Source: a virus. Taken from it: a DNA stretch of 64,000 nucleotides. The first letter of the stretch is position 1, and each line of letters starts with the position of its first letter. Positions 1-64,000 of the stretch are shown here, piece after piece. Position numbers and translations under genes: made by a program. Where the stretch lies: the IMG/VR virus record IMGVR_UViG_3300005518_000002, positions 17,860 through 81,859 of that record; one strand, written 5' to 3'. The notes beneath the pieces are model-generated. The model did no database searches. It saw only the letters and a list, made by a program, of their open reading frames with translations, and was not told where the DNA came from.

Positions 1-194
1 TCGCACATGACGATGCCCAGGGGCGCCGGTCCGCCTTTGAAGATCGGGCGGATGTGGTGCTTCATCGAACCGGGGGCGAGCAGCCGGGCACGGGCAGCGA
101 CTGCTTCGGTCTTGAGGGCGATGTGAGCAGAAGCCGTCTTGCGGGCAAGGCGCATGGCCTTCTCCGGCGACACGGTGATGAAGTCCTTGGCCAT
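1..194 (-). CDS. Partial virion morphogenesis protein (HK97 gp10-like position), truncated by window edge
   Basis: Hand-translated MAKDFITVSPEKAMRLARKTASAHIALKTEAVAARARLLAPGSMKHHIRP...; follows head-tail genes. Confidence 0.5.
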   Translation of the reverse strand, partial: MAKDFITVSPEKAMRLARKTASAHIALKTEAVAARARLLAPGSMKHHIRPIFKGGPAPLGIVMC

Positions 195-197
195 GGT

Positions 198-692
198 TCA
201 GCCTCTCGGAAGCCCGACACGGATGCGGAGCTCGGTACCGACGCAGCCGCCCTCCGGACCCTTGACGATCTGTGTGTCAATGATGAAGTCCTCAATCTCC
301 ACGTCCTTCATCAGGCAGAGCTTGTGGGACACAGCATTGAGGACTTCCTGTGCGTCCACCCGGACCTGGAGGGCCGAGGTGTCCAGCTCGGGACAGGGCA
401 CCTCCATGTTCTGGCCGGTGGGGTTCGGCGCACAGCGCATCAGGGCGAAGATGAGCTCCTGCGTTTCGTACGGGGAGTCGCACGGGGACAGGACAACACC
501 ACGCTGCTCGGGGAAGGTGTCCGAGAGCACGAGGATCGTGTGGCCGACGTACAGAGCGCCGCAGGTGCAGCCGTCCCACGCGATGTCCCCGGGCACGATG
601 CAGCTGCGCTGGACCGGGGTGGTCAGTCCGGCGACAACCGCGTCCCGCAGGGCAGCGGCCACCTGGTACCACTTGTCCGTACCGGTGATCAC
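198..692 (-). CDS. Putative tail terminator / head-tail joining protein
   Basis: 164 aa, 4-nt overlap with upstream adaptor gene, structural operon position. Confidence 0.5.
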   Translation of the reverse strand: MITGTDKWYQVAAALRDAVVAGLTTPVQRSCIVPGDIAWDGCTCGALYVGHTILVLSDTFPEQRGVVLSPCDSPYETQELIFALMRCAPNPTGQNMEVPCPELDTSALQVRVDAQEVLNAVSHKLCLMKDVEIEDFIIDTQIVKGPEGGCVGTELRIRVGLPRG

Positions 693-1486
693 GTCCCTGC
701 CCTCCGGTGGCGCGGCCTGTCGATGCTGTACACCCGGGCCTTCTGTGCCAGGCCGTAAGGATTGTCGGACGCCAGGAACAGATCAACCAGGTAGAGTCCG
801 GTCCGCCCGTCCTTGAGCAGCTGACCCACGTCGGGGTAGCTGATGGTGATCCCCTGCCGTACCAGCTGTGTGACCCCCGGCGGCAGGCGGCAGTCCTCCC
901 CGCTCATGGCCTTCAGGATCTCGCAGGCCATCTCCCCCACGGCGAGACGTCCCGCTACGGGAACCTCCTGGCCGTACTCCGCAGTGACGGACCAGGTACC
1001 CACCTGTGTGTCCGCAAGCAGCAGATTGTTGCAGCGGGGCCAGTCCGATCCGTCCGTGCGCACCAGAAGCCGGTTGTCATCCACCCGGTAGGCCCCGGTG
1101 ACCAGGGCAACGCCGTCCACCTTCACGCTGACGATCCGGCTCACCGGGGAGGGGAGGATGACCTCGGGCACCTGGTTGCAGGAGCAGCTGTTGCCACAGG
1201 CGCCGCACAGCTGGGGAAGCCAGTACCAGTCGAAGTACGGGCCGCTGTAGCTGAGCCCGGACCAGATGGGGTAATCCCAGCTGAGCCAGTTCTCGTTGCC
1301 GCAGTACTTCCGGCACGGGCGCAGGGTGATCTCACAGGTGCCGTACCGGCGGCCGGACAGCGCCCACAGGATTTCGGTTGCCGCGGTCACGGCGTTGCCG
1401 GTCGCGGTGGGGCTCGATGTGGAGACCAGCTCAGGACAGTTCCAGATGACGGGCCAGTCGGAGCAGGGACCGAAGTCAGCAGTCAT
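689..1486 (-). CDS. Head-to-tail adaptor protein
   Basis: ATEILWALSGRRYG, WPRC, CRLP.GVTQLVRQGITI and GRTGLYLVDLFL motifs typical of actinophage adaptors. Confidence 0.75.
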   Translation of the reverse strand: MTADFGPCSDWPVIWNCPELVSTSSPTATGNAVTAATEILWALSGRRYGTCEITLRPCRKYCGNENWLSWDYPIWSGLSYSGPYFDWYWLPQLCGACGNSCSCNQVPEVILPSPVSRIVSVKVDGVALVTGAYRVDDNRLLVRTDGSDWPRCNNLLLADTQVGTWSVTAEYGQEVPVAGRLAVGEMACEILKAMSGEDCRLPPGVTQLVRQGITISYPDVGQLLKDGRTGLYLVDLFLASDNPYGLAQKARVYSIDRPRHRRAGT

Positions 1487-1493
1487 GATCGCC

Positions 1494-1832
1494 TCAGATG
1501 CTCGGGACAGGGCCGACGGCTACACGGACGTTGTACTCCAGGCGCAGGGAGCAGAACTTCTGGACGGTGTTGCCGACCCAGAACTCCGCCCAGAAGTCGC
1601 CCGCCGACGGGAACTCCGCGCCGGTCCAGGTGTGGGTCACCTGTCCTGTAAGGGGAGTGGTCACAGTGGCCAGGCCCGCAGTCGACGTACCGTCCACCGG
1701 CCTGAAGTTGAACACAGCCGTGTACCCGGTCAGGTTGATGGCTGCGCCCGCGCTGTCCAGGAACTGATAGACCAGCGGTGGGGGCTTCTCACCCTGAACG
1801 TACGGGCCGATCGTGACGGACGTAGCGGCCAT
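1494..1832 (-). CDS. BppU N-terminal-like Ig-fold virion protein
   Basis: AINLTGYTAVF...GQVTHTWTGAEFPSAGDFWAEFWV pattern. Confidence 0.6.
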   Translation of the reverse strand: MAATSVTIGPYVQGEKPPPLVYQFLDSAGAAINLTGYTAVFNFRPVDGTSTAGLATVTTPLTGQVTHTWTGAEFPSAGDFWAEFWVGNTVQKFCSLRLEYNVRVAVGPVPSI

Positions 1833-1834
1833 GG

Positions 1835-4147
1835 TCAGGGCTCCCTTCCCGATATCGAACTGGTCGGTCCTCTGCCCGTGATCGACGATACCGGCTCGCG
1901 CGCCACTGGCCTTTCCGCACCGTACCGGCCGGACGCCGTATCCCCCGGCTCATGGCCGTACACCTGCTCCCGGGAGGACGTATGAGGATCAACGGTGTCG
2001 TACGCCGTACCGGTAGACTGCGCTGTGCCTGGAAGGGCCGTCGCCGCAGCCATAGGGCTGGACGCAGCACCGGCTGCGGCGGCAACTCCGGCGAATGCCT
2101 GGTAGTTCGCGTCCACCGTGGCCCCGAAAGCAACGGCAGTCATACCGGCAGATGTTGCCAGTGCTTCGATCCGGGCCAGTTCGGTATCAACTGTTGCGGC
2201 CGCACTGGCAACATCTGCCGCTGCACCTGCGCCCGTACTGGCACCGGACGTGCTGCCTGCGGCAGCCGCCGTCCCCGGGAAGACCTCCAGTGCCGCCCCG
2301 GCGTCCTGCGCCGCACCCGAACCTGAGGAAGCCTGCTCCGGAACTGTGATCGCAGTACTCGGGGTGAGGGCAGTTCCGGACGCTGCGATGTCCTGCGCCG
2401 GGGCGTTCGTGTTGCCGCTCGTGCTGACAACCGGATCTTCGCTCGTACCGGTCGCGGCTGCTGTGCCAGCACCCGGGGCGGCAGCGACCGACGGATCCGG
2501 AGCTGACCCCGTGGCTGTAGCTGCCTGGGCAGGAGCTTCGCGCCCGGTGAGCACCGCAGCGTCGGACGCTGCCCCCGTGGCGGACGCTGCACCCGCACCG
2601 GCCGTGACGGACGTGCTGGGACTCTCAGCACTCGCGGCAGCAGATGCAGCGTCCGCCGTCACGGTACCCGAGACGGCCGCTGCCAGGGCCGTCGCTGCCG
2701 CGGAGGGGGTATCTGGGGCGGTGGTACCAGCCACAGAGGGATCGGCCGCTACAGCGGAAGCTGAAGCCGTCTGTGCAGGTGCGCTGGTCTCCGCCACCGT
2801 GCTGACAGTGGCATCGAACGCCGTACCTGCGGCTGCGGCCTGGCCGGAATTGACGGTGGCATCCGTGGAGGGGGCCAGCGCTGAACCTGTTCCCGCGGGA
2901 GTGTCCGGCTGCGCACCAGCGGCCGCCTGCGGACTGCTAGCCGAGCCGCTAGCACTCGCAGCCTCCGCAGGAGCGTCCTTGCCCACGGCCGCGGTGGCGT
3001 CGAACGCCGTGCCTGTGGCTGCGGCCTGTCCGGCGTTCGCCGTGAGCGCCGCGGAGGGATCAGTGGCCGTGCCTGTGGCTGCGGCCTGTCCGGCATTCGC
3101 CGTGAGCGCCGTGCTCGCGGTGTTCGCCGTGCCTGCCCCTGTCGGGGTATCCGGCTGCGCACCCACGGCCGCGGTGGCGTCGAACGCCGTGCCGGTCGCG
3201 CTCACTGCCCCGGCGGGAGCCTCGCGTCCGGTGAGCACGGTGGCGTCGGATGCTGCACCTGTTGCTGCGGCCTGACCCGCGTTCGCCGTGAGCGCCGTGC
3301 TCGCGGTGTTCGCCGTGCCTATGGCTGCCGGGGTATCCGGCTGCGCACCAGCGGCCGCCTGACCCGCGTTCGCCGTGCCTGTGGCTGCCGGGGTATCCGG
3401 CTGCGCACCAGCGGCCGCCTGACCCGCGTTCGCCGTGCCAGTCGCGGCTGCCTGCTCGGCCGGGGCACTGGTGGCAGGGTCTACCGCGAGGATGGAACGG
3501 ATCGGGGGCGAGCCCCAGCTGAGTCCGGGGCCGTCTTCGGTGGTGGCTCCGGAACCGCCGGAAAGGGTATTGTCCAGGCCGCTGTAGTCAGTGGTCTCCG
3601 CCTGAGTGAGCGGGTACCAGGCAGTCATGTTCGCCGTGCGGGCGGGCCGTATGGACCAGCGCTCCTGAGCAAACTCCGCCGCGGTAAGCGTAGCCCCCAC
3701 CCAGAACTTCACCCCGGTCACGCAGCCGTTGAGCCAGTCGTTCGAGGTGGAGTCGTGCAGGTTGCCGATCAGCAGCGACGTAGCCGTGGTAGTCGTGGAT
3801 CCCCCGGTCCAGGTAGTGGCCGAGGGGAAAGCTTCCGTGCCCTGCGCCACAGCCCAGAGCGAACCGTTCGCCCCGTTGCTCGACATGGCGATGAAGTACC
3901 AGGTGCCCACGGTGAGCGCCGGACCGGCCGTGGCACTGGCGTCGTCGTAGAAGCGCAGCGTCGTGCCGTCGGTGTTGGTGCCCAGACTCCAGTACTCCGC
4001 GGTGGAGGAGCCGATGGAGAAAATGCCGGAGATAACGTTCCGGTCGGAGGAAATCTTGGCCCAGCAGCATGCGGAGAGCTGGGACTGGGAGCCGAGCGTG
4101 ACGGTACGGCTGTAGGTGTGCGCACTGGCCGAGAACCGGACAGCCAT
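1835..4147 (-). CDS. LamG/concanavalin-like domain plus long Ala/Thr/Ser-rich repeat stalk; virion fibre or decoration protein
   Basis: N-terminal ~210 aa with GTWYFIAM and WLNGCVTGVKFW; then 20-aa-period repeats such as AATGTANAGQAAAGAQPDTP. Confidence 0.7.
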   Translation of the reverse strand: MAVRFSASAHTYSRTVTLGSQSQLSACCWAKISSDRNVISGIFSIGSSTAEYWSLGTNTDGTTLRFYDDASATAGPALTVGTWYFIAMSSNGANGSLWAVAQGTEAFPSATTWTGGSTTTTATSLLIGNLHDSTSNDWLNGCVTGVKFWVGATLTAAEFAQERWSIRPARTANMTAWYPLTQAETTDYSGLDNTLSGGSGATTEDGPGLSWGSPPIRSILAVDPATSAPAEQAAATGTANAGQAAAGAQPDTPAATGTANAGQAAAGAQPDTPAAIGTANTASTALTANAGQAAATGAASDATVLTGREAPAGAVSATGTAFDATAAVGAQPDTPTGAGTANTASTALTANAGQAAATGTATDPSAALTANAGQAAATGTAFDATAAVGKDAPAEAASASGSASSPQAAAGAQPDTPAGTGSALAPSTDATVNSGQAAAAGTAFDATVSTVAETSAPAQTASASAVAADPSVAGTTAPDTPSAAATALAAAVSGTVTADAASAAASAESPSTSVTAGAGAASATGAASDAAVLTGREAPAQAATATGSAPDPSVAAAPGAGTAAATGTSEDPVVSTSGNTNAPAQDIAASGTALTPSTAITVPEQASSGSGAAQDAGAALEVFPGTAAAAGSTSGASTGAGAAADVASAAATVDTELARIEALATSAGMTAVAFGATVDANYQAFAGVAAAAGAASSPMAAATALPGTAQSTGTAYDTVDPHTSSREQVYGHEPGDTASGRYGAERPVAREPVSSITGRGPTSSISGREP
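2990..3450. repeat. Coding tandem repeats, 60-nt period
   Basis: Successive 60-nt lines nearly identical (GACCCGCGTTCGCCGTGCCTGTGGCTGCCGGGGTATCCGGCTGCGCACCAGCGGCCGCCT). Confidence 0.9.
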
Positions 4148-4157
4148 GGGGTTCTCC

Positions 4158-4661
4158 CTACGTGTTGGAGTAGGTGAACCTTGCCTGCGTCAGCCAGGCA
4201 TCCCCCGCCATCGTGTCGTTGGCGTGCGCCCCGAGACGGCTCAGCTTGATCCAGAGCACGTCCCCATTGGTGATCGAGTCGAGGTTTGTGATGGTGATCG
4301 TTGCTTGCATGATGCGCCGGGCCGTCGTACCCAGATGCGTGTCGTCGACTGTCTGAGCCGTAGCGAAGGCTTTGGTGGTCGCATCCTGCGTGTCAGTCTC
4401 CGGGGTGATTGCAGCAAGCTGCGCCTCCCACCGGACCACGCCGCTGGTGGCCGTGTCGGCAGCCCACTCGATGTCCAGAACCGGGTTGCCGCTGGCGTAC
4501 CCGAACGGGTCGATCACCCAGAACGCAGTCTCCGTTGCAGCAGCGTCGAACTTGAGAACCGGCACCGGGCCGTTCGTACCGTTGATCTTGTCGTACTGCG
4601 GGAACGCGGATCCCAGGTACTGCGCGGATCCGGGATCGAGCATGACGCGCACATTGGCCAT
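4158..4661 (-). CDS. Virion structural protein, beta-rich
   Basis: 167 aa, phage-like codon bias, in structural operon. Confidence 0.6.
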   Translation of the reverse strand: MANVRVMLDPGSAQYLGSAFPQYDKINGTNGPVPVLKFDAAATETAFWVIDPFGYASGNPVLDIEWAADTATSGVVRWEAQLAAITPETDTQDATTKAFATAQTVDDTHLGTTARRIMQATITITNLDSITNGDVLWIKLSRLGAHANDTMAGDAWLTQARFTYSNT

Positions 4662-4663
4662 GA

Positions 4664-4936
4664 TCAGCCGTCCTCTTCCGCCCGCAGGCGTCCCGCCCGG
4701 CGCATGGCCACGTAGCAGAAGAGGAAGGTCTTGGTCGCCAGGTTCGCGTTGGTCCGGAAGTTGACCGGCAGCGCCGTGTTGAAACTGGCCTGGTTGGTGT
4801 CGATCCAGTCATCCGTCGCTGCTACGGCTGCGGTGATATCGGTCTTGGTGATGCCTGCCAGGGACGCACCGGCAATCACCGCGTCGCGCATGAACTGCGC
4901 AACGGCACGGGCCCGGTTGGTGGCGTCCAGAGGCAT
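4664..4936 (-). CDS. Hypothetical protein, 90 aa (MPLDATNRAR...)
   Basis: True start inside the 240-aa track ORF; TGATCATG junction with previous gene. Confidence 0.7.
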   Translation of the reverse strand: MPLDATNRARAVAQFMRDAVIAGASLAGITKTDITAAVAATDDWIDTNQASFNTALPVNFRTNANLATKTFLFCYVAMRRAGRLRAEEDG

Positions 4937-4938
4937 GA

Positions 4939-5418
4939 TCAGACCGTCACTCGGTAGATCCCGTTGGCGTTCCAGACGATCGTGAACGTCCCCGCGGTGA
5001 CACTCTGCGCCCCGCCGAAGTAGTTGTAGCAGACCCCCTGGTCGGCCACGGTGCCGCCGGAAATCGTGTCGTCGTAGACCAGGCACCCGAACGCGTTGGT
5101 GATGGTGACGGTGCCGCCACCTGCCAGGTCCGCAGCGTCGAACATGAAAACCCCGGTGGACGGGGTGGTGAAGGTCTTGGACGCCAGCGCGCGGCCGCCA
5201 CTGACCCAGTTGGTCACGTCGGTCACTTCGTTGGCCGTGACCCAGGTGCCCGTGTTGAAGCCGGTGGACGCGGCGGCCGCGTCCTTGTCCGGCGTCACGG
5301 AGTTGTTGAACAGCGCCGCCTTGACCGTGTCGGAGTCCAGGCCGGTGTAGCTGGTGCCGGAGACCTGGACCTCCTGGGAGAACCACTCCCGGAACAGCTT
5401 GCTGTCAGCCCATGCCAT
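4939..5418 (-). CDS. Virion structural protein (tail/fibre-associated)
   Basis: DSDTVKAALF...FDAADL...GTFTIVWNANGI pattern common in phage structural modules. Confidence 0.65.
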   Translation of the reverse strand: MAWADSKLFREWFSQEVQVSGTSYTGLDSDTVKAALFNNSVTPDKDAAAASTGFNTGTWVTANEVTDVTNWVSGGRALASKTFTTPSTGVFMFDAADLAGGGTVTITNAFGCLVYDDTISGGTVADQGVCYNYFGGAQSVTAGTFTIVWNANGIYRVTV

Positions 5419-5729
5419 TACCGATCACTCCTTGCATACGCCGTGGGCGCATAAGCCACGCAGTCCTGGCCGTCGTCCCGGATGGTGACCACCGACATGA
5501 TCGGACGTCCGGCACCGTTGAGCCGGACGTCCTCGGTGCCGATGTAGTCCTCGCGCTCCACAGCGACGACCCGGCAGTTCGTGCCCCGGCGGACCATGGG
5601 CGCGAGCAGCCCCTCCAGCCCGCGGCAGTCGTGGAACCGGTTGGGGCAGTCCCAGGGCGTGCGGGCGACCACCGGGCAGTTGGGGCACTCCCACTCGACC
5701 GGCGGCCGCTCGAATACCGGAATCTTCAT
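5418..5729 (-). CDS. Hypothetical Cys-containing protein
   Basis: 103 aa, CPNC...FHDC, coupled to downstream gene. Confidence 0.6.
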   Translation of the reverse strand: MKIPVFERPPVEWECPNCPVVARTPWDCPNRFHDCRGLEGLLAPMVRRGTNCRVVAVEREDYIGTEDVRLNGAGRPIMSVVTIRDDGQDCVAYAPTAYARSDR

Positions 5730-5733
5730 CGGA

Positions 5734-6432
5734 TCACGTCAGGGTGGTCGGGTTGCAGGCTTCGGTGGGCGGTGCCGTGGTGGTGATGTTCCACAGCCAG
5801 TGCTCCCCGGCGCCCAGCGTCTCGGACGTCGGGAGCCAGTTGGTACCGGTACCCGGTCCGTTCAGCCAGCCCGTGACCGCGGTGGTACTGCCTGCCCTCG
5901 TCTCGGACATGACCTGGAGCGTGGTCCGGCCGTTCTCGATGTCGTATCCGCCGAGCTTGCTGGAGCCGACGTTGGGCCAGGCGTTGTAGATATAGCGCTG
6001 CGCACCCGAGGCATCACAGGCACCGGAACCCGCGACCCGCTGCCAGACTTCGAGGGAGTACCGGTTGGTCGGCTGGCCCTCCGCGAAGGCGAAACCGGAT
6101 CCGGTGACCCCCGCCGCGCCCACGGTGAGTTCACGGGCGCTGGTGATGTACGCCGTGCCCGTCGTGTTGATCTCACAGAAGTCGATCGTCAGCTGCATGC
6201 GCTTGAGGACGGGGTCGTCCTTCTGGTTCACGCAGACGCTGCCGTCGGCCGTCCTCTCGAAGAACTCCTCGCCGTCCTCGTACTGCGGCTCCATGGAGAC
6301 CTTCACGAAGCCCTTGGACACGATGACCATGGACCCGGAACCGGTCACCGGGTTGCCACAGGTGTCCAGCTTGACGATGCGGTAGTGCGTGCCCTTGATC
6401 GGGGTTGCACACGCGGAAACAGTTGCGACCAT
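5734..6432 (-). CDS. Major tail protein
   Basis: RIVKLDTCG, GEEFFERTADGSVCV and YSLEVW motifs of actinophage major tail proteins. Confidence 0.75.
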   Translation of the reverse strand: MVATVSACATPIKGTHYRIVKLDTCGNPVTGSGSMVIVSKGFVKVSMEPQYEDGEEFFERTADGSVCVNQKDDPVLKRMQLTIDFCEINTTGTAYITSARELTVGAAGVTGSGFAFAEGQPTNRYSLEVWQRVAGSGACDASGAQRYIYNAWPNVGSSKLGGYDIENGRTTLQVMSETRAGSTTAVTGWLNGPGTGTNWLPTSETLGAGEHWLWNITTTAPPTEACNPTTLT

Positions 6433-6442
6433 GATTCACCCC

Positions 6443-7330
6443 TTACGTGGGTACTCCGAGGTTGACGAGCGCCGCGATCAGGCAGCATTCGAAGCCGAGC
6501 ACGTACGTGCGCTCAGCCAGCATGTGGACGGTGTTCTCCGCCCGGTTGAACGACTCGGCCAGCGTCGTGACGCGCATGTCGCTGCGGTAGCCGAACACCG
6601 CGCCGGTCGCGTAGATCCAGCTGGTCTGGTCCGCGGCCGCCGTGCCGATGGGTGAGGATCCGTCGTACCCGGTACCGACCACGACCAGATTGCCCGCCGC
6701 GGTGTGCAGGACGCCGTTGTCCTCCTCCACCAGATCCCACGCGACGAAGGTGGGCAGCGCCTCGGGAGCCATGTGGATGACTCCCTGACCGTGGTAGCAG
6801 TCGGCCAGGGAAGCCTCCACAGCACCGAGGGCATGGGCGGCGTCCCCGGTGGCTGCTACGGATGCGGCGGACTGGAGCGTGATGTTCTGCGGGTCCACCA
6901 GCTCTGTGCTGGAGGCCAGGTGGGGCCAGACGGTGGTGCGTCCGCCGGACGTCCCCGTCCATACGGCGCGCTCCACCCACCAGCCCTCCACCCGGGCCAG
7001 CGCGTCGGACGCGAGAGCATTGGTCTCCGCCTCGGTCCGGCCGACGGGCGAACAGGTGTACTCCGCGAACACCGTGAACGGCGTGGCTCCGCGGAACAGC
7101 TGGTCGACGTTGTCAGCCTTGTTCTCCGGTGCGGGCGGAACAGCTCCGCCCGTACCCGTGACCGCGATGCACTCGTCGTAGGTGGTCGCACCTGCGTCGC
7201 AGCGCTCTTCCCAGGTGATCCCGTGCTGCCAGTGGGGATTGTCGATACCGGGCTTCTGCGCTGCGTCCCACAGGCCGTAAGGGAGCGGTGAGAAAGACGG
7301 GCCGCTGACGATCTGTCGTGCTCCGGCCAT
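6443..7330 (-). CDS. Second capsid protein (pentamer-type, as in cluster B-like actinophages)
   Basis: PYGLW..., HWQHGITW, TPFTVFAEYTCSPVG, VERAVWTG, AERTYVLGFECC; downstream of main capsid gene. Confidence 0.65.
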   Translation of the reverse strand: MAGARQIVSGPSFSPLPYGLWDAAQKPGIDNPHWQHGITWEERCDAGATTYDECIAVTGTGGAVPPAPENKADNVDQLFRGATPFTVFAEYTCSPVGRTEAETNALASDALARVEGWWVERAVWTGTSGGRTTVWPHLASSTELVDPQNITLQSAASVAATGDAAHALGAVEASLADCYHGQGVIHMAPEALPTFVAWDLVEEDNGVLHTAAGNLVVVGTGYDGSSPIGTAAADQTSWIYATGAVFGYRSDMRVTTLAESFNRAENTVHMLAERTYVLGFECCLIAALVNLGVPT

Positions 7331-7343
7331 CGGTTACGCCTCC

Positions 7344-7625
7344 TCACACAATCGTGGTGTTGACCATGTAGCTGATGTAACCCGGACTCAGCGAACTCAT
7401 TGACCAGGCCCAGAGCGCCGCCCCGGCTGCGAGTGGGAATGAGACGGGGCCGCTGTCCCCGGTCTGCACCAGGCGGCACCCGTGCTCGTTGTCGTTCGCA
7501 GACCCGATCTTCACGGAGTACTCGGACCAGAAGATCGTCACCATGCGCGTCCCGAGCAGGGACGACGCGACGATCTGGACCGGCGTCGTCCCTTCGAGAT
7601 ATGCCTCTTCGGTGATCAGAGTCAC
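7344..7625 (-). CDS. Hypothetical protein, 93 aa
   Basis: GTG start at 7625 with AGGGAGGA RBS. Confidence 0.55.
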   Translation of the reverse strand: MTLITEEAYLEGTTPVQIVASSLLGTRMVTIFWSEYSVKIGSANDNEHGCRLVQTGDSGPVSFPLAAGAALWAWSMSSLSPGYISYMVNTTIV

Positions 7626-7659
7626 GCTGTCCTCCCTGCGGATACGGATGAAGGGAGAA

Positions 7660-9468
7660 TCAGACGTGAGCACCGTTCGGCGTGGCAACCGCGCCACCGG
7701 CCTGGCCGGAGACGTTGAAGGCCACGGTGTACTTACGTGCGGCGTGGCCGACCAGAGCGATCAGGTGGCACTCCTCCGCCCACAGCGCGGTGTAGTCGTT
7801 CTCCGCGTTGAGGACCGAGTCCCTGATGACGCCCAGGTCGAGCTGGAGGCCGGTGCCGTGGAGGAACGTCCCCGCTGCGTACATGAGGAAGTTCACCGTG
7901 CCGGGCCACACGAGCTGGACCGTGCTGTTGCCGGGCTGGGAAGCGCCGCGCACCTGGTAGTCGTTGACCCACTGGACGCGGACGTTGCGCGCGGAGAAGA
8001 ACGAGTCGATCTCTGCGTCGCTGACAGCCTGCTGGTTGGAGACACCCTGCTTGAGGGCCAGGTCCGCCCGGATCACTTCCCGGATGTAGTACGGCATGAT
8101 CACCTCAAGCACCGCATTGGTGCTCATGGCGAACCGGGCCCGGTAGTCCGTCGCAGCCAGGGCCACGGAGTTGTAGATCCTCGGGGCAGGGCCGTCGGTG
8201 GCAACGGCACCGATGGTGTTCGCACCACCGGCCGCAGTGTCCATCAGGCTGATCAGCCGCGCATTGATCGCGTGGGCGTAGGCCGCGCGCATCAGCCGGA
8301 TGAAGTTCTGCGTCGACTCGGGGTACGCGTCGTCCGTCAGGTTGCCCGCGGTGAGGCTGAGGCCGTAGCACTCCAGCCGGACCTCGGAGAACGTGGGGCA
8401 GGGGACGCGCAGCGTCGGCTTGTTGACGGATCCGGTGACAGTGAGAATGTCGTCGGACTCGGTCCACAGCCACGGGTCGGTCGCGTTGCTCATCGGGAAG
8501 GCGAAGCCACCGAGACCGGAGGCCGCCGTAGCGCCGCCGCCCACGGACGCCTGGAAGAACACGTCGCCGATGGCCGGGGAGACCGGGAAGCGGATACCGC
8601 CACGGCTCACACCGACGGACGGAAGGTCGACCATTCCGTCTGCTTCGGCGATGTTGAAGAAGTTATACATGATCTCCGACGGCGCACACCATCCGCCACC
8701 GGCAACCAGCGCGTCCAGGTTGCTGGACTTCCCCTGGAGGATGCTCTTCCAGAGCTCTTCCACCGTGGCGGGGTTGGTCCGCTCGTCGATGGTGTGCTCG
8801 AAGGTGTTGCGCACCGAGGCGACCAGGTGACGCGCGGCACCCCTGCCGTCGCGGGTGATCGGGATGGCGCGGGCCTTCTGCTGGAAGGCACTGCCGAGGG
8901 CTTCGATGGTGGGCAGGGCCTGGCCGGTGGCCACGCCGGGAATGTCCACCGAGGCGGTGATGGCCGGTACGGCTCCGGGAACCTTGAGCGGCGGAGCCTG
9001 GTTACGGGTGGCGGACAGCGACGCCATCCGGCTCTTGACCTGCTCCATCTGCGGGCTGTTCTCCCCGAACAGCGCCATGGCGACACCCTGCGCGGTGGCC
9101 TGCGTCAGCTCCCCGAGGTTGATCTGTCCGCCGGGACCGGCGGCCGCAGCGGCGGTGGCAGTCTCGCCGCCTTCACCCGTTCCGTCGCCGTGCACCCGGC
9201 CGCGGAGATCCTGCATACGGCGCTCTGCCGCCAGGCGCTCCGTCTCGGCCTTCCGGCTGGCGCGGTCCTCACGCACCTGGAGCTCGGCCCGGATACGGTC
9301 GAGGCTTTCGGTGATGGTGGCGGAGTAGGTCAGGGCTTCGGCCGTGAACTCCCCTGCCTGCTCGATCCGGTCGAATTCAGCGACGGCCTGGTCCTGGAGT
9401 GCTGCCAGATCGGCATCACTGACCAGGGAGAGGTCGTCGGGTGCGTGGAAAAGCTCAGGCTCCGGCAC
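7660..9468 (-). CDS. Major capsid (hexamer) protein with N-terminal scaffold-like coiled coil
   Basis: LVAGGGWCAPSEIMYNF, DLPSVGVSRGGIRF, LDLGVIRDSVLNAENDY motifs; GGAGG RBS. Confidence 0.85.
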   Translation of the reverse strand: MPEPELFHAPDDLSLVSDADLAALQDQAVAEFDRIEQAGEFTAEALTYSATITESLDRIRAELQVREDRASRKAETERLAAERRMQDLRGRVHGDGTGEGGETATAAAAAGPGGQINLGELTQATAQGVAMALFGENSPQMEQVKSRMASLSATRNQAPPLKVPGAVPAITASVDIPGVATGQALPTIEALGSAFQQKARAIPITRDGRGAARHLVASVRNTFEHTIDERTNPATVEELWKSILQGKSSNLDALVAGGGWCAPSEIMYNFFNIAEADGMVDLPSVGVSRGGIRFPVSPAIGDVFFQASVGGGATAASGLGGFAFPMSNATDPWLWTESDDILTVTGSVNKPTLRVPCPTFSEVRLECYGLSLTAGNLTDDAYPESTQNFIRLMRAAYAHAINARLISLMDTAAGGANTIGAVATDGPAPRIYNSVALAATDYRARFAMSTNAVLEVIMPYYIREVIRADLALKQGVSNQQAVSDAEIDSFFSARNVRVQWVNDYQVRGASQPGNSTVQLVWPGTVNFLMYAAGTFLHGTGLQLDLGVIRDSVLNAENDYTALWAEECHLIALVGHAARKYTVAFNVSGQAGGAVATPNGAHV

Positions 9469-9529
9469 GATAACCTCCGACGGCTGGCCAGAATGATCTG
9501 TGTGTCAGCCGGAAGATAGCATCAGAAAA

Positions 9530-9567
9530 CCGATTCACCAAAGATCGAATTCTCTTTGGTGAATCGG
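9530..9567. promoter_or_regulatory. Perfect 15-bp inverted repeat upstream of capsid gene
   Basis: CCGATTCACCAAAGA-8 nt-TCTTTGGTGAATCGG. Confidence 0.7.
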
Positions 9568-9588
9568 CTAAATGAATGCTGGACACTG

Positions 9589-9651
9589 TCAGGTCAGCGA
9601 TTCAGGCTCCGGTACCGGCGGCGGAGGCGCAGGCTTGTTGCAGCCGCACAT
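9589..9651 (-). CDS. 20-aa peptide MCGCNKPAPPPPVPEPESLT
   Basis: GGAGAGGGG RBS; sits between protease and capsid genes. Confidence 0.5.
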   Translation of the reverse strand: MCGCNKPAPPPPVPEPESLT

Positions 9652-9656
9652 GATGA

Positions 9657-12600
9657 TCACCCCTCTCCGTGGACGCGACGGCGCATGATGTCCATCACCC
9701 GAGCGTATGCCCATTTGTCGAGCTGATCCTCCCGGACCTGGTTGGACAGGTGCGGGATGCCGCTGGCCACCAGGGCGAACTGGGATCCGGCCTTGACCGA
9801 GGTGCGCAGCTTCGGCACAGGGAAGCCCGGAGTGTTCACGGCCAGCAGGCCCACCAGGCGGAGCTGTCCGCCGATCCTGCGCCAGTCTCCGGAGACCTGT
9901 CCGGCACCGCGGAGCTCGTGCACACGGCTGCTGTCCGCGCCGGGGCGCACCGCACCGGCCACCCAGATCCCGTGAGCGTCGTTGCCGACCACGACGTCCG
10001 CCACGGCGGCACCCGTGTTGTCGTAGTGGTCGCTGGCAGCGTGAGCGTTGTAGCTGATCGGGGCGTGCCCCGTACCCACGGTGATCTGACCGACGGACAC
10101 CCGGGAGTCGTCCGCACAGACGATCTCGCCCGTCATGAAGTACGGGTGGTCCTCCTCGTGCGGCGGGGTGACGCACACTCCGGCCTGACCGATGTGGCAG
10201 GTACCCCACAGGGCGGCATGACCGTAAACGCGCCCCTCGTTGTCCACGGTGATTCCTGTGGGCACGGAGAGGGCAGGATCCTGGAACCAGGTCACGGGGG
10301 GAGCCCAGCCGGAACCGCTGGCGCGCAGGACCGGACCGGTGAACACGGGCCGCGGAGTACGGGAAGCGCGCAGTGCGCCGATGCGCTCACCCCCGGCAAG
10401 CACGGCTCCCTCTTCATCGAGCAGGGCAATGTACGCCTCAGCGAAGGCGGGGATGTCCACCACCGTGGCTGCACGGATGCGTCCCCGGTGGAACACGATC
10501 TTCTCGGGGGACGCGAACAGCATCTCGAACAGATCGGCTTCCTCCCCGCCCTCCCCGTCCGGCATGTCCGGCCAGACGAGCTCCATGTCCGCGTCCTTGA
10601 TCGAGTCGACGTCTACCGAGACACCGCGGAGGAACTGACCCTTGATCTTGTCGTGGACGCGCTGGCCGTCCTCGTCACCCAGGTCGAGCAGGCCCTCTCC
10701 CATGACCAGGCTGCCCTCACGCCAGATCTTGGTGATGTTGCCGACGTTGACCGCCACGGTGTGCGGCTCCCCGCCGTGACTGTCCTCCTTGTTCCAGCGC
10801 AGGGGGAGGGGGAGGTCTGCCCAGGTGAGGGAGTCGGTGTCGAACTCGCGTCCGTCGCCGGTCTCGATGCCCTCCACGGTGAGGGGCCCGCGCCAGGGGG
10901 CCGTCTTGCCTTCCAGCTCAACGGGTCCTGAGGTGAGCTCCTGCTCCGCCTCGGTAACGACGACTCCCGCCTCCTCCCCGTACTTGTTTTCCTTGATCCT
11001 CTTGTCCTTCTTCGTGCCCTCGCTCGGCTTGGCTCCCAGGTCGGCTTCGGTTGTCATTTCACCGCTCGATTCCGCCGCGTAGAGAGCGGCAAGCTGATCA
11101 TTCGCTTCCTGTTCCGAGGCATGGCATCCGGCAACGCTGCCGTCCGAATCCTTGACTACCGCCCAGGGCTCAGAGGACGGGCATCCGGAATGTCCCTGCA
11201 CCGTGTGCCACGGCATGGTTCCCTCCTCCACCAGGGCTTCGGTCGCGCTCATGATGCCACCGTCGGCCGTTACCGAGTCGTCCAGACCACCCCACACGGC
11301 CAGGAGCGTGCCCCGGCAGCGGGATCCGCCCTGGCATTTTGCGTAGCCCGATCCGCCGCTGGGGTACGCCTCCATCGCATCCTGGCGGGAGACGAACTCC
11401 ATGCCGTCGATGCTGATGCAGGGCTTGCAGGTGTTCTTGTCCAGCGCTTCCGACGCGACGTACTGACCCAGCGGGGCAACCATGAGCACGGCCATGCGTC
11501 CGGTGTTCTGCGCGCCGGTCATCGCGGCACCGATGGCCTCCTCGTCCGAAGCGTCGGACAGCTCGTCCAGAGCACCGTCCACGTCGTCCGCCAGCTCCTC
11601 GCTGTCCCGGCCGGAGCCGAACAGGGCTGCCAGACGCGAACGGGCCGACTGAACCAGCCGGTTGCCCATGATGCTGGCGCGCATGGAAGCGACACCCCGC
11701 AGGATGTCCGAACCCGAGAGTGCGGCAGTCAGACTGTCCAGGGTCCACTCCGGAACCGTGACCCCCTGCTCCTCGGCCTCCCGCTGCTGTGCTTCACCGG
11801 CCTGCTGAGCGAGCAGCAGCATGCGGTGGTACAGGGTCTCGGCCGCTGCCGTGGTGTCCACGGAGATCTGCGGCGAGATCCCCCCGGCCGAAGTGATCTG
11901 CTGCCGGATCTCCCTGCGCCATGAGAGCTTGACCTCCTGCCAGCTGCTCAGTGCATCAGCGACCGCTTCGGTCCAGTCCTTCTGGTGAGCGGCGAAGTCC
12001 CAGCGGCTGGCCTCCTCCAGAGGCGTCAGATTGCGCCTGAGGGGAGCGGCAGCAGCTGTCAGAGCGGCCGTCAGGGGAATGTCGGTGTCTTCGTCGGCGA
12101 AGCTGATGCGGATGCGGTCGAACGTCACCTCCCCCAGCCTCTTCTCCAGCTCCTTGGCCAGGGTGAGGTCCCCGGTGTACGCCGCGCAGATGTGCGCGAC
12201 CCAGGGGGTGTGCTGCGCGGGCAGGGTAGGGTGGTTGTGCATGTACTCCAGTGCCTCGGTGGCCAGAATGTGGGCGAAGGAGAGGCTGCCTCCCAGCTGT
12301 ACGGCTGGCTCAGGTTCTGCGTCGCCCACCGACCACACCCAGCTGGGTGACTCCCCGCCAGCGTTCCAGTGGGAGACGCCGAACACCTTGGCACTGACAG
12401 GGCCGTCCAGCTCCTGAGCGAGCATGGTCATGCTGGAGATGAGCTCCTGGCGCTGCTCCGGCGTCCAGAGCTCCGCATCATCACCCACGAAGAACAGGGT
12501 GCAGTGCAGATCTTCAGCCTTCTCCCCGCCCTTGATCGCCAGACGCTTCGCGTCGGCCACTGTCGGCATGAGCGCGATCATGCAGCCGGACAGATGACTG

Positions 12601-12698
12601 CTGTCACTCGCCATCGTCACCCGGCGCCCGTGGGCCTTCTGGACGTGCTGGCCACGGCGGTGCATGGCCACTCGGTGATCAGAGCCGTGCATGACCAT
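9657..12698 (-). CDS. Fusion: 2H phosphoesterase + MuF-like minor head domain + capsid maturation protease
   Basis: LHCTLFF and WVAHICAAY (two Hx[T/C] motifs); DKNTCKPC...CQGGSRCRG MuF-like Cys motif; EGIETGDGR, GVSVD, RAATVVDIPAF, VSGDWR protease region. Start may be 12692 or 12614. Confidence 0.75.
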   Translation of the reverse strand: MVMHGSDHRVAMHRRGQHVQKAHGRRVTMASDSSHLSGCMIALMPTVADAKRLAIKGGEKAEDLHCTLFFVGDDAELWTPEQRQELISSMTMLAQELDGPVSAKVFGVSHWNAGGESPSWVWSVGDAEPEPAVQLGGSLSFAHILATEALEYMHNHPTLPAQHTPWVAHICAAYTGDLTLAKELEKRLGEVTFDRIRISFADEDTDIPLTAALTAAAAPLRRNLTPLEEASRWDFAAHQKDWTEAVADALSSWQEVKLSWRREIRQQITSAGGISPQISVDTTAAAETLYHRMLLLAQQAGEAQQREAEEQGVTVPEWTLDSLTAALSGSDILRGVASMRASIMGNRLVQSARSRLAALFGSGRDSEELADDVDGALDELSDASDEEAIGAAMTGAQNTGRMAVLMVAPLGQYVASEALDKNTCKPCISIDGMEFVSRQDAMEAYPSGGSGYAKCQGGSRCRGTLLAVWGGLDDSVTADGGIMSATEALVEEGTMPWHTVQGHSGCPSSEPWAVVKDSDGSVAGCHASEQEANDQLAALYAAESSGEMTTEADLGAKPSEGTKKDKRIKENKYGEEAGVVVTEAEQELTSGPVELEGKTAPWRGPLTVEGIETGDGREFDTDSLTWADLPLPLRWNKEDSHGGEPHTVAVNVGNITKIWREGSLVMGEGLLDLGDEDGQRVHDKIKGQFLRGVSVDVDSIKDADMELVWPDMPDGEGGEEADLFEMLFASPEKIVFHRGRIRAATVVDIPAFAEAYIALLDEEGAVLAGGERIGALRASRTPRPVFTGPVLRASGSGWAPPVTWFQDPALSVPTGITVDNEGRVYGHAALWGTCHIGQAGVCVTPPHEEDHPYFMTGEIVCADDSRVSVGQITVGTGHAPISYNAHAASDHYDNTGAAVADVVVGNDAHGIWVAGAVRPGADSSRVHELRGAGQVSGDWRRIGGQLRLVGLLAVNTPGFPVPKLRTSVKAGSQFALVASGIPHLSNQVREDQLDKWAYARVMDIMRRRVHGEG

Positions 12699-14484
12699 TC
12701 CTCACCGGCAGCAGATTGGTGCTGATCATCTTGCTGGTGTCCTGGTAGGGAGAGGGGCCGTCGATCTTCAGCAGGCCGAAGGCGTCCAGATGGCAGACGT
12801 AGGCACCGCTGGTACCGGGTACGGCCTGTGGCGCTGCCGTTCTGATCGCGTAGGTGAACGGACAGCTGTAGACGTGTCCGGTGCACACCTCGGGATGCAG
12901 GAGGTCCCATCTGCTGCCCGCGGTGAACTTGAGCACGTGCTGTGTGGCTGCCTGCCGGGACATGCGCTCCGTGCGTGCGGCGGCCGCCTTGGGAACCGCC
13001 TCCTCGGGCGGCGACGGAGGACCGTGCGCCTCGGGCGGGCCGCCCTCCTCCCCCGGCGGTGGCTTGCCGGTACCGGAGGGCGGCTGGGACGCCTTCGGTG
13101 CGGTGAGCAGGGGATCGAGCACCTTCTTACCGGTGAGCGCGTCCAGCGCAGCAGGCCCGGCGCCCGGCACCGTACGAACCATGATCTTGAGGCCGATGGC
13201 CTCCAGCTCCTCTTCGGTCGGAGCGTCGTCCTCGTCGAACCCGACTTCCCGGCGCAGCGCTGCACCGGACAGCTCCATGCGGTCGTACGCGTCCTTGGCG
13301 TTCTCGCTGCGGTCGGGGCGCAGGGCCAGTTCGCTCATGTCGTACCAGACGACCCACTGCCCGGCGTCAGTGGCGCCGCTGGCAGCCAGTCGCGGCTGGA
13401 GGTACCCCCGGGTGAGGGAGTCGCAGATGAGCTCCGCCACGGGAGCGATGTGCGTCTTGAGCGCCCCTTCCTCCAGCTGCCAGGCACCCCAGTGATTGAC
13501 GTCGCCCATGCCGAGCAGGATCTCCGCGGGCATGTCGAGTTTGGTCGCCAGACGCTTGATCGCGGAATCCCGCTTCTCAATGATCTTCTCGTCGGCCTGG
13601 AGTGTGAAGTCGACGTGGCGGAACTCCTTCAGCACCTCGGCCGGTCCCGTGATCGGAATGGGGATGACGGCGGAGGCAGAGCCGGGGTTCTTGATCGCCT
13701 CAGAAGCGATCTCGATGAACTCCAGCATGAAGGGGTTCGGTTCGTCCAGGAACTCCTCGCGCACCGGGAAGTCGATTTCACTGGGTACGAGGACGACTCC
13801 CGCAGACGCCAGTCGGCTCAGGTAGTCCGCCTGAATCTTCCGGTTGACCAGCTCCAGCTCCCGCAGAACCTCCCGGGCGCTGCGCGCCGGGGAATCGGCC
13901 AGGTGGTAGAACCGGTCGTCCGGCCGCCAGATGCGCACGACCAGGCTGTCCGGACCGAGCTTGCGCCAGTCGCGGCCTGCGTTGACGGACTCCTCGTCCA
14001 TGACGAAGAACGTGCCGGACTCGGCCCTGATCTCATCGACGGAGCGGATCATCCACCTCTCCGTACCGTCGGTGGTCTCACCCACCAGGTAGCCCTCACC
14101 GGGGACGGAGAGGTGGACAGTGGCCCGCTTCAGGATCTGGGACTGCCCGCCCACGCCTCCGCCGAGCATCATCATCAGCTCGGCCGCGGGGCCCTTCATC
14201 TCGATCTCCGGCTCATCTGCGTCCGGCTGGAGCTTCGCCGCGCGCAGCCGGACACGGGAGAGCATGTTGGAGAGCCACCACACCCCGAAGTTGAACTCCC
14301 CCACGGTGGTGTAGTACCGCCACAGCTCGTCCTGCCACGACTCGGTATGGCGCAGAAGCTGATCGCGGGCACCCTTGGCCTGTGTGGCTGCGGCGGTGAG
14401 GGCGGGAGGCGCAGAAGCCGTCAGGGCGGCCGGAACGGAATCCTTGGGCGGGGTGCGCTGGAGCCGGGGGATCCTCCATACCAT
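12679..14484 (-). CDS. Portal protein
   Basis: WQDELWRYY..VGE, RIWRP, ADSPARSA, SRLASAG, NHWGAWQ, WYD..L..RPDRS motifs. Confidence 0.85.
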   Translation of the reverse strand: MVWRIPRLQRTPPKDSVPAALTASAPPALTAAATQAKGARDQLLRHTESWQDELWRYYTTVGEFNFGVWWLSNMLSRVRLRAAKLQPDADEPEIEMKGPAAELMMMLGGGVGGQSQILKRATVHLSVPGEGYLVGETTDGTERWMIRSVDEIRAESGTFFVMDEESVNAGRDWRKLGPDSLVVRIWRPDDRFYHLADSPARSAREVLRELELVNRKIQADYLSRLASAGVVLVPSEIDFPVREEFLDEPNPFMLEFIEIASEAIKNPGSASAVIPIPITGPAEVLKEFRHVDFTLQADEKIIEKRDSAIKRLATKLDMPAEILLGMGDVNHWGAWQLEEGALKTHIAPVAELICDSLTRGYLQPRLAASGATDAGQWVVWYDMSELALRPDRSENAKDAYDRMELSGAALRREVGFDEDDAPTEEELEAIGLKIMVRTVPGAGPAALDALTGKKVLDPLLTAPKASQPPSGTGKPPPGEEGGPPEAHGPPSPPEEAVPKAAAARTERMSRQAATQHVLKFTAGSRWDLLHPEVCTGHVYSCPFTYAIRTAAPQAVPGTSGAYVCHLDAFGLLKIDGPSPYQDTSKMISTNLLPVRNGHARL

Positions 14485-14645
14485 GGCACGCCTCCGATCA
14501 TGAGGTCGTGCTCATGGTAGCCGCTGGCCTGCGGATGACCATTCCCGCAGCACGAAGGCCCCCCGCTGTCCATACGAGGGGCCCTCTGTGCACGCTTCGG
14601 CATACCCACCCGAGAAGCACGTTCAGTGTGCCTTACGCTCGCCAC

Positions 14646-15035
14646 ATGTCCAAAGCCCGATGGACCCTCGGCACGCTCAAAGCGCTGATGGACGAGCGCG
14701 ACACCCGTTACCAGCAGCGCTACGACGCTCAGCAGAAGGCTCTTGACGCTGCGCTGCTGGCGGCGAAAGAGGCCGTACAGGCAGCGCTGCTGGCAGCGAA
14801 GGAAGCCGTACTGAAGGCGGAGCTCTCGGCCGACAAACGTCTCGAACTGCTGAACGAACTGCGAACCGGAGTTGCCACCACGGAGCAGCTGGAGGCGCTG
14901 GACAAGGTCGTCACGAGCCTTTCCAAACGGCTCGACCTGACCGAGGGGCGCAGCATGGGCAGAGGGGCGACGTGGGGATACCTGGTAGCGGGAATCAGTC
15001 TGCTGACCGCGGTACTCGCCTTCCTGCTCCGTTGA
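14646..15035 (+). CDS. Coiled-coil protein with C-terminal membrane anchor, on opposite strand
   Basis: MSKARWTLG...; heptad-rich; ends WGYLVAGISLLTAVLAFLLR. Confidence 0.6.
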   Translation: MSKARWTLGTLKALMDERDTRYQQRYDAQQKALDAALLAAKEAVQAALLAAKEAVLKAELSADKRLELLNELRTGVATTEQLEALDKVVTSLSKRLDLTEGRSMGRGATWGYLVAGISLLTAVLAFLLR

Positions 15036-15269
15036 TCATCCGGGCAGGATCAGTCCGCTCATGTTCGCCACGCCCGCGTTGATCGTGGAAGCCCAGTTGG
15101 TGGCGACGTCCCGGGGCAGCAGGACAGTCAGCGTGGTGGACGTCGTCCGCACGGTGACCATCAGACGGCTTCCGCTAGGGCCGTTGACCGGCGTCACGGA
15201 CATGGCCACGGGAACCTCGGTCAGCAGTCCATTGCTTTCGTCCCAGCCGGATGTTCCGTTGCCGGTCAT
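15036..15269 (-). CDS. Hypothetical protein
   Basis: 77 aa with AAAGGAGG RBS. Confidence 0.6.
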   Translation of the reverse strand: MTGNGTSGWDESNGLLTEVPVAMSVTPVNGPSGSRLMVTVRTTSTTLTVLLPRDVATNWASTINAGVANMSGLILPG

Positions 15270-15361
15270 GACTGCCTCCTTTCATAGCGCCAGACGAGGT
15301 ACAGCACGACACCGACGACAACGCCGGAGCCGAGCAGGGCACCGATCATCTCCAGGATCAT
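15266..15361 (-). CDS. Small membrane protein, 31 aa
   Basis: MILEMIGALLGSGVVVGVVLYLVWRYERRQS; ATGA overlaps on both sides. Confidence 0.55.
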   Translation of the reverse strand: MILEMIGALLGSGVVVGVVLYLVWRYERRQS

Positions 15362-15954
15362 GACGCCGTCCACATCTGGAACAGGTACGTGTCGGGGTGG
15401 TCGTACTCCGGCTGCCAGAGCTCGTGCTTCAGATCCGTCCAGCCTGCCGCCAGGAGCATGTCTTTGACGTCCTGCCAGCCCCAGCCCCAGTAGTGCTCGG
15501 GATTGCGCGTGTGGTTCTCCCCGCACGGCGTGGTGAGGAGGAGGTGCTTCGCCCTGTCCCGGATGGCGCGCAGCAGCGCGTCAGGATCCTCCACGTGCTC
15601 CAGGGTCTCGGAGCAGAGGAACATGTCGACCGCGGGGATCCGGGCCACCGTTTCCTCGATCGGTCCGGAGTAGTAGTACCCACGGACTCCCGGCGGGGGG
15701 AGAACGAGATCCCCCACATGGACGTCGCGCCAGGCGTGGGTGCAGTTCTGAATGATCGCGGCATCTCCGCAGGACAGATCGGCGATCGTCTGCGCCCCGG
15801 TTTCCGCGGCAAACCGGCCGAGCAGCTGGGAGGTTTTGGCCACCCGCTCCAGATGGTCCGGCCACCAGGTGTGGTCGTAGGTGCGGTGGTAGATGCGGGC
15901 GCGCTCTTCATCGGTGTAGAACGGGCGGATCTGCCAGCGGGTCATGACCAGCAC
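15358..15954 (-). CDS. Class I SAM-dependent methyltransferase
   Basis: IADLSCGDA motif I; CSETLEHVEDPDALL; LLLTTP. Confidence 0.8.
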   Translation of the reverse strand: MLVMTRWQIRPFYTDEERARIYHRTYDHTWWPDHLERVAKTSQLLGRFAAETGAQTIADLSCGDAAIIQNCTHAWRDVHVGDLVLPPPGVRGYYYSGPIEETVARIPAVDMFLCSETLEHVEDPDALLRAIRDRAKHLLLTTPCGENHTRNPEHYWGWGWQDVKDMLLAAGWTDLKHELWQPEYDHPDTYLFQMWTAS

Positions 15955-16466
15955 TCCGTGTCCGGCAGCCCGAGGCGGGCCAGATCTCCGGGGGTGACGT
16001 CGTGGGGCTTGCGGCCGTCGCTGAAGAGATGATCCCCGGCATGTTCGGCGATCCAGTCCACGGCCTGTGAACAGATCATCTTGTTGGGGCGGGACACCCG
16101 CTTACGCAGCAGGCGTGTGGTGAGCGGGAGGTGCAGCCGGTAGGCCGAGAGGTAGAAGTAGGTGGTCCAGTTGTACGGGCTGCCCTCCAGTCCCCGGGCA
16201 ATCTGGATCATCATGGCGCGCTGGGAGTCGGACAGGTTGACCCTGTGGAGCACCCGTACGGGATGCCCGTCGTACCGGTCCTGATGACTGAGCACTGCAC
16301 CGCCGGGCTGCGCCTCGAACAGGCGGCCGTCCGGCATCACGAGACCCGCGTGGGTCCATTCGGACAGGTCTCCGTTGATCGCCTGTCCGAGCCAGATGAG
16401 CTTGCCCCCGATGCCCGGGATTTTCGTCAGGAAGATGTCCCCTGCCACTGCTCTGTCGAAGGTCAT
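15942..16466 (-). CDS. Permuted papain-like (YiiX/YebB-type NlpC/P60) hydrolase
   Basis: GDIFL, WTHAGLV, GSPYNW, MICSQAV (His precedes Cys). Confidence 0.75.
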   Translation of the reverse strand: MTFDRAVAGDIFLTKIPGIGGKLIWLGQAINGDLSEWTHAGLVMPDGRLFEAQPGGAVLSHQDRYDGHPVRVLHRVNLSDSQRAMMIQIARGLEGSPYNWTTYFYLSAYRLHLPLTTRLLRKRVSRPNKMICSQAVDWIAEHAGDHLFSDGRKPHDVTPGDLARLGLPDTECWS

Positions 16467-16900
16467 GCCCACTCCTTGGAAGCGATCAGTGCGCTGGCGC
16501 CCCAGACGGCGGGCCAGACGAGCAGCGGAGCCGGGAGACCGACGGCGAACGCCGCGCCGAGGGTCAGGCCGAGGGACACATACGCGCTGACGCACCACGG
16601 GCAGCTGATCAGGTCTCCGAGCCAGAACGGAGCCCAGCCGACTTTGCGTACGTAGATCTGGACCTCTTCCTCCACCAGACCGAACATCCCGAGTCCGGGC
16701 ACATTGGTGAGACTGCCCTTCTCAATCTGCCCGGTGGGGTAGCTCTCGTGATGCTGCTCCTTGGTGGTGGGACGGCGCCAGCCCCCGGCCAGCCTGTCGC
16801 GCACCCAGAGCACGGGCGGGAAGTCGTCTTTGGTGATCAGCCGTGTGAGCCGGTAGGAGCCGAGCACGAGCACGATCAGCAGGAGCCAGAGCGGCATCAC
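16463..16900 (-). CDS. DUF1360-like membrane protein
   Basis: YRLTRLITKD and LISCPWCVSAY with TM helices. Confidence 0.7.
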   Translation of the reverse strand: MMPLWLLLIVLVLGSYRLTRLITKDDFPPVLWVRDRLAGGWRRPTTKEQHHESYPTGQIEKGSLTNVPGLGMFGLVEEEVQIYVRKVGWAPFWLGDLISCPWCVSAYVSLGLTLGAAFAVGLPAPLLVWPAVWGASALIASKEWA

Positions 16901-17031
16901 GCACCGCCGGTTTCACTGTTCACGGGTCACTGTCCTTTGATCTTGGGCACGGGACGTCCAACGTCTCAGATTGGAGGTGGTCGGCCGGACGTCCCGCTAC
17001 CTGGCAGACGTCCGGCCGGACCGGTTGGTTC

Positions 17032-17403
17032 CTAGCTGGCGGGAGCCTTCAGCTGAACGGGTCCGGACACTGTCGAAGCCGGTACGGGCGCTACGACATT
17101 CTGCCGGGTGATGTAGCCGAGGATCAGTGCGAGACCGCCCAGGAACATGGTCTGCTTCTCCGCGGACCAGTCGAGACCGAGACCGGTGAACAGGGAAATC
17201 GCAGCCTGGACGAAGCCGAGTGCGGCGGCAATGATCCCGTCCCCGACCATGAACGCCACGATCAGGCCGAAACCGGCGGTGACGAGTGCAGTGATGATCG
17301 CCTGCCACTTGGGGCTGACGTCGATGCCGAAGGACGTCAGTACCTGGATACCGGCCGACACCAGGCCCAGCCAGACGGCGAGCTCTCTTCCGAAGACCTT
17401 CAT
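17032..17403 (-). CDS. Holin-like membrane protein
   Basis: MKVFGRE..., four hydrophobic helices, ITRQNVVAPV C-terminus. Confidence 0.7.
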   Translation of the reverse strand: MKVFGRELAVWLGLVSAGIQVLTSFGIDVSPKWQAIITALVTAGFGLIVAFMVGDGIIAAALGFVQAAISLFTGLGLDWSAEKQTMFLGGLALILGYITRQNVVAPVPASTVSGPVQLKAPAS

Positions 17404-17450
17404 ACTTCCTTCTCTCCACGGGCGGCACGCATGGAATATAGCGCACCGGT

Positions 17451-18839
17451 TCAGCCAATTTTGCGGCTGACTGCTGCGAGCCCCTTACCGCCGGATTTGT
17501 TGCCGGTCATCATCAGCTTGACGATCCGCTGATGCCACGCTGGCCACACCATCGCGTCCAGCCGGTCGGGAGACCAGTCGAGCTCTTCGTGCCATGTACA
17601 CAGCTGGTCCTCAAGCTCAGGATGCACCCCGACGAGGTGCCAGCGGTTCTGCTCGGTCAGCGCGCTGACGGGGGAAGCACGGACCTTCTTCCCCCGGCTG
17701 GCTGTGACCTTGCGCACCGGGATGCTGATCCCCATGGAGTCCGCGGCCGCGCGGATCGTGCCGATCGCCATGTCGCCCCCGTAGTTGATCTCTACGCAGA
17801 TGTCGTCCGCCTCGTAGTCGACGGCAGCCTGGACAGCGCGCCGCCCCCATCCGTCAGGGGTGAGGTGACAGGTACGGTCGGCCAGCACGAAGCCGTGTGC
17901 CAGGGGAGTGCGCAGCCGGGCATCCTCCGTCTCCCGGGTGATGAGGGACTTGCCGACAACGACGATGCCCTGCTCCCCGGCTCCGCCCGACGGGTCCACT
18001 CCGACGCTGCGCCGGACGTTGGGGGTCATGAGATCGAGATTCGGTATGCGGCTGGAGTCGAGACCGGCGTGGGTCCACAGTGCGTTCTCGTCCTGGTCGA
18101 GGACTTCGGCATGCAGCTCCTGACGGCCCAGCTGCGTACCGCCGTACTCGTCCTCCAGCTCCTGGCGGAGCTCCCCGTCCAGGTGGGGGTTGTCGTACAT
18201 GGAGGCACGGGAGACGGAGACGTTGCGGAACTCCCCGCGGTCCAGCTTTTTGATCAGCGGACGTGGCTTCGGCGTGGTCGATGCAACCCAGTGGGGCCGC
18301 TGTCCGACGCGGAGACCGAAACGCATGTGAGGCCAGCACGCGTCGAGGTAGCGCCAGGCTGCAAGCTCTTCTGCCCAGACCACACAACGGTTACCACCGG
18401 AACGAAGACGTTCAACATCCTCCGGAGTATGCGCACCAAACAGCTTCGCCTCGGATCCATTGGGCCAGCGTACGGACAGACCACCGGCACCGGAGAACAT
18501 GCGTGCGTCGGGGTTGTGCGCCTTGAGGCCCGAAGGTCCGTTGACGCAGCTCGTCGCCGCGTCGCCGAGAGTGGGAGCGATGATGCCGATCCAGTGCGGG
18601 GTGTGACCGGGCAGGCACGGCGGACCGTTGACATGATCGGTGATGTACTTGGCGCAGGCGTCCGTCTTACCGGCGCCGCGCCCCGCGAGCAGCAGCCAGC
18701 CCCGCCAGTCGCCCGGGGGAGGAATCTGGTGAGGCAGGGGCTGCCACTTGACGATGGACATGGCACGCAGATGCATGGCCAGCCGGTCGCTGGCCCCGCG
18801 TGCGATGCTGCCCTTCGCGCTCATGTGATCAGTGTGCAT
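17451..18839 (-). CDS. terL: Terminase large subunit
   Basis: Walker A AGRGAGKT, Walker B VWAEE, STTPKP, GVDPS and SPDRLDAMVW nuclease motifs. Confidence 0.92.
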   Translation of the reverse strand: MHTDHMSAKGSIARGASDRLAMHLRAMSIVKWQPLPHQIPPPGDWRGWLLLAGRGAGKTDACAKYITDHVNGPPCLPGHTPHWIGIIAPTLGDAATSCVNGPSGLKAHNPDARMFSGAGGLSVRWPNGSEAKLFGAHTPEDVERLRSGGNRCVVWAEELAAWRYLDACWPHMRFGLRVGQRPHWVASTTPKPRPLIKKLDRGEFRNVSVSRASMYDNPHLDGELRQELEDEYGGTQLGRQELHAEVLDQDENALWTHAGLDSSRIPNLDLMTPNVRRSVGVDPSGGAGEQGIVVVGKSLITRETEDARLRTPLAHGFVLADRTCHLTPDGWGRRAVQAAVDYEADDICVEINYGGDMAIGTIRAAADSMGISIPVRKVTASRGKKVRASPVSALTEQNRWHLVGVHPELEDQLCTWHEELDWSPDRLDAMVWPAWHQRIVKLMMTGNKSGGKGLAAVSRKIG

Positions 18840-18872
18840 CAGCGGGGACCGGACACTTTCCGGCCGGGCACT

Positions 18873-19079
18873 TCAGCTGGCTATGTGAACGCTGACCTTG
18901 CCAAGGATGTCTCCGATGACCGGCCACACCTGCGGTCCCCAGGACGTCGTCGTTCCCATGGAGATCCCGGTGAGGATGGCGATCACCGCGACAATCTTCG
19001 TCACCCGCTGGCGGCCGGAGAGGAAAGCCAGCAGAACGAGAACAGCGAAGATCCATAAACCTACGGTTATGTTTGTCAT
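18873..19079 (-). CDS. Small membrane protein
   Basis: 68 aa, two hydrophobic segments. Confidence 0.55.
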   Translation of the reverse strand: MTNITVGLWIFAVLVLLAFLSGRQRVTKIVAVIAILTGISMGTTTSWGPQVWPVIGDILGKVSVHIAS

Positions 19080-19115
19080 TCCACCGAAGCTACTCGTCCA
19101 GCTCAGGACAGCAAG

Positions 19116-19152
19116 AAGACCCCTCCGCGAGGCAGATACCCGGAGGGGTCTT
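19116..19152 (-). terminator. GC hairpin, probable terminator
   Basis: AAGACCCCTCCG...CGGAGGGGTCTT, followed by CTT on the minus strand. Confidence 0.55.
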
Positions 19153-19216
19153 CACCCGTGAACCGGAAGTCGGTGAGACTCCGAATCACGGACCAGCATA
19201 GCCGCACCCGGTGCAC

Positions 19217-19250
19217 AGAAAACCCCCGCTGTCAGGAGCGGGGGTTTTCT
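19217..19250. terminator. Bidirectional intrinsic terminator
   Basis: AGAAAACCCCCGCT-GTCAGG-AGCGGGGGTTTTCT. Confidence 0.85.
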
Positions 19251-19375
19251 GGAGCGGCGTGTCCTGCCAGGGACGACAGGAGCAGACTACCGCAGGGAAC
19301 CAGCGCCACGTGGGTTTAGACGTCCTGGTCGGCCTTGAGCCCCCGGACTCGCCAGTTCCCTGCTCACTCAGACTA

Positions 19376-20632
<1,257 letters not shown>

Positions 20633-20691
20633 CTACCAGGGCCGTGCCCAAGGGTGGAACGGTAGAGGGTGAAACCCGATTCACCAAACGG

Positions 20692-21741
20692 TCACGCAGA
20701 CGCCAGCCATTCGGGATGAGCCAGGGTCCAGGCAACAGTCTTGGCCATGGAGTCGTCCAGACTGATCGGCGCGCGCCAGCCGAGGTCAGCAATCTTGGAG
20801 CCGTCCAGTGCGTAGCGCAGATCATGGCCGGGGCGCGAGGAGTGGAAACTCTCCATCTTGATCTCCGGGGGCCGACGGGCCTGGAGACCGGCCAGACGCA
20901 TCCATTCGTAGATCATGCCTACCAGGTCGAGATTATTGACCTCCCTGTCCCCCACGATGTGGAACCGGGGCGGCCTGCGCGCGCCGCCCGCGTAGGGGAC
21001 CATGTCGACTTTCTCGTCCAGAACCTGGCGAGCGAGGTAGAGCCAGGCGTCCGCGAGGTTGCGCGCGTGGAGGTAGAAACGGGAGCCCGGGGTCCCGTCC
21101 GGCGCGCAGTGCACGATGACCGGCACACTACGCATGATCTTGCTCATGGTCATCGGCACGAACTTCTCGGGATCCTGCATCTCCCCGACGATGTTCATCG
21201 TATTCGTGATGACCACCGGCACACCGTAGGTGCGCCAGTAGCTGAAGCAGATCGCCTCCTGCGCAGCCTTGCTGGCGCTGTAGGGATTGGACGGTGCGAG
21301 CGTTTCCCACTCCTTGTGCCGGTGGTCGCCGTAGGCCGGACCGTAGACCTCGTCCGTGCTCATCTGGAGGAAAATCTTCGGCTTGTGCCGCCGGGCCAGC
21401 TCCAGCACGTTGAGCATCAGCGAGGTGTTGTTCAGGGTGAAGCCGACGGGATCTTCAATCGACCGGTCCACGTGGCTCTCCGAGGCGACGTTCATGAACA
21501 CCTCGCAGCCCTCCAGCGCAGCGTGGAGACTCATGGGCGCGGGGGCCTGCATGTCCCAGTGGACGATGGTCACGCGCCGGGCCCACTTGTCGTCACCGCA
21601 GGTGCTCGAAGCGATGCGCTCCGGCATGCCCTTGTGCTGGAACGAGACAGAGCAGACGATCTCCCAGTCCGTCTCCATGAGCAGGTGGCGCAGGACGTGC
21701 GAGCCGACGAAGCCACCGGCTCCGGTGAGGAACGCCTTCAT
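20692..21741 (-). CDS. rmlB: dTDP-glucose 4,6-dehydratase-like SDR
   Basis: GAGGFVG, ASESHVDRSI, STDEVYG, PSNPYSASKA, RPGHDLRYALD. Confidence 0.85.
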   Translation of the reverse strand: MKAFLTGAGGFVGSHVLRHLLMETDWEIVCSVSFQHKGMPERIASSTCGDDKWARRVTIVHWDMQAPAPMSLHAALEGCEVFMNVASESHVDRSIEDPVGFTLNNTSLMLNVLELARRHKPKIFLQMSTDEVYGPAYGDHRHKEWETLAPSNPYSASKAAQEAICFSYWRTYGVPVVITNTMNIVGEMQDPEKFVPMTMSKIMRSVPVIVHCAPDGTPGSRFYLHARNLADAWLYLARQVLDEKVDMVPYAGGARRPPRFHIVGDREVNNLDLVGMIYEWMRLAGLQARRPPEIKMESFHSSRPGHDLRYALDGSKIADLGWRAPISLDDSMAKTVAWTLAHPEWLASA

Positions 21742-21757
21742 GATCTTGCTCCTGTGG

Positions 21758-22501
21758 TCAGGGGTGGACGATCCAGTTCGGGTTGCCGGACGCCACCGAC
21801 GGGAACAGCGACGTGCCGACCGAGTGATAGCCGACGGCGAAGCGCCCCTGGAGCGGAGCCCAGCAGCTGTAGGCCCGCGCGGACTGCCGGACAGCGATCT
21901 TGGTTTCTTCCGCGTACTGCGCCGGGATGACGTACTGATCGCAAGGGATCTCGCCGGACAGTGCCTGCGACTCCCGCACCAGCCAGCGCACGTCCGGCCA
22001 CGCGGCAGGATTCGCCTCACGGAGCTGCTTGAGCGCGAGCCCGTACATGGAATGGGTGGGGTCAACGTCCTGCCAGTGCATGGTGTACATGCCTGCCGCG
22101 GGGTCCAGATCGTGGAAGTACTGGAGGACTGCCTTGGCCTGGTCGATGGTGGGGGAGTCGTGACGCAGGGCCGTGTTGAGATGGATCTCCCCGGGCACGG
22201 CGCCGAGCAGCGCGGCGGAGTCCATGAACTCCGCATCCCGGCTGGCGACGATGTCGTCCGGGGTCAGGGTGGCGTATCCCTCCCGGGCCAGGTCGTGCGT
22301 TCCGCCCCACCAGGAGTTCGCCGTCAGGCCATTGATCGAGTCGATGGCTGTGGTGGTGCGGCCGGGCGCACCGAGGATGAACGAAACCCGGCGGCCGACA
22401 CGGGCGTGGTACCAGGCAACCTGTCCCATGGACAGGCAGTCGTCGTCCGCATGGGGCGAGAGGAAGTACACCCGGCGCCCGGTCGGATTGATGATCGTCA
22501 A
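21758..22501 (-). CDS. PIG-L/LmbE family N-acetylsugar deacetylase
   Basis: SPHADDDCLSMG, RDAEF, HWQDVDPTH. Confidence 0.75.
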   Translation of the reverse strand: MTIINPTGRRVYFLSPHADDDCLSMGQVAWYHARVGRRVSFILGAPGRTTTAIDSINGLTANSWWGGTHDLAREGYATLTPDDIVASRDAEFMDSAALLGAVPGEIHLNTALRHDSPTIDQAKAVLQYFHDLDPAAGMYTMHWQDVDPTHSMYGLALKQLREANPAAWPDVRWLVRESQALSGEIPCDQYVIPAQYAEETKIAVRQSARAYSCWAPLQGRFAVGYHSVGTSLFPSVASGNPNWIVHP

Positions 22502-22515
22502 GCTGGTCTCCTCGG

Positions 22516-22728
22516 TCAGTCACCAGGCTGGTAGCGGACGGAGTCCGCCGTGTCGGACATCTCTTTGAGCCCGCGCATGAGAGTCAGGATCTCCTCCACG
22601 CTGTAGCCGCGGAACTCCTGCGTTTCGCCGCTCAGGACCACGTACCGCCGTTCGTCGTAGCCCAGGCGCAGGATTTCCCCGGCTCCCCAGTTCTCCGGAT
22701 GGGCGGTGCCGCCCTGCGATTCGGTCAT
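22516..22728 (-). CDS. Hypothetical protein
   Basis: 70-aa ORF with GGAGA RBS. Confidence 0.55.
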   Translation of the reverse strand: MTESQGGTAHPENWGAGEILRLGYDERRYVVLSGETQEFRGYSVEEILTLMRGLKEMSDTADSVRYQPGD

Positions 22729-22730
22729 GG

Positions 22731-23375
22731 TCAGTCTCCGCTCTCCGTGGTCTCTTCCACCACTTCACCGTCGATGGTGCGCAGGTGGGACTGTGCTGCT
22801 TCCAGCGCGAGCATACGCGACTGCGGTTCCAGTCCCGCGGCGTCGAACCCCGCGAGGATCGCTTCGGCCACCACGGCTGATTCGAGATCCTGCCGCCGCT
22901 CCAGTGCGACGTTCAGCTTCTCCGGAGCGTTGAGGCCGTGACGCATGGTGTACCGGTCCTCCACCTTGAGCAGCCGGTCGATTGCCGCGAAGACGGGACC
23001 GAGGTCATTGACGGTTTCCTCCTCCCCGGTCTCCTCGTTATGGATCTTTACGATCTTCCCGTTCTGGATCAGAGGATGCTTCCTGGACATGATCGTATAG
23101 AGCCTGCGGCGCAGATCGTCGTCGCGCATGTCGGCCAGCTGGACCAGTTCTTCGAGGTTCTGGTTCAGCTCGTTACGTGCTGTCATCAGTGCACGCTTGA
23201 CGTCCTCGCACGCAGCAGCACGGGAAGGTTTGCCACCGCTATCAAGGTAGGGGACAGCCTCAGCCACTTGTTCCCAGGTCAAACCCTGGTTCCGTAGCTT
23301 GATCGCCTTTGCTCGCCGTTGCGCAACGAGGGCCCGGTTGCTGTTCTCGTGCGACGGGGGAATGTGATGTCCCAC
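22731..23375 (-). CDS. Probable terminase small subunit (HTH)
   Basis: RRAKAIKLRNQGLTWEQVAE HTH; AIDRLLKVEDR...GLNAPEKL. Confidence 0.6.
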   Translation of the reverse strand: MGHHIPPSHENSNRALVAQRRAKAIKLRNQGLTWEQVAEAVPYLDSGGKPSRAAACEDVKRALMTARNELNQNLEELVQLADMRDDDLRRRLYTIMSRKHPLIQNGKIVKIHNEETGEEETVNDLGPVFAAIDRLLKVEDRYTMRHGLNAPEKLNVALERRQDLESAVVAEAILAGFDAAGLEPQSRMLALEAAQSHLRTIDGEVVEETTESGD

Positions 23376-23398
23376 TTGTTACCCCTCCAATAAAGTAA

Positions 23399-24292
23399 TC
23401 AGCGAGTGACGCCCTTGGTTGTCTCCCGGAACTCCTGCGCCCGCTTGATCTCTTCCCGCTCGCTCCCGCAGTTGACCATGGCCGTGCGCATGTAGCTGAC
23501 GACGCTGATGCGCTCCGCCCCGCAGTCCGGGCAGGCCGAGGTGCGCGTCACCCCGCAGGCGCAGACGATGGCCGTGTTGCCGTGCCACTGGTGCGCGTCC
23601 ATGAGGATCAGGTCGCCGTCCTGTAGATCCACGGCCACCCGGTACTCCGGGAAGACGAAGACTCCCCCGGTGTACTCCCCCCGGCGCAGCGTGAAGATCG
23701 TGCTGAAGCCCTTGTCCAGATCACCCTTGTCCGTGTGCACGCCGGTCGGGTACGTGTTGTTCACCGTGATCGTGGTAAACGGGGTACCCGGCACCACCCA
23801 GTCATCGTGCGTCCGGCCGATCTCCTCCATCTGCGCCTGCCAGCGGTCCGGCACGTGGATGCTCATCTGCTCGGAGACCTGACGGAGCAGCGGATGCAGC
23901 GCCTGCCACTCCGGGAGGTGGCGACCGGTCCACTGGGTGAGGCGGCAGAAGTTGAAGGCGTTGGTCGGGTCAGCCGAACCGATCATCGAACTGGCAAGGT
24001 TCTTGGCATAGGTGCGCTTCTGTTCTCCGACCTTGACCCTGCGGGTGGCACCGGCCAGGCCCCGGTTGTCCGTACGTACGCTGCGCAGCGAGTGCAGGAT
24101 CTCGTACTGCTCGGGAGTGACGGCTTCGCGCATGGCTCCGGGGAGGTACACGCACAGCGGCCGCCCGTCGGGCAGGAGAAGACGGGTGGGTCCGGTCATC
24201 AGCAGGCTGTACGCCCCGGACGTGATGACCTTGCCCTTCATCTCCTCCAGTGTCTGAGGGTCGATACGGCTGCGCAGCCGGGCACTGATCAC
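23399..24292 (-). CDS. TET/JBP-family 2OG-Fe(II) dioxygenase
   Basis: PFTTITVN, HTDKGD (HxD), DAHQWHGNT, RISVVSYMR. Confidence 0.85.
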   Translation of the reverse strand: MISARLRSRIDPQTLEEMKGKVITSGAYSLLMTGPTRLLLPDGRPLCVYLPGAMREAVTPEQYEILHSLRSVRTDNRGLAGATRRVKVGEQKRTYAKNLASSMIGSADPTNAFNFCRLTQWTGRHLPEWQALHPLLRQVSEQMSIHVPDRWQAQMEEIGRTHDDWVVPGTPFTTITVNNTYPTGVHTDKGDLDKGFSTIFTLRRGEYTGGVFVFPEYRVAVDLQDGDLILMDAHQWHGNTAIVCACGVTRTSACPDCGAERISVVSYMRTAMVNCGSEREEIKRAQEFRETTKGVTR

Positions 24293-24873
24293 GAGCGCAC
24301 TCCGTCCGTGAGGAATCCGAGAGCGGGGATGTCCTGCACCCGTTCAGCCATGCAGCCGGGCTCCACCAGATGCGTGCTGGTCATGGAGTGGAAGTCGATG
24401 CCCCCGTCAGCCGCTGCCCACTCCGCCAGGTTGTACGCGCGGGTCTGGGCTCCCTTGCGCCAGCTGTAGTTCTGGGACGTGCCCCGCTGCGCGCAGCGAT
24501 GATCCAGGACATCGTCGTCCGCATACAGGTAGAGCAGGTGGACCCGCACTCCCGCAGCCGTCAGCCGGGACAGGAAGGGACGCGTGGCCAGCCGGGCTCC
24601 CTCCCCCAGGGCGAAGTCGACCGGGGTGCGCAGCAGGAAGTCCGAGGCACGGAAGGAGATGTCCATGGCCAGGCTGTCCGTGCCGGGATGCTGCTGACGG
24701 GGCACTCCGAGTTCGAGCCCGTGCAGGGCTCCGCTGTTCATGGAGCGCAGCAGCGTGTGCGGCACGGGCGGACCCTTGACGACTTCCATGTCCCAGGGCA
24801 GGCGCAGGTAGCGCATCAGCGTGGACTTGCCGACGCCGGGTGCTCCGCAGATGTACAGCAGGTCTTTGATCAC
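24289..24873 (-). CDS. P-loop kinase (hydroxymethyluracil-DNA kinase-like)
   Basis: GAPGVGKST, GTDSLAM, GEGARLA, RCAQRG..Q..SWRKG. Confidence 0.8.
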   Translation of the reverse strand: MIKDLLYICGAPGVGKSTLMRYLRLPWDMEVVKGPPVPHTLLRSMNSGALHGLELGVPRQQHPGTDSLAMDISFRASDFLLRTPVDFALGEGARLATRPFLSRLTAAGVRVHLLYLYADDDVLDHRCAQRGTSQNYSWRKGAQTRAYNLAEWAAADGGIDFHSMTSTHLVEPGCMAERVQDIPALGFLTDGVRS

Positions 24874-25718
24874 AGTGGTCCTCCGACGATCCAGAAGCAG
24901 GTCGTGCCGTCCCGGCGCTTCCACCAGTCCGGCGCAAGCTGGTCCAGATGGTGGGCGACCTTTCCCTCATAGGTGGGGTGCAGGACGATGCCGTCCAGCG
25001 TGTGGGGCTGCCGGTCACCGTAGGCATAGACGCCTGTGCCGTGCAGGTCGATGTGCTCGTAATCATCCCAGACCAGACCCATGCGCAGCAGCCGCGCGCG
25101 CATCCACTCCCGCCGGTCCGGGCCTATGCCGATCAGCTTGACCTCCACGTCGCTGCGCTTGTGGGCGATCAGTCCGGTGAGGATGCCGGTCGCGGTGTTC
25201 GCCGACCCGAACGGGATCACCAGCGTGCGCACCTCCAGCGGCAGGTTGGCGACCTGTTCGGCCACGGGACCGTGGAACGCCATGAGCTCCACAGCACTGG
25301 CGTCCGGCGGGGTGGTGATGCCGTACTCCAGGAGATAGGCCGAGCCGTCCCTCCGCACGAGCTCCCGGGCTGCGCGCTGCAAGGCCGGGTTGTACCCCAC
25401 GCCGATGAAATCGAAGTCCGCTCCGGCCGCCTGAGCAATCTGCGGAGAGGGGTGGCGGAAGGCAGTCGACGGACGGGTGCCCCCGTAGATCACGAGGCAG
25501 TCCATGTCCAGCTCCCGCGCCGTGATGGAGACCATGGCCGCCTGCGGGCTGAGCACGCTGCACGCGGTGACCACCCGGGTGTAGCCGAGGGCGGACGCGC
25601 GGCGGAGCAGGTGCTGGCAGGCACGGAGCTTGGATCCGTTGATGCCGTGCTGTCCGGTGTAGAGATCTTCCCGCTTGAGCTGGAGTCCGCCGCGCAGCTG
25701 TACGGGGGTCAGATCCAC
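24870..25718 (-). CDS. PLP-dependent enzyme (fold II; ACC deaminase/Cys desulfhydrase-like)
   Basis: LTPV...KREDL...NGSKLR, SPQ, VIPFGSANT, LHPTYEGK; GTG start at 25718. Confidence 0.8.
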   Translation of the reverse strand: MDLTPVQLRGGLQLKREDLYTGQHGINGSKLRACQHLLRRASALGYTRVVTACSVLSPQAAMVSITARELDMDCLVIYGGTRPSTAFRHPSPQIAQAAGADFDFIGVGYNPALQRAARELVRRDGSAYLLEYGITTPPDASAVELMAFHGPVAEQVANLPLEVRTLVIPFGSANTATGILTGLIAHKRSDVEVKLIGIGPDRREWMRARLLRMGLVWDDYEHIDLHGTGVYAYGDRQPHTLDGIVLHPTYEGKVAHHLDQLAPDWWKRRDGTTCFWIVGGPL

Positions 25719-26785
25719 CGGATCTCCCGGCGCCCGAAGCTGCCCTGCGCCACGGCGGACTCGAAGCCATTGGCGAAGCAGGGCCACTCCTCCGTCATGT
25801 TGATCACTTCTCCGTGTTCGAGGAACCAGTTCTGCTTGACCGGCACGCAGCCGGGGTCCAGCGGACTGTCCTCCAGGAGGAGCCGGGGCGGGAATGCGGT
25901 GCGCCGGGCCTCCCACAGCAGATCGAACCTCCGCCCGAACTTGATCTCTCCGTGGCGGATGCGGTCGTACAGCATGTCGTTGTACACACCGGGGTAGCGC
26001 CGGTTCGGCTTGTGCCAGCTCTTGAAGGTGCACAGCGCACTCTCCAGGCTGAGGTAGCCCAGCGCACGGTCGTCCCAGCCGAGCGTGCGCACCAGGTCCC
26101 GTGCGTCCCCCAGAAGCCGGGCACCCTCGGATTCGAGCTTCCTGATCATTCCCGGGGAGTAGCGCCCGCCGTAGCTGCCGAGCTGGTGGTCACTGATCCA
26201 GCCCTCGTGTCCGGACACCAGGCACAGGCCGTTGCGGTGGGAGCGGGATCCGGAGATGTCCTGGAGCATCAGCGTGTCCGCGTCGGGCACCGGCAGGCCG
26301 AGGATGCGCAGGTACTCCAGGTAGCTCCAGGCCGAGAGCCGTCCCATGGTCGGAATGGCGAGAGCACGCTCCCAGCAGCTGTCCCAGTCACCCTTGCGCC
26401 AGTAGCGGGCCTGTCCCGCTCCGGTCAGCGCACGGTACCCGGCGCAGGCCCGGGGGAACTTGGCCTTGTGGTAGCGGCGGTCGGTGTCCCACTGGAGCGC
26501 GCCCCAGTGCTCGTTGAGAAAGGCGACGGCCTTGTCCGAGTCCTCCGGCCGGGGCGCAGCCCCGAACAGCAGCAGCGTCGTGACGGGGTTCTGCGTGTTG
26601 CCGTTGAGGAAAGCGAGCCAGGCCCGCTGCTCCTCGTCGAGGTCCAGCTCCCGGGCGACGTGCGGCAGCACGTAATGCACACCGCCGGGGAAGGACTGGT
26701 ACTTCAGGGACCAGGCGTAGAAGCGCAGGAAGATCTCCCTCCGGTACTCGGGCTTGCGGAAGTCAGCGCCGTGCTCAGGATTCAT
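25709..26785 (-). CDS. Amino acid:DNA transferase (aGPT-Pplase2-like)
   Basis: NGNTQNP, DTDRRY, GRLSAWSYLEY, SRSHRNGL, LESALCTFKSWH...RYPGVY.DM. Confidence 0.8.
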   Translation of the reverse strand: MNPEHGADFRKPEYRREIFLRFYAWSLKYQSFPGGVHYVLPHVARELDLDEEQRAWLAFLNGNTQNPVTTLLLFGAAPRPEDSDKAVAFLNEHWGALQWDTDRRYHKAKFPRACAGYRALTGAGQARYWRKGDWDSCWERALAIPTMGRLSAWSYLEYLRILGLPVPDADTLMLQDISGSRSHRNGLCLVSGHEGWISDHQLGSYGGRYSPGMIRKLESEGARLLGDARDLVRTLGWDDRALGYLSLESALCTFKSWHKPNRRYPGVYNDMLYDRIRHGEIKFGRRFDLLWEARRTAFPPRLLLEDSPLDPGCVPVKQNWFLEHGEVINMTEEWPCFANGFESAVAQGSFGRREIRWI

Positions 26786-27545
26786 CCGGACCCTCCGGGG
26801 AGTCCGCGTACTCCAGCGCGTTGCCCTCGTCGCTCAGTCCGTGCTGGTCGATCACCCGCGCGGTCACCCGGGCCGCGCACAGCAGGATCTCTCCCTGGCT
26901 GCGGGCGCCCAGATTCTCCCGGATCTTCATGATCAGCTGTCCGAGCTCGTCGGCCTGCGCACTGGGCAGGGCGAGGACGATGTCCCGCACCCCCCGGCTG
27001 GCCATCGTCGTGGAGTCGTGTCCGCCGTGGGACGCAATACGCCGCTCCACGTCCTCCGGGGTGTCGTTCCAGGACGTATCGGGGGTGGCATAGGGGGTCA
27101 CCTCGGCCTCCTCTCCTGAGGCTGCCTCCAGGGCTTCCAGGAGGTCCGCCACTTCGTCATCCGCGAAGCCGGTCCCCTCGTAGTCGCCCTCCAGCGCGGT
27201 GAGCAGCGCGGCGAGAGCTCCGGAGTCGTAGTCCCCGTCGTCGGCCGCCTTGTTGTCCACCAGGTTGATCTTTTTGGCGGTCCTGTCGTCGCACGTGATC
27301 ACCTCGCAGCGGGCTTCGGTCTCGCCCTCCTCGGCCAGCGCGATCATCGTGTGGTTGCCCGCCAGCACGACCAGCCCGGCGTCCGGCGTCTCGCGGACGA
27401 CCAGGGACCGGTACTGACCGTGCTCCCGCAGGCTTCCGCGGATCACGTCCACCCGGCCACGCTTGGCGTTGCCCGGGAAGGGGGTCAGCTCCCCCAGGGG
27501 GATGACATCGGTGCGGACATAGGTGCTCTTGGCTGTCTGGGTCAT
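26775..27545 (-). CDS. ParB-like protein
   Basis: LTPFPGNAKRG, SLREHGQYRSLVV, VLAGNHT, INLVDNK. Confidence 0.85.
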   Translation of the reverse strand: MTQTAKSTYVRTDVIPLGELTPFPGNAKRGRVDVIRGSLREHGQYRSLVVRETPDAGLVVLAGNHTMIALAEEGETEARCEVITCDDRTAKKINLVDNKAADDGDYDSGALAALLTALEGDYEGTGFADDEVADLLEALEAASGEEAEVTPYATPDTSWNDTPEDVERRIASHGGHDSTTMASRGVRDIVLALPSAQADELGQLIMKIRENLGARSQGEILLCAARVTARVIDQHGLSDEGNALEYADSPEGPDES

Positions 27546-27898
27546 CGGGCTTTCCTCGCTCCTCGGACGGTCCACTGGACAACATGATCCAGCTCATGGC
27601 GCACAACAGCGTCCAGCCGCTTCTGCGCCTCGGGACTCAGCAGTACGTACGAGCACCCGGTGCGCCGCTCGATGCGCTCCAGGACGATGTCCTCCAGCTG
27701 CTGGTTCGTCCTTCTGATCCAGTTGTCGGTATCCAGGCAACCAGCCTGGAACACCTGATATTCGAGCAGTCTGGTCTTCCGCTCCTGCTTCTTCCGCCGA
27801 CCGGCAGGGGTGAGTTCGTTCTCCCTGATCAGGAAGACGGCCAGACCGAAAAACGTCAGGGTGGTCACGATGAGGCCGATCACCGTTTCAGCGTTCAC
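27542..27898 (-). CDS. Membrane-anchored hypothetical protein
   Basis: GTG start; N-terminal hydrophobic helix. Confidence 0.5.
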   Translation of the reverse strand: MNAETVIGLIVTTLTFFGLAVFLIRENELTPAGRRKKQERKTRLLEYQVFQAGCLDTDNWIRRTNQQLEDIVLERIERRTGCSYVLLSPEAQKRLDAVVRHELDHVVQWTVRGARKAR

Positions 27899-28199
27899 GG
27901 TTGCCCTCCCAGACGATGCCCCGGGAGAAACCCCCGCGCTCCATGGCCTTCGCCCTGCGGATCTCCTCCAGCTCCGACGCACTGACGCCGAGACCCAGCG
28001 CCAGCGTGTAGACGACTTCGAGCACGTCGGCCAGTTCCTCCGGCGCGGTCCTGTCGTCGGCCTGGAGGAATTCACCGACTTCTTCGGTCAGCTTCTGGCG
28101 CAGCCTGCGGCGGTACTCTGCGGAGTCCGCGATGTGGGTGACGGGCTCCTGCCCGTTCTCCCGGCAGATCTCAGGGATCCTGTCCCTCACGAGCTTCAT
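27888..28199 (-). CDS. MazG-like / PRA-PH NTP pyrophosphohydrolase
   Basis: MKLVRDRIPEI, KLTEEVGEF, EELADVLEV, KAMERGGF. Confidence 0.85.
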   Translation of the reverse strand: MKLVRDRIPEICRENGQEPVTHIADSAEYRRRLRQKLTEEVGEFLQADDRTAPEELADVLEVVYTLALGLGVSASELEEIRRAKAMERGGFSRGIVWEGNRER

Positions 28200-28635
28200 G
28201 ACGGTGTCCTGCCGCTCCGCTTCAGCAGCTGCGCGGCGATAGCACTGATCTCCTCGGCCACGGCCCCCACCACGGCCGCGCCGTGCTCCCGCTCCAGCTC
28301 TTCGGGCCACCAGCCCGCCTGAACCACAGACTTCAGGATGAGCGCCGCGCGGAACGCCGCATACTTCTTGATCTCTGCCTTGTTCATGCCTGCTCCTTGA
28401 TCACTTCTGGTCCGAACAGTGTCGCCCTGTCGGAGTAGTCGGCCATGAAGTTGCCCGGTGCACCGACGGGAGACCGTGAGCACACGTCATAGAAGATCAC
28501 ATCCGCACTCGTGTCCTGGTCCGGGAGTGCACCGGAATACCCCAGACACAAGTGGTCCTGGTCCGGGAGGTGACTTTCGGGAAGGTCGCAGCCGTGGGAC
28601 GTCCAGCACACAGGACATGTACGGACCGATTTCAT
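28196..28635 (-). CDS. Two small hypothetical genes (28196-28387, 28384-28635)
   Basis: ATGA-coupled ORFs. Confidence 0.55.
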
Positions 28636-29129
28636 ACCTGCTCCTTGGTCAGTTGTCCGGCCAGGCGCCGCTCCCAGCGCTCAGCCTCCTTCTCATGACA
28701 CGTGATCAGGTTCGTCGCGATCCGCACGTCGCGGTCGCTCATCTCCTCCAGGCCGTAATTGTTGCGCAGCCAGGTCATCTTCCGGGCCCGGTGCCCGCGC
28801 TGGTTCAGCTGTACGCAGTGCACGAGTTCGTGCACGCAGGTGGCGGCAGCCTGGAGACCGTCACCCCGGGGGTGCAGGTCCCAGTTGACCAGCACCAGAC
28901 ATCCCGTCCGGTTCAGTGTGGTGCATCCGTAGGGAACGTCCGTCTCGGGCCACAGCGGAGCGCTGCGGATGCGCAGCACTTCCTGTTCCGCGCGCTCCCG
29001 GATCCGGTTGAGCTCGTGCCCGCGCACGATCTCCAGCGTCACCCGTCCGGGGTCCCCCACCCGGCGCCGGACCAGATCCCTGGCCCGGCCGAAGATCTCA
29101 AAGATCTCTTTGATGTCAGGACGGTTCAC
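28632..29129 (-). CDS. HExxH zincin-like protein
   Basis: TCVHELVHCVQ ... HEKEA. Confidence 0.6.
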   Translation of the reverse strand: MNRPDIKEIFEIFGRARDLVRRRVGDPGRVTLEIVRGHELNRIRERAEQEVLRIRSAPLWPETDVPYGCTTLNRTGCLVLVNWDLHPRGDGLQAAATCVHELVHCVQLNQRGHRARKMTWLRNNYGLEEMSDRDVRIATNLITCHEKEAERWERRLAGQLTKEQV

Positions 29130-29551
29130 GGGGTACTCCTGTTCACCGGCAGCTCGCCCCACGTGGCCAGGAATGCCTCGCTGCTCTGCTGGCCGCTGGC
29201 CACGGCACGCTCGTCCATCCGGCGAGCCGCATGCTGCGCTTCCTCCGTGCCGCCCTCCAGGTAGGTCTGGAGATCGTAAGAGTTCAGGTCCGTGCAGCCT
29301 TCGGGGTAGGCATACGTGTCCGGGCGGTCGTCCGGGTGCGTCATGATCAGTGCTCCTGTTCAGTGATCGGTGGATTCTGCATGCTCGGCCGCCGTGATGA
29401 TCGCAACGGCGTCGCTCCGGAAGCTCCGGTCCTTCATCTGTTCGCAGCCTGAGCAGATGACGCGCCGCTGTCCGGTCTCGCGGTCGGCCTCCGCGTAGAC
29501 GAAGGAACCGTAGAGGGTTTCAGGGATCTTGCTGATCCTCTCCCACGCCAT
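29126..29551 (-). CDS. Two small hypothetical genes (29126-29344, 29360-29551)
   Basis: Closely spaced ORFs; first has AGGAG RBS, second follows a TGATCATG junction. Confidence 0.55.
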
Positions 29552-29553
29552 GA

Positions 29554-30078
29554 TCAGACCCTTCCGCTCTGGCCGTGCTCGAAGCGCGCGCTGCGCGCAG
29601 CGTCGTAGGGGCAGTGCCCGGTGCAGGGTCCCGGCTGTACCGGAACGCTGAGCCAGGGGCCTCCGTAACCCTTGAGGGTCTTGCTGGCTGCCGCGCCGCG
29701 CGGCCGGTAGTCGAACCAGCTCGCATGCAGCAGGGGCGGGCCGTCCGGCCGGGCGAGCAGCACAGCCCGTCCCGGCAGGCCCTGCGTGCAGTTCGGCACC
29801 GGACCGAGAACGGTCAGATGACCAAGAACCGAGGCTGCCCGCATAAGGTACGGTTTGTCCAGATTTTCCTCGGTTCCCTTCACTTCGACATATCCCGAGC
29901 CGTTGGTGCGGAAGTCCGGCAGGTACGTTCCCCCGCCGGGCAGCGCCACCCTCTCGGGCTCGTACTCGTAGTCGATGCCCGCGGCGGCGAAGAAGACAGC
30001 CCAGCGGGCCTCCAGACGGCTCCTGAAAAGGATGCCGTTGTAGCGGGTCTCGATGGCTTTGATCTTTGGTCGTTTCAT
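29554..30078 (-). CDS. PD-(D/E)XK nuclease
   Basis: FRSRLEARWAVFF, YEYEP, YLPDF, YVEVKG. Confidence 0.8.
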   Translation of the reverse strand: MKRPKIKAIETRYNGILFRSRLEARWAVFFAAAGIDYEYEPERVALPGGGTYLPDFRTNGSGYVEVKGTEENLDKPYLMRAASVLGHLTVLGPVPNCTQGLPGRAVLLARPDGPPLLHASWFDYRPRGAAASKTLKGYGGPWLSVPVQPGPCTGHCPYDAARSARFEHGQSGRV

Positions 30079-30103
30079 GATTCCTCCATTCCCTGATCAC
30101 TGA

Positions 30104-33100
30104 TCACTTGGCGGAGATTTCTCCCCAGTTGTGGCCCGGCTTCGAGAGATCGCACAGGATCGGCACATCCCTCCATTCCCAGGTGAAAGCGTCCTTGATC
30201 TCTGCGCCGACTTCCGCCGCCAGGTTCTCGGGTACCGAGAACACGAACTCGTCGTGGACCCAGCCCCTCAGGTACGCCCGGTACTCGGGGTGGCGGTCCA
30301 TCAGGCGGAGCAGCACCTCACAGGTGATGTCCCGCGCCCCGCCCTGGCCCATCAGCGCGGGAGCCACCGTGTACGCCCACTTCGGGTCACAGCGCATCAG
30401 GCGCCCGAATCCGTTGTCGAGCAGTTCCCCGTTCGCCCCCTTGGCCCGTACGTCGTCGCGCCATTCCATCAGCCGGGGGAACCGGGCCTCCATTCCGTTG
30501 ACGAAGGCATAAACGATTTTCGGGTCCGCACCGTCTTCGATCATCCGCCGGGCCCCGAGACCGTAGTTCCAGCCGTGACCCCGGGCCTTCGCATCCTGCC
30601 TGCTGATTCCGAGCATGTCCGCGATCAGCTGGTGCGCGTCCTTCTGTGTGCCGTCCTCCTCGAACCCGAACAGCGCCATGTAACCCGGGTCCTGGCAGTG
30701 CCCGGCAATCGCCCGCATGTCGACCTGCGCCAGGTCGCAGGCCATCAGCACGTCCCCGTCGTCCGCCTCGAAGATCTCCCGCTCCACGTGGCGGCCGCCG
30801 TGCTTCCCGTAGACGGTCATGCCCGGTTCGGTGACCGAGCCCCGGCCGCTGGCCTGGCGCATGGACACCTTCGGGTGCACGCGCCCCTCGGGCGTCAGGT
30901 ACTTCTGCGCGGTCTGGTAGACGGTGCGGGTGGTGGTGACCACGCGCATCAGCTCCAGCGCCCGCTTCAGCTCCGCAGGGCACCGCGGGTGCTCCGCCAC
31001 CCGGTCCAGCGTGTCGGCCGCCGTGCTCAGCCTGCCGTTCTCGGTCTTCGGGGGCTGGGTGACGCCGTGCTGCTTCCACAGGTCCGTGAGCCAGGCGATC
31101 CCCTCCGTGGTGGCGAGAGGGGAGCTGAACGGCTCCCTGACGGCCTTGCGTGCCTTCCCCCGCCCCCGCATCACCTCCCGGGACAGCGGGAGCCCGTAGC
31201 CCTCGCTGAGCTCTTTGAGGGCTGCCTGCTTCTTCTCCTCCCCGTCCCGCAGCCGCTGGTTCAGCAGCTCCGTGTTGACCTTGAACCCGTTGAGCGTCAT
31301 CCGCCCCATGAGGGGGAGGATCCTGTGCTCGCGCCGGGTGTAGTCGTCCGAGGGCAGGATCCCGCGCACCGCCCGGGAGGCTTCAAGATCGCCCCGCAGG
31401 TAGTCGTTGTACTCAGAGTCATCTTTCGGGATCTTGTCGAACCCGCCGTGCTTGCGCGCCAGAACCCGGATGTCGTTGGTCTTCCCGGCCACCCCGTAGC
31501 GCTGAGCCACATGATCCAGATCGTACTCGTCCACCGACGACTTGCCCCGGCTCCTCGGGGGGTGCGCCTGCCGGGCGAGAGGTTCGGTGTCGACCGCCTT
31601 GCGGGCGAACGCGTCGAAGTCCATCCGGTGCCAGTGCGCGAGTGCCGGGCCGTCGAACCCGAGGATGTTGTGCCCGTAGACCTCCGGTGCCCGGGAGATC
31701 ATTTCCACCAGTTCCGCGGGGGGCACGCCCGTCCTCGAATTGCCGTGCTGGTCGATCACTCCGGCAAGGCGCACGAAGCCCTCCCCGTAGGTGAACGCGG
31801 CGGACGCGTCAGCGGTCTCCAGGTCGAACCCGATGGGGCCCGAGAGGTCGATTTCCACGGGGGGTGCGGGGTCCGCAAAAGGATCTACGGAGAGGTCGAA
31901 ATCAAGATCGTCCCCAAGGGCGTTCCAAGATCGGGTACCGTCAGTACCGTCAGCGCCGTTAAGTCCTCGTGATGGCTCATTTTTTCTGGTTAACCGGGCT
32001 GACGGTACTGACGGTACCTGATCTTGGTCCAGCTCTGTGACGTGCATTTTTTCATTTTTCGCTTGTTCAGTGTTCAACGACTTTTCTCCCTCCAGAATTT
32101 TTTCTGCGCCCGTTTTGTACCCATTCTCGCGACCGGCCGCGGGACCCTCCGACGGACCCCGGAAAGGATCATCAGGACAGTCCGTGCAGTCGTCCCCGGG
32201 AAGATCGTCCGGGGTGAATTTCAGCCCCCTCCAGGCGTAGTAGGTCGACCCGAGAGGAACGGACATTCCGGACGGCCGGGAGAGCCCCGACTGCTTTTTG
32301 ATCTTCTTCCTGTCGACCGGATTCTGCGACACCAGGTCGTGTCCCCCGAACCGGCTCACGAAGGTTTTGTCCCCCCATTCCTTCTGTCCCTTGTCCTTGA
32401 TGTAGGAGTTGAAATCCGCGTACAGCTCCTTTGCGATCACGTGTGAGGCGTCGTCGAACTCCAGCCGGTCCTGGATGTACGACATGATCAGATCGGAGGA
32501 CCGGCGCCATTCCTGGGTGTCCTTGTCCACCCGGTCCGGAGGAGGGGGCATGATCGTACCCAGCTCGTACCAGCGCCGGGCACCGGCCGCCATCCACGCC
32601 AGAACGGCCTCCTGGATCTTCGGATCGGTCTTGCAGCGGTCACGGAGCGTAGCGTCACCGAGCCGGTCGTTCGGCCCTTTCACCTCTTCCTGCGTCTTGC
32701 GGTAGGTGTAGGGCCAGCGCACCAGCGCCAGGCGCCTCCAGGTGCCGTGGTCCGTCTCGTCGACCACCGGCTTGTGGTTGGAGTTGATGAACAGGCTGTG
32801 CGTCGCCTTGAAGGTCACCGGGTCCTGCCGGATGCGCCGGGCCGTCACGTACGCCGTACCGGCCAGCTTCTTCGCCCGGTTGGTGTCCAGGCGCCGGGCC
32901 TCCGGCGTCTCCTCCAGCACCGCGTAGCGCGCCCCCATCAGATCCATCATTTCGGTGGGGTGGTTGTCGTTCGCGTTGCCGAGCATCACCCGGTCGCTCA
33001 CCTGCACGTGGTACTTCCCGGCTGCTTTGGCGCACGCGTCGTAGATCGTGCTCTTGCCGTTGGCCCCGCCGCCCTGACAGATCAGGATCAGATCGTCCGG

Positions 33101-34402
33101 AGTCATGTGCCCGGTGATCGCCTGTCCCTCCCTCAGCTGGAACCACTCCACCACGTCACCCGGCAGGGCCAGCAGCGCCTTGTCCCAGTCCGCGTGGTGT
33201 GCGTCCTTGACGAAGTCCACTCCCGCAATCTTCGTCATCAGCTGGTCGGGATCATGCGGCGTCAGCACCCCGGTCTTCAGGTCCACCACACCGTTGGGGC
33301 AGTTGAGCAGATCCGGATCGCCGTCGAAGCTCTCCGCGTCGCACTCCAGCGTTCCCTTCGCCAGCCGGATCACCGCACCCACCCGGCTCGCGCTCAGCAC
33401 GCCCCGCCAGCCGTCCACCGCCGCACCCAGGTCCCTGCCCGTGCCGCTGTGCTGCGCGTCCACGGCCCGGTGGTAGTGCTCCAGTGCCCAGCGGCTCACC
33501 GTCTCCACGACAGTGACCTCCGTGGCCTCCTTCCACACCTTGCCGGTCCACTGCATCCACCCCATGCCCGCAGCCCAGCGGAAGCGGCCGTCCAGCTCCT
33601 CGTCGCACACCGTGTCGGCCAGCACCCTGTCCGTGAACGTGGCGTCGCGCGATTCGTTGGGCAGCTGGTCCATGCTGGCCTGGCCGAGGACTTCCAGCGT
33701 CCCTCCGGCATGGAAGAAGTCGTCCACGCCCTTCACGGCCGTGCCGTCCACCTCGGCCGGGATGATCAGGTACCGGACCGTGGCACCCTTGCTCTCCAGC
33801 CAGCGGCCGAGCCGCTGCATGGCCAGAAGAACGTTTCTCTTCTCCCGGGCGTCCGCGTCGAAACAGACCACGACCGTCCGGTCCATCAGGGGAATGTCTT
33901 CCCAGTCCCCGAGCGTTCCCATCTTGCTGCGCCAGTTGAACACCCCGGTCAGCGTGATCACTGCCTTGCCCAGGGAGGCCAGGCAGTCGGCCTTCTTCAG
34001 CCCTTCCGTGATCCACAGCGGTTCGCTCGGGTCGCGCACCCCGTCGCTCACGGGCGGGGGGACGTCCAGCCGGTTGGGCACGCCGGTCTGGCTGGCGTAC
34101 TTCTGGAGCTTGCCGCCGGGGGCCTCCTGCGGAATGGCAGGCTTGAACTGGCAGCCGATCTTCTCGCCGGTCACCCGGTACATCGGGATGAGCAGCCCCG
34201 GGAACGCCATCGGGTCCCGCCATGCCCAGCGCGGCACCCGCAGGTCGTGCAGCCGGGCCTGGTCGTCGTCCGAGCCGTACAGGGTCTCGTACCCGCGGGC
34301 GCGGCGCACCTCCTCGCTGATGCAGCTCTCCTCCAGCTCCCGCAGGTGCCCGGCCATCAGCTCCTGGGCAGCTGCCACGGGTGGTTCCTCGGTGGTCGTC
34401 AC
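30104..34402 (-). CDS. Fusion: DUF3854 TOPRIM primase + D5/SF3 helicase + 3'-5' exonuclease + family A DNA polymerase
   Basis: WITEGLKKAD, VCFDAD, KGVDD; LNCPNGVVDL, GGGANGKST; FDLET, HNILGFD; DLAQVDMR, RQDAKARGHGWNYG, WVHDE; one 1432-aa frame. Confidence 0.9.
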   Translation of the reverse strand: MTTTEEPPVAAAQELMAGHLRELEESCISEEVRRARGYETLYGSDDDQARLHDLRVPRWAWRDPMAFPGLLIPMYRVTGEKIGCQFKPAIPQEAPGGKLQKYASQTGVPNRLDVPPPVSDGVRDPSEPLWITEGLKKADCLASLGKAVITLTGVFNWRSKMGTLGDWEDIPLMDRTVVVCFDADAREKRNVLLAMQRLGRWLESKGATVRYLIIPAEVDGTAVKGVDDFFHAGGTLEVLGQASMDQLPNESRDATFTDRVLADTVCDEELDGRFRWAAGMGWMQWTGKVWKEATEVTVVETVSRWALEHYHRAVDAQHSGTGRDLGAAVDGWRGVLSASRVGAVIRLAKGTLECDAESFDGDPDLLNCPNGVVDLKTGVLTPHDPDQLMTKIAGVDFVKDAHHADWDKALLALPGDVVEWFQLREGQAITGHMTPDDLILICQGGGANGKSTIYDACAKAAGKYHVQVSDRVMLGNANDNHPTEMMDLMGARYAVLEETPEARRLDTNRAKKLAGTAYVTARRIRQDPVTFKATHSLFINSNHKPVVDETDHGTWRRLALVRWPYTYRKTQEEVKGPNDRLGDATLRDRCKTDPKIQEAVLAWMAAGARRWYELGTIMPPPPDRVDKDTQEWRRSSDLIMSYIQDRLEFDDASHVIAKELYADFNSYIKDKGQKEWGDKTFVSRFGGHDLVSQNPVDRKKIKKQSGLSRPSGMSVPLGSTYYAWRGLKFTPDDLPGDDCTDCPDDPFRGPSEGPAAGRENGYKTGAEKILEGEKSLNTEQAKNEKMHVTELDQDQVPSVPSARLTRKNEPSRGLNGADGTDGTRSWNALGDDLDFDLSVDPFADPAPPVEIDLSGPIGFDLETADASAAFTYGEGFVRLAGVIDQHGNSRTGVPPAELVEMISRAPEVYGHNILGFDGPALAHWHRMDFDAFARKAVDTEPLARQAHPPRSRGKSSVDEYDLDHVAQRYGVAGKTNDIRVLARKHGGFDKIPKDDSEYNDYLRGDLEASRAVRGILPSDDYTRREHRILPLMGRMTLNGFKVNTELLNQRLRDGEEKKQAALKELSEGYGLPLSREVMRGRGKARKAVREPFSSPLATTEGIAWLTDLWKQHGVTQPPKTENGRLSTAADTLDRVAEHPRCPAELKRALELMRVVTTTRTVYQTAQKYLTPEGRVHPKVSMRQASGRGSVTEPGMTVYGKHGGRHVEREIFEADDGDVLMACDLAQVDMRAIAGHCQDPGYMALFGFEEDGTQKDAHQLIADMLGISRQDAKARGHGWNYGLGARRMIEDGADPKIVYAFVNGMEARFPRLMEWRDDVRAKGANGELLDNGFGRLMRCDPKWAYTVAPALMGQGGARDITCEVLLRLMDRHPEYRAYLRGWVHDEFVFSVPENLAAEVGAEIKDAFTWEWRDVPILCDLSKPGHNWGEISAK
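31934..32018. repeat. 29-bp inverted repeat beside AT-rich tract; candidate origin
   Basis: GGTACCGTCAGTACCGTCAGCGCCGTTAA (31934-31962) / TTAACCGGGCTGACGGTACTGACGGTACC (31990-32018). Confidence 0.8.
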
Positions 34403-34605
34403 AGCGCAGCCTCTTTCCTGGCCGGGCTGGCGACGGGCTGCGGGGTGATGAGCTGCATGAGCTCACTCCGCCGCACCCGCACGCTCCTCGGGCCGACGCG
34501 GTACTTGGTCAGCCGCTGCTCGTTGAACCAGCGGCGGATGGTCTTCGGGTCCTTACCGGCCAGCCGTGCAGCCTCCGGAACCGTGATGTACTCGTCTTCT
34601 TCCAC
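34399..34605 (-). CDS. Excisionase-family (MerR-like) HTH protein
   Basis: YITVPEAARLAGKDPKTIRRW...YRVGPRSVRV; AAGGAGG RBS. Confidence 0.8.
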   Translation of the reverse strand: MEEDEYITVPEAARLAGKDPKTIRRWFNEQRLTKYRVGPRSVRVRRSELMQLITPQPVASPARKEAAL

Positions 34606-34711
34606 CTGGAGCACCTCCTTCCACATGTAGGGGTCAACTGACCTCACTGTACCCCGCGAGGGGTCAGGGGGGTATATTGGAGGGAGCATACCGCGAACAA
34701 GGAGACTGATC

Positions 34712-35218
34712 ATGGACCAGTGCCTCAGGTGCGCCCATCCGGCGCATCCCACGAAGACCTGCCAGGAGAACACCGATCCCGACTTCCCCGACGCGGGCAC
34801 GGACTGCGGCTGCACTCCGGTGCAGGTGCACGAGGTGTTAGCGGCCGAGCGCCGGGCACAGCACCTGGCCCGGTTCAGCGACGGAGAACTGCGCAGCCGC
34901 CTGAACGACCTGCTGGTCCAGTGCGACAAGGAGCAGAAGGCGTACCCCGCTACGGGCAAGGCGGGTTACCTGTACGTCGAGGAGATCTACCGGCTGCTGG
35001 GCCTGTCGCCCGAGGGGAAGATCCGGGAGAGCCGCGCGGCCGCGGAGCTCTCCCAGATGATCGAGCAGGGCCGCGCGGCCGAAGTGCTGGAGGCGTACGA
35101 CGACCATCACCTCAGCTGCGGCTACGTCGCCGGGATCATCAGCCACGTGGCGGCCGAGGGCGGCGAGATGACCGCGCAGGAGTTCGCCCGGTCCCTCCAG
35201 GAAGAGGCGCAGAAGTGA
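34712..35218 (+). CDS. Hypothetical protein, first gene of rightward operon; contains a TTA codon
   Basis: AAGGAG RBS; N-terminal Cys/His; in-frame TTA at 34838-34840. Confidence 0.7.
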   Translation: MDQCLRCAHPAHPTKTCQENTDPDFPDAGTDCGCTPVQVHEVLAAERRAQHLARFSDGELRSRLNDLLVQCDKEQKAYPATGKAGYLYVEEIYRLLGLSPEGKIRESRAAAELSQMIEQGRAAEVLEAYDDHHLSCGYVAGIISHVAAEGGEMTAQEFARSLQEEAQK

Positions 35219-35331
35219 AGGCCGGACAGGACACGACCCCGTGCCCCTGCGCGTGCAGTCCGGGAACCCGGTGCAGCTGCACCGGCTGTGTCTGCGAGGA
35301 GCACCACCCGGAGGAAACCGATGAGCGCTGA
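35215..35331 (+). CDS. 38-aa Cys-rich metallothionein-like peptide
   Basis: MKAGQDTTPCPCACSPGTRCSCTGCVCEEHHPEETDER (GTG start); overlaps both neighbours. Confidence 0.5.
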   Translation: MKAGQDTTPCPCACSPGTRCSCTGCVCEEHHPEETDER

Positions 35332-37978
35332 CATGATCCGCCTGCGCGACTACCAGAACGAGTGCGTGGACAAGGTGATTGCCGCCTGGCTCACCAACAC
35401 CCAGCGTCCGGCCGTCGTGCTCCCGACCGGCTGTCATCGGGCGGGGCAACGCGTTCTCATGTACGACGGCTCCGTCTGCACTGTCGAGAACGTCCGGGCT
35501 GGTGATCGCCTCATGGGTCCTGACAGCACCCCTCGTGAGGTTCTGTCCCTGGCCCGGGGTACCGGACCCATGATGGAGGTCCGGCCGGTCAAAGGACGCC
35601 CCTGGGTGGTCAATGATGAGCACGTGCTGACTCTGGTCCGCACCGCAGCCGGGGGTAAATACCCCTCGGAGCAGGGGGGCGTGATCACCGACGTAGCGCT
35701 GCCGGACTGGTGGCAGTGGGCCCGGTACCGGAAGCACACCCATAAGATCTTCAGGGTGCCGGTCGACTTTCCCGCTCAGCCTGTGCCGGACCTCGATCCG
35801 TATTTTCTCGGAGTAGTGCTCGGAGATGGGTCACTGTCCGTCCGGCACCGGCTGTCGATCGCCACGGCGGACCCGGAGATCACGGAACTGTGCGAGCAGG
35901 TGGCACAGGACCACGGCCGACGGGGCGGGGGCAATCCCCTGGTGACAAAAATCCGTGCACTGGGACTGTGCCCGATCGCATGCGCAGACCGGTTCGTTCC
36001 GGAGATCTACAAACTGGGCAGCCGGAAGGTCCGGCTGGAGACCTTGGCCGGTCTGATCGACTCGGACGGAGCTCTGTCCGGGGACGGATACGACTTCGGA
36101 TCCAAGTCAGAACGGTTGGCCGATGACGTGGCGTTCATGGCCCGGAGTCTCGGGCTGGCTGCGTACGTAACCAAGCGTCCGAGCGGCCATTACCGGGTGT
36201 CGGTCTCCGGGGACTGCACAGTCATCCCGGTGCGGATCAGGCGTAAGAAAGCACCAGCACGGACGGCAGTCAAGGATGTGCTGCGTACGGGATTCGATGT
36301 GATCCCCACGGGCACTGTGGAGCCGTATTACGGGTTCCACCTGGACGGCGACCACCGATACCTCCTGGACGATTTCACGGTGACGCACAACTCGGGCAAG
36401 ACTGTGATCTTCTCCCATCTGGCGGACGACTGGCTCAACCACCGCGGCCGGGGCACCCGCGTCGTGATCCTGGTGCACCGTGATGAGCTGGCCGACCAGG
36501 CGATCCGCAAGCTGCACGACGTCGCACCCCACATGAGCGTCGGCAAGGTCAAAGCGGCGGACAACGACGTCCATGCCGACGTCATGGTCTGCTCCGTGCA
36601 GACCCTGGCCCGCCAGTCCCGTCTGGACCGGCTGATCAGCAGCCAGTACGCGTTCTCTCCCCCGGGAGAACCGGCTCCGCTGGAGCGGCCGATCGGACTG
36701 GTCATCGTGGACGAATGCCATCATGCCGCCGCACCCAGCTACCGCCGGATCATGGAACAGCTGGGCTGCTTCACCCTGGAGCCGGAAAATGCCTACGGCC
36801 ACTGCGCCGGTACCCGGGCGGTAGGCTTCACCGCCACCCTGGCCCGCGGTGACGGGGTGGGGCTGGGCTCCGTGTGGGACAGCGTGGCCTACACCCGCAC
36901 CACCCTGGAGATGATCCGGGACGGCTTCCTGACGGACGTCAAGGGGCGTAACGTCGATCTTGATTTCGACCTGTCGGGGGTCAAGACCTCCGCGGGCGAC
37001 TACCAGGCCAAGTCGCTCGGAGAGGCGATCGTCTCGGCCGACGGTCCGCGCAAGATCGCTGCCGCTGTCCTGGAGTACGCGGAGGACCGGCGCCCGATCG
37101 TCTTCACGCCCGACGTGGCCAGCGCCTATCTCACCGCGGCGGAGCTGGACAAGCTCGGCATCCTGTGTGACGTGGTGGAGGGCAACACCAGCCGCGAGGA
37201 GCGCCAGCTGATCTACAAGAAGTACCGCACCGGGGAATTGCAGGCCGTGGTCAACTGCATGGTGCTGACCGAGGGAGCCGACTTCCCCTGGGCGGACTGC
37301 GCGGTGATCGCCCGTCCGACCAGGAGCGCCCCGCTCTACATTCAGATGGTCGGCCGTGTGCTGCGTCCCTGGCCCGGCAAGTCCGACGCGCTGGTGCTCA
37401 ACGTGATCGGCCAGGGCGGCACCATCTCCACCCTGATCGACCTGGACCCGGGCCTGGTCACCACGCCCCGGCCGGGGGAGTCACTGGCCGACGCCTACAC
37501 CCGGCAGGAGGAACGGGCGGACTCGAAGGTCCCCGCCGGATCACTCGCCTTCGAGCTCAAGTACCGCGACATGGACCTGTTCGCCGCCTCCAGCCAGGCG
37601 TGGCTGCGCACCCCCGGCGGGGTGATGTTCCTCCCCCTCGGACAGGGAGAGGTCTTCCTGTGGCCGGACGCAGAGGGCACCTGGGCGGTGTGCTTCGCCC
37701 CCACTCAGGGTCGCAAGTGGGTCCGCCTGCACCGGGAGCTTCCCCTCGGCCTGGCCATGGCATGGGCGGAAACCGAGGCGGGCGCGGCGGTCTTCGCCCT
37801 GTCGGCCAAGGACAAGCGCTGGCGCAAGGAGAAGGCCGACGCCAAGCAGATCGGCAAGGCCCGCTCGATGGGTATCGACGTCGGGCCCGACCCCCGCAAG
37901 GGGTCAGTGTCAGACGCCATCAGTACAGTGCTCGCGAGCTGGAAGTTCGATGAGCGCGTGAAGAAGGTCCAGGTATGA
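35321..37978 (+). CDS. SF2 DExH helicase interrupted by an intein
   Basis: LRDYQ, PTG|intein|SGKT, DECHH, GFTAT, LTEGADFP, QMVGRVLR. Confidence 0.92.
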   Translation: MSADMIRLRDYQNECVDKVIAAWLTNTQRPAVVLPTGCHRAGQRVLMYDGSVCTVENVRAGDRLMGPDSTPREVLSLARGTGPMMEVRPVKGRPWVVNDEHVLTLVRTAAGGKYPSEQGGVITDVALPDWWQWARYRKHTHKIFRVPVDFPAQPVPDLDPYFLGVVLGDGSLSVRHRLSIATADPEITELCEQVAQDHGRRGGGNPLVTKIRALGLCPIACADRFVPEIYKLGSRKVRLETLAGLIDSDGALSGDGYDFGSKSERLADDVAFMARSLGLAAYVTKRPSGHYRVSVSGDCTVIPVRIRRKKAPARTAVKDVLRTGFDVIPTGTVEPYYGFHLDGDHRYLLDDFTVTHNSGKTVIFSHLADDWLNHRGRGTRVVILVHRDELADQAIRKLHDVAPHMSVGKVKAADNDVHADVMVCSVQTLARQSRLDRLISSQYAFSPPGEPAPLERPIGLVIVDECHHAAAPSYRRIMEQLGCFTLEPENAYGHCAGTRAVGFTATLARGDGVGLGSVWDSVAYTRTTLEMIRDGFLTDVKGRNVDLDFDLSGVKTSAGDYQAKSLGEAIVSADGPRKIAAAVLEYAEDRRPIVFTPDVASAYLTAAELDKLGILCDVVEGNTSREERQLIYKKYRTGELQAVVNCMVLTEGADFPWADCAVIARPTRSAPLYIQMVGRVLRPWPGKSDALVLNVIGQGGTISTLIDLDPGLVTTPRPGESLADAYTRQEERADSKVPAGSLAFELKYRDMDLFAASSQAWLRTPGGVMFLPLGQGEVFLWPDAEGTWAVCFAPTQGRKWVRLHRELPLGLAMAWAETEAGAAVFALSAKDKRWRKEKADAKQIGKARSMGIDVGPDPRKGSVSDAISTVLASWKFDERVKKVQV
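35432..36391 (+). mobile_element. Intein (320 aa) with LAGLIDADG homing endonuclease, in Walker A
   Basis: Starts CHRAGQRVLMYDGS, block B VNDEHVL, LGVVLGDG and LAGLIDSDG, ends VTHN before Ser. Confidence 0.93.
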
Positions 37979-40416
37979 CCACGGAAGAAAAGGATCAGAA
38001 GATGACCAAGGTTGTGTGCCCCGGGTGCCGGAAGGACTTCGTCCCGATCGCCTCGGGGAAGATCAAGGTCCACAGGATCAAGGGTGTGGAGTGCGAAGGG
38101 GTCGGCGAAGACCCGTACACCGGGGAGGAAGGCTCCCCGTCGGGCAGCCAGTGCCGGGTGTGCAAGGGACCGGTCGTGCTGGAGCCCAGCGGCCGCACCA
38201 AGCCCCACCTGACCCGCGAGCAGGTTCCGCAGCCGTGCGACGGAGGCAGCGACTGGCCGCTGGGTGTCTACCCGGACATCGAGGGTTCCACCCGGGGTCC
38301 TGCCCGCAGCGACGTCGCCACCGCGGGGGACGAGAGCTGGCGGCCGGGTTCCGGCTGGCAGCTGGCGGATCATGACCACACCTACGAGTGGGGCGACGAC
38401 AACAACGGCCACAGCGGCAGTTTCTGCACGACCTGCGGCAAGGAGGAGCCGCAGGACCCGCCGGACCGTCCGCTGATCTCCGGCGGATCCATGGGAGACA
38501 TGGAGGACGACCGTTTCCCGAGCGGCGGACACACGATGGTCGGCTCCGGAACGGTGAAGGCCCGTCCCGTCGATGCGGCGAACGACTTTCTCAGCGGCAC
38601 CCGGAAGGCCCTCACTCCCCCCGGCGCGGCCGACGACTTTCTCAGCGGCAGCGCGGAGGATGACGGAGACGACGACGAGAGCAGTGGTCCGGGCTCCTGG
38701 TTCGAGGCCCGGTACGACGGGGATTGCGGCACCTGCGGAACGCACTTCGAGGCGGGAGACCGCATCCGTGCCGACGGGTCGGGCGACTGGGAGGCCGAAG
38801 ACTGCTGCGGGGACGAGATCGAGACCCCCGCGGAGAAGGCCGCGGAGAAGGCCCGGCAGCCGGTCACCGCTGACCCCTCCCTGCCGGTGCGCAATGGCCG
38901 GTACGTCGCCCCGCACCCCAAGACCGGCAAGCAGGCCAAGTTCACCCGCACCACCACCTTCGCCGAAGCCGTCTCCGACTCCATCGCTCTGGACCAGTGG
39001 AAAGGCCGGATGGAGGCCATGGGCCTCGCGCTCAATCCGGACCTGATCGCCAAGGTGCGCAGCGCGGTGCAGGGCCGTGTGCCCTACGAGGTCGCCAAGG
39101 AGCAGCGGGAGTTCCTGAACGGCGTGGTCGAGCAGGCCAAGCTTGCTGCCGGATCCAAGGACCGGGCGCGCAAGGGCACGATCCTCCACAAGCACACGCA
39201 GGAGATCGACTCGGGCCGCCGGACGCTGGCCGAGGTGCCCGAGGAGTTCCGGCCGGACGTCGCCGCCTACCTGACAGCGATGGAGGGAGCGGGTCTGCGC
39301 CTGCTGCCGCAGCTGATCGAGCGTTCCGTCGTGACCACGGAGCTGGACGTCGTCGGTACGTTCGACCGGATCGTCGAAGTCCTGTGGGACCAGGAGGCAC
39401 AGGATCTGAGCGGACGGCCGGTCCGGCTGCGCAAGGGTGACCACGTCATCGGGGATGTGAAGTCCGGCGCCAGCCTGCTGTTCGCCTGGCCGGAGATCGA
39501 GATCCAGCTGGCCATCTACGCGCACGCGGTCAACGAGAACGGCGTGGCCGTCCCCGACGGACCCCGGGGCCAGACCACCTGGCGCTGGGCTCCGCTGGCC
39601 GAGTTCGGGGTGCCCGCAGTGCGTCAGGACGTCGGCATCGTCATGCACATGCCGTACGGCGAGAAGACGTGCGAGCTGCACCTGGCCGATCTGGTCGAGG
39701 GCTGGCGCGGAGCGCAGCTGTGCAAGGTCGTCCGCGAATGGCGCAGGATCAAGTTCCCCGACGCGCCGTTCTTCCGCCATGTCGAGCTGGTCAAGGAGGC
39801 GCCCCGGGAGGACCGCCCCACCGGCTTCGACGTGACGCCGACCGGCGAGAGCTGGGAGGAGCGGTTCCGCGCCGTGCAGACCAAGGAGGAGGGCAGTGCG
39901 CTGTGGCGCGAGGCGAAGGCGGCCGGAATGCCCCCGGACGAGCTGAAGCGGCTGACCGGCCTGGTCCGTCTCCCGGCCGTCGTTCACGCAGCGGCAGGGG
40001 ACCACGCAGACTCCGAGCCGCTGCCTTCCCCGGAGCTCTCCGAAGCGCTGCATCACAAGCGTGAGGCTGACAGTGCTCTGGACCAGCAGGAGCGGTACGG
40101 GGGGTCCGGGGGAACCTCCCGGGCCGAGGACCCGTGGCCCACGTGGGAAAGCCGGTTCCGCGCCGTGCAGACCAAGGAGGAGGGCAGCGCGCTGTGGCGC
40201 GAGGCGAAGGCGGCGGGTGTCGTGCCTGTCGAGCTCAAGCGGCTGACCGGCCTGGTGAAACTGTCCCCTCCCACCCTGGAGGAACGCGCCGCCGCAGTGA
40301 CCACCCGGGCCGAAGCGTCCGCCCTGTTCCAGGAGATGCGAGACAACGTGGAGACGATCGGTAAGCCCCGTATCGCGGGGCTGGTAAAGATCATGCAGGA
40401 GGCTCTACCGGCCTAG
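37975..40416 (+). CDS. PD-(D/E)XK exonuclease (RecE/Cas4-like) with N-terminal Zn-finger segments and repeated C-terminal helical unit
   Basis: TRTTT, KGTILHKHT, GTFDRI, IGDVKSG, IQLAIYAHA; multiple CxxC. Confidence 0.75.
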   Translation: MTTEEKDQKMTKVVCPGCRKDFVPIASGKIKVHRIKGVECEGVGEDPYTGEEGSPSGSQCRVCKGPVVLEPSGRTKPHLTREQVPQPCDGGSDWPLGVYPDIEGSTRGPARSDVATAGDESWRPGSGWQLADHDHTYEWGDDNNGHSGSFCTTCGKEEPQDPPDRPLISGGSMGDMEDDRFPSGGHTMVGSGTVKARPVDAANDFLSGTRKALTPPGAADDFLSGSAEDDGDDDESSGPGSWFEARYDGDCGTCGTHFEAGDRIRADGSGDWEAEDCCGDEIETPAEKAAEKARQPVTADPSLPVRNGRYVAPHPKTGKQAKFTRTTTFAEAVSDSIALDQWKGRMEAMGLALNPDLIAKVRSAVQGRVPYEVAKEQREFLNGVVEQAKLAAGSKDRARKGTILHKHTQEIDSGRRTLAEVPEEFRPDVAAYLTAMEGAGLRLLPQLIERSVVTTELDVVGTFDRIVEVLWDQEAQDLSGRPVRLRKGDHVIGDVKSGASLLFAWPEIEIQLAIYAHAVNENGVAVPDGPRGQTTWRWAPLAEFGVPAVRQDVGIVMHMPYGEKTCELHLADLVEGWRGAQLCKVVREWRRIKFPDAPFFRHVELVKEAPREDRPTGFDVTPTGESWEERFRAVQTKEEGSALWREAKAAGMPPDELKRLTGLVRLPAVVHAAAGDHADSEPLPSPELSEALHHKREADSALDQQERYGGSGGTSRAEDPWPTWESRFRAVQTKEEGSALWREAKAAGVVPVELKRLTGLVKLSPPTLEERAAAVTTRAEASALFQEMRDNVETIGKPRIAGLVKIMQEALPA

Positions 40417-40519
40417 GCGATTTAGCAAAATCCCCGTATCATGGGTGGGGTAGCAGTACCCCACCCACTCACAGGTTCAAGCACTCACAGGTTCACAGGC
40501 TCACAGAAGAGGCAGGAAC

Positions 40520-41116
40520 ATGACCACTCAGGCAGACCCGTTCAGCACCCAGAAGCGCGAGGCCGACGAATTCCTCTCCGGTGGCGGCTCCACCATGATC
40601 GCGGCCAAGTGGCCCACCGTCGGTGCCGTCGTGGAGGGGACCATCACCGCGTGGGAGGGTCCCGTCCAGAAGACCGACATGGAGTCCGGGGAGCTCCTGT
40701 ACTTCGAGGCCAAGAAGATGGTCAAGGAGTCCGACCTGAGGGGCAACCCGGCCACCGCACGCAAGGCCATGGAGCTCCGCGTCGATCTCCAGTGCGAGGC
40801 GACCGGCATCACCTGGAAGACCAACCAGTACATCGAGGAAGAGGTTCCGGACGACGACGGCATGCGCCGCATGTACATCAGCGGAGCTCTCCAGAAGGCG
40901 TTCGCCGCAGCCAAGGAGGCCGCGGGCACCGACGGTGTTCCCGCGCCGCTGGAGACCGGAGCGTACGTGAAGATCACCCGGACCAAGTCGAAGAAGATGC
41001 CCAACGGGTTCTTCGCCTACACCTTCGAGGGTGAGTGGACCCCCGCCAAGCAGAACGCCAAGGCGGCGGACGGCTTCCTGAGTGACGACGCGGAAGAGAA
41101 CCCGTTCGCCGAGTAG
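40520..41116 (+). CDS. Single-stranded DNA-binding protein
   Basis: OB-like beta pattern, acidic tail DDAEENPFAE, follows exonuclease. Confidence 0.6.
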   Translation: MTTQADPFSTQKREADEFLSGGGSTMIAAKWPTVGAVVEGTITAWEGPVQKTDMESGELLYFEAKKMVKESDLRGNPATARKAMELRVDLQCEATGITWKTNQYIEEEVPDDDGMRRMYISGALQKAFAAAKEAAGTDGVPAPLETGAYVKITRTKSKKMPNGFFAYTFEGEWTPAKQNAKAADGFLSDDAEENPFAE

Positions 41117-41127
41117 TCCCCCATGCA

Positions 41128-41161
41128 GAAGGCCCCCGGGAATCTCTCCCGGGGGCCTTCT
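41128..41161. terminator. Bidirectional terminator
   Basis: AGAAGGCCCCCGGGA-ATCTC-TCCCGGGGGCCTTCT between convergent genes. Confidence 0.85.
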
Positions 41162-41181
41162 GTTGTGCGAGGTCTCGTGTA

Positions 41182-41325
41182 CTACTCGCTGGTCCTGCCC
41201 TCTTCGCCGCAGTGGCACTCATCGGTCGACTGAGCATCTGGGTGGTGCGCGGCCATGTGCTCCAGCATTTCCCCGAATCCCTCGGGGATACCGGCCTTCG
41301 TCAGCAACTTTTCCCAGATATCCAT
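41182..41325 (-). CDS. Small hypothetical protein
   Basis: 47 aa, GAAGGAGG RBS. Confidence 0.5.
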   Translation of the reverse strand: MDIWEKLLTKAGIPEGFGEMLEHMAAHHPDAQSTDECHCGEEGRTSE

Positions 41326-41357
41326 TACGTACCCTCCTTCAACAGCTGTGTGGAGCC

Positions 41358-41900
41358 TCAGGCAGCGTTCTGAGGACTCCGGGGCCGCAGTCCGGCACGG
41401 GTGGCCGGGGTCCAGTCCACCCGCTCCAGACGGGCCCGCTGAGCGGCAGGAAGAGGGAACGCAGGCTCCCCCGCCCAGTCCAGTCCGAGCCAGCGCAGCC
41501 AGGCCGCGTCGCACTCGTTGTCATCCGTGAACTCGACGCCGGAGCGCTTGTACGCAGCCATGATCATCGCTGCCTTGTCCCCTGTCCTGCCCAGCGCGTA
41601 CGCCTTGAGCGTGCTCGGGTTGACCTCCACATAGGGGAATCCCCGGCTCAGCAGCTCGACCCGCACGGCTCCGTGGACCATCGGGATCTGCCGGGCGGAG
41701 GCCCCCTTGAGACCGGCGCGGATGTCCTCCAGGATCACCAGGTCCGGCCAGGCGTCGAGCAGCGCGACCGCCAGATGATCGCGGATGTGCAGCAGACGGC
41801 CGTCTCCCCCGCCGTCCTTCGTCCTGATCAGTCCGGTGGAGCCGTCCGGATAGGCGAGCCCGGTGCGGGTGAGCGCAGCGTCTATTCCCATGATCTTCAT
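41358..41900 (-). CDS. ruvC: RuvC-like Holliday junction resolvase
   Basis: IMGID...TGLA, LVILED, VNPSTLKAYALG, DDNECDA. Confidence 0.85.
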   Translation of the reverse strand: MKIMGIDAALTRTGLAYPDGSTGLIRTKDGGGDGRLLHIRDHLAVALLDAWPDLVILEDIRAGLKGASARQIPMVHGAVRVELLSRGFPYVEVNPSTLKAYALGRTGDKAAMIMAAYKRSGVEFTDDNECDAAWLRWLGLDWAGEPAFPLPAAQRARLERVDWTPATRAGLRPRSPQNAA

Positions 41901-41996
41901 GTCGTTCCTCCGTGGTCTGTTTGATTAAATCAACCGTACCACCTAGGATGGAACAGGAGTGCATCGTGAACACCGACCAGATGATCAAGGAGTGGT

Positions 41997-42697
41997 ATGG
42001 CTCTCGACCCGGCGGCGAAACCCGCCTATGACGCTCTTGTGGAAGAACACAACGCTCTGCTGAAGGAAGTGGGACGCAGTCCCCTGACCCGCGCACAGCT
42101 GGCGGGGGTGCGCACCCAGCTCTCGTACGCCGCCCGCGGTTTCCGCATCACCTCTCTCATGGTTCCCCGCGAGGGAGAGAAGGGCGAGAACTTCTGGAGG
42201 GGCCTCGCGAGCATCCGTAAGAACCTGGCGGCCGCCCGCGCCGGACTGGAGGAGCGATGAGCTTCACCACAGGACAGCTCGGCATGAAGGCATACGAGAT
42301 CTACGTGGCCGAGGAGATCTCCCAGGAAGCGGCCTGTGCCCGGGTGGGCACAGGCCGCAACAACCTGCGCCGGGTACTGGAGATCATCCGGAACGACCCG
42401 AGCGAGGAACTGCTGCTCCAGCTGAAAGCCGGAGAGATCTCCCTGATGCAGGCACTGGCGGACAGCCGGAAGAACATGGACATCCCGGACCGGCTCAGTG
42501 TTCAGCAGATCCGCACCGCCATGGAGCGCTTCGTCGGATTCGACAGTGTGCGTGCCGAGTTCACCGACGCGCTGCTGCTCCGGGTGCCTGCCGATGAACT
42601 CGCGGAGTTCGAGCGCAGGCTGTGCGCCAGCCGCGCTGCCACCTGGAACCTGATCAACGCAATCCGGAAGACCAACGAACAGAGGATCACAGAATGA
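41997..42697 (+). CDS. Two hypothetical genes (41997-42260; 42257-42697, HTH-like)
   Basis: RBS, ATGA coupling; ISQEAACARVGTGRNNLRR. Confidence 0.6.
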
Positions 42698-43506
42698 GCG
42701 AGATCATGAAGGACGGCGAACTCCGGTTCGTCATCGAGCACCTGAGCGCCAACCTGCTCGAAGTCGACCCCGCCGTCCAGCGGGACATCAGCCAGGCCCG
42801 GGTGAAGAAGATCGCCAACAACTTCGCCGAGCACAGTCTCGGAGTCCTGGTCGTCTCCCGCCGGGGAGGCGTCACCTCGGAGCCCCGCTACGTCGTCCTG
42901 GACGGCCAGACCCGCCTGGAGGTGATCCGCCAGGTCGCCGGAACGGCGGAGACCACCATGCCCGTGCTGTGCCAGGTGTACCTCAACCTGAGCCGCAGGG
43001 AGGAGGCGGAGATCTTCCTCACGCACAACGACCGGGCCGCCGTGCGCAAGCTGGACGGCTTCCGGATCTCCCTGGTGGCGCAGGAGCAGTGGGCCGTGGA
43101 GATCAACGCCGTGGCCGACCGCTACGGCTACCACGTGAACAAGGACAAGGATCCCGGCCACCGGTTCCTGGCCGTGGGTGTCGCGGAGCGGCTGTACCGC
43201 GGGGAGCGGGGCCTGGACGTTCTCGACCGGACGTTCGACACGATCAACCGGGCCTGGAACCACACCCCCAACGCCGCTTCCGCGGAAGCGGTCATCGGAC
43301 TGGGGCTGCTCTACCAGCGCCACCCCGGGGACATCGACTTCAAGGGACTGGCGAGCAGGCTGGCCAAGGCAGGCAGCCCGCAGCAGTTCATGGGGGTCGT
43401 GGCTCAGCACCGGCACGCCCTGGGCATCACCATGCCCGAGGCTGCCTACCGGTACGCGGTCCAGCTGCACGACAAGGGCCGCAAGTCCCGCCGTCTGAGC
43501 GGCTGA
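42694..43506 (+). CDS. ParB/Srx-fold (DUF6551-like) protein
   Basis: VDPAVQRDIS..RVKKI, VVSRR, YVVLDGQTRL, EEAEIFL..N. Confidence 0.75.
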   Translation: MSEIMKDGELRFVIEHLSANLLEVDPAVQRDISQARVKKIANNFAEHSLGVLVVSRRGGVTSEPRYVVLDGQTRLEVIRQVAGTAETTMPVLCQVYLNLSRREEAEIFLTHNDRAAVRKLDGFRISLVAQEQWAVEINAVADRYGYHVNKDKDPGHRFLAVGVAERLYRGERGLDVLDRTFDTINRAWNHTPNAASAEAVIGLGLLYQRHPGDIDFKGLASRLAKAGSPQQFMGVVAQHRHALGITMPEAAYRYAVQLHDKGRKSRRLSG

Positions 43507-43583
43507 CGGACACGGGCGGGGGCCGTCGGGGCTCCCGCCCTGCCGTACGATCTAGCTCAACGACCACGGACTGAGGAGAACCA

Positions 43584-45218
43584 GTGAATACGAACACGCA
43601 GCTCCCCGGGGAGGACGATGCCGGGACCGAAGGTGTCTGGACCTTCACGGACCAGTACAACGAGACGTTCACCGTCACCGGGACGTTCCTGGGCGTGGGG
43701 TCCTCGCACCGGCCGCGCCACAAGGGTCATGAAGCGGGTACGTTCATCCCCCGCCGGGAGCACTGCTCCACGTGCCGCTGGACGGAGATCCGCATCTTCG
43801 TGGAGGCCGGGGAGCGCACCCGGTACGCCGTCGTCAACCGTGGCGTGTCCATCGTTCCCGGTGAACGGGAGCTGGTCACCTGCGAGAGGTTCACCACCGG
43901 ATTCTCCGTGGTGGAGGGTGTCACCACCCGCAAGACCCAGAGGGACGGCAGCCAGGTCGTTGCCCTGACCCTCCCGGCCGCCCGTGCGCTGGCGCAGGCG
44001 GCCGCCCATGACGAGAGCATCCGGGACGCGTACGTCAACCGGGCCACCGTCTGAGCACATCCGCACAACGACCAGGAGACCGACATGAACAGACCCTCCG
44101 TAACCACCTTCGCCGAAACCGCCGTCGTCTATGCCGTGATCGAAGGCCGTACGGACGAAGCCCGACGACTCCTCGGCAACATGCTGGACGACGAGCTGCG
44201 GGACTACCACCGCCAGGTCAGCACAGTTCTCGACCTGGTCAACGACGAAGGCAACGGACGTCGCCTGGAGGGCGGGTTCTGATGACCGACTTCCCCTGGA
44301 CGGATCCTCCCTGTACCTGCGAGGAGTGCCGTCCGGGGCCCGGCATCGACTACGCCAGCACGCACCTGAGCCGGATGCTGAACAGGCTGGACGAGGAGCG
44401 TGCCCAGCGGGCTGTGGAAATCACAGCATGGATCGACGGATGTCACGGCAACCCCGTGATCAAGAAGGAGCCCTCATGATGAAGCTCATCGGTTGCCTGG
44501 TGTTTCTCACCGCGCTAGCGCTGATCTTCCTGATAGCCACGAACAAGATCTGACCGTGGGCAGGCACCGCGCCGGGCCACCGGTCACACCACGCGCCGCG
44601 GAGGCTGTACCTCACCCTCCGCGGCGCGTACTGCGTCAGGAGTACGAGCGGCTGTACCGCTTCTACAAAGACCTCCAGCGGGAGCACAGTGCCCTTCTGG
44701 ACAGGCTGGAGCAGGACACCGAGGAGGTTCCCCTCCCCCTTCCGGCCGACTGAGAAATCGACCAAGGAGAACAGATCATGACCATCCGCTTCATCGCTGT
44801 GGCCGGGTACATCAACAAGGTCACAACGGACGGCCGCATCCTGGAACACACCCCGGATGTTCCCCTCGCTCCCGAGGACATGCTTTCACTGATGATCCAC
44901 GACCATTCCCGGGGTGAGCACGTCGGCCGGATCGACCGGGTGAGCCTGATCGGGGACCAGATCGTCCTGATCGGCATCCTCTTCGAGGACAGCTGGGCCA
45001 GGCCCTCCGTCGATGCGCTCCGCGCCGGTACGGACAGGCTCAATCTCGACGTCGGCTCCCGTAGTTCCAGCTGGGACTCGCGGGACTCCGGGAAGCCCTT
45101 CAAGACGTATGCCGAGGTGATGCGCATCCACGACTGGTGGATCCGGGCCGCACATGTCCACAGCAATCCCTGCTGGCCCCTCCCGGCGGCAGACGTCTGG
45201 GCGGACCCCGGATGCTGA
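43584..45218 (+). CDS. Run of hypothetical genes (43584-44054, 44085-44282, 44282-44479, 44476-44553, ~44556-44753, 44778-45218)
   Basis: RBS-led or coupled ORFs with GC3 bias. Confidence 0.6.
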
Positions 45219-45288
45219 CTGCCCCTCCCGCCACAGGGGGTTCTGCTGTTAAGGTAAATTGACCCGATTTACTGAAAGGGGTACCACC

Positions 45289-45540
45289 ATGACCACCACC
45301 AAGCGACCCAGGGGACGACCCCGTCCCATCGAGACGATCGAGCGGGACGAGAAGATCCTCAAGCTGCTCCAGCAGAGCGGATCGTTCACCCGCAATCAGA
45401 TCGCCGAAGCCCTGGGCCTGGACACCACCATCACCTACCTCTCCCTGGACCGGCTGCGCCGCCAGGGACGCGTCCGCAAGTGCGCGGGCACCGGCTCGAA
45501 CACCCTGTGGACGAGCGAGGCGAATGCCCCGTGCCCCTGA
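45289..45540 (+). CDS. Winged-HTH regulator with AT-hook-like RPRGRPR
   Basis: ILKLLQQSGSFTRNQIAEALGL...SLDRLRRQGRV. Confidence 0.7.
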   Translation: MTTTKRPRGRPRPIETIERDEKILKLLQQSGSFTRNQIAEALGLDTTITYLSLDRLRRQGRVRKCAGTGSNTLWTSEANAPCP

Positions 45541-45742
45541 TCACCGGACCTGCGGACGAGCAGGAAGAGGCGCTGGGACCGCGGGAGATCTGCGAGCTGG
45601 GAGAGATCTGCGTAAAGATGGCCCGGCAGCTGCGAGAAACGAGCGAGGCAGCGGCAGCCATCTTCAGATCGCTCCCCGCCGCGGGAGCCCTGCTGACGTC
45701 CCCGGACGCCATGCGCTGGACCCCCGGGGAAGGAGTTGCGCT

Positions 45743-46372
45743 GTGAGCGGTGACCGGCTCACCGTGGCTGTGTGCATCCCGACCATCGACGGCCGGGAGC
45801 GCATGCTGGCCAACGCCATGCGCACGGTAAGGATCCAGCGCCGCAAGCCCGACCAGATCCTGATCGAGCGGGACCGGGAAAGGACGGGCGCAGCAGCCAC
45901 ACGCAACCGGCTGCTGGCCCGGGTGGAGACCGACGTGATCGCCTGGCTCGACGATGATGACCTTCTGGAGCCGAACCACCTGATCGCCAACCTCCGGGTG
46001 CTCAAGGAGCGGCCGGAGGTCACACTCGTCTACCCCCGGCCGCGCATGGTCGGCGGGAAGGACCCCACGGCAGTGACTTACCAGGGACGGTTCCCGACCC
46101 CTCCCTGGGGCCTGCGCTGGTGCCCGGAGTTCGACAAGCACCTGAGGATGCGCGGCTCCTTCATCCCCATGACGCACCTCGTGCGCACGCAGGCGGTGCG
46201 CGACGCCGGAGGATTCCCGCCCGGTGAAGTCCTGCCGGACGGCCGGTACCGGGGTGAGGACGAGGCGTACCTGATCAGGCTTCTCGATCACGGCGCGGTG
46301 TTCGAGCACCTGGACGCGAAGACCTGGAAGTGGGTCGTGCACACCCGGCAAACCGCCGGACGGGGTGTATAA
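45743..46372 (+). CDS. GT2 glycosyltransferase
   Basis: VAVCIPT, GAAATRNR, WLDDDD, GEDEAY. Confidence 0.85.
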   Translation: MSGDRLTVAVCIPTIDGRERMLANAMRTVRIQRRKPDQILIERDRERTGAAATRNRLLARVETDVIAWLDDDDLLEPNHLIANLRVLKERPEVTLVYPRPRMVGGKDPTAVTYQGRFPTPPWGLRWCPEFDKHLRMRGSFIPMTHLVRTQAVRDAGGFPPGEVLPDGRYRGEDEAYLIRLLDHGAVFEHLDAKTWKWVVHTRQTAGRGV

Positions 46373-46625
46373 CTACCCGCGGATCAGGAGGAATCGGGCA
46401 ATGACCGTTTTGACCGATTCGTTAAACCACTCCCTGACCAGCGAAAACTCCTAGGAGAAGAGGGGCTGGGCCTCGTTGAGGGGTGGTTCTGGAAGGTCCG
46501 GAGAAGGGAACCTCCGGACTTTCCTACTCTACGGACCGGTAACCAGAGCGGATCAGTCCGTTCGGTTACGGATTAATTAAACAGGCATCCGTATAACGAT
46601 ACCTGCCGGACGAGGGAGAACGATC

Positions 46626-47027
46626 ATGGGAAACAACGGACGGACGTACCGGGGTGTGCCGGTTCCGAGCCGTCTGCGCGAGATCGAAGAGAAGGGCGAC
46701 CAGGATCATGATTTTTCCTACATGGGGTGGAAAGATGGCGTAGATGCAGCTTGGGCGGCGGGCATCCGCAATGAACCCGACCCTGGGCAAGGAGAACCGA
46801 CCATGACAGACCTACTCGAAGACAGCACCGATCCGCCCGAGAAGCGGGACAGTGAGGTACCGGCCGGGGCGGAAGTCGAAGCACTGTGCGCGGTGTTCAA
46901 CGAGAACGGGACCAGGGCCCGGGAGATCGTCAGGAGCATGCCCCGGCGGGACCGGGCGATCTTCACCTTCTGGCTGCTGGAGCTCACCAACATCATCGAC
47001 GAGATCCAGCTGGGTGACCGCTTGTAG
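46626..47027 (+). CDS. Hypothetical protein
   Basis: 133 aa, GAGGGAG RBS. Confidence 0.55.
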   Translation: MGNNGRTYRGVPVPSRLREIEEKGDQDHDFSYMGWKDGVDAAWAAGIRNEPDPGQGEPTMTDLLEDSTDPPEKRDSEVPAGAEVEALCAVFNENGTRAREIVRSMPRRDRAIFTFWLLELTNIIDEIQLGDRL

Positions 47028-47290
47028 GACAGGACACCCGGACAAGACAGGACAGGACACCAGGACACGGTGTCCTGTCCTGTCTTTGTCTTGTCTGCCC
47101 CCCTTGTCCAATGCGCCCCCGGGTGCGCCCGTACACCTGTCCGTGCGCCGTCCCGGGACAGGACATCCCGGCAGGACGCTCCTGGACAGGACACGGTGTG
47201 CCAGTCCACCTGGACAAATATGCCGCTGGACATGTCCAGTCAACGTCCTGGACAACCCCGGGTAATACAGCACTGGACAAGCGCGCTGGC
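47027..47290. repeat. GGACA/TGTCC repeat array with 18-bp perfect inverted repeat; candidate clt
   Basis: Dense GGACA copies; AAGACAGGACAGGACACC (47044-47061) / GGTGTCCTGTCCTGTCTT (47069-47086). Confidence 0.75.
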
Positions 47291-47344
47291 TGCCCCGTAC
47301 ATTGACTGGACCGATTAAAGAAAATCGACCAGGGAGGACAGGCC

Positions 47345-48445
47345 ATGCGAACCAGGACAGAGCGCAGGACACGGATGGTGTCCAGGACGGTGGGGGACAA
47401 GACACACCCCGTCTCCCAGGAGTACGAGGTCCAGGTCCCGGTTGTCCCGACAGACTGGGACGCCGTCGCGCTGTCCACTGTCCGGGCCGCGACCACCCTG
47501 TCCGTCCTGGGCGCCATGGCCTGGAGCACGGTGTCCATCGGGGACCTGCTGTCCATGGTGGCCCCGAGCTGGGTGGCGTACACCGTCGCCGGGGTCTTCG
47601 ACCTGGCCTGGATCGTCTGCATGATCCTTGAATGGCTGGGCCGCTACGACCCCGCCCGCGCACGCATTCCCCGCCGGGCTGGCTGGTCGGCCCTGGGCAT
47701 CAGCATGGTCCTCATCGCAGGTCACGGCTATGCATACGGCGTGCTCAACGGCCACGGACGGAGCTTCCTGGCTGTGGGCATCGGAGGTGCGCTGGTCTCC
47801 GCCATCGCGAAGAGCATGTGGTCGGTGGTCATGAACCACACGGCCGTGAAGCTCTCCGCGGAACACGAGGAATGGCTGGCGGCGGAGCGTGCAGAGACCG
47901 GCACGGAGCTGGCCCTGACGGCTGAGCGCCGCAGGCTCGCCCGGACACGGGACTCCATTGAAGCCGAGCGCCGCGCACTGGGGCAGGACACAACGCCGGA
48001 GCCGGACGTCCAGGACATCCGGCCGGAGCCGGACGGGACACTGTCCGCCTCCCTGGACACGGACAAGGAAAAGGCTGTCCGGGCACTCGCCAAGGCCATG
48101 GACATCCCCGTGGAGCTGTTCGGCCTGGACAGGACAGCCGGACAGGACACGGACAGCCGGACAGGACACGGACAGCCGGACAGGACACGGACAGCCGGAC
48201 AGGACGGCCGGACAGGACGGCCGGACAGGACACGGACAGTCGTCCCCCTGGACAGGACACGCAGTGTCTCGTCCTATGTCCTGTCCCTCCTGTCCGAAGC
48301 GCCGGACATGGACGGGACAGCGGTCAGGACAGCGGTCCGGCTCGAATTCCCGGGCGCTTCGGAAGACAGCATCGCCAAGGCGATCACCCGCACACGTCTG
48401 AAGATCAGGAACACCGAGAAGAGGGATGGAGAGAACCATGGCTGA
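47345..48445 (+). CDS. SpdB-like plasmid spread protein (4 TM + coiled coil + repeat linker + C-terminal HTH-like)
   Basis: AWSTVSIGDLL, AGVFDLAWIVC..LEWL.RYDP.RA..PRRAGW; linker built from GGACA repeats. Confidence 0.7.
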   Translation: MRTRTERRTRMVSRTVGDKTHPVSQEYEVQVPVVPTDWDAVALSTVRAATTLSVLGAMAWSTVSIGDLLSMVAPSWVAYTVAGVFDLAWIVCMILEWLGRYDPARARIPRRAGWSALGISMVLIAGHGYAYGVLNGHGRSFLAVGIGGALVSAIAKSMWSVVMNHTAVKLSAEHEEWLAAERAETGTELALTAERRRLARTRDSIEAERRALGQDTTPEPDVQDIRPEPDGTLSASLDTDKEKAVRALAKAMDIPVELFGLDRTAGQDTDSRTGHGQPDRTRTAGQDGRTGRPDRTRTVVPLDRTRSVSSYVLSLLSEAPDMDGTAVRTAVRLEFPGASEDSIAKAITRTRLKIRNTEKRDGENHG

Positions 48446-49043
48446 GCACAACGGCTGGCCGTCTGCGCCGGACTACCCGGCAGGCATGCAGCGTCCGGCG
48501 AACCGGACCACGCTGACCGCGGACGAAGCCACAGCACGGGGCACGGACGGATTCGGGCACCCTCTGGGACCCGACTCCACGTTCCCCAACGGCACCGGAG
48601 AGATCTTCCCCCCGGGCACCCGGGGCACGATGTCCTCGGGCAAGGGGGGAAAGCACAGCAACCTGCTGGATCTGATCAAGACCCTGGAGGACGGCGATCT
48701 GGGTGACCAGGTCGAGATGCACGCCTATGTCGAGGACGCACGCGCACTGTTCATGCGCATCGCAGTGATCATCGCACTGGCGTCCGGCGGGATGAAGGAA
48801 GACGCCAAGCGCAAGGCCCGGGAGTCCGCGGACGGCCGCATGACCCTCGGGGACAAGATCAAGCTGGCTGCCGCGCTGCGGAAGATCTCCCGCAAGTTCG
48901 GCGCGGCCGCCGACCACGCCGCTGACGCGGCCGCCGACATGGCAGCCTCCTGGCGGATCATGGAAAGCTGCCTGGACGATCTGGAGCAGGGAGCGGCAAA
49001 GCCGCAGGCCAAGCGCGGTTTCAACATCACTCGCGGTCGTTAG
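48438..49043 (+). CDS. TraA-like plasmid transfer protein
   Basis: Helical RKISRKFGAAADHAADAAADM region; located between spdB-like and traB. Confidence 0.55.
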   Translation: MAEHNGWPSAPDYPAGMQRPANRTTLTADEATARGTDGFGHPLGPDSTFPNGTGEIFPPGTRGTMSSGKGGKHSNLLDLIKTLEDGDLGDQVEMHAYVEDARALFMRIAVIIALASGGMKEDAKRKARESADGRMTLGDKIKLAAALRKISRKFGAAADHAADAAADMAASWRIMESCLDDLEQGAAKPQAKRGFNITRGR

Positions 49044-49046
49044 GGG

Positions 49047-51020
49047 GTGGCCAGGATGAGCATCAACTTCGGTGCACGATTCGGCTGGCTGATGGCTGAG
49101 AAAACGGCTCCCTTTTCGGCGCCGGTACTGCTCAGCCTGGCTGCTATGCCGCTTGCCGTTCTCGCCCACTGGGGCTGGGGGGACGATCCGGTCTGGATCG
49201 CTGTCCTGGCTGTGGTCTCCACGATCCTGACCGCCTCCACGTACTGGACCTGGGGCCGCCGCAGCCGGGAGAGCCAGCGGGTGGCCACGGTGTTCACCGC
49301 CCTGGTACTGGGCTGGATCACCTTCGCGGCCGCGTCCAGCCCCTTCAACTCCGGCATGGTCAGTGCCTGGCTGCTCGGAACCGTCGCTCTCGGCATCCTG
49401 TGGGGTATCCGGCACGCCGGTCTCAAGCCCTCCAGCGAGAACGACAAGCAGGTCAGCGAGCCCGACCCGCTGGGCGGTCGTGTGGGCGTGCTGAAGGGAG
49501 CCCGGACAAAGAAGATCAAGGGGGACGACGAAGCGGTGGAGGCACGGGTGCAGATGCCCCGGGGCGGAGCCACCGTGGCGGATGTCCAGGCAGCCCGGGA
49601 CACCATCGCTTCGGCCGTCAGCATGGGGACGGACCAGGTCACCGTCCGGCCGGTCAAGGGACGTGCGGACCAGGTTGACCTGGCCTTCACCCAGCCCGTG
49701 GACATGGACAAAGTCCTGGCCTGGACAGGTCCGTCCCACCCCGGGAAGTCCATCGCGGATGCCCCGATCCGTCTGGGCTACCGCATGAACGGCAGCGAGA
49801 TCGCCTGGTGGCTGGTCGGGTCGGGAGACCCCGCCAACCCCCGGGTGCTGTCCCACACGCTGTGCACCGGCATGACCGGCTCCGGGAAGACGGAGACGAT
49901 CTGCACGGCGATCATCGAGATGCGCTCCCGCACGGACATCGTGCCGATCGTGGGAGACCCCGCCAAGTTCGCGCAGAGCTTCGGGGACATCGCGGACTGC
50001 CTGGAGATCGCGGCCAAGACCCCGGCCGAGGTCAAAAAGCTGATCAAGAACCTGCCGGACGCCGTGGTCTACCGTGCCGGGCTGCTGGGCACCCTGACCA
50101 GGGCAAACGGCCAGGTCGGGTACAAGGAGTGGATCCCGGAGTGCTACACCCTGCACGGGATCCCGGCAGTGTTCATCGACATCGAGGAAGCGGCCGACGT
50201 CGCCGATCTGATCGCTGATGAGCTGGACGAAGCAGTGCGCAAGCTCCGCTCCATAGGCATCCACCTCTGCATCTCGATGCAGACCGCACCGCACGACAAC
50301 ATGGCGCGCAAGACCCGCGGGCAGTTCGGCCAGTCGCTGGCCCACGGGTGCCAGGAAGCCCAGGATGCCAAGTACTCCCTGAACTCGAACACTCTCGACG
50401 CAGGGGCGGACCCCACCAAGTGGGGCAACGAATCCCCCGGCTCGCTGTATGCGGAGCTGGTCGGCACGGACAAGCTGCACTGGTCCGTGGACGGCAAGGT
50501 GCTCGCCACGACGTACGAGCAGAAGCGCACGTCGATCAGGGACACGAAGCGGTACTGGGCACACCTGGACGCCGGGACGAAGCAGATCCTCGGCCGGGGG
50601 ATCATCCTCCAGGACGAGCAGTTCCTGGCCGCGCTGCCGAGCGTTCCGGCCGACAGGGAAGTACCCGAAGAGGATGTGAGGCGGGACCTACACGCGGTCC
50701 CGACCGACGAAGGAGTGGTGGATGTGACACAGGAACTTCAGCCTCCGGTAGGTCCCCGGGTGGCCTTCGGGTCGCCCGAGCGTGACCGGATGAGCACCGA
50801 GGATGCACGTGCGCTGATCGAGGGAAGGATCGACGATCTGGAAGCCGGGGGCCGCGATTCGGTGGGCTTCGGAGACCTCGAAGATCTCGCCGCAGTGACC
50901 GGCCGCCAGCGCACCTGGATCTACCAGGAGCTGACACGGCTGGTAAAGGAGGGACGCCTGGTGGAGGGAACGAAGCCCCCGTACGCCATCAAGAGGCGTT
51001 CCGAGACAGCTGTCAGCTGA
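49047..51020 (+). CDS. traB: TraB-type FtsK/SpoIIIE conjugative DNA translocase
   Basis: N-terminal TMs, WTGPSHPGKSIADAPIRLG, Walker A GMTGSGKT, IDIEEA, RSIGIHLCISMQ, AGADPTKWGN, C-terminal wHTH (RQRTWIYQELTRL..EGRL). Confidence 0.85.
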   Translation: MARMSINFGARFGWLMAEKTAPFSAPVLLSLAAMPLAVLAHWGWGDDPVWIAVLAVVSTILTASTYWTWGRRSRESQRVATVFTALVLGWITFAAASSPFNSGMVSAWLLGTVALGILWGIRHAGLKPSSENDKQVSEPDPLGGRVGVLKGARTKKIKGDDEAVEARVQMPRGGATVADVQAARDTIASAVSMGTDQVTVRPVKGRADQVDLAFTQPVDMDKVLAWTGPSHPGKSIADAPIRLGYRMNGSEIAWWLVGSGDPANPRVLSHTLCTGMTGSGKTETICTAIIEMRSRTDIVPIVGDPAKFAQSFGDIADCLEIAAKTPAEVKKLIKNLPDAVVYRAGLLGTLTRANGQVGYKEWIPECYTLHGIPAVFIDIEEAADVADLIADELDEAVRKLRSIGIHLCISMQTAPHDNMARKTRGQFGQSLAHGCQEAQDAKYSLNSNTLDAGADPTKWGNESPGSLYAELVGTDKLHWSVDGKVLATTYEQKRTSIRDTKRYWAHLDAGTKQILGRGIILQDEQFLAALPSVPADREVPEEDVRRDLHAVPTDEGVVDVTQELQPPVGPRVAFGSPERDRMSTEDARALIEGRIDDLEAGGRDSVGFGDLEDLAAVTGRQRTWIYQELTRLVKEGRLVEGTKPPYAIKRRSETAVS

Positions 51021-51125
51021 CAGTGTCAGACAGTGTCAGAAAGGCTGTCAGAAGCCGTGTCAAAGGCTCCTGACAGCCCCTCTGGCCTAAGACTCTCCCC
51101 GCCTGACACGATCACGTGTCAGGAA
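51010..51125. repeat. TGTCAG/CTGACA repeat cluster at 3' end of traB
   Basis: CTGTCAGCTGACAGTGTCAGACAGTGTCAGAAAGGCTGTCAGAAGCCGTGTCAAAGGCTCCTGACAG. Confidence 0.75.
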
Positions 51126-51155
51126 CACTGAACACAGAGAAACGGAAAGATCATC

Positions 51156-51365
51156 ATGACTCGTATCCTTGCCCGCTGGACGGCGGAGATCGTCGTCTTT
51201 GTGGGTGCCCTCATAGAGATCTACTTGTTCGCCAGCCTGCTCCCCGGGGACAGTGTCGATCTCCCTGTCGGCGGCACCCTGGTGACCATGCTCCTGATCG
51301 GAGCAGTCACCGCCGCTGTCGCCATTCCGCTCTGGTCGCACGGCCGCAAGCGCGACCGTGCCTAG
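51156..51365 (+). CDS. Small two-TM protein (Spd-like)
   Basis: 69 aa, hydrophobic, directly after traB. Confidence 0.55.
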   Translation: MTRILARWTAEIVVFVGALIEIYLFASLLPGDSVDLPVGGTLVTMLLIGAVTAAVAIPLWSHGRKRDRA

Positions 51366-51469
51366 GCATCACCACGGGCGCCGGGGACACCGTCGCCGTC
51401 ACAGCGGGAACGGAGACCTGATCTTCTGGGTCGGCCTGTTCCTCACCATCGTCTGGATCGCGGACCACT

Positions 51470-51862
51470 ATGGAAAATGAGATCGAGCGGCGGCAGCGCC
51501 TCGGGGAACTCACCGAGTACCTGCGGACGCAGCCGCTCACGAACACAGACCAGGGACAGCACGTCCACATCCACTACCACCAGGCGCCCGCCAGTACAGC
51601 GCCGGTCGACCAGAACCCGGGACAGAGCGTCCTGGACAAGTACACCCCGTACTTCATCCTGCTCCTGGCGGGGTGCGTGATCCTCGCGATCGTCGCGGTG
51701 ATCGCCGTCATCCTCCTGCCCATGGTCGTGACCATGCTGATCGCCGTTGCGGTCTGCCTGGGCGCGGTCGCCGTGCTGGCGCTGGCCGTCAGCGGCTCGC
51801 TGCGCAATATGCGGCTCCAGAAAATGGATGAAACCCTCCTGAAGAAAGTGATCAAAAAGTGA
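51470..51862 (+). CDS. SpdD-like membrane protein
   Basis: QHVHIHYHQAP followed by ~45 hydrophobic residues. Confidence 0.55.
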   Translation: MENEIERRQRLGELTEYLRTQPLTNTDQGQHVHIHYHQAPASTAPVDQNPGQSVLDKYTPYFILLLAGCVILAIVAVIAVILLPMVVTMLIAVAVCLGAVAVLALAVSGSLRNMRLQKMDETLLKKVIKK

Positions 51863-52545
51863 GCAGAGACCCGATGCTGGTGATCGTCCCCACCCGGGGA
51901 CGGCCGGAGAACATCGTCCGGCTGGAGGCCGCACTCACCGAGACCGGCACGATCGAGGCCGACTTCCTGTACGTGGTCGATCATGACGATCCGGCGCTGG
52001 ACGACTATCTCTCGCTCGGCCTGCGCCGGATCACGGTCATGCAGCGCCGGGCGCGTCTCGGCCGGACCCTGAACCATGTCTCCCAGCTCTACCGGGAGGC
52101 GTACGACGTGATCGGTTTCATGGGGGACGACCACTGCCCGCGGACCCCGGAATGGGACAAGCGGATCATGGACTCACTTCTGGAGGGCGCACCGCGGGTC
52201 GTCTACGGCAATGACCTCCTCCAGGGGGCGAACCTGCCGACGGCCGTCTTCATGCACAGCAGGATCATCAAGGAGCTCGGCTACATGGTTCCGGCGACCA
52301 TGGTCCACCTGTACCTGGACAACTTCTGGAAGGAGCTGGGCGCCGGACTGGACGGCCTGGTCTACCGGCCGGACGTGGTCATCGAGCACATCCACCCGGC
52401 TGCGGGCAAGGCCCCGATGGACGACGGGTACCGTGAGGCGAACTCGTCGGAGCAGGACCGGGCGGACCGGGAAGCCTGGCTGGCGTACCAGCAGAACTCT
52501 CTGCCCTACGCGGTCAAGAGGATCCGGGAGGCGTACGACAAGTGA
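51859..52545 (+). CDS. GT2-like glycosyltransferase
   Basis: LVIVPTRGRP, VVDHDD, FMGDDH, HLYLDN. Confidence 0.8.
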   Translation: MSRDPMLVIVPTRGRPENIVRLEAALTETGTIEADFLYVVDHDDPALDDYLSLGLRRITVMQRRARLGRTLNHVSQLYREAYDVIGFMGDDHCPRTPEWDKRIMDSLLEGAPRVVYGNDLLQGANLPTAVFMHSRIIKELGYMVPATMVHLYLDNFWKELGAGLDGLVYRPDVVIEHIHPAAGKAPMDDGYREANSSEQDRADREAWLAYQQNSLPYAVKRIREAYDK

Positions 52546-53138
52546 CCTTGAAATCAGGCGTAACAGCCGTCGTGTCTGCACACACTCCCCGTGTGCAGAC
52601 ACGCTTGCATTCCGCACTGGACAGTGTGCTGATGCAGACCCGTCCGGTGGACGCAATCAGCGTCTCCGTCGATCATCACCACGAAGGTGCCGCTGCCACG
52701 AAGAACCGGGCGCTGGCGGCCGTGGGCACCGAGTGGTCGGCCGTGCTGGATTCGGACGATCTCTGGTTCCCCGAGCACGTCGCACTCCTGCTCATGCATG
52801 CCGAGCAGACCGGAGCCGACATGGTCTACCCGTGGTTCGAGGTGGAGAACGGGTGGGATCCGTTCCCGATGTTCGAGGGCCAGCCGTTCGACCCGAACGC
52901 GCTCAACGAGCAGAACTACATCCCGACCACGGTGCTCGTCAGGACAGAGCTGTTCCGGAGCACCGGGGGCTTCCAGCCCCTGGGACCGGAGGAGAATCCC
53001 TGCGACGACTGGGGGGCCTGGCACGCGCTGCGGAACGCGGGAGCGAAGATCGAGCACCTGAACCGGCGGACCTGGAAATGGGTCTGGCACGATACGGACG
53101 GGGACCGCAACACCTCGGGGAGGGGGAACGCGTGGTGA
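52542..53138 (+). CDS. GT2 glycosyltransferase
   Basis: ALDSVLMQT, GAAATKNRAL, LDSDD, CDDW. Confidence 0.85.
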   Translation: MTLKSGVTAVVSAHTPRVQTRLHSALDSVLMQTRPVDAISVSVDHHHEGAAATKNRALAAVGTEWSAVLDSDDLWFPEHVALLLMHAEQTGADMVYPWFEVENGWDPFPMFEGQPFDPNALNEQNYIPTTVLVRTELFRSTGGFQPLGPEENPCDDWGAWHALRNAGAKIEHLNRRTWKWVWHDTDGDRNTSGRGNAW

Positions 53139-53287
53139 GGAAGAAGGCCACCCGCGACGGACCGGAGAAGTGCATCCATGGTCACCGGTACGACGAGAAG
53201 AACACGTACCGGCACAAGGGGAAGAAGTTCTGCCGGAAGTGCCATGCAGCGGGCCAGCGTGCGCGCCGGAGGAGGGGGGCCGCGTAA
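53132..53287 (+). CDS. Small Zn-binding basic protein
   Basis: CIHGHRYDEKNTY....CRKC. Confidence 0.6.
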   Translation: MVRKKATRDGPEKCIHGHRYDEKNTYRHKGKKFCRKCHAAGQRARRRRGAA

Positions 53288-53598
53288 TGATCAAAACCCT
53301 GCTGGTCACGGACAACGTGATCCGCCCGCAGCAGTGCGAGCTGTACCGGGGGCACACGTGTGCTGTGGTCAACAAGCACCACATCTGTCCGGAGTCCTGG
53401 TGGCACGCGGCCGGAGTCCTGGTGGACACTCCGATGATCGTGCTGTGCCCGAACTGTCACTACAACACGCACGCAGCCATCGACGGCATGATCCGGGAGC
53501 GGGACCTGCACTGTCTGCCGCCCCGCTGCATCAAGCTGGCGGAGCAGGCGTTCACGCTCGCTCTTGCCGCCGGTCTCACTCCCGCCCTTACTCTCTGA
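53287..53598 (+). CDS. HNH endonuclease
   Basis: KHHICP...VLCPNCHYNTH. Confidence 0.7.
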   Translation: MIKTLLVTDNVIRPQQCELYRGHTCAVVNKHHICPESWWHAAGVLVDTPMIVLCPNCHYNTHAAIDGMIRERDLHCLPPRCIKLAEQAFTLALAAGLTPALTL

Positions 53599-53607
53599 GG
53601 ACTGATC

Positions 53608-54519
53608 ATGAAGGCACTCGTCACCGGCAACAAAGGGTTCCTCGGCCGTCACTTCGAGGCTGAACTCGTCCGGCGCGGCTACGACGTGACCGGCCTGGAC
53701 ATCAAGACCACGAAGAGCCAGGACTGCCGGAGGTTCTTCCAGAGCTCGGAATCTCTGAAGAAGGAGTTCGATCTGGTGGTTCACGCCGCTGCTGTGATCA
53801 AGGGGCGGGAGACGATCGACGGGGCTCCGCTGGCCACCGCGGTGAACCTCGGACTGGACGCGGACATGTTCCGCTGGGCTTCGCTGGCCCGTCCGGGACG
53901 GGTGCTCTACCTCTCCAGCTCCGCCGCGTACCCCGTGTGGGCACAGGACGGGGAGCCCTCCTCCCCCTCCACGCAGGGTGGTCTGGGAGAGTTCTCGGTA
54001 GACGTCACCCGGGACGGAGGAGTCTCCCGGCCGGACCAGGTCTACGGCTGGAGCAAGGTCGTCGGAGAGGTGCTGACGCACGAGCTGCGCCGGACCGGCG
54101 TACCGGTCAGCGTGGTCCGGCCGTTCAGCGGATACGGCGCGGACCAGGACGACACGTACCCCTTCCCGGCCTTCGTCCGCCGGGCACTGGAGCGCCAGGA
54201 CCCCTTCGAGGTCTGGTGCGGCTCGTGCGTCAGGGACTTCATCCATGTCAGCGATGTGGTGGCGGGTGCGCTGGCCGTGGCTGAGGACGGCACCGAGGAT
54301 CCGGTCAACCTGTGCACCGGACGCGGGACCAGCTTCGACGACCTGGCAGAAATGATCACCGATGCCGTCGGATACTCCCCGGAGATCCTGGAACGGGCCG
54401 ACAAGCCGACCGGCGTCCGGCACCGTGTCGGAAGCACGCTGCGCATGTCCAAGATCTATGAGCCGGTGGTCACGCTGGAAGCCGGGATCGCGCTGGCGCT
54501 GGAGAAGTCGGCGGACTGA
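53608..54519 (+). CDS. NAD-dependent epimerase/dehydratase
   Basis: GNKGFLG, LSSSAAY, YGWSK, RPFSGYG, RDFIHVSD. Confidence 0.88.
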   Translation: MKALVTGNKGFLGRHFEAELVRRGYDVTGLDIKTTKSQDCRRFFQSSESLKKEFDLVVHAAAVIKGRETIDGAPLATAVNLGLDADMFRWASLARPGRVLYLSSSAAYPVWAQDGEPSSPSTQGGLGEFSVDVTRDGGVSRPDQVYGWSKVVGEVLTHELRRTGVPVSVVRPFSGYGADQDDTYPFPAFVRRALERQDPFEVWCGSCVRDFIHVSDVVAGALAVAEDGTEDPVNLCTGRGTSFDDLAEMITDAVGYSPEILERADKPTGVRHRVGSTLRMSKIYEPVVTLEAGIALALEKSAD

Positions 54520-54586
54520 GCGTGTTGTGAGCCGCTTGGCGCAGGGTGTACTGTTTAACTAAACAACTGAAACAGACCAGGGACCA

Positions 54587-55288
54587 GTGATCATCATGCG
54601 CACCGTCACCAGCACCCAGACCCTCCGCACCGTCATCGAGCGGGCCATCGCCAAGCAGCACCCGGTGACGATCTCGTACGTCACGGCCAGCGGCCGGAAT
54701 GTTGTCCGCACCGTGGAGCCCTACCGGATCAGCGTGTCGGCCGCTGGTGACGTCCTGGTCAAGACGATGGACCGCGAGTCGGGCGACTACCGCAGGTTCC
54801 GGCTCGACCGGATCACGCACTACACCGTGCACCGCACCTACTTCTCGATCAAGAACCCGACCCACCTGACGGAGGTCGTCCTGTCCGTCGACAGCGGCGT
54901 TCCGGCCACGGCAGCCGAAAAGATGACCATGATCCGCGAAGCGGTCCTGTTCACGATCAAGCACAGCAACGGCAACCCTGCCGACGTCGACATCGACGGA
55001 ACGGTCGGACTCCTTGCAGCGGAGACCGGGGAGATCACACCGAGCCGTATCTGGGAGGCAATCCGCATGAACAAGACCCCCGAGTACCGCACCAGCAACG
55101 GTGTGGCCATCCGCGCCGGTCTGCGGGTGCTCGACTACGACCGTAAGACCGGCAGCGTCGGCCACGCGCAGTTCACCCGCGGCGGCAGCTGTGACCCCGG
55201 TGGCGAGTACTTCAATGGCTGGTTCGAGGTCGTCCGGGACGACGGCAGCACGGCCCTGTTCAACGGTGAGCGCCTGCGGGCGCTCTGA
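54587..55288 (+). CDS. WYL-domain protein lacking N-terminal HTH
   Basis: AIAKQHPVTISY..SG....RTVEPYRI...YRRFRLDRI. Confidence 0.8.
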   Translation: MIIMRTVTSTQTLRTVIERAIAKQHPVTISYVTASGRNVVRTVEPYRISVSAAGDVLVKTMDRESGDYRRFRLDRITHYTVHRTYFSIKNPTHLTEVVLSVDSGVPATAAEKMTMIREAVLFTIKHSNGNPADVDIDGTVGLLAAETGEITPSRIWEAIRMNKTPEYRTSNGVAIRAGLRVLDYDRKTGSVGHAQFTRGGSCDPGGEYFNGWFEVVRDDGSTALFNGERLRAL

Positions 55289-55345
55289 CCCACCATCCCG
55301 GCCGGGAGGCAGACGCCTCCCGGCTCCGTCTATGAAAGGAAGATC

Positions 55346-57295
55346 ATGGCCAGGGACAAGTACCGGCACCGGACCGAGGACCGGGGGCGCGGCATCGTCG
55401 CCGTCTTCTCGGAGGGTCCGAGCAGCGAGGTGAACGCGGTCGACCGCGAAGGCCGGTCCTTCGCCAAGCGGGAGCTGACGTTCGAGCCGGGGCTGACCGG
55501 CAGGCCGGTTTCGGGCGGCGGCCGGTTCTACGACCATGGCGCCATGTACGAGGCGCAGCAGATCTTCGTCACGAAGAAGCTCACCCCGAGGGAGGACTGA
55601 TCATGGCACGTAAAACCGACTACCCCACAGGCAATCCGAACGGCATGTCGTTCATCTGCAACAGGTGGGTGTTCACCGGTCCGCAGGGCTACCGCGTCCA
55701 GAAGCAGGGCGACAAGTGGAGCGTCGTCTCGTACACCGCGAACGACACGCGTCCGGTGTCCAGCGGTGCCCGGATGACCGAGGACGACGCGCACGCGCTG
55801 GCAGCCGAGCTGGCCGGAGGTCACTGACCATGCCGATTCGCGATGTCCTCCAGGCAGCCCTCCGTCGGCTCAGCTGGTCTCAGCACGAGATCGACACGGC
55901 GCTGACCGAGCTCCAGGAGGACGTACTGACGGACCCCACGCTGTCCGACCACACGGCCTACCGGGAACTGGCGGACGCAGTGGTGGAGCAGATCGGCTGG
56001 CTCTCCGGGGACGGGGACAGCTGGGACGGCGACGACGACGAACTGACCATCCTGAAGAACTGGCTCACGGTCTCCGGGAAGTGGCTGCCGGAGATGTACG
56101 CACACCTGACTGCGGAGAAGATCAGGTTCTGCTGCAACTGCCTCGCGGGAGCGGGCTCGTGCGATGCGGCGGCCGACCGGATCGACCCGTGGCTCTCCAG
56201 CACGGAGCACGAGAGCTGGGGAACTCTGGTCCGGAAGTCGGACGGCACCGAAGTGCCCTGGAAAATCATGAACGCCGTGGAAGTCCTGAGGAACAAGGAG
56301 AAGTGACCATGAAGAAGACGATCACCATCCGGCTCACGCTGGACAACATCGAGACCGCACTGAAGCCGGGCGACGTGTTCGCCGACGACCCCGAGTTCGG
56401 GGCTGTCCGGTCCGCCCGCAAGCACGCCAACGGCACGGACGCCATGGTGTACACCGACAAGGGCAGCCGGGACTCCCTCGGCCTGCCGCAGACCGTGCGC
56501 GTGATCCGGGAGACCTGATCATGGAGAAGAAGCTGTACCTCGTGGGGGTTTCGCAGGGGGCTCCGGTGAGCGTCCTCGGCCCGTACCAGGAGAGCGAGCT
56601 CCGTCCGCTCATGACCGGCCGCAGGCAGCTGGAGGACGCGGGAGCCGACGAAGGCGTCTACCGGGCGCGGGCGCTCAGCGCCGAGGAAGCGCTGGCGCAG
56701 GTCGAGCGGGACCTGAGGGAAGGGAACTGATCATGGGACAGCGGGAACGGCTGGAAGCGCTGCGCAAGGACGCGAATGATCCGACACTTGAGGCCGGAGA
56801 CCTCGTGTTCTGCCGGGGCATCTACGCCAAGGTTCGGATGATCAGGGAACACAAGCCGGGTACACACTCGTGGTCACCGATCAAGAACGAAATGACGGCC
56901 CGGGAGATCGTGACAGACCTCGGCTCACGGTGGTTCGGACGCTGAGAGACCGGTCGGGTGCAGGGGCTGACGTCCCTGCACCCCCTCAGGCCGTCAGCCT
57001 GGAACAAGATCACAGACCAGCACGAGGAGAGATCATGGAAAAGGGATACACCGTCGTCCAGGTCACGGACCTGGCCCCCGGGGACCGGATCGCGCAGGTG
57101 TTCCCCGTCAGGGAACGCGGCATCGTCCGCAAGGGGGAGCGGGTGGTGAAGATCCTGGACGTCCAGCCGGAGACGGTTGAGCGCTGGGGCGAGAAGCTTC
57201 CGGTCTGCCGCGTCCTCGGTATCGACCCTGATCAGGGGGACGGGGTCGTGAAGTGGCTGGCCGTGCCGTCCCGCCGGTACGTCGTCGTCCGCTGA
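55346..57295 (+). CDS. Small early genes (55346-55600, 55603-55827, 55830-56306, 56309-56518, 56521-56730, 56733-56945, 57035-57295)
   Basis: Tightly packed ORFs with GGAG RBS and TGA-NN-ATG junctions. Confidence 0.65.
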
Positions 57296-57297
57296 CT

Positions 57298-57326
57298 GAG
57301 GGGCCCTTCGGGGCCCCTTCTTCCTT
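57298..57326 (+). terminator. Intrinsic terminator
   Basis: GAGGGGCCC-TTCG-GGGCCCCTTC followed by TTCCTT. Confidence 0.8.
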
Positions 57327-57415
57327 AAAAATCACGGTTTATTTTTAAAGCCCCAGGTCAGGGCGTTGATCGAAACTTTACAACGAGCCGGATTAGCTGT
57401 TTACTTAAAGCAGAA
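57327..57415 (+). promoter_or_regulatory. AT-rich promoter region
   Basis: UP-like AT tract, TTTACA...TACTT spacing, overlapping CTGTTTACTTAAA box. Confidence 0.6.
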
Positions 57416-57419
57416 CAAC

Positions 57420-57800
57420 AAAACAGCACGACCGAGCCACCGGGGGTCCAATCCCCCCGGAGCCCGGGGAAGATCGGGAAGAGGACGCTACGGTCAGCCT
57501 CACCGGATCACCCCACAGGGGCAGCGGATCGGGAGTCGAGATCTTCTCCTCCCCCGCAGGATCGGAGCCCGGAACATAACCGGGCGGGTCACGCAGCAGA
57601 CCTCAAGCGCTCGTCGCAGCTGGAGACAGGCACCGGACCTCCGCAAAACCGGTAGACGAACCGAGTAGGAGATCGGGCGCGGCTGGCATGAGGGTCAGTC
57701 ACCGTACCTCCCAAAGGACGAGTCGGAAGCACCGGCCAGCAACGGCGTAAGGGCAGCGAGCTACAGACTGCATCTCACGGGGCCGCCGGTGACGCACTAC
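57420..57800 (+). ncRNA. Candidate long structured RNA
   Basis: No credible ORF; stems GGGGAAGATC/GATCTTCTCC, GCCCGG/CCGGGC, GTCACCG/CGGTGAC. Confidence 0.5.
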
Positions 57801-57806
57801 ACACGA

Positions 57807-57884
57807 CCCTCCGCTCACAGTCGAAGTCCAGATATGACCCCGCACTGGAGTGACTGCCCGTTCGAGTCGGGCCCGGAGGGACCA
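57807..57884 (+). ncRNA. tRNA-like element lacking D-arm and anticodon, ending ACCA
   Basis: CCCTCCG/CGGAGGG acceptor; T-arm GCCCG-TTCGAGT-CGGGC; inner stems CAGTC/GACTG and TCCAG/CTGGA. Confidence 0.65.
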
Positions 57885-57922
57885 ACCGCACACCAACTGA
57901 AGATCACAACAAGGAGCACACC

Positions 57923-58126
57923 ATGATGGAATTCCCCCTCGGCACGCCGGTCGCCTACAAGGGGTCCGAGCGGTGGCCCAGCGCCATCGCTGCTGTGGTC
58001 GTCGAGCCCTTCATCGTGAACGGCCAGACCGACCCCGAGCGCGTGATCATCGACTGCGGGCCGACCCGGTACGCCGCTCCTTACGACCGGGACACCCGGA
58101 TCGTCTGGACCGACCAGCTGACCTGA
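57923..58126 (+). CDS. Small SH3-like hypothetical protein
   Basis: 67 aa, AAGGAG RBS. Confidence 0.65.
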   Translation: MMEFPLGTPVAYKGSERWPSAIAAVVVEPFIVNGQTDPERVIIDCGPTRYAAPYDRDTRIVWTDQLT

Positions 58127-58146
58127 TCATCGCTATCCCCCGATAA

Positions 58147-58205
58147 GGCGAAACCGGCGCGAGCCGGTCGGCCGGAGATCACCTCCCGGTCCTGACGAGC
58201 CAGGT
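58147..58205 (+). ncRNA. Type II hammerhead ribozyme
   Basis: GGC-GAAA-CCGGC(GCGA)GCCGG-UC^-GGCCGG..CCGGUC-CUGACGA-GCC; all core nucleotides present; ACCU/AGGU pseudoknot possible. Confidence 0.9.
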
Positions 58206-58231
58206 CAGTCCAACTGAATGACGGAGAGATC

Positions 58232-58740
58232 ATGGACAAGGACATCACCGTCCGGCGGCACTCGGCCGTCCCCGGCCTCAAGGACGTCCACCTGAAGGCC
58301 CAGCCCGCCTACACCTTCACCTACCGCGGAGAAAACTACTCCGCGGCCTACGACCGGCTGAGCGAGATGTGGAGCGTCAGCTGGGTGAGCTCGCCCGACG
58401 GTGCGACGCACCCCATGGCTGTGCGCTCCTCGCTGGAGCAGGCCGTGCGAGACGCCATGAGCGATGTGGACCTGATCGCCCGGCACCTCCCCAAGGTGCC
58501 CCAGACCACGACCCGGGAGAACTGACCATGCGTGACCTGACCGAGCCGGTCGACTGGCAAGTGCTCATCAGTCACCCAGCCTCACGGACTGAGTACCAGG
58601 AGGCCGAGACCAGCAGGGGCACAGTGGCCCGGGTGACCGAGGACGGGCACGAAGTCGTCTCCCCCAGCGGTGACACCGAGCAGGTGCGGCGGCAGTACAA
58701 CGGCCGGGTTCAGGCGTACCTGAAGTCCTACGGTCTGTAA
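58232..58740 (+). CDS. Two small early genes (58232-58525, 58528-58740)
   Basis: RBS-led ORFs. Confidence 0.65.
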
Positions 58741-58804
58741 ATCGCACCACCCGTGAACTGTACTGATCAAAGGCCCTCCACCGGCTACGGTGGAGGGCCC
58801 GCCA

Positions 58805-58875
58805 GCCTCCATGGGGTAATGGATGCCCGCCGGGTTCTCAGCCCGGAGATGCCGGATCGTGACCGGCTGGAGGTA
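58805..58875 (+). tRNA. Atypical tRNA-Glu(CUC)
   Basis: GCCTCCA/TGGAGGT acceptor; D GGGT-AATGGAT-GCCC; AC CCGGG-TTCTCAG-CCCGG; T GCCGG-ATCGTGA-CCGGC. Confidence 0.75.
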
Positions 58876-58916
58876 CGCAGGAACGACCAACTGAACAGGA
58901 CCACAGGGAGATCGCT

Positions 58917-59201
58917 ATGAGCACTGCTGCCAGGCCGACCTGTCTGGAGCTCGCAGTCAACTGGGAGCGCGGCTGGAAGGTCTACGAAGTGACCGGCACC
59001 CGGCACGCGCATTTCCTGCTGAAGAAGCTCGCTGCTCGCGACGGCTTCCTGGGAGCCCGGCTGCGGGATCTGCTGTACGAAAGTGACGGCACGGTGACGA
59101 ACAACGTCCTGATGTTCTCCAGCCAGGACATCCTGTACGGCAGCGAGAAGTTCGGCGCGCTGCTGGACCGGGGCAACAGCAACTATGACCTGGAGCACTG
59201 A
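58917..59201 (+). CDS. Hypothetical protein
   Basis: 94 aa, AGGGAG RBS. Confidence 0.65.
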   Translation: MSTAARPTCLELAVNWERGWKVYEVTGTRHAHFLLKKLAARDGFLGARLRDLLYESDGTVTNNVLMFSSQDILYGSEKFGALLDRGNSNYDLEH

Positions 59202-59206
59202 TCGAC

Positions 59207-59344
59207 CCCTCTGTCCGGATGGAACGGGCCGCGACCGCCTCGGGCGGGGAAGCCGGTCCGGACGGAGGCCATGCCGGGGATATCCAGCGGGTGCTCGCGT
59301 GATCAGCACGCCCCCGGGGGTTCGAGTCCCCCGCCCGGTACGCA
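59207..59344 (+). ncRNA. 12-bp hairpin ending CCA followed by second D-arm-less tRNA-like element
   Basis: CCTCTGTCCGGA/TCCGGACGGAGG-CCA; then GCCGGG.../GGGGG-TTCGAGT-CCCCC-GCCCGGT. Confidence 0.55.
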
Positions 59345-59370
59345 GGAACACAGACCAAGGAGGACCAGCC

Positions 59371-62112
59371 ATGGATGCAAAGGGATTCAAGATCACTAAG
59401 AAGGAGGTCCGGGGACGGGTCCTCGTGACCTGCTCCGAGCACGGGAAGCTCGCGGTTCACGGCGGAGACTTTCCGTGGACGGCCGCACAGGTCACGGAGT
59501 GGACCCACGCCCGCGACGTGCACCGCGTGCCCGTCACCTTGTAACTGTGGACGGCACATGTCCGGCGGGGCGGCACGCCTACCCCGCGACACGCATGGCC
59601 ACGATGAGCGAAGGCAAGCTCCGGTTCTACTGCGGCGGTTGCCGAAGGGACCGGGACGGAGCCCGGAGGGAGCGGGACTACCAGCCGTACGAGCCGGACA
59701 TGGAAGCCGTGAAGCGCGCGGTGTACGGCGATCCCCCCGAGTACCTGCATCCCGCGGAGCGCCGCCTGGCAGCGGAGGAGATCTACGCCGTCCCGCTGCC
59801 GCGCCGCCTCAGTCTCTCCGTATCGGCGCAGCATCTGCGCTGCACTCCCCGGCACGTCAGCTGGCTGTTCAAGAAGATCAAGGAAGCGAAAGAGGGGTAA
59901 TGGTCACTAAGAATCAGGCGCTGAGCGTCAACGACTTCCACTACGGCACCTGTACCCGCGAGACGGGACCCCGTGGCGGCGTGAAGGAGCGCATCGAGCG
60001 CTGGCGTCGCAACGGGTCCACCCAGACCTGGAAGACCCGTCCGCGGGAGTTCCGCCTTCCGGTCAAGTACGGCATGCGCGGCTACAGCGTGATCACTCAG
60101 GACAACGCGTCCGACTTCCACACCGAAGCGGACTGTCCGCTGAATGGAGGCTGATCATGGGTGCCACGTACAGCACGGTCCGCATCAGCCCGGTCCGGGT
60201 GGGCAACGGTCTCTGGAACCGCTGGGACTTCACCCGGGACGGTGCCACTGTCGGTGAGATCACCGAAACGGAGCGAGGCTACGTGGGCAAGCTGTTCGGT
60301 CCCCACGGACCGAACGGCAGGCCCGCGTTCACCGGCTGCGAGCTGCCGTTCCGGCAGTCGGTATTCGACCAGCTGACCAAGCAGGACGAGAAGAGGAGCT
60401 AGCTATGGCAATGGGGCAGGACCAGCGGGAAAAGGCACTGGACAGTCTGCGCGGCTGTTCACCTTTCAGGAGCGCGAACAGTGCCCTGTCGGCCGCGTAC
60501 GGGTGCCAGGGCACAGGAAAGCTGGACCACGAATACAAGGCCGATGCCGAGTCGGCCGGTTACGTGGTCTACAGCTACGAGACGCCTATCGCCTGGATCC
60601 GGCAGGACGGCACGCGGGTCATGCCGTCCGCCCGCTACAGCCAGGTAACGGCTCAGCACAAGGGCATCGTCCGTCAGGCATGGGCGGGGCGTGTGCGCGA
60701 GATCTGATCTCCGCCCGGCTGCACAGCCTCCGGTCTGTGCAGCCTGCGAGGCTGATCAGCCTTGACCACCGAGTGCCAGGAGACCACATGAACAAGATCG
60801 TCCGGCTTCTCTCCACTCTGTTCGGCAGCTGCCCCTCGGGTGGCGATCACCTTCCGGGCACGTCCGGTGAATGGGTCGGCCGCTGTACCAAGTGCGGCAA
60901 CCCCACCAGCTGATGGCAGGGACCAAGCGCCCCGGAGGGCTTCAGCCCAAAGGGCCCTGGGACAACAGGCCGCAGCCTCCGAGCCCCGGCCGTATGCAGT
61001 GACGACACCGCCGCCCGGAGCCTGAGCTCCGGGCGGCCGGGAGGGAAACATGCCAAAGATCGTTCTTCTTCAGCCGTCGGAGTACACCGACCACATCACC
61101 GCCGACGGTACGCAGCTGACCAAGCTGCCGTATCCGGTCGGTGTGCACATGGACGGCTCCGTCACCAATCAGGAGTTCTGGCAGGGCGACCCGTATCGGG
61201 TCATCGGCTTCCAGCGTGACCTTGCCCGGCACGAGATCGACGTGTGGTGGGCCGAGGTCTCCCGTGATCCGCAGAAGGCCGTCGGTCTGTACCTGGTCAC
61301 CGGGGACAGCAAGGGCGGCATGGGCGTGCACCAGACGGCCATCTCCAGCGTTGAGGTTCTGGGATCCGAATGAAGAGGATCCAGATCACGAAGACCAGGC
61401 GGCCGACCGGTCCGCCGGACATCGACACCCGGACGCCGTCCGGCCGACCCCTGCCGTACTGAGGGAGGGGCCGTGCAGACGAAGTTCGAACACGAAGTCG
61501 CGTACCTGATCGGCCGCCGGTATCACGTCTCCATATCGAAGACCGGGGGAGGCACCGTCGGTCGCCGGTACGACGGCGACTGGTCGTACGCGATCAGGAG
61601 CCAGAACTACCGGGGCAAGCTGCTGATGTTCGGCAGCGACCTGTCCACCGGCAATCCGTCAACCCACCGCGAGGCCGCGGAACTCGCGGTCGAGATGTAC
61701 GAGGGGATCTGACCATGAGGATGGCGTACCCCAACCTCACCTGGGAGAAGGCCAGCTGGCCGGACCAGACCTATCAGGCCAGGCTCGGGGAGTGGTCGTT
61801 CACCATTGACTACGTCGGCCCGGAATGGCGCCTGCGCGGCTGGCACTCCAAGGAATTCTCGGCCTGCCGTTATGCCAGGACCGCTGCTGAGCTCCAGCAG
61901 TGGGCCGACGACAACGTTCAGTAAGGATGATCATGGACAAGTGCACGAAGTGCGGCATCGCACACCCGCCCAGTCTCAAGCAGTGCGAGGGCTGTTCCGG
62001 TCCGCTGGAGAGCTACCTGAAGGCATACGAGAACGGCTGTCTGAAGGTGACATGGACCCTGTGCCCCTCGCACTACTCGCAGACGCTCAGCAGTCACCAC
62101 GACGAATACTGA
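59371..62112 (+). CDS. Small early genes (59371-59544, ~59595-59900, 59900-60154, 60157-60402, 60405-60707, 60788-60913, 61050-61373, 61473-61712, 61715-61924, ~61927-62112)
   Basis: Packed co-oriented ORFs with RBS or coupling. Confidence 0.6.
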
Positions 62113-62143
62113 TCAAGCACGACACCCGGCTTGCGCCGGGCCA

Positions 62144-62214
62144 GCCTCCATGGGGTAACGGATGCCCGCCAGGCTTTCAATCTGGAGATGCCGGATCATG
62201 ACCGGCTGGAGGTA
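62144..62214 (+). tRNA. Atypical tRNA-Glu(UUC)
   Basis: Same body as 58805-58875; AC arm CCAGG-CTTTCAA-TCTGG; T-loop ATCATGA. Confidence 0.75.
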
Positions 62215-62248
62215 CGCACCGCAACTGAACAACGACCAAGGAGCTCAC

Positions 62249-63224
62249 ATGAAACACGAAGGCCAGCTCGTCGTACCGGCAGTGAACCGGCTGGAGGTCA
62301 TGCCGTACTGGCCGATGTACGCGGACTGGATCGACCACCTGAACGAGTGTGCCCAGTGCGGCACCGTGATGGTCAGCGGCGATCAAATGATCAGCGGCCT
62401 GTGCCCGGAGGGCCAGACGCGTCAGCAGGATCTCCAGCACGACCTGATGGCTCAGTCGTCAATGGCCGCGCTCAACTGAAGAGGAGAAGTCATGGCAACG
62501 GCAAGCGCAGTGAGCCGGTACCTCGGTCAGACGTTCGCCCGGGCCGAGAGCTGGACGACGCGGGTGAAGGGCTGGCACAACTACAGCTCCGGGTTCGAGG
62601 TCCGGATGATCGGCTACGGAGAGAACCGGGGGAAGGTTCAGGTCGACCACAGCCTCGGGGACCACGGCCACCGGATGACCCCGGAACAGCGGGCGCCGAA
62701 GATCCGGAGCATGATCTCCGAGTACCGACAGAAGCTGGAGATCCGGTATTCGGTGGAGGTCGTCGCCGGGGGCACGCAGCTGATCGTGTCGGACAAGGGG
62801 AAGTCGTGAAGCCGCTGAAGGTAGGTGACCGGGTTGTCGTCACCCCGTCTGCTAAGGGTCCGGTCAAGGGCAGTCGCGGAAAGGTGGTCTCGGTGTATGC
62901 CCACGGCCGTGGCTACGGCGTACTGCTCGACTGGAAGTACGACCACCTCCAGCTGCCGTGCGCGTTCAAGCCGAACGAGATCAGGCCGGAGGACGAGAAG
63001 TCATGAAGACAGGGTTCACCGCAGCGGAGCTCCGCAGGGCACAGTCCGAGGGGGCGAAGATCATGGCGTATGACACTGAGGTGGAGTACAAGCCCTCCCG
63101 GGACCGGGACGTCACGCCCTGGCGGGCTCTCGGCTCCCGGGTACGCTACCGGTCCACAGAATGCCGTCCTGTGGAGCCCCGCGGGGGTGGCCCCTGGGCG
63201 GTGGCCAGGCTCATCAGGTTCTAG
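62249..63224 (+). CDS. Small early genes (62249-62479, 62492-62809, 62806-63006, 63003-63224)
   Basis: RBS-led or overlapping ORFs. Confidence 0.6.
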
Positions 63225-63270
63225 CGTCAGACGGCCGTACAAGCCCGCCGGGGGGCCAATCCCGGCACCC

Positions 63271-63342
63271 GCCCCTGTAGCTCAGCCGGAAGAGCGGCCG
63301 CTTTAAAACCGGCACGCACAGGTTCGAATCCTGTCGGGGGCA
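63271..63342 (+). tRNA. tRNA with UAA anticodon (Leu/bldA-type), short variable loop
   Basis: GCCCCTG/CGGGGGC; GCTC/GAGC; AC GCCGC-TTTAAAA-CCGGC (C.C mismatch at loop base); ACAGG-TTCGAAT-CCTGT; A73. Confidence 0.8.
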
Positions 63343-63369
63343 CTCGATCACGACCAGGGAGGAAAGGTC

Positions 63370-63997
63370 ATGGAAAAGAAGATCACGAAGGTGCGCGTCA
63401 GCATGCTGGTCGCGGTCGACGTGGAAGGCTACGCGAACGAGTACGGCCTGGAGCCGAAGCCCAACATCGTCCGCGCGGATGTGAAGCAGTACATCGAGGG
63501 GTGGATCAACGACGGCCCCGCGGGTTTCGAGTTCATGGAGATCATCGAACCGGGATAGGAGAACAGATCATGACCAAGACCATGGAAGACAAGGTCGAAC
63601 TGGTCCGGCTGAACCGGCTGTACCGCGAGGCCATCGGTTCGGAGTACTTCCTGTACACCGAACCGGCCGGTGGAGGAGACACCCGGTGGGTGTTCACGGA
63701 CGGCTCGGTGTACAGCCTGGACACTGCGCTTGTGCTCATGCGCGGAGCGCTGGAAGCCCTCGGTCTGGACTCCGTCCGATGAGCACTCCGGAGTGGGAAG
63801 GTCCCGCGTACCCGGATGTCTCGGTCCAGCTGTCCGGCCAGGACGGGAATGCTTTCGGCATCATCGGTTCCGTGTCCCGGGCCCTGCGCAGGGCGGGACA
63901 CCGGGAAGCGGCCGAGACGTTCTCCCGGGAAGCCGTGGACTCCCCGTCGTACGACGCGCTGATTCAGCTCGCCATGCGCACGGTGGACGTCCGGTGA
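63370..63997 (+). CDS. Small early genes (63370-63558, 63570-63782, 63779-63997)
   Basis: Last has VQLSGQDGNAFGIIG motif seen in small phage proteins. Confidence 0.65.
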
Positions 63998-64000
63998 GCC

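Follow-up and report, generated by a model that had tools for sequence, protein, structure and literature searches.

Amino-acid-derived thymidine hypermodification is exemplified by 5-NeOmdU of Salmonella phage ViI, in which the kinases gp67 and gp243, the serine:DNA transferase gp247, and the pyridoxal phosphate (PLP) decarboxylase gp226 are encoded by scattered genes and act on 5-hydroxymethyluracil (5hmU) that a dUMP hydroxymethylase forms before replication (Lee et al., 2018, 2022). The PLP decarboxylase requires a free alpha-amine, and an N-linked glycine must first pass through a radical SAM isomerase (Lee et al., 2022; PMC8989533). The idea that a Tet/JBP enzyme can stand in for the dUMP hydroxymethylase was put forward for contigs from IMG/VR, the database that also holds the locus described here; in these contigs, thymidine hypermodification genes adjoin the TET_JBP gene, and no 5-methylcytosine (5mC)-forming gene is close by (Lee et al., 2022, NAR, Figure 2, sequences 22–25; PMC8989533). 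Among the 5mYOX dioxygenases, clade C1, exemplified by 5mYOX176 and ParB176 (PMC13229309), combines a C-terminal extension of the Tet/JBP protein with a co-oriented ParB that consists of a nucleotide-binding domain, a linker, and a C-terminal domain and lacks a DNA-binding domain. These systems, of metavirome origin, have a linked P-loop kinase and amino acid:DNA transferase (AADT) and no nearby C5-methyltransferase, and ParBs of such type activate their cognate thymine dioxygenase and are needed on dsDNA (O'Toole et al., PNAS 2026; PMC13229309). The main text of that study mentions neither a PLP decarboxylase partner nor actinophage hosts.

The gene content and protein architecture listed for clade C1 were also found in an uncultured soil/rhizosphere actinomycete phage with a CheckV-complete genome of 81,859 bp. 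We analyzed a window of 64,000 nucleotides (positions 17,860 to 81,859 of IMG/VR record IMGVR_UViG_3300005518_000002; coordinates below are those of the window). Searches with Pfam and PHROG profiles confirmed the five-gene run at 23399-27545 on the minus strand, in which the original prediction had placed ParB, transferase, PLP enzyme, kinase, and TET genes overlapping one another. In order of transcription, the genes of the locus are as follows.

28199-27888, minus strand: MazG-like pyrophosphohydrolase (weak PF01503 and PF12643 matches)
27898-27542, minus strand: membrane-like protein of 118 aa, overlapping the ParB-like gene
26775..27545, minus strand: ParB-like protein of 256 aa (phrog_723, E=3.5e-42)
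25709..26785, minus strand: AADT (formerly aGPT-Pplase2) of 358 aa (PF18724, E=3e-14; phrog_3271, E=1e-75)
24870..25718, minus strand: fold-type II PLP enzyme of 282 aa (PALP PF00291, E=2e-10; phrog_3650, E=1e-67)
24289..24873, minus strand: P-loop kinase of the Ploopntkinase3 clade, 194 aa (PF18751, E=1.3e-25; Walker A GAPGVGKST)
23399..24292, minus strand: Tet/JBP-family Fe(II)/2OG dioxygenase of 297 aa (Tet_JBP PF12851, E=5e-17)
22731..23375, minus strand: HTH protein of 214 aa, possibly a small terminase subunit (weak HTH_23 match)

Gene starts were chosen from ribosome-binding sites and stop/start overlaps, and the full open reading frames exceed the chosen genes for the kinase (24289-24924), the PLP enzyme (24870-26033), and the ParB-like protein (26775-27575). 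The ParB-like start at 27545 is the boundary predicted originally, and the PLP gene starts with a GTG at 25718 that overlaps the AADT stop. Overlaps amounted to 11 nt (ParB/AADT), 10 nt (AADT/PLP), and 4 nt (GTGA) at both the PLP/kinase and kinase/TET junctions, so that, unlike the scattered ViI genes, those of this phage form a single coupled operon. The coupled chain extends two genes upstream of ParB, since the MazG-like and membrane-like genes each overlap the next gene; among related loci, tblastn found the MazG-like gene only in a near-identical contig (L009). The original reading as a post-replicative thymidine hypermodification operon fits the gene content of the genome as well as the findings of Lee et al. 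(2022; PMC8989533) and O'Toole et al. (2026; PMC13229309), and the operon is a further member of an already published pathway type.

Next, we focused on the source of 5hmU. The dioxygenase residues H186-x-D188, H237, and R261 were invariant across 71 homologs, and the AF2 model (pLDDT 94.5, pTM 0.91) showed a TET fold with NgTet1, CcTet, TET2, and CMD1 as the best matches in the PDB. The model contains a C-terminal helix (278-296) after the conserved C275; an extension past the last conserved Cys has been reported only in ParB-dependent thymine dioxygenases (O'Toole et al., 2026; PMC13229309). The enzyme is thus a predicted ParB-dependent thymine dioxygenase, assigned to 5mYOX clade C1 by context and architecture rather than by sequence or by tree. 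The original prediction had noted that the window lacks a dUMP hydroxymethylase, and this is true of the complete 81,859-bp genome, in which no ThyA-like hydroxymethylase, ThyX, C5-methyltransferase, or radical SAM enzyme was found; a ThyA-like gene was likewise absent from all 19 related genomes. The absence of ThyA-like, ThyX, and C5-methyltransferase genes, here and in most relatives, supports oxidation of thymine on DNA, with the Tet/JBP enzyme rather than a dUMP hydroxymethylase as the 5hmU source.

It is very improbable that the dioxygenase instead acts on 5mC supplied by a host or unrecognized methyltransferase, with the kinase, transferase, and PLP enzyme building a hypermodified cytosine. 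Clade A and B phage TETs are indeed 5mC dioxygenases, and 5mYOX97 and 5mYOX176 oxidize both T and 5mC in vitro (PMC13229309), but a C5-methyltransferase is present in only 6% of 5mYOX contigs (PMC13229309). Burke et al. (PMC8256090) described P-loop kinase and aGPT-Pplase genes in some C5-methyltransferase/TET contigs and proposed phosphorylation of 5hmC, whereas ViI gp247 and gp226, homologs of the downstream enzymes here, use 5hmU derivatives. In this genome, a small ORF at 15358-15954 weakly resembles class I methyltransferases, but PF00145 had no match. C5-methyltransferase matches (E<=0.001) occurred in 4 of the 19 related genomes, three of them above the Pfam cut-off, and not in the other 15; in the one genome checked, the gene was ~40 kb from the TET gene.

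The ParB-like protein had no Pfam match at E<0.01, and its AF2 model (pLDDT 85.5) showed an N-terminal ParB/Srx nucleotide-binding-type domain (8-142, confident), two helices, an acidic low-confidence linker (~143-190), and a C-terminal helical hairpin (195-234), with no HTH DNA-binding domain. The best PDB matches were ParB of B. subtilis, C. crescentus, and M. xanthus, and Noc; the C. crescentus and M. xanthus proteins (CcParB and MxParB) are also the nearest structural homologs of ParB176. Box II reads AGNHT in place of GERR, residues that are described as largely conserved in 5mYOX-associated ParBs (PMC13229309). In every one of the 42 well-flanked related loci, ParB accompanied the dioxygenase and shared its orientation, and this pair was constant while the tailoring genes varied (PLP, FAD, or none). 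The protein is therefore a probable activator of the thymine dioxygenase, as published ParBs are, and this role supersedes the original suggestion that ParB couples modification to packaging.

That suggestion goes back to a hypothesis of Iyer et al. (2013), as quoted by Burke et al. (2021; PMC8256090). A ParB that mainly couples or targets the modification machinery to packaging, as in parS/pac-site loading, would suit the position of the operon, immediately before a TerS-like gene and ~4.5 kb from TerL, and terminases co-occur with 5mYOX genes in ~19% of contigs (PMC13229309). We nevertheless consider it unlikely, since 5mYOX176 needs ParB176 for thymine oxidation both inside E. coli and in vitro on dsDNA, where the packaging machinery is absent (PMC13229309), and neither the published ParBs nor this one has a DNA-binding domain. 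Moreover, in contrast to the constant ParB, downstream TerS-like homologs were detected in the closer relatives only; tblastn placed one after TET in most close relatives. The gene that the original prediction put next to the operon starts 23 nt after TET; that it encodes a small terminase is plausible but weakly supported, by a sub-threshold HTH_23 match, a Thermobifida phage P1312 homolog whose gene immediately precedes TerL, and Terminase_5 in 11% of the members of its ESM Atlas neighbor cluster. TerL (18839-17451) lies ~4 kb beyond it.

Besides a dioxygenase probably activated by ParB, the operon encodes three putative tailoring enzymes. Cluster B3 mycobacteriophages have four of the five families at the genome end by the terminase (Prince gp1–gp4: ParB-like protein, "thymidine hydroxylase", AADT, and kinase), and their portal, protease, and capsid genes are similar to those of this phage. 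They differ in the order ParB-TET-AADT-kinase, in the absence of a PLP enzyme, and in a dioxygenase only 27% identical (E=4e-6), as opposed to 51% for AADT (Prince gp3), 38% for the kinase, and 34% for ParB. In Glutamicibacter phage Montesquieu, an overlapping AADT-PLP gene pair (48% identity for the AADT, MONT_42, and 38% for the PLP enzyme) is followed by P-loop kinases; neither ParB nor TET was found within the stretch examined, and a thymidylate synthase/pyrimidine hydroxymethylase and aGPT-Pplase1 are present, indicating a pre-replicative 5hmU route there. The kinase here, a putative 5-hmU DNA kinase, belongs with Prince gp4 and Vincenzo gp4 (each 38% identical) to PF18751. This clade, overlooked in the original prediction, differs from those of the assayed 5-hmdU DNA kinases compared, namely ViI gp243 (PF18747) and M6 gp54 (PF18748); the assayed PaMx11 gp49 matches none of the three families.

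The nearest characterized homologs of the other two enzymes are ViI gp247 (27.7% identity to the AADT, E=2.5e-21) and gp226 (30.4% identity to the PLP enzyme, E=2.6e-39). The AADT showed no significant match to the glycine transferases of M6 and PaMx11, and it grouped with gp247 in a PLP-linked clade separate from FAD-linked AADTs in a quick, midpoint-rooted tree with long branches. AADT clade and PLP enzyme are not strictly coupled, because the Cluster B3 AADT lacks such a partner. By sequence, the PLP enzyme is a homolog of the nucleobase-conjugate decarboxylases ViI gp226 and M6 gp52, with Lys30 in GINGSKLR aligned to K92 and K36, respectively. Because both enzymes are nearest to those of ViI, our best guess, by analogy, is that an amino acid linked through its side chain loses its carboxyl group to leave a 5-NeOmdU-like base; as in ViI, the kinase, AADT, and PLP decarboxylase would act in succession with no radical SAM isomerase. 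The original caveat that the base cannot be read from sequence still applies. It is possible, though less probable, that the PLP enzyme catalyzes beta-elimination/replacement or deamination, or that another donor (Thr, Cys, Orn/Lys, or diaminopropionate) is used, yielding an undescribed base. The PALP assignment, homologs annotated as ACC deaminase or threonine dehydratase, the low identities to characterized enzymes, the extra genes inserted between AADT, PLP, and kinase in related loci, and the different donors used by Pplase2 enzymes at 35% identity (PMC13458397) are consistent with such chemistry, but the only two assayed phage members of the PLP family, ViI gp226 and M6 gp52, are decarboxylases (PMC8989533), and the Lys motif is identical in gp226, which has several more motifs in common with the enzyme here.

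From the observed gene content, order, coupling, catalytic motifs, and folds, and the lack of an alternative 5hmU or 5mC source, we infer what each enzyme does, which amino acid is donated, and what base results, for what is most probably a self-contained, fully post-replicative operon for a five-step thymine hypermodification. The phage would replicate with ordinary dTTP, after which the dioxygenase, switched on by ParB, would convert thymine in duplex DNA to 5-hydroxymethyluracil by hydroxylating its C5-methyl group, and the P-loop kinase would phosphorylate the new hydroxyl. The AADT would then exchange the phosphate for an amino acid with its alpha-amine left free, by analogy with ViI serine attached via the side-chain oxygen, and decarboxylation by the PLP enzyme would leave a positively charged amino-alkyl side chain, giving 5-(2-aminoethoxy)methyl-dU or a closely similar base.

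The modification likely shields phage DNA against host nucleases; related thymidine hypermodifications guard phage DNA from host endonucleases and can take the place of as much as about half of T (PMC8989533). A sparse, sequence-specific mark that, instead of protecting the DNA in bulk against restriction, has an epigenetic-like or regulatory role (in timing or packaging recognition, for example) is a possibility raised by O'Toole et al. (PMC13229309) that we regard as rather unlikely for this phage. Phage thymine dioxygenases are sequence-selective (NTG/NTA for 5mYOX176) and oxidize at most 25–35% of T (PMC13229309), and 45% of the T in this genome lies in a TG or TA context. Loci related to this operon occurred in Streptomyces, Microbispora, and Haloechinothrix assemblies, and two near-identical copies of the phage were present among the related loci.

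The five genes named in the original prediction were all present on the minus strand, four of them by Pfam match and the ParB-like gene by PHROG only. Gene starts were picked by ribosome-binding site and overlap with the upstream stop, giving the following arrangement:

27545-26775, minus strand, ParB-like protein (PHROG only, E = 3.5e-42)
26785-25709, minus strand, amino acid:DNA transferase of the aGPT-Pplase2 type (AADT; PF18724)
25718-24870, minus strand, fold-type II PLP enzyme (PF00291)
24873-24289, minus strand, P-loop kinase (PF18751)
24292-23399, minus strand, Tet/JBP oxygenase (TET; PF12851)
23375-22731, minus strand, HTH protein, TerS-like, 23 nt downstream of TET

From ParB to TET, neighbouring genes overlap by 11, 10, 4, and 4 nt in turn, as is characteristic of translational coupling in an operon. 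Longer ORFs for the PLP enzyme (387 aa) and the kinase (211 aa) were dropped because starts further in, at 25718 and 24873, respectively, each have a ribosome-binding site and overlap the upstream stop. A MazG-like gene and a gene for a 118-aa membrane-like protein lie upstream and are coupled in the same way as the operon genes; tblastn detected no MazG-like gene in relatives, near-identical copies of the phage aside. The operon of this phage is the minimal form, and its relatives carry inserted extra genes that it does not. It is a member of the published ParB-dependent thymine-dioxygenase hypermodification clusters, combined with tailoring of the type found in phage ViI, and offers a clean minimal example, with five coupled genes in a complete genome, of how actinomycete phages would hypermodify thymine entirely after replication. 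The outline of the chemistry originally predicted was retained, whereas the role proposed for ParB was not, and the overall picture of the field is unchanged by these findings.

The source of the hydroxymethyl group was examined across the complete genome, an 81,859-bp IMG/VR virus record with 120-bp terminal repeats and a CheckV completeness of 100%. Family searches, each of which recovered its own family in control genomes, found no ThyA-family, ThyX, C5-cytosine methyltransferase, or radical SAM gene in it. Because dUMP hydroxymethylases belong to the ThyA family, the lack of such an enzyme, originally noted for the window, holds for the whole genome. Nineteen related phage genomes encoding this dioxygenase (completeness of 90% or more in 13) were also searched; a ThyA-like gene was found in none of the 19, and four contained a C5-cytosine methyltransferase match at E ≤ 0.001, of which three exceeded the Pfam cut-off. 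In the one related genome checked, the match lay approximately 40 kb from the dioxygenase. With ThyA, ThyX, and C5-cytosine methyltransferase missing, no source of a reactive C5-hydroxymethyl group other than the dioxygenase is visible, and the one substrate certain to be available to it is thymine. The same dioxygenase-derived source was inferred for IMG/VR contigs by Lee et al. (2022; PMC8989533).

The dioxygenase scored 62 bits against PF12851 (cut-off, 34.9), and its AlphaFold (AF2) model (pLDDT 94.5; pTM 0.91) had NgTet1, CcTet, TET2, and CMD1 as its top PDB folds, with E-values of about 1e-12; PDB sequence searches with TET or AADT returned nothing useful. The iron triad (H186-x-D188 and H237) and the 2OG-binding R261 were invariant across 71 homologs with identities down to 30%, and the close TET clade has an additional four-Cys insert (C244, C246, C254, and C257). 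Homologs were abundant: a collection of 5.8 billion proteins gave 1621 at E ≤ 1e-5, with more than 100 clusters at 59-84% identity, many of them on contigs of 75-95 kb, and a 50%-identity library gave 1468 representatives at E ≤ 0.001. Co-expression in E. coli and in vitro reconstitution identified phage 5mYOX enzymes of clade C1 as thymine dioxygenases, one subclass of which is active on dsDNA only with its cognate ParB homolog present (O'Toole et al., PNAS 2026; PMC13229309). The ParB-dependent dioxygenases bear a C-terminal extension past the last conserved Cys (PMC13229309). In the present enzyme, the nearly invariant C275 is followed by a C-terminal helix (278-296), and the model contains a lower-confidence insert at approximately residues 71-100. 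This C-terminal extension and variable insertion match the traits of the ParB-dependent subclass of clade C1, the likeness to 5mYOX176 being drawn by description only. If the enzyme shares the TG/TA preference of 5mYOX176, about 45% of T would be open to modification.

In the AF2 model of the ParB-like protein, residues 8-142 form an N-domain of high confidence; a weakly modelled acidic linker follows, and residues 195-234 make up a helical hairpin at the C-terminal end. In this model, the architecture is a ParB N-terminal nucleotide-binding-type domain joined to a C-terminal dimerisation domain, without the HTH DNA-binding domain. The best folds were the ParB proteins of B. subtilis, C. crescentus, and M. 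xanthus together with Noc, over approximately 140-150 residues, and included both structural homologs named by O'Toole et al. (PMC13229309); the PDB sequence search gave a marginal Noc match only. All 42 related loci that extend 5 kb or more upstream and 4 kb or more downstream encode a ParB homolog on the same strand, whatever tailoring genes they carry. The predicted structure fits the described activator class of ParB-dependent thymine dioxygenases. A coupling of modification to packaging through ParB, as originally predicted, goes back to a hypothesis of Iyer et al. (2013), as quoted by Burke et al. (PMC8256090). The constancy of ParB across the 42 loci fits a functional ParB-dioxygenase pair better than a link to packaging, and together with the activation experiments of O'Toole et al. 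(PMC13229309) it supersedes the packaging proposal.

As for the nucleotide site of this putative activator, the GERR of box II is replaced by AGNHT in the present protein and by AGN(H/N)T in most of its relatives, so that the CTP-binding/hydrolysis residues were not conserved; N26, S38, and N98 were invariant. The canonical ParB CTPase catalytic Glu and phosphate-binding Arg are therefore missing. ParB176 still activated its dioxygenase unimpaired when CTP-binding and hydrolysis residues were mutated (O'Toole et al., PMC13229309), and the present ParB clade resembles a naturally occurring counterpart of those mutants. The natural loss of GERR fits the report that the CTP-binding residues are dispensable for activation and goes beyond the published outline.

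The kinase has an intact Walker A motif, and its sole family is PF18751 (Ploopntkinase3), to which Prince gp4 and Vincenzo gp4 also belong. Among the assayed kinases of thymidine-hypermodification phages, ViI gp243 falls in PF18747, M6 gp54 in PF18748, and PaMx11 gp49 in generic P-loop families only; our kinase matched neither PF18748 nor PF18747 (the HMUD1/HMUD2 5-hmdU DNA kinase families). The clade thus lies outside the Pfam families of the assayed kinases compared, a point beyond the published outline. Judging from its gene context, the enzyme may work like 5-HMUDK on 5hmU-DNA. A match of the kinase to phrog_800, named terminase small subunit, was rejected as an annotation artefact, since the demonstrated 5-hmdU DNA kinases M6 gp54 and PaMx11 gp49 bear the same RefSeq label; the PHROG name is probably an inherited annotation error. 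The label was seen on M6 gp54 (related locus L090, 21686-22249), PaMx11 gp49 (L091, 19218-19787), and Vincenzo gp4 (L003, 2559-3152).

The two tailoring enzymes resembled those of ViI. AADT scored 53.7 bits against PF18724 (cut-off, 26.2), the Pfam family that ViI gp247 and M6 gp51 also match; by BLASTP it was 27.7% identical to the serine:DNA transferase ViI gp247 (E = 2.5e-21) and had no significant match to the M6 and PaMx11 glycine transferases. The PLP enzyme was 30.4% identical to ViI gp226 (BLASTP, E = 2.6e-39), and its Lys30, in the motif GINGSKLR, aligned with the Schiff-base Lys residues of gp226 (K92) and M6 gp52 (K36). Both of these enzymes decarboxylate amino-acid-thymine conjugates, and do so only if the alpha-amine is free (PMC8989533). 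An M6-type route, consisting of N-linked glycine and a radical SAM isomerase, was rejected, as the genome contained no PF04055 match, which leaves the ViI logic as the best fit. Following that logic, an amino acid would be joined through its side chain to the thymine base and then decarboxylated to yield 5-(2-aminoethoxy)methyl-dU or an analogue, and the analogy with ViI points to such a product. Pplase2 enzymes at 35% identity use different donors (PMC13458397), and B3 mycobacteriophages encode a 51%-identical AADT and no PLP enzyme. We regard it as possible, if rather doubtful, that the operon instead makes an uncatalogued thymine derivative via the Ploopntkinase3 kinase clade, either a decarboxylated, side-chain-linked non-serine amino acid or a non-decarboxylative PLP product.

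To compare the tailoring genes among relatives, the genes lying between ParB and the kinase were surveyed in 84 related loci. This slot held AADT and the PLP enzyme, as in this phage, in 30 loci; a different AADT clade with an FAD/DAO oxidoreductase (PaMx11 logic) in 13; AADT alone in 16; the kinase alone in four; and none of these in the remaining 21. The AADT + PLP module (ViI logic) and the FAD-type module (PaMx11 logic) were contrasted in L013, L022, L023, L040, L043, L044, L051, L058, L092, and others versus L011-L037. A quick maximum-likelihood tree (long branches, midpoint-rooted, with SH-aLRT support and without bootstrap) grouped the PLP-linked AADTs with ViI gp247, Montesquieu MONT_42, and Prince gp3 (SH-aLRT 99), with the FAD-linked AADTs apart. 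PLP-type and FAD-type modules swap at one fixed slot, and each type comes with a transferase clade of its own, which also extends the published outline. Additional ORFs that matched no Pfam family were present in some PLP-type relatives (L011, 4514-5563; L018, 5884-6420; L031, 4758-5459). Mycobacterium phage Vincenzo (Coopervirus; L003, 1-3152) encodes a 479-aa ParB fusion in which the ParB domain spans the first 145 residues only, a PLP enzyme 42% identical to that of our phage, and a PF18751 kinase. HMM searches of its first 10 kb found no AADT or Tet/JBP gene, and the C-terminal 330 aa of Vincenzo gp1 may hide a divergent partner.

The genome setting of the operon was worked out for the window (bases 17860-81859 of the record; G+C, 66%) with the help of family searches and GC3/GC2 frame statistics. 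Between the window start and approximately 34.9 kb, the minus strand holds the genes for replication, modification, packaging, and structural proteins, and genes identified outside the operon included the following:

34402-30104, minus strand, 1432-aa giant protein in a single ORF (DUF3854 primase-like, D5_N/DUF5906 helicase, and family A DNA polymerase domains)
20692-22501, minus strand, PIG-L-like deacetylase (weak, E = 1e-4) and NAD epimerase/dehydratase, just downstream of the TerS-like gene
19376-20548, minus strand, Rpf-type transglycosylase + NlpC/P60 + LysM lysin, between the modification/TerS block and TerL
18839-17451, minus strand, TerL
45524-46372, 52542-53138, and 53608-54519, plus strand, two GT2 glycosyltransferases and a second epimerase

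The original prediction placed the operon beside the small terminase. The HTH gene does directly follow TET, and its identity as a putative small terminase subunit is plausible, with weak family matches (HTH_23 below threshold; phrog_645). This plausibility derives from a homolog that directly precedes TerL in Thermobifida phage P1312 and from the ESM Atlas neighbour cluster of the protein, in which 11% of members carry Terminase_5. TerL of our phage lies approximately 4 kb further on, and the position of the lysin between the TerS block and TerL is kept in relatives. The structural genes, including those for the portal, MuF-protease, and major capsid protein (minus strand), resemble those of Cluster B mycobacteriophages. 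The sugar-handling genes could serve virion or cell-wall glycosylation or, conceivably, DNA glycosylation; should the operon make an uncatalogued thymine derivative, the PIG-L-like deacetylase, the epimerases, and the two GT2 glycosyltransferases may decorate it further. The NAD epimerase was conserved across many relatives; for the PIG-L gene, matches came only from near-identical copies of the phage. A promoter scan found no promoter, and terminator-like sites, in numbers near chance, flank the region from approximately 30.0 to 19.2 kb on the minus strand. Elsewhere, a ResIII/DEAD helicase (35288-37978, plus strand) carries, close to its N-terminus, an intein of the Hint + LAGLIDADG homing-endonuclease type that splits it, and residues 31-211 of the 1013-aa MuF/protease head protein (9657-12698, minus strand) match a PHROG named RNA ligase (E = 6.5e-23).

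Several studies of rhizosphere and soil contributed metagenome runs that contain operon DNA; the runs listed were 20 DNA runs (rhizosphere, soil, and one freshwater metagenome), with no RNA run among them. Related dioxygenase loci were present in assemblies of Streptomyces africanus, S. hazeniae, Microbispora, and Haloechinothrix. In S. hazeniae DSM 42041 (L094), a ParB-AADT-kinase-TET cluster occupies 82-97 kb of a 909-kb contig, and its place within a large chromosomal contig suggests an integrated prophage or phage-like element. The S. africanus locus lies on a stand-alone contig of 92,743 bp, which is of the FAD type and matches an IMG/VR record exactly, and the presence of this closely related complete phage contig in the assembly of a culturable strain (NRRL B-24243) makes the chemistry directly testable.

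Follow-up and report, generated by a model that had tools for sequence, protein, structure and literature searches.

A conserved plasmid-type DNA-transfer cassette in an uncultured Streptomyces-type phage, with a predicted role in virion-independent spread

In an uncultured tailed soil phage of the Streptomyces type, a native cassette for DNA transfer, of the kind used by plasmids, is predicted to provide the phage genome with an extra, virion-independent means of spread (a reading to which we give a probability of roughly 0.6). In Streptomyces plasmids, the TraB pump, its helpers and a set of docking repeats push double-stranded DNA between hyphae. Since the phage has a TraB, a TraA, a SpdB-type protein and candidate docking repeats, it may also spread without virus particles. 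The module is an old, conserved, syntenic and near-universal gene set of a phage lineage with genomes of 75–99 kb.

The phage record (IMG/VR, IMGVR_UViG_3300005518_000002; here G000) is a complete, circularly assembled genome of 81,859 bp (~82 kb), and the window analyzed is a 64,000 nt stretch of it, to which all coordinates refer. A 120 bp overlap of the ends was considered as a terminal repeat, rejected, and taken to reflect circular assembly. The module shares the record with genes for TerL, portal, MuF/protease, capsid, tape measure and lysins, a complete virion module, as the sequence-only reading had claimed for terminase, portal, capsid and tail. The same reading spoke of a phage or phage-plasmid, and only the first term can be kept for G000. 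Profile searches of the whole genome with the Phage_integrase, Resolvase and CbiA/ParA models found none of these; neither the maintenance genes of a phage-plasmid (ParAB, dimer resolution) nor a plasmid state is seen. ParA and a recombinase are present in the larger relatives (89–99 kb), to which the term phage-plasmid is therefore limited, and are absent from G000 and about half of the complete relatives; TraB is kept in both groups. Searches of 50,697 deposited phage genomes (megablast, tblastn), a set from which close records may be missing, gave no match to the module or to TraB, nor was a cultured phage of this lineage found among them, the best capsid identity being ~33%.

Five ORFs on one strand (47345–51862), all with high third-position GC, make up the module in the order spdB-type, traA, traB, clt-like array and two small membrane genes (Table 1). 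Homology and hydropathy agree with the open frames in this, as first proposed. The ORF just upstream is 78% identical in contig L009, which elsewhere is 97–100% identical to G000, and in runs X4 and X5 a 186 bp segment of this region is swapped for 42 letters. On the plasmids compared, traB is accompanied by a GntR-type TraR/KorA repressor gene, but none was seen adjoining the phage module.

Table 1. Features of the transfer module and its upstream flank (window coordinates).
Feature	Position	Strand	Remarks
133-aa ORF, no family match	46626..47027	+	Just 5' of the module; strain-variable
First GGACA array	47027..47100		Long inverted repeat, 18-bp perfect arms 47044-47061 and 47069-47086, then a T-rich tail
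CTGGACA/GGACAGGACA repeats and promoter-like site	47150..47303	+	5' of the spdB-like gene
SpdB-family membrane protein, 366 aa	47345..48445	+	phrog_35187, E 8.5e-54; hydrophobic segments
Second GGACA array	48127..48290		Inside the spdB-like ORF; 19-bp unit GGACACGGACAGCCGGACA, ~4 copies and variants
TraA homologue, 205 aa	48426..49043	+	Overlaps spdB end; stops 3 bp before traB
TraB homologue, 657 aa	49047..51020	+	Membrane helices, beta domain, FtsK-type ATPase, winged helix
clt-like array	51007..51125		8 CTGACA/TGTCAG copies; starts inside the last traB codons
69-aa protein, two hydrophobic helices	51156..51365	+	Spd-like from position and hydropathy only
130-aa protein, long hydrophobic stretch ~58-108	51470..51862	+	Spd-like by position only

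The module was found in the same neighborhood in 21 of 22 complete relatives retrieved by capsid alone, and its synteny extends over 23 viral contigs and four Streptomyces genomes. The genes keep the same order between the same glycosyltransferase genes even where the TraB proteins of the relatives are only 43–71% identical. A second IMG/VR contig (L009) and a 33 kb contig from an independent metagenome run also join the module to phage genes, which contradicts an assembly chimera.

The TraB homologue has four membrane helices (residues 21–126), Walker A (275–282) and Walker B (378–381) motifs, and a C-terminal winged helix (584–648). It matches the NCBIfam model plasmid_TraB (NF041214) at E 1.8e-109 over model positions 3–632 of 639, and its score of 367 bits, below the 800-bit equivalog cut-off, marks it as a diverged homologue rather than an equivalog. 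Its identity to the TraB proteins of pJV1, pSN22, pWTY27, pCQ3 and others is 24–30% over more than 90% of the length, and alignment with a PGAP-named TraB runs end to end (28% identity, E 1e-48), including the membrane region and winged helix. Pfam gave only sub-threshold matches (FtsK_SpoIIIE, 13.5 bits) and also missed the S. africanus homologue, and a sequence search of the PDB returned no significant match. An AlphaFold model shows the four membrane helices, the motor and the winged helix, with the FtsK motor as the best fold match (Foldseek, E 2e-14 to 6t8o/2iut). In a quick maximum-likelihood tree of 29 rows, in which long outgroup branches leave the deepest nodes unsure, the phage proteins form a deep, monophyletic clade (support 99) whose sister group is the clade of plasmid TraBs, chromosomal FtsK lying outside both (support 98). 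The tree places the protein with conjugative TraB and away from chromosomal FtsK. The GxxGxGKT (Walker A) and DxEE (Walker B) motifs are invariant in the TraB of 31 relatives, and eight of the nine traB SNPs listed for the independent 33 kb contig fall at third codon positions; the motifs of the motor are intact and under purifying selection. In phage protein databases the pump family (phrog_24831) is listed as 'unknown function'.

The protein encoded directly upstream of traB scores below threshold against NCBIfam plasmid_TraA (NF041213; E 4.6e-7, 30 bits against a cut-off of 80). Alignment by hhalign of 16 phage TraA-like proteins with five plasmid TraAs gave a probability of 97.4% (E 9.7e-12), and the pairing of traA with traB follows the arrangement in pJV1, pSN22, pWTY27 and pCQ3, which together identify the 205 aa product, at the level of sequence, as a true homologue of plasmid TraA. 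Because both TraB and TraA score under the NCBI equivalog cut-offs, they are diverged and could have changed role.

Repeat arrays had been noticed at the module, and counting bears this out for the GGACA and CTGACA motifs alike. Eight of the 28 CTGACA copies of the window lie within 112 bp (51011–51122), where ~0.07 would be expected (Poisson ~1e-14). Five direct repeats at 10–13 bp spacing are followed by inverted copies and a 9 bp palindrome (CCTGACACG/CGTGTCAGG). Arrays of CTGACA/GTGACA type occur at the same place after traB in pWTY27, pRL1, pCQ3, an S. canus plasmid and a Thermobispora plasmid, while pJV1 and pSN22 have CCGCACA at the equivalent place; those of pWTY27 and pJV1 are experimentally defined clt loci (PMC3583192). 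Among the phage relatives the array motif shifts (CTGATCA, GTGATCA, CGTGACA), and the start of TraB helix 3 changes with it. The CTGACA array, located where plasmid clt sites sit, is accordingly a candidate clt. The motif of pSVH1 TraB (GACCCGGA) is not enriched, with two copies, both elsewhere. Of the two genes that follow, the first is matched by weak homologues in the equivalent position of L010, L016 and L017, and the second has homologues (28–44% identity) 3' of traB in many relatives. Both had been called Spd-like; hydropathy supports membrane proteins, and the more specific label derives from position, with hydropathy added for the first.

The SpdB-like protein consists of an N-terminal membrane half, a low-complexity linker encoded by repeats and a small C-terminal domain. 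Homologues of residues 1–215 (42–57% identity) carry Pfam PF27080 SpdB_N in precomputed annotation, and some homologues have a C-terminal HTH. The protein itself gave no match to SpdB_N or PF10935 DUF2637 in the Pfam version used, and hhalign against the DUF2637 protein of pWTY27 gave a probability of 42%; the gene occupies the position of the DUF2637/SpdB-type gene of that plasmid. Some SpdB homologues bear the name 'Sec31'.

Around this gene lie the GGACA repeats, with 10 of the 14 window copies of GGACAGGACA within 47027–48290. The first array is terminator-like and/or a putative protein-binding site, and a similar array is present at the same place in most relatives. The promoter-like site at 47274–47303 (TGGACA-18-TACATT) is a consensus match only. 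In the second array the copy number is strain-variable, with indels at 48164–48201. Both arrays are much denser than the CTGACA array, and they were considered as TraB sites but set aside: the motif remains GGGACA despite differing TraB helix-3 sequences, and is replaced by CGAAAG in relatives with a nearly identical helix.

How the module might work is suggested by the plasmid systems. TraB hexamers in the hyphal membrane would bind the CTGACA repeats of the phage via the C-terminal winged helix and drive the phage genome, double-stranded and unprocessed, into a neighboring hypha or through cross-walls to adjacent compartments, with SpdB, TraA and the small membrane proteins as helpers. The phage would thereby gain a route of spread that needs neither a virion nor a receptor. 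Where a recombinase and ParA are present, as in the larger relatives, the process would be conjugative transfer of a prophage maintained as a plasmid, comparable to pZL12. Conjugation is known to pay in a stable plasmid state, but the lack of ParA, integrase and resolvase gives no support for such a state in G000. There, with neither recombinase nor ParA, the route would more likely be replicating phage DNA moving through the mycelium during infection. A broader proposal, in which TraA, TraB and clt are a core set of an abundant, uncultured 75–99 kb lineage, retained even by members such as G000 that have no lysogeny or partition genes, and the pump of those members drives virion-free spread during lytic infection, with replicating genomes pushed across cross-walls and into touching hyphae, is put forward tentatively. 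One adsorption event could then take over many compartments and bypass receptor-based resistance, and the virus would pass from cell to cell of a multicellular bacterium with no need of virions.

The retention of TraB without ParA and recombinase in G000 and about half of the complete relatives would also suit a module for vertical inheritance. In this reading TraB, much as FtsK/SffA does at sporulation septa, would bind the repeats and pump or clear the extrachromosomal genome of the phage into compartments and spores, and so take over partitioning in a plasmid-like or carrier state where ParAB is lacking. All homologues are on contigs of no more than ~100 kb, never in chromosomes, the element is its own contig in four Streptomyces isolate assemblies, and the fold of TraB is that of FtsK. 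We consider this role improbable, however, as TraB groups with conjugative TraBs and not with chromosomal FtsK, and is retained also in ParA-bearing relatives, while the accompanying TraA and SpdB have plasmid homologues tied to transfer and spread. Still less likely is a pump directed at the host or at DNA other than that of the phage, either mobilizing host chromosomal or plasmid DNA or serving in exclusion or host takeover, and taking no part in moving the phage genome. TraB-dependent mobilization of the chromosome, through clt-like chromosomal sites, is established for plasmids (mentioned in PMC6722414), and PHROGs places FtsK-like phage proteins under 'moron, auxiliary metabolic gene and host takeover', but the matching array lies on the phage genome directly 3' of traB and in relatives varies in step with the TraB helix, and near-universal retention in fixed synteny speaks for a core function of the phage and against a moron. 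That the module is foreign, whether as a chimera of the assembly or as an AICE or plasmid fragment acquired by recent insertion, is scarcely credible: its genes are plasmid and AICE hallmarks and metagenome assemblies break at the GGACA arrays, but no integrase or resolvase was found genome-wide with the models above and no rep gene was seen, the module is not bounded as an independent unit, the GC content of the module is that of its flanks, the phage TraB clade is deep and monophyletic, and the conserved order between glycosyltransferase genes, the 21 of 22 capsid-defined relatives and the two further contigs all uphold the original view that this is not an inserted AICE.

The mycelium of Streptomyces is multicellular, and the main route known for gene exchange in these bacteria is conjugation driven by a single pump protein. 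That a phage lineage has pump, helpers and docking site among its core genes, whether or not plasmid-maintenance genes are also present, suggests that virion-independent genome spread may be common in soil. If so, the boundary between phage, plasmid and conjugative element would be blurred. The usual surveys for phage-plasmids depend on markers of the relaxase/T4SS type and would therefore miss such modules. The annotation of phrog_24831 is useful in itself, given its database entry, and plasmid pS1D4-14.2 puts a relative in a cultured, genetically tractable strain.

Among known systems, chromosomal FtsK/SpoIIIE shares the motor fold and the overall layout, a membrane anchor followed by the motor and a C-terminal winged helix, but the Pfam score of the phage protein is weak and these proteins fall outside the TraB group of the tree. 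A phage carrying a conjugal module already has one studied precedent, of a different lineage: pZL12, or phage ZL12, of Streptomyces sp. 9R-2, reportedly described by Zhong et al. in 2010 (J Bacteriol 192:3747) and said to be a ~90 kb element with virion genes and a conjugal transfer locus around an FtsK-type Tra. It resembles the present phage in combining virion genes with an FtsK-type transfer locus, a precedent for two routes of spread, and in two papers the locus is cited as required for transfer of this plasmid-phage (PMC3583192, PMC4487206). Its relative pSLE1 (NZ_LN831788.1) differs from the phage in having no capsid match, a Tra that matches the TraB model only at E 1e-7, and ParAB with two integrases (PMC4487206), none of which G000 has.

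The same lineage as the phage is represented by pS1D4-14.2 (NZ_CP041606.1), a 98.8 kb circular plasmid of the cultured Streptomyces sp. S1D4-14 (PMC6753273), with a capsid 60%, portal 64% and TraB 48% identical and the same spdB-traA-traB neighborhood. It is 17 kb larger than G000 and, unlike it, carries ParA, a tyrosine recombinase and an XRE regulator, as well as the winged helix of TraB in a separate, stand-alone copy. Its ends give only weak matches of 45–55 bp and hence no long terminal repeats. It was published as a plasmid only (PMC6753273), and no mention of a phage or of TraB was found in the accessible papers.

The transfer region of pWTY27 (NC_013667.2) comprises a DUF2637/SpdB-type gene, a small gene, traA, traB (the product of which is named TraA in its paper) and clt with four TGACACC repeats (PMC3583192). 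It belongs to a 14 kb theta plasmid rather than an 82 kb phage and has a GntR repressor gene upstream, of which none is seen in the phage, while the phage proteins make their own clade and the two extra GGACA arrays around spdB belong to the phage. The gene order (spdB-type, traA, traB, clt) is nevertheless that of the phage module, the TraB proteins are 26% identical over 89% of the length, the array begins before the pump gene ends, in its last codons, and extends about 110–160 bp downstream, and the motif is nearly the same, TGACACC compared with CTGACA(C/G) in the phage.

The transfer module of the window phage, an uncultured Streptomyces-type tailed phage, consists of five co-oriented ORFs with coding-type GC3, all present as the sequence-only reading had proposed (see table). 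The 657-aa TraB-like product aligns along its full length with the NCBIfam model plasmid_TraB (E 1.8e-109; model positions 3-632 of 639), with a score of 367 bits that lies below the equivalog cut-off of 800 bits. A tblastn search of PLSDB with this protein matched 50 plasmids, 45 from Streptomyces, including pJV1, pSN22, pWTY27, pCQ3 and pRL1 (24–30% identity over ~90% of its length), and a PGAP-named TraB aligns pairwise with residues 10-648 (E 1e-48). PHROGs enters the family as of unknown function. The AlphaFold model (31 homologues, mean pLDDT 81), with which hydropathy agrees, has four N-terminal helices and a C-terminal winged domain of three helices, with a beta domain and a RecA-type domain between them; by fold it comes closest to FtsK motor domains (E 2e-14), followed by the coupling protein TcpA and EccC. 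Across the 31 homologues there is no variation in Walker A (G275..K281 T282) or in Walker B (D378, E380, E381).

Positions of features in the window
Feature	Window position	Strand	Remark
Major capsid protein	7660-9468
MuF/protease-type protein	9657-12698
Portal	12679-14484
Large terminase	17451-18839	minus
Glycosyltransferase and epimerase genes	45524-46372; 51859-54519		bracket the module
186-bp segment upstream of module	46628-46815		within 133-aa ORF
GGACA-type arrays	47027-47200; 48127-48290		pentamers
Module ORFs	47345-51862		five, co-oriented
TraB-like, 657 aa	49047-51020		NCBIfam plasmid_TraB
CTGACA array	51011-51122		eight copies

Upstream of traB, the 205-aa protein is, judging by profile comparison, a TraA homologue: its match to the TraA HMM is sub-threshold (E 4.6e-7), and 16 phage copies set against five plasmid TraAs give 97.4% probability (E 9.7e-12). 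The earlier naming of traB and traA is thus upheld by homology; only position marks the two downstream genes, for hydrophobic proteins of 69 and 130 aa, as Spd-like. Residues 1-215 of the 366-aa SpdB-like protein have many Streptomyces homologues (42–57% identity); several of these bear Pfam PF27080 (SpdB_N), and a C-terminal HTH occurs in some. A Pfam search of the window's own protein gave no match, and hhalign of it against the DUF2637 protein of pWTY27 reached 42% probability. At least nine relatives carry, a few hundred bases past the 3' end of traB, a stand-alone copy (130–154 aa) of the C-terminal TraB winged helix (including G022:C1:6762-6959, G013:C1:86649-86843, G006:C1:52042-52239 and G009:C1:78606-78797 of the relatives' genomes), which could be a regulator, or a rival for the repeats of clt, the cis-acting transfer site; the window phage's genome has none.

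The window covers bases 17860-81859 of the 81,859-bp IMG/VR virus record, the ends of which overlap by 120 bp, read as a complete, circularly assembled genome. GC content is 64–71% across the window, with no step at the module. Besides the virion genes in the table, the phage encodes a tape-measure protein, an amidase and a lysin, and it has its own primase-helicase-polymerase, along with a helicase, a RuvC-like protein and an exonuclease. Neither a tyrosine integrase or serine recombinase nor a ParA/CbiA-type ATPase turned up anywhere in the 81,859-bp genome. The module is bracketed by three glycosyltransferase genes (one with a weak TET-associated glycosyltransferase match) and a nucleotide-sugar epimerase gene, likewise in relatives. 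In a 133-aa ORF upstream of it, a 186-bp segment is swapped for 42 other letters in the independent runs X4 and X5, and this ORF has only 78% identity in L009, an otherwise near-identical contig.

A profile scan found TraB homologues on 23 IMG/VR contigs, mostly of 75–99 kb, and, in the genomes of four Streptomyces species, on three contigs of 92–96 kb and one of 54 kb. All keep one gene order (small gene, glycosyltransferase, variable spdB region, traA, traB, small membrane genes, two glycosyltransferases, epimerase), with TraB identities of 43–71%. Independently of TraB, relatives were gathered by capsid alone (75 loci, from a capsid family of >1000 members at E < 1e-30), and the long records were then searched with the TraB profile; of the 22 records with a completeness of at least 90%, 21 have TraB, in the same gene neighbourhood. 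The sole complete relative without a match is G031 (IMGVR_UViG_3300044829_000002, 76,915 bp; capsid 49% identical). A 33-kb contig from the independent rhizosphere run X4 (strain ~1% different) spans window 48176-57000 and beyond, assembly breaks falling at GGACA arrays only; eight of the nine listed traB SNPs lie at third codon positions, counted from 49047. In a maximum likelihood tree, the 16 phage TraBs group together in a single clade (support 99), sister to a clade of eight plasmid TraBs and two chromosomal FtsK-family copies from an S. africanus genome, with chromosomal FtsK outside this pair (support 98); the outgroup branches are long, and the claim is limited to the grouping of phage with plasmid TraBs. 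Because of the kept gene order, the capsid-defined relatives, the X4 contig and the tree, an inserted AICE or assembly chimera is rejected, in agreement with the initial argument against an inserted AICE.

Over the whole window CTGACA shows no excess (28 copies, 38 expected), and the eight copies of the array at the traB end compare with ~0.07 expected there (Poisson ~1e-14). Five direct copies, spaced 10–13 bp, begin within the last traB codons and are followed by inverted copies and a 9-bp palindrome. The DNA 3' of the traB stop codon was examined in eight plasmids, and repeats there include CTGACAC in an S. canus plasmid (8 copies), CTGACA in pRL1 (7) and pCQ3 (6), GTGACAC in a Thermobispora plasmid (6), GGTGTCA (= TGACACC) in pWTY27 (5), and CCGCACA in pSN22 (6) and pJV1 (4, in a locus truncated where the record ends). 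In pWTY27 the array is the clt established by experiment: it takes in 16 bp within the pump gene and a further 159 bp, the pump protein binds it, and transfer requires it; the pJV1 repeats are likewise that plasmid's defined clt (PMC3583192). By this comparison, the phage array shares position and layout, and nearly the motif, with a proven clt. It is kept in phage relatives with drifting motifs (CTGATCA, GTGATCA, CGTGACA, CGTCAG), and the first residues of TraB helix 3 shift together with it, so that the two look like a co-evolving protein-site pair, in a sample that is small and partly related. In 14-kb conjugative pWTY27 (NC_013667.2 10642-12102), a gene PGAP-named 'phage major capsid protein' (L045:4169-4788 in our locus numbering) lies just past clt, ~0.8 kb downstream of the traB stop.

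Two denser GGACA-type arrays flank and enter the spdB-like gene; the first, followed by a promoter-like site, includes a perfect hairpin of 18 bp carrying a T-rich tail. Most relatives have xGGACA arrays at the same two positions (loci L010-L034; as many as 15 copies in 150 bp), a few have quite other motifs (CGAAAG/CGAGAG, GGCTCA, CGTTGC), and copy number differs among natural strains by indels of 6, 8 and 13 bases. The motif does not follow TraB helix 3 across relatives, which suggests that another protein probably reads these arrays, perhaps through the C-terminal domain of SpdB.

In the best reading, TraB would bind the CTGACA array on phage DNA and pump this DNA, double-stranded, between hyphae or hyphal compartments, with help from SpdB, from TraA and from the small membrane proteins; such pumping is how the homologous plasmid systems are said to work (PMC3583192 and work cited there). 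The main rivals are that the module serves segregation or that it acts on host DNA. For transfer of phage DNA by TraB, spread during infection is likelier in the window phage than mating of a stable plasmid.

A cultured Streptomyces strain harbours one relative, the 98.8-kb replicon pS1D4-14.2, which has been published as a circular plasmid (PMC6753273); it is 60% (capsid), 64% (portal) and 48% (TraB) identical to the window phage, and also encodes ParA, an XRE regulator and a tyrosine recombinase. Its 728-aa 'LAGLIDADG homing endonuclease' (78898-81084) aligns with a 364-aa window-phage ORF (genome 6509-7603, minus strand) at residues 1-254 and 627-720 only, and apparently carries an intein-like insertion of ~370 aa absent from the window phage. 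Tyrosine recombinases occur in 9 of the 22 complete relatives, eight of 89–99 kb and one a record of 76.5 kb with its completeness put at 93%; the nine include every one of the three isolate-derived records searched. ParA is clear in five of the 22, with a weak ParA-type match in four more. The lineage divides by gene content, larger genomes (89–99 kb) having a tyrosine recombinase and often ParA and smaller ones (76–88 kb, the window phage among them) mostly lacking both, and TraB is retained in both size groups; the cassette is kept in plasmid-prophage-like members and in members without visible means of lysogeny. Of the proposed 'phage or phage-plasmid', the virion genes hold for the window phage, and ParA and recombinase belong mainly to larger relatives. 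No contig over ~102 kb was found among the best 120 capsid or best 120 TraB matches, and the elements are therefore not integrated prophages.

Our literature searches turned up no paper on this lineage or on its TraB. A phage with a conjugal transfer module is not unprecedented, pZL12 being the precedent. Its relative pSLE1 has no detectable capsid in common with the window phage, has a Tra that is a distant FtsK-type protein (E 1e-7 to the TraB model, against 1.8e-109 here), and carries ParAB and two integrases, whereas the window phage lacks ParA and integrase. On these differences, the window phage represents a second lineage, unrelated to pZL12 and pSLE1, that uses an orthodox pJV1/pWTY27-type TraA-TraB-clt set.

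Follow-up and report, generated by a model that had tools for sequence, protein, structure and literature searches.

It was found that a putative early operon, which begins in the window (the whole stretch of 64,000 nucleotides that was analysed), carries RNA elements of different kinds in its intergenic gaps, namely one type II hammerhead, about six cloverleaf tRNAs, and three remodelled tRNA shapes. The elements share their placement and their flanks, interchange among related phages, and show structural covariation. It is somewhat probable, judging from the sequence, that hammerhead self-cleavage, host RNase P, and 3′-end enzymes cut the polycistronic transcript at these elements. If true, the cuts would turn the long early message into pieces, each stable and translated on its own. 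The initial annotation had proposed such a punctuation system. The anatomy, the exchange of elements between slots, and the covariation support this proposal in part; they fit it, while the cleavage events and their effect on mRNA stability are what I infer from it.

In the proposed mechanism, the hammerhead would cut itself after C58169, host RNase P would cut at the 5′ end of every tRNA shape, and a host 3′-end enzyme (of the RNase Z or RNase E type) would cut after the discriminator, at the common A-CGCA trailer. The upstream mRNA product would then end in a stable hairpin, either the hairpin that directly precedes each tRNA shape or the hammerhead stem III with a cyclic phosphate. In the downstream product, an extended Shine-Dalgarno sequence and the start codon would follow a short leader of standard form, often CAACTGAA; if the 3′ cut is slow, this product would instead retain a structured 5′ end. 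Free tRNAs and tRNA-like RNAs would be released as further products. On the other hand, the leader that remains after RNase Z has cut at the 3′ end would carry a 5′-monophosphate, which is normally destabilising, and this would count against the punctuation.

Table 1. Features of the phage operon and its surroundings (window positions unless marked as genome positions)
Feature	Position	Strand	Remarks
Intrinsic terminator	57300..57326	+	GGGGCCC-TTCG-GGGCCCC, then T-rich tail; sequence read directly
Putative promoter region	57351..57409	+	Conserved box CCCCAGGTCAGGGCG at 57351; −35 TTTACA at 57377-82; 17-nt spacer; −10 TTTACT, then TAAA (57400-09)
Probable transcription unit	Promoter near 57400 to hairpin at genome 2975-3003	+	Across the genome junction
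Long non-coding leader	57411..57806	+	About 400 nt; no ORF with coding-type GC3
tRNA-like element, family A	57807..57884	+	7-bp acceptor stem, T arm, 3′ ACCA
Leader motif CAACTGAA	57894..57901	+	21 nt before start codon 57923
Type II hammerhead	58146..58209	+	Rfam RF02276 (Hammerhead_II), 39.3 bits, gathering score 37
Leader motif CAACTGAA	58211..58218	+	13 nt before start codon 58232
Perfect 12-bp GC-rich hairpin	58772..58799	+	5 nt upstream of tRNA-Glu(CUC)
tRNA-Glu(CUC)	58805..58876	+	Rfam 48.6 bits (58805-58875), ARAGORN; trailer ACGCA
Leader motif CAACTGAA	58888..58895	+	21 nt before start codon 58917
Long imperfect hairpin	59208..59268	+	Precedes tRNA-like element 59252; from folding
Degenerate tRNA-like element	59252..59341	+	Best cloverleaf-like fold 59272-59340
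tRNA-Glu(UUC)	62144..62215	+	Rfam 49.7 bits (62144-62214); trailer ACGCA; repeat family D2
Leader motif CAACTGAA	62222..62229	+	19 nt before start codon 62249
Copy of conserved hairpin/pseudoknot-like motif	63241..63267	+	3 nt upstream of tRNA(UAA); repeat family D8
Class I tRNA, anticodon UAA	63271..63343	+	Rfam 62.6 bits (63271-63342), ARAGORN

As shown in Table 1, the region from 57420 to 63342 probably forms the initial 6 kb of a longer transcription unit, which spans about 8.3 kb and has about 30 small genes. The source genome, that of an uncultured Streptomyces-type phage, is circularly assembled (81.9 kb), and the operon crosses its arbitrary end, so that it continues beyond the end of the window; a second unit of similar design comes after the hairpin at genome 2975-3003. 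The sole reason for assuming co-transcription is that the phage's own promoter motif is absent between the elements: on the plus strand, TTTACTNAAA occurs only at 45268, 57400, and genome 3010. None of the sequencing runs that are recorded as RNA contains this stretch. Upstream, a stop codon (57293-57295) and the intrinsic terminator close the preceding unit. The AT-rich promoter that had been noticed ahead of the region corresponds to a promoter-type motif with −35 and −10 elements, and its box CCCCAGGTCAGGGCG and its TTTAcTtAAA motif are kept in two related phages, G001 and G003. Since a generic sigma-70 scan detected no promoter, its function is regarded here as putative. The leader that follows had been described as a long structured RNA. 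It is indeed gene-free, but it folds with an ordinary energy, no better than that of shuffled sequences (z = −1.07). G001 and G003 have leaders that resemble it in patches, and a diverged copy of a conserved hairpin/pseudoknot motif lies near its 5′ end (57427-57460).

The other six of the seven elements listed in the initial annotation were all recovered where it had placed them, dispersed singly between small ORFs and shortly before ribosome-binding sites (RBSs), as it had stated. All elements lie on the plus (coding) strand in intergenic gaps, and 9 of the 10 gaps longer than 100 nt hold one element, according to my own gene calls, which were made from GC3 and RBSs. The elements are spaced singly at intervals of 340-2900 nt, each ends 22-40 nt ahead of a start codon with its RBS, and a third of them cannot decode. 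The order within a unit is stop codon, hairpin, element, common trailer and leader, and RBS. Most elements are preceded, 0-8 nt upstream, by a GC-rich hairpin or by a conserved 28-nt motif. The fold of 58760-58880, for example, has −68.1 kcal/mol (z −4.26). Comparison of the copies of the 28-nt motif in the relatives and in IMG/VR phages gave the consensus CGGCCCG-CCGGGA-GCCGYAA-UCCCGG-CA, and this hairpin/pseudoknot motif before tRNA-likes has no entry in Rfam. Downstream, the trailer A-CGCA follows both tRNA-Glu genes, the 59252 element (ACGCAGGAAC), and a tRNA with a doubled anticodon arm past the genome junction, as well as the tRNAs of relatives as distant as G005 (40% protein identity). 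The leader CAACTGAA is found after the hammerhead as well as after tRNA shapes; the window contains six copies, where 0.73 would be expected, and the whole genome nine, all on the plus strand, the nine each just ahead of an RBS. These common sequences, CAACTGAA and ACGCA, could reflect duplication of a cassette rather than function.

The hammerhead, which had been placed at 58147, matches the Rfam model above its gathering score, by a small margin (E 1.9e-05 in the 7 kb searched). Its core is intact, with GAAA at 58150-53, GUC at 58167-69 (the NUH triplet), and CUGACGA at 58192-98, and the A15.1-U16.1 pair that closes stem III is present. Self-cleavage is predicted between C58169 and G58170. 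Homologues exist in G001 and G003, and an alignment of 18 sequences (the copies of this phage, its relatives, and cluster BD phages) has three stems, with stem II open, and compensatory changes in 11 of the 15 pairs. Structural covariation, which the initial annotation had named among its checks, is present in the hammerhead. A search of the whole 81.9-kb genome found this one hammerhead and no further copies, and this phage lacks the clustered arrangement, in which a gene or a short block of genes is flanked by several hammerheads. Such an arrangement is seen in the relative G003 (two) and in the phages Daudau and Alvy (eight each). In cluster BD Streptomyces phages, eight Hammerhead_II matches per phage lie within 8 kb, and each of these sits between a stop codon and the following RBS; the hammerhead of this phage likewise directly adjoins the stop codon region and the RBS.

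The same locus can be read in another way. The elements may be ordinary phage tRNA genes that supplement host decoding and lie where insertions are tolerated, with the degenerate elements as pseudogenes, the hammerhead unrelated to them, and any cutting incidental; I consider this possible but unlikely. The Rfam tRNA model (RF00005, gathering score 29) matches six elements of the operon at 46-63 bits. Three of these are in the window, and the other three are past the genome junction, where the operon goes on with tRNA-Phe, tRNA-Asn, and the tRNA with the doubled anticodon arm. The two Glu tRNAs and the UAA tRNA of the initial annotation are among them, as cloverleaves with a 7-nt anticodon loop according to Rfam and ARAGORN. 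Among the codons of the phage, GAA (290) and GAG (974) are common. The relatives have one to three Rfam tRNAs each; tRNA content varies freely among them, as is expected under gain and loss. The two Glu genes are paralogues with 90% identity, flanks included, and the common trailers could stem from such duplication. Five or six good tRNAs may mainly decode, and the cutting of mRNA would then be a by-product. However, the UAA tRNA would serve a codon, TTA, that makes up only 7 of 23,015, and it lacks the long variable arm of a bacterial class II tRNA-Leu. With a variable loop of 4 nt and with D and T arms that almost match those of tRNA-Phe(GAA) of the same phage, it has a class I body of the Phe type; the next start codon (63370) is 26 nt downstream. 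The T loops of the Glu tRNAs are unusual, AUCGUGA at 58805 and AUCAUGA at 62144. They retain U55 and C56 but have A at position 54 and U at position 58, so that neither is a canonical T loop (U54-U55-C56-R-A58). Moreover, the hammerhead shares its flanks with the tRNA shapes, which does not fit an unrelated ribozyme.

The remodelled elements also speak against random decay. The tRNA-like element at 57807, which the initial annotation had listed, has the 7-bp acceptor stem CCCTCCG/CGGAGGG, the T arm GCCCG-TTCGAGT-CGGGC, and a 3′ ACCA; its core is irregular, with a 13-nt loop, it lacks D and anticodon arms of the normal kind, and it was called by neither Rfam nor ARAGORN. Family A recurs at L009:5490-5562, L010:3683-3774, and g3_op 7535-7620, where the T arm is unchanged and the acceptor stems differ but still pair. 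At 59207, where a hairpin plus a tRNA-like element had been noticed, both were found, the element (59252/59272-59341) with a canonical T arm (GGGGG-TTCGAGT-CCCCC). ARAGORN is its sole caller, as a doubtful 90-nt ‘Ala-AGC’. Its homologue in L010 (approximately 2465-2537) has a different but paired acceptor stem, with the trailer and the leader unchanged. These two elements have no Rfam tRNA match at E up to 5 and are tRNA-like only in the acceptor stem and T arm; the third remodelled shape is the doubled-arm tRNA. A scan of the genome for acceptor stems plus T arms recovers the tRNA shapes on the plus strand, and its strict version gave one match on the minus strand and 0-3 in shuffled sequences; chance origin of the shapes is therefore excluded. 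In IMG/VR, 19 non-tRNA T-arm matches have a perfect 5′ partner, against 7.25 in shuffled controls. The decay is not random: compensatory changes maintain perfect pairing in the acceptor and T stems, and longer, perfectly paired helices replace the anticodon arms. Family A and a long-arm family each recur in several phages.

The relatives show that different elements occupy the same slot. At the end of its homologous promoter and leader, G003 carries a hammerhead in place of the 57807 tRNA-like element; the first gene of G003 has a hammerhead on either side, and a degenerate tRNA-like element lies in the slot of tRNA(UAA). Behind a conserved 393-aa gene, one phage has a canonical tRNA-Trp in the slot that remodelled tRNAs occupy in four others. 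Across these five phages, all 7 of the 7 acceptor pairs and the T stem are kept, with double changes, so that covariation is found in the tRNA shapes as well; the anticodon region ranges from 17 to 41 nt and is not alignable. Therefore, the target of selection is the portion that RNase P and RNase Z recognise rather than decoding. As this phage has a single hammerhead, the equivalence of hammerhead and tRNA shapes rests on few slots in few relatives.

The remodelled shapes might instead be excised by host tRNA enzymes as stable trans-acting RNAs, either tRNA-scaffolded antisense regulators of the common leaders or decoys for tRNA-directed defences, which seems distinctly improbable. A tRNA-like element of G001 (L009:7415-7510) has a long extra arm whose loop is complementary to GAACCGATCA, found at 4-5 sites in the G001 locus, all adjoining start codons. 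This long-arm family also occurs in G003 and other high-GC phages, and the perfect pairing of the anticodon-arm extensions suggests a selected structure. In this phage, however, the distal loops of the 57807 and doubled-arm elements are complementary to 0 of 34 leaders at 7 nt, no antisense to CAACTGAA was found on either strand of the window, and the sole excess complementarity is the palindromic GATCA start context. The decoy role, which the initial annotation had offered as an alternative, finds no support. None of the remodelled anticodon arms looks like the anticodon loop of a tRNA, so that they would make poor decoys, and no tRNA repair enzymes were found in the phage.

Actinobacterial terminators can lack a U tract, and the strong GC-rich hairpins before most elements could thus act as factor-independent terminators with each element in its own short transcript, but this is hardly credible, since the 0-8 nt between hairpin and element leave no space for a promoter, the conserved promoter motif is confined to the three sites given above, and the hammerhead lies directly between stop codon region and RBS.

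The punctuated operon resembles several known systems. Ordinary tRNA gene clusters occur in the phages T4 and T5 and in cluster C mycobacteriophages. They too consist of phage-encoded tRNAs co-transcribed with small ORFs; here, in contrast, the elements stand singly, each in its own stop-to-RBS gap with common flanks, and a third cannot decode. The C4 RNA of P1 and P7 and the CI RNA of the satellite P4 are non-tRNA phage transcripts released by RNase P, with a helix like the acceptor/T arm. They are single antisense regulators with known targets, whereas this phage has many elements, for most of which no target could be detected in it.

In plant mitochondria, t-elements direct RNase P and RNase Z cuts at mRNA ends (Forner et al. 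2007, PMC1920247). As in mitochondrial tRNA punctuation, tRNAs and non-decoding tRNA-likes that fold into an acceptor stem and T arm lie between coding regions on the sense strand in this phage. By analogy with t-elements, thought to guide the cuts that make mRNA 5′ and 3′ ends, they may do the same here. Unlike t-elements, they belong to an operon of a bacteriophage whose host is an actinobacterium, they occur together with a ribozyme, and they are flanked by a conserved upstream hairpin/pseudoknot and the ACGCA trailer.

The closest parallel to the hammerhead is the clustered prophage hammerheads, for which the cutting of polycistronic RNA was proposed and demonstrated in vitro (Perreault 2011, PMC3088659). 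In both cases, a phage intergenic gap carries a type II hammerhead whose core fits the consensus, on the coding strand and just before an RBS, and the proposed role is the conversion of long phage transcripts into gene-length mRNAs. G003 and the cluster BD phages, with several hammerheads flanking single genes, resemble that system further. This phage differs in having one hammerhead, with tRNAs and remodelled tRNA shapes in the other slots. Hammerhead punctuation has thus been known since the 2011 proposal, while its mixing with tRNA shapes is new; neither the mixture of element types nor their exchange in one slot is described in that paper. Unlike in that system, the tRNA shapes of this phage have the downstream leader motif of the hammerhead.

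It was found that nine of the ten intergenic gaps longer than 100 nt between position 57296 and genome position 4462 hold exactly one RNA element each, all on the coding strand (the gaps were counted on my own gene calls, made from third-position G+C and ribosome-binding sites; genome positions are those of the whole record, and all others those of the window). The 3′ ends of the elements lie 22–40 nt from the next start codon. Thus, the elements are dispersed singly between small ORFs, shortly upstream of a ribosome-binding site, just as the initial annotation had described. The gap at 60916–61049 (134 nt) is the only long one in the operon without a recognised element; it has a 12-bp hairpin (GCCGCCCGGAGC...GCTCCGGGCGGC) immediately before the ribosome-binding site of the gene at 61050.

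The window is the final 64,000 nt of the 81,859-nt IMG/VR virus record (subtracting 17,859 from a genome coordinate gives the window coordinate). The two ends of this record have 120 nt in common, and a contig from another sample, IMGVR_UViG_3300005468_000024, spans the junction uninterrupted and thereby shows the operon to be unbroken where the assembly ends; this contig, 99.5% identical, contributes nothing on covariation. These two observations indicate that the genome is circular or circularly permuted, in which case the operon runs on from window position 64000 into genome positions 1–5000.

Features of the operon and of the region preceding it (window coordinates unless marked as genome)
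Feature	Position	Evidence or structure	Remark
Terminator	57300–57326	clean	precedes the operon region
Promoter-type region	after the terminator	box CCCCAGGTCAGGGCG at 57351; −10-like TTTACTTAAA	both kept in two relatives (G001, G003)
Hammerhead_II	58146–58209	Rfam, 39.3 bits	gathering threshold 37 bits
tRNA	58805	48.6 bits	added by a more permissive Rfam run, with nothing else of note there
tRNA	62144	Rfam, gathering threshold	
tRNA	63271	Rfam, gathering threshold	
Degenerate element	57807–57884	perfect 7-bp acceptor stem, T loop TTCGAGT, 3′ ACCA	middle is an irregular hairpin with a 13-nt loop
Degenerate element	59252–59341	canonical T arm, paired acceptor	D and anticodon arms unrecognisable
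tRNA-Phe(GAA)	genome 283–356		same strand, past the junction
tRNA-Asn(GUU)	genome 1701–1774		same strand, past the junction
Doubled-arm tRNA	genome 4331–4422	flawless acceptor, D and T arms	anticodon stem prolonged by another 7-bp helix ending in an 8-nt loop

The units share one order: stop codon, stable hairpin, element, short trailer, leader, extended Shine-Dalgarno sequence (often GGAGAGATC), and start codon. Between the end of the upstream hairpins, such as the 12-bp hairpin at 58772–58799, and position +1 of the tRNA shape there are 0–8 nt. Behind the discriminator, tRNA-Glu(CUC), tRNA-Glu(UUC), the 59252 element, and the doubled-arm tRNA have the trailer A-CGCA, and tRNA-Phe has ACGCG; the CGCA type is also found behind the tRNAs of related phages, as far as contig G005 (40% identity in a shared protein). 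The octamer CAACTGAA occurs six times in the window against 0.73 expected, and never on the minus strand. Its nine copies in the genome all lie 11–25 nt upstream of a start codon, behind the hammerhead as well as behind tRNA shapes.

The promoter was assigned from a conserved, phage-specific motif and not from a generic sigma-70 and terminator scan, which gave no promoter and terminators at chance level only. This motif, TTTACT(G/T)AAA, lies on the plus strand at 57400, and elsewhere on that strand the −10-like motif occurs only at 45268 and genome position 3010 (L007:3010 in the locus at the start of the genome). The box upstream of it could be an operator. The next 400 nt or so contain no coding-type ORF, and the initial annotation had placed a long structured RNA here. 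The region is indeed non-coding, but its predicted fold is no more stable than those of shuffled sequences (z = −1.07), and with no Rfam match and patchy conservation, a special structured RNA at 57411–57925 was rejected. Since the fold is no better than that of shuffles, the stretch is treated only as a long leader. The leaders of two related phages, about 300 nt long (L009:3540–3870 in G001 and 4690–4954 of the G003 operon), are near-identical over long purine-rich stretches, though non-coding; the leader of the present phage has only patches of similarity to them.

The hammerhead has a complete core (GAAA at 58150–58153, GUC at 58167–58169, CUGACGA at 58192–58198), and its predicted cut after C58169 is in the same place as that named from sequence inspection. 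It adds a member to a known family, with a score that only just passes the threshold. ARAGORN returned the same tRNAs as Rfam at 58805, 62144, and 63271, all anticipated as two tRNA-Glu-like elements and a tRNA-UAA, together with a doubtful 90-nt 'Ala-AGC' at 59252–59341. The tRNA-like elements earlier noted at 57807 and 59207 have an acceptor and a T arm; neither has a normal cloverleaf. Judging from its modelled geometry, the doubled-arm tRNA would be unable to reach a codon. The UAA tRNA (63271–63343) is of class I with a 4-nt variable loop, and its D and T arms are almost identical to those of the phage tRNA-Phe(GAA); thus, it looks like a Phe-type body with an altered anticodon rather than a bldA-type tRNA-Leu. 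TTA codons make up only 7 of the 23,015 codons of the phage. The Glu tRNAs have the T loops AUCGUGA and AUCAUGA (58853–58869 and 62192–62208), in which A54/U58 are swapped relative to the canonical U54/A58. Their T arm sequence GGAUCAUGACC resembles the usual start context of the phage, GAUCAUG, and is complementary at 6 nt, via a palindrome, to 15 of the 34 leaders (shuffled mean, 2.9).

Are these elements conserved in other phages? Five related contigs were retrieved via a conserved 393-aa protein (genome 3056–4237). It was revealed that these relatives share few of the operon's small genes, while the RNA elements are shared. The hammerhead is about 80% identical in G001 and G003 despite different flanking genes. 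In G003, a 105-aa gene lies between this hammerhead and a second one, and the homologous promoter and leader end in a hammerhead where the present phage has the 57807 element. Behind the 393-aa gene, one phage has a canonical tRNA-Trp(CCA), and the four others have remodelled tRNAs. In this slot, all seven acceptor pairs and the T stem are kept, four and two of the pairs, respectively, via double changes, and the D stem is invariant, while the anticodon region is 17–41 nt long and unalignable. The slot of the UAA tRNA holds a degenerate long-arm tRNA-like element in G003, behind the same upstream gene and motif. Homologues of the 57807 element in G001, G002, and G003 share its T arm, and their acceptor stems differ in sequence yet remain paired; in the G002 homologue of the 59252 element, the acceptor covaries, and the trailer and leader are conserved. 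In an alignment of 18 hammerheads, 11 of the 15 pairs have compensatory changes and the core is invariant. The covariation that the initial annotation had asked for is present in the acceptor and T stems as well as in the hammerhead. For the tRNA shapes, such a pattern would be expected from selection on the top half of the tRNA, which RNase P, RNase Z, and the CCA enzyme recognise, in place of selection on decoding.

RNA-level punctuation, that is, cutting of the operon transcript at the elements in its gaps, is the best-supported explanation and probably, if by a modest measure, the right one. The layout, the exchange of elements between slots, and the covariation fit this reading, which the initial annotation had proposed; the cuts and the co-transcription are what I infer. 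RNase P is an essential, constitutive enzyme, and it would cut any transcript of the present phage running through a tRNA shape. The upstream mRNA would then be left with the adjoining hairpin as its protective 3′ end. The downstream mRNA would begin in one of two ways: with the tRNA shape itself, its 5′ end base-paired, or with a standard leader of 26–40 nt once 3′ processing has taken place at A|CGCA. The products of the hammerhead would be equivalent, with stem III and a cyclic phosphate upstream and a 5′-OH stem I hairpin downstream. Clustered prophage hammerheads have been proposed to cut long phage transcripts into gene-length mRNAs, and cuts were shown in vitro for three arrangements (Perreault et al., PMC3088659). 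In plant mitochondria, tRNA-like t-elements direct the RNase P/Z cuts that form mRNA ends (PMC1920247).

The elements may instead be ordinary tRNA genes, accompanied by copies in decay. With GAA and GAG codons frequent in the phage, this reading remains plausible for the canonical tRNAs. As an account of the whole set it is rather unlikely, since it leaves unexplained the paired, extended anticodon helices, the non-decoding families that recur in several phages, and the flanks in common with the hammerhead. Nor does it account for the 19 non-tRNA T-arm matches in IMG/VR with a perfect 7-bp 5′ partner, where shuffled controls gave 7.25 (maximum 12). Action in trans as tRNA-scaffolded RNAs is still less probable. 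It is supported in a relative: in G001, the loop of a long-arm element (L009:7415–7510) is complementary to GAACCGATCA, a leader sequence at four or five start codons of that locus, and this element is compatible with a tRNA-scaffolded antisense RNA; however, the remodelled loops of the present phage had no targets among 34 leaders beyond the palindromic GATCA context. The long-arm family, whose loop contains UCGGUUCC, is also found at about 9670–9775 of the G003 operon and in the phage loci L050 and L082, and no member was found in the present phage. Decoys against anticodon nucleases, the other proposal of the initial annotation, are unsupported, and no tRNA repair genes were found in the phage in searches for a CCA-adding enzyme, RtcB, and a T4-type RNA ligase (for the ligase, the Rnl1 search was equally silent in control genomes and thus carries no information). 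Separate transcription units are highly improbable in view of the hairpin-element spacing and the distribution of the promoter motif. Fragments of the attP type were rejected for the operon because the acceptor stems are complete, paired, and present in multiple copies.

In the relatives, a sequence of about 28 nt, (A)CGGCC(C/G)G-CCGG(G/A)A-GCCG(U/C)AA-UCC(C)GG-C, lies directly upstream of many tRNA-like elements (consensus form CGGCCCG-CCGGGA-GCCGYAA-UCCCGG-CA). The window has a clear copy at 63241–63267, 3 nt before the tRNA, and a diverged one at 57427–57460, about 20 nt after the presumed transcription start. Other copies are at L009:5460–5489, L009:7386–7410, L010:3655–3682 (G002), and L013:10880–10905, and in the phage loci L033, L063, L064, L078, L084, L088, and L102. 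An H-type pseudoknot could form between the hairpin loop GCCG and the upstream CGGC; the 57427 copy has A for G in the upstream strand and, to match, U for C in the loop, one compensatory case seen by direct inspection of the sequence. A pattern scan of IMG/VR gave many chance matches together with a genuine family whose flanks are conserved and whose members are in phages of 35–71% G+C. The motif stands ahead of tRNA-like elements in high-GC phages and 5–30 nt before the ribosome-binding site in low-GC phages; in two cases a sigma-70-type promoter lies about 20 nt ahead of it, and in one case a twister-P5 ribozyme follows directly on its 3′ side. The motif matched no Rfam family, and no match to its sequence was found in the searchable literature. 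Sequence words in common with the guanidine-III riboswitch were judged coincidental, since the strand order differs and RF01763 gave no match. The motif is a candidate new RNA family, and it may serve to block nucleases or be a processing element of a new kind.

The hammerhead query also matched unannotated gaps in cluster BD Streptomyces phages. Daudau (NC_054668) and Alvy (NC_054669) each have eight Rfam Hammerhead_II matches within 8 kb of a small-gene operon, six of them above the gathering cut-off. All lie between a stop codon and the next ribosome-binding site, and none is annotated in GenBank. No tRNAs were found at these loci, where the hammerhead alone seems to play the role mostly taken by tRNA shapes in the present phage. 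Short similar sequences (GTGTAAGTGACGC / GTGTGAAGGTGTAGC) lie beside many of these hammerheads.

Ribozyme punctuation in phage operons is an already published concept, and mitochondrial tRNA punctuation is textbook knowledge. Against the searchable literature, three things appear to be new: that a single phage operon mixes a hammerhead with full tRNAs and remodelled tRNA shapes in equivalent slots, that these different types have flanks in common, and the evidence suggesting that the top half of the tRNA is the conserved part. I tentatively raise the broader possibility that actinophages, and more widely many tailed phages, have a modular punctuation kit. Self-cleaving ribozymes, full tRNAs, and remodelled tRNA shapes (serving only as RNase P/Z cut sites, some also as tRNA-scaffolded antisense RNAs) would be interchangeable at the gene borders of long early operons, each unit being framed by the Rfam-absent 28-nt hairpin/pseudoknot end-cap and a phage-specific standard leader. 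If the cuts occur, phages would set the stoichiometry and lifetime of early mRNAs by RNA-encoded cut sites, borrowing the tRNA-maturation enzymes of the host, in a bacterial-virus parallel to the mitochondrial model. This would explain the persistence of non-decoding tRNA-shaped genes in phage genomes, the frequent side-by-side placement of ribozymes and tRNAs, and the content of many unannotated actinophage intergenic gaps, such as those of Daudau and Alvy. As natural compact insulators, the elements may be of use in Streptomyces operon engineering.

The host is inferred to be actinobacterial and probably Streptomyces-like from the 66% G+C of the DNA, the WhiB gene just downstream, the closest GenBank matches of short pieces (Streptomyces phages), and the occurrence in soil and rhizosphere metagenomes. 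Among public sequencing runs, a 6.1-kb stretch was found in soil and rhizosphere DNA runs only, with no RNA runs listed. Megablast gave no match to GenBank phages, and matches in a distant-mode search were confined to the hammerhead and tRNA pieces. In PHROGs and Pfam, nearly all operon proteins are orphans, apart from matches to a ProQ C-terminal-like domain, WhiB, and one PHROG of unknown function; for the genes adjoining the RNA elements, these searches offered no clue to function. The protein carrying the phage ProQ C-terminal-like domain (PF24203, 51 bits) may bind RNA, and its gene lies inside the operon directly after tRNA-Asn (L007:1878–2246), and the WhiB-family regulator lies farther downstream (L007:5920–6330).

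Follow-up and report, generated by a model that had tools for sequence, protein, structure and literature searches.

Host tRNA-processing enzymes are used for the maturation of several phage RNAs. The stable RNAs from the tRNA region of T4 (species 1 and 2, RNAC/RNAD) and the C4 antisense RNA of P1 and P7, which is processed by RNase P, all depend on this machinery; they are 77–140 nt in length and are made together with tRNAs. Large phage-associated noncoding RNAs that adjoin tRNA genes are known as well, as exemplified by GOLLD and ROOL. Other RNAs act in place, such as the HK022 put RNA, which must stay tethered to the polymerase. Between the 2 enzymes that trim tRNA precursors, an ACCA end makes a difference, as it favors RNase P and disfavors RNase Z. 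Signals of this kind also border messages: in plant mitochondria, tRNA-like t-elements at mRNA ends direct cleavage, with RNase P and RNase Z as the presumed enzymes (Forner et al. 2007, PMC1920247). Hammerhead ribozymes flank genes in prophage operons, where they were proposed to divide long transcripts into gene-length mRNAs (Perreault et al. 2011, PMC3088659).

Here, we analyzed a locus in an uncultured phage in which a tRNA-like element, a hammerhead ribozyme, and true tRNAs are found in one operon. The window, by which we mean the whole 64,000-nt stretch of DNA that was analyzed, comprises bases 17860–81859 of the 81,859-bp IMG/VR phage record IMGVR_UViG_3300005518_000002, and coordinates refer to the window unless stated otherwise. 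A preliminary description of the stretch at 57420–57884 had proposed a structured noncoding RNA of about 460 nt that ends in a tRNA-like CCA domain. As a whole, the observation was partly confirmed and its interpretation partly supported. The explanation that we consider best, to which we assign a probability of about one half, is that the stretch forms the ORF-less first unit of an early transcript, from which an RNA would be released at a tRNA-derived processing signal.

The noncoding stretch and the signals preceding it

The phage genome has direct terminal repeats and a GC content of approximately 65%, and carries genes for a primase-polymerase, a helicase, and a portal protein; the phage is from soil and belongs to the Streptomyces type. 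No cultured close relative was found among GenBank phages by blastn with a 631-nt region and an 8-kb query, and these queries gave no match to the region itself; the few DNA matches of the phage were to Mycobacterium and Streptomyces phages. Contigs near-identical to the phage are present in rhizosphere and soil metagenomes, and those from 4 DNA runs differed from it by only a few SNPs. Among the soil and rhizosphere contigs compared, all of which are very close relatives, the stretch was 99–100% conserved. The sequencing runs listed as containing sequence of this phage included no RNA runs. Elsewhere in the window, a minus-strand ORF of 1013 aa (9657–12698) showed portal/head-protease-like PHROG matches, while its N-terminal residues 31–211 matched a family labelled RNA ligase.

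Region 57296–57922 lies in an early-type region of tiny, co-oriented orphan ORFs, and the orphan ORFs that flank it differ from phage to phage. For the downstream ORF, one relative was found, with 73% identity (P0002), on a 3.6-kb Logan contig. The region itself is noncoding. The periodicity of GC content by codon position, which is clear in the flanking ORFs (57035–57295 and 57923–58126), is absent from approximately 57226 to 57946, no ORF of at least 8 aa opened by ATG, GTG, or TTG with an RBS-like motif was found in the stretch, and a tblastn search with its six-frame peptides against related DNA returned neither a relative nor a remnant of a protein gene; on these 3 grounds, the stretch is therefore classed as noncoding. 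The preliminary description had called it the longest gene-free stretch of the window. That it is free of genes was borne out, while its being strictly the longest was not, given other low-periodicity stretches at 1816–3616 and 19471–20806, which sit under long ORFs.

In the body of the presumed RNA, U is strikingly scarce (10%, versus 24% A), and several SD-like GGAG and GATC words occur there without start codons. The hexamer GATCGG is present in 4 copies on one strand within 200 nt (57472, 57527, 57560, and 57671), compared to 43 in the 82-kb genome, and some of these copies lie inside SD-like words, e.g., AGGAGATCGGG. Enrichment of GATC as a signal was rejected, since GATC occurs at 9 per kb throughout the genome. 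An origin of replication at the stretch was dropped as a candidate as well: the replication genes and the turn in GC skew lie near 30–38 kb, and no iterons were found.

A series of putative regulatory signals is found at the upstream end. Just past the stop codon of an 86-aa ORF (57035–57295), a terminator-like hairpin can be read from the plus strand (GGGGCCC-TTCG-GGGCCCC, followed by TTCTTCCTT; 57300–57328), the counterpart of which in a related uncultured phage (G018) is GGCCCCCTCGGGGGCC followed by TTTTTTT. An AT-rich inverted repeat, TTAAAAAT-N8-ATTTTTAA, comes next, and is followed by the motif GCCCCAGGTCAGGG (57325–57363 for the two together, plus strand), which is common to the early-promoter regions of related phages; CAGGTCAG is also found in G018 and in 2 further relatives, G001 and G012. 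The only variants of run X13 in 57325–57363 fall at 57351 and 57362, positions that also vary between phages. In its fuller form, (GC)CAGGTCAG(G/A)G, the motif is common to the early-promoter regions of 4 phages: at 57350–57363 in the window, at approximately 760–775 in L301 (positions 36000–50000 of G018), and on the minus strands of L278 (approximately 6435–6448) and L279 (approximately 10722–10735). In G001, the CAGGTCAG motif belongs to an operator-like, long inverted repeat that is centered around TTGACA.

Further downstream, the box CTGTTTACTTAAA (57397–57409, plus strand) is a putative phage-specific promoter or operator element, judging by its recurrence: 4 copies are found in the window, versus 0.04 expected. 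The copy at 54551 is followed by a start codon 33 nt downstream, while the next start codon after the copy at 57397 is approximately 510 nt away. The preliminary description had placed a terminator and a promoter directly ahead of the RNA. The GC hairpin with TTCTTCCTT, the AT-rich region, and the recurring CTGTTTACTTAAA are visible in support of this; a consensus scanner, however, reported no sigma-70 promoter and no terminator in the region.

The tRNA-like element and the punctuation of the operon

The downstream end of the stretch is formed by a tRNA-like element of 78 nt (57807–57884, plus strand). A 7-bp acceptor (57807–57813 with 57874–57880), the first pair of which is C1:G72, stacks on the 5-bp T-stem of a T-arm with a TTCRANN loop (GCCCG/TTCGAGT/CGGGC, 57856–57872); these typical tRNA features are interrupted by one extra nucleotide, C57873, which is bulged between T-stem and acceptor. 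The discriminator A is followed by an encoded CCA, giving ACCA at 57881–57884. In place of the D and anticodon arms there is a long irregular hairpin (57813–57851) with the 7-nt loop CAGAUAU, just as the preliminary description had it. The span of 42 nt from acceptor to T-arm equals that of a normal tRNA, and the central hairpin has approximately the length of the anticodon/D stack, but the element offers no D-loop partner for the T-loop. The pair at position 3:70 is C:G rather than G:U, so that the alanine identity element is missing, as had been noted before. The kept acceptor and T-arm, the noncanonical remainder, and the position at an mRNA border, 38 nt before the next start codon, are all features of t-elements.

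The element is real and not a product of chance. The composite motif of acceptor, T-arm, and ACCA did not turn up on either strand in 200 rounds of dinucleotide shuffling of the complete genome, and a mean of 0.02 occurrences per shuffle was found when CCA was not required; the earlier claim of a tRNA-like CCA end, with all 3 parts intact, was thus upheld. Its folding energy had a z-score of −1.95. The Rfam tRNA model (RF00005, at least 29 bits) gave no match to 57807–57884 at E ≤10 in 801 nt or at E ≤0.1 in 10 kb, and ARAGORN did not call a tRNA at these positions.

The preliminary description had advised a scan against Rfam, and had compared the architecture to that of tmRNA or Y-RNA modules. 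In a scan of 57200–58000 against 4227 Rfam families at E ≤10, no family matched the stretch and nothing relevant was found, including GOLLD, ROOL, and skipping-rope. For tmRNA, there was no Rfam match, no gene called by ARAGORN, no RBS-led ORF, and no G3:U70; for YrlA and other bacterial Y RNAs, there was no Rfam match, and neither a TROVE (Ro60) nor an RtcB gene was found in the 82-kb genome. A gene for a CCA-adding enzyme was likewise not found in the phage. These results do not support the comparison, and neither do the relatives described below, which end the stretch in a hammerhead or a terminator-like hairpin.

Downstream of the element, the leader of the next gene (57894–57925, plus strand) contains the octamer CAACTGAA (57894–57901), an RBS (AAGGAG, 57911–57916), and the ATG at 57923 of a 67-aa ORF. 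The octamer is a recurrent motif, with 6 copies in the window versus 0.73 expected (54564, 57894, 58211, 58888, 62222, and 62473) and 9 in the genome as a whole (the other 3 at genome positions 1851, 2270, and 3029), all of which are on the plus strand and have an RBS and a start codon a short distance downstream. It begins 9 nt past the ACCA of the element, 1 nt past the hammerhead described below, 11 and 7 nt past 2 tRNA-Glu genes, and directly past the promoter box at 54551. These positions indicate that CAACTGAA marks the 5′ region of messages; it may mark the mature 5′ ends of mRNAs or bind a factor. In general, the octamer is usually found directly 3′ of a tRNA, ribozyme, hairpin, or promoter box. 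It was absent from the related phages examined.

The operon that follows is punctuated by ribozymes and tRNAs. Across the window, Rfam models detected 3 tRNAs (58805, 62144, and 63271) and one type II hammerhead (Hammerhead_II, RF02276; 58146–58209; 39.3 bits versus a gathering score of 37). The hammerhead lies one gene downstream of the noncoding stretch, between 2 small ORFs, with its 3′ end abutting CAACTGAA, and a hammerhead is also present at the comparable slot of G018. In this genome, the tRNA-like element takes the position that is otherwise held by the ribozyme or by a true tRNA. None of the 7 other tRNA or tRNA-like genes of the genome encodes CCA; they end in A/G-C-G/T, and a GC-rich hairpin precedes each of them. 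The CCA encoded by the element may partly reflect the CA-rich leader, in which ACCAAC occurs twice.

Several other observations concern the tRNAs of this phage group. The window contains an unusual tRNA-Glu pair (CUC and UUC; 58805–58876 and 62144–62215) with the T-loop AUCRUGA, and ARAGORN called tRNA-Glu in at least 5 related phages (L279 10320–10391, L301 9110–9181 and 10316–10387, L281 5788–5859, L280 10703–10774, and L282 5817–5889). The odd T-loop was confirmed in G012 and G018 only. This unusual tRNA-Glu is the best marker that we found for the group. Most canonical tRNAs of the relatives lack CCA, while odd tRNA-like elements of 66 nt and 97–99 nt end in ACCA. One of these, a 66-nt element at L301 4362–4430, carries a CCCC-GAC-GGGG hairpin in place of the anticodon arm and ends in ACCA, with a start codon 55 nt downstream. 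A second noncanonical tRNA-like element is found in the window itself at 59252–59341, with a TTCGAGT loop and no CCA; ARAGORN called it as a 90-nt tRNA-Ala(AGC), the Rfam tRNA model did not match it, and the trailer ACGCAGGAAC is common to it and tRNA-Glu(CUC).

A core shared with other uncultured phages and the predicted folding of the RNA

Relatives of the stretch are scarce. It is absent from 17 IMG/VR phages related via a nearby epimerase gene, as judged by blastn and nhmmer, and pattern and protein scans of IMG/VR returned only IMGVR_UViG_3300005468_000024, a member of the same species (99.7% identity) with 2 differences, both outside the RNA. A loose pattern combining T-loop, ACCA, and CAACTGAA, run on IMG/VR and metagenomes, found only the ends of bacterial tRNAs and tmRNAs among the matches listed, and scans of genome contigs with protein alignment A2 and with the pattern of the core described below gave nothing or chance matches. 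A pattern for the unusual tRNA-Glu of this phage (G000 in our set) did lead to G018. The locus of G018 is laid out in the same way, with a terminator and an AT-rich region followed by the motif GCCCCAGGTCAG and a noncoding stretch of approximately 375 nt that is poor in U (low in T). The place of the tRNA-like element of our phage is taken in G018 by a type II hammerhead, after which come an RBS and ATG. In L301, 6 matches to type II hammerheads are found between small genes (1176–3058 and 8619–8685).

Between the 2 stretches, a core of 56 alignment columns (57606–57661, plus strand) showed 75% identity, with a score that was reached by 1 of 1,000 dinucleotide shuffles; it was also the only match, at E = 4.6, when the G018 stretch was searched against our genome with nhmmer. 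The core contains the sequence GGAGAC (57622–57627) and can form 2 mini-hairpins, one pairing 57628–57630 with 57638–57640 around the loop CACCGGA, and the other pairing 57641–57643 with 57650–57652 around the loop CAAAAC. A pattern of the core motif, derived from the sequences of G000, G001, and G018, was found once in each of these 3 and nowhere else among 19 genomes. With a structure derived from the same three-sequence alignment on which it was scored, and with 3 family members, 95% of the cells were paired and 4 of the 7 pairs had changed on both sides, while slid controls were 5–50% paired and showed no two-sided changes. The third candidate member, G001, carries the core motif in a noncoding stretch of approximately 420 nt with 11% T, behind a CAGGTCAG promoter region; at the end of this stretch come a large terminator-like hairpin, then TTCTTATT, and then a second promoter. 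Only the similarity between the cores of G000 and G018 is significant among the 3: pairwise alignments of G001 were not, and its membership is based on the core pattern and 3 compensatory pairs. A covariance model of the core (R1) detected no further convincing member in the 19 related genomes. One weak R1 match, in a short intergenic region of G002, was set aside, as it seems to reflect a partial, fortuitous similarity to a terminator-like hairpin.

Since the relatives end the stretch with a hammerhead or a terminator-like hairpin, the tRNA-like domain is not a conserved part of the RNA. Rather, it is probably an interchangeable module for processing or 3′-end formation, presumably through RNase P. 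The preliminary description had also suggested that homologues be collected, and had raised the possibility of an unnamed class of phage noncoding RNA. Such a collection did recover the 56-nt core, in a candidate family of 3 members, the other 2 of which do not have the tRNA-like end. The term "unnamed phage ncRNA" is defensible, because the core recurs in 2 other uncultured phages, and the lack of an Rfam match is in line with it; the architecture that had been proposed for this RNA, however, was not supported.

Folding predictions gave a mixed picture of the RNA body. The complete 485 nt had an ordinary folding energy (z = −0.77), and sliding windows showed moderate excess stability at 57360–57560 only. 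Here, a 5′ domain is predicted (57424–57622, plus strand; pair probabilities 0.85–1.0), in which a closing helix (57424–57437 with 57609–57622) surrounds 5 hairpins (57440–57460, 57462–57522, 57524–57557, 57567–57585, and 57586–57603). For the 5′ 207 nt, z was −3.23 and 0 of 200 shuffles were as stable, compared to z = −1.61 for the minus strand, though the value of −3.23 is optimistic because the borders were chosen after folding. The predicted domain is not conserved in relatives, and the stretches of G018 and G001 were not unusually stable. One variant of run X13, 57456 C>T, changes a G:C to a G:U pair in hairpin 57440–57460. The middle 180 nt of the body had a z-score of +0.14. At its 3′ end, a hairpin in which CACCGGC/GCCGGUG encloses GCAG/CUGC (57730–57791, plus strand; pair probability 0.95–0.97) lies 15 nt upstream of the tRNA-like element, and matches the GC hairpins found ahead of each tRNA in the genome. 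The many stems that had been seen in the sequence at first are therefore found, at best, in the 5′ 200 nt (z = −3.2), and not in the RNA as a whole (z = −0.8) or in its middle part (z = +0.1). The first hairpin, CCGGGGGTCCAATCCC (57440–57455), matches at 15 of 16 bases a hairpin at 63248–63263, just upstream of tRNA-Leu(UAA).

A model for the locus, its rivals, and comparison with known systems

Under the explanation that we favor, transcription would start just downstream of the box at 57397, and yield a U-poor RNA (10% U) of approximately 400 nt (57410–57806), of which only the core of approximately 50 nt is shared with relatives. The 78-nt tRNA-derived element would serve as a processing signal, and not as a functional domain of the upstream RNA. 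The cut by host RNase P would fall between A57806 and C57807, at the 5′ border of the element, and would free the upstream RNA, the end of which would carry the 57730–57791 hairpin as putative protection of the 3′ end. The downstream message would start with the tRNA-like element or just after it, and carry the CAACTGAA leader. As the encoded ACCA would aid the binding of RNase P and hinder RNase Z, the message may retain the element as a cap-like structure at its 5′ end. Within the phage group, the element appears to be exchangeable for a hammerhead ribozyme or a true tRNA. Against acceptance of the element by RNase P speak the bulged C57873, the C1:G72 pair, and the A at position −1. As to function, our guess, made with low confidence, is that the released RNA is stable and acts in trans, bound by protein at its conserved core. 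In its fullest form, this would make the locus the founder of a new family of early noncoding RNAs of approximately 400 nt in soil actinophages, depleted of U for stability, built around a small conserved double-hairpin core, released from the 5′ end of the early transcript by a tRNA mimic for RNase P, a hammerhead, or a terminator, and acting in trans on a protein of host or phage during takeover, a picture that we regard as rather doubtful.

The core, the shared depletion of U, and the 3 different devices at the 3′ end argue for a maintained RNA; caution is called for by the weak folding signal, the small size of the family, and the hypervariability of the slot. A serious, albeit unlikely, rival is that the slot holds a cassette in which an ORF has decayed, a tRNA has degenerated into a pseudo-tRNA, and the core is leftover sequence. 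In G012, the equivalent promoter slot contains an ORF of 65 aa together with a tRNA-Glu-like gene and a tRNA-like element that is degenerate, which fits such decay as well, as do the orphan flanking ORFs that vary between phages, the SD-like words without start codons, and a body that for the most part folds no better than shuffles, also in G018. A relic would hardly be expected, however, to keep acceptor, T-arm, and ACCA perfectly while the rest of the tRNA is reshaped as a single clean hairpin, a pattern suggestive of selection on the top half; nor would a relic explain a core pairing that survives changes on both sides, or a low content of U that is shared with G001 (11% T) and G018 and looks like a maintained property. 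The six-frame search detected no protein remnant, and the 99–100% conservation among soil and rhizosphere contigs points the same way, though these are very close relatives.

Two further readings were considered. The stretch could be a cis-acting leader that works through its core hairpins or 5′ domain, and not as a free RNA, either for processive antitermination of the put or EAR type or for control of translation or stability of the downstream genes. Its place directly behind the early promoter region in all 3 phages would suit this role, as would the strong GC hairpins ahead of tRNAs that fill the downstream operon and the 2 small adjacent stem-loops that the conserved part can form. Yet in each phage the RNA is followed by a device that would separate it from what lies downstream (the tRNA-like element, the hammerhead, or the terminator-like hairpin), which is a poor fit with a put-type element tethered to the polymerase; moreover, the stems are only 3–4 bp, no known family matched, and the downstream genes differ between phages, leaving this reading quite improbable. 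Least probable of all is an integrated noncoding RNA of approximately 470 nt, the CCA domain of which works as a tRNA mimic as in tmRNA or YrlA; variants of this idea are that the domain might undergo repair by CCA addition, become aminoacylated, or serve to divert host toxins or defences whose targets are tRNA acceptor ends. It would account for an element that is tRNA-sized, with intact acceptor, T-arm, and ACCA, that encodes CCA where 0 of the 7 other tRNA and tRNA-like genes do, and the central hairpin of which has a loop of 7 nt and roughly matches the anticodon/D stack in length. It is disfavored by the relatives that share the core but have a hammerhead or terminator-like hairpin in place of the domain, by the lack of G3:U70, of a tag ORF, and of a match to any tRNA-mimic family at E ≤10, and by the absence of Ro60, RtcB, a CCA-adding enzyme, and a D-loop partner for the T-loop.

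Should release by processing prove true, the locus would present one RNA with a 3′ end made in 3 ways, by tRNA mimic, ribozyme, and terminator, and thus a natural experiment in the cutting of early transcripts by phages. The idea that phages, like organelles, employ stripped-down tRNAs to direct host RNase P would gain support, and the upstream RNA would be a candidate for a new regulatory RNA in Streptomyces-type phages, where few are known. Should the slot instead hold a decaying cassette, it would be a useful case of tRNA genes degrading into processing signals.

Compared to known systems, the locus combines features of several. Like GOLLD and ROOL, it would encode a phage noncoding RNA of several hundred nucleotides close to tRNA genes, but neither matched at E ≤10, the RNA is far less structured in terms of folding energy, and approximately 50 nt of it are conserved. 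With tmRNA and YrlA it shares an acceptor and T-arm, a long helix at the D/anticodon position, and a CCA end, while it differs from these in having no G3:U70, tag frame, pseudoknots, or Ro60 gene, and in that the domain is not kept in relatives. The T4, P1, and P7 RNAs are alike in being phage noncoding RNAs that use the host tRNA-processing machinery, as is predicted here; their sequences are unrelated, however, and in our locus the tRNA-like part is separable from an upstream RNA of approximately 400 nt without an Rfam match. The phage hammerheads follow the same operon logic, and occur both one gene downstream and in the comparable slot of G018; the tRNA-like element, in contrast, is not self-cleaving and would borrow a host enzyme. 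From the t-elements, finally, the element differs in its setting, a phage operon of a high-GC host, in its encoded CCA, in the single long hairpin that replaces the D and anticodon arms, and in that its cleavage is a prediction; it shares with them a noncanonical tRNA-like fold, a kept acceptor and T-arm of the GGTTCRANYCC type, and a leader position upstream of an mRNA.
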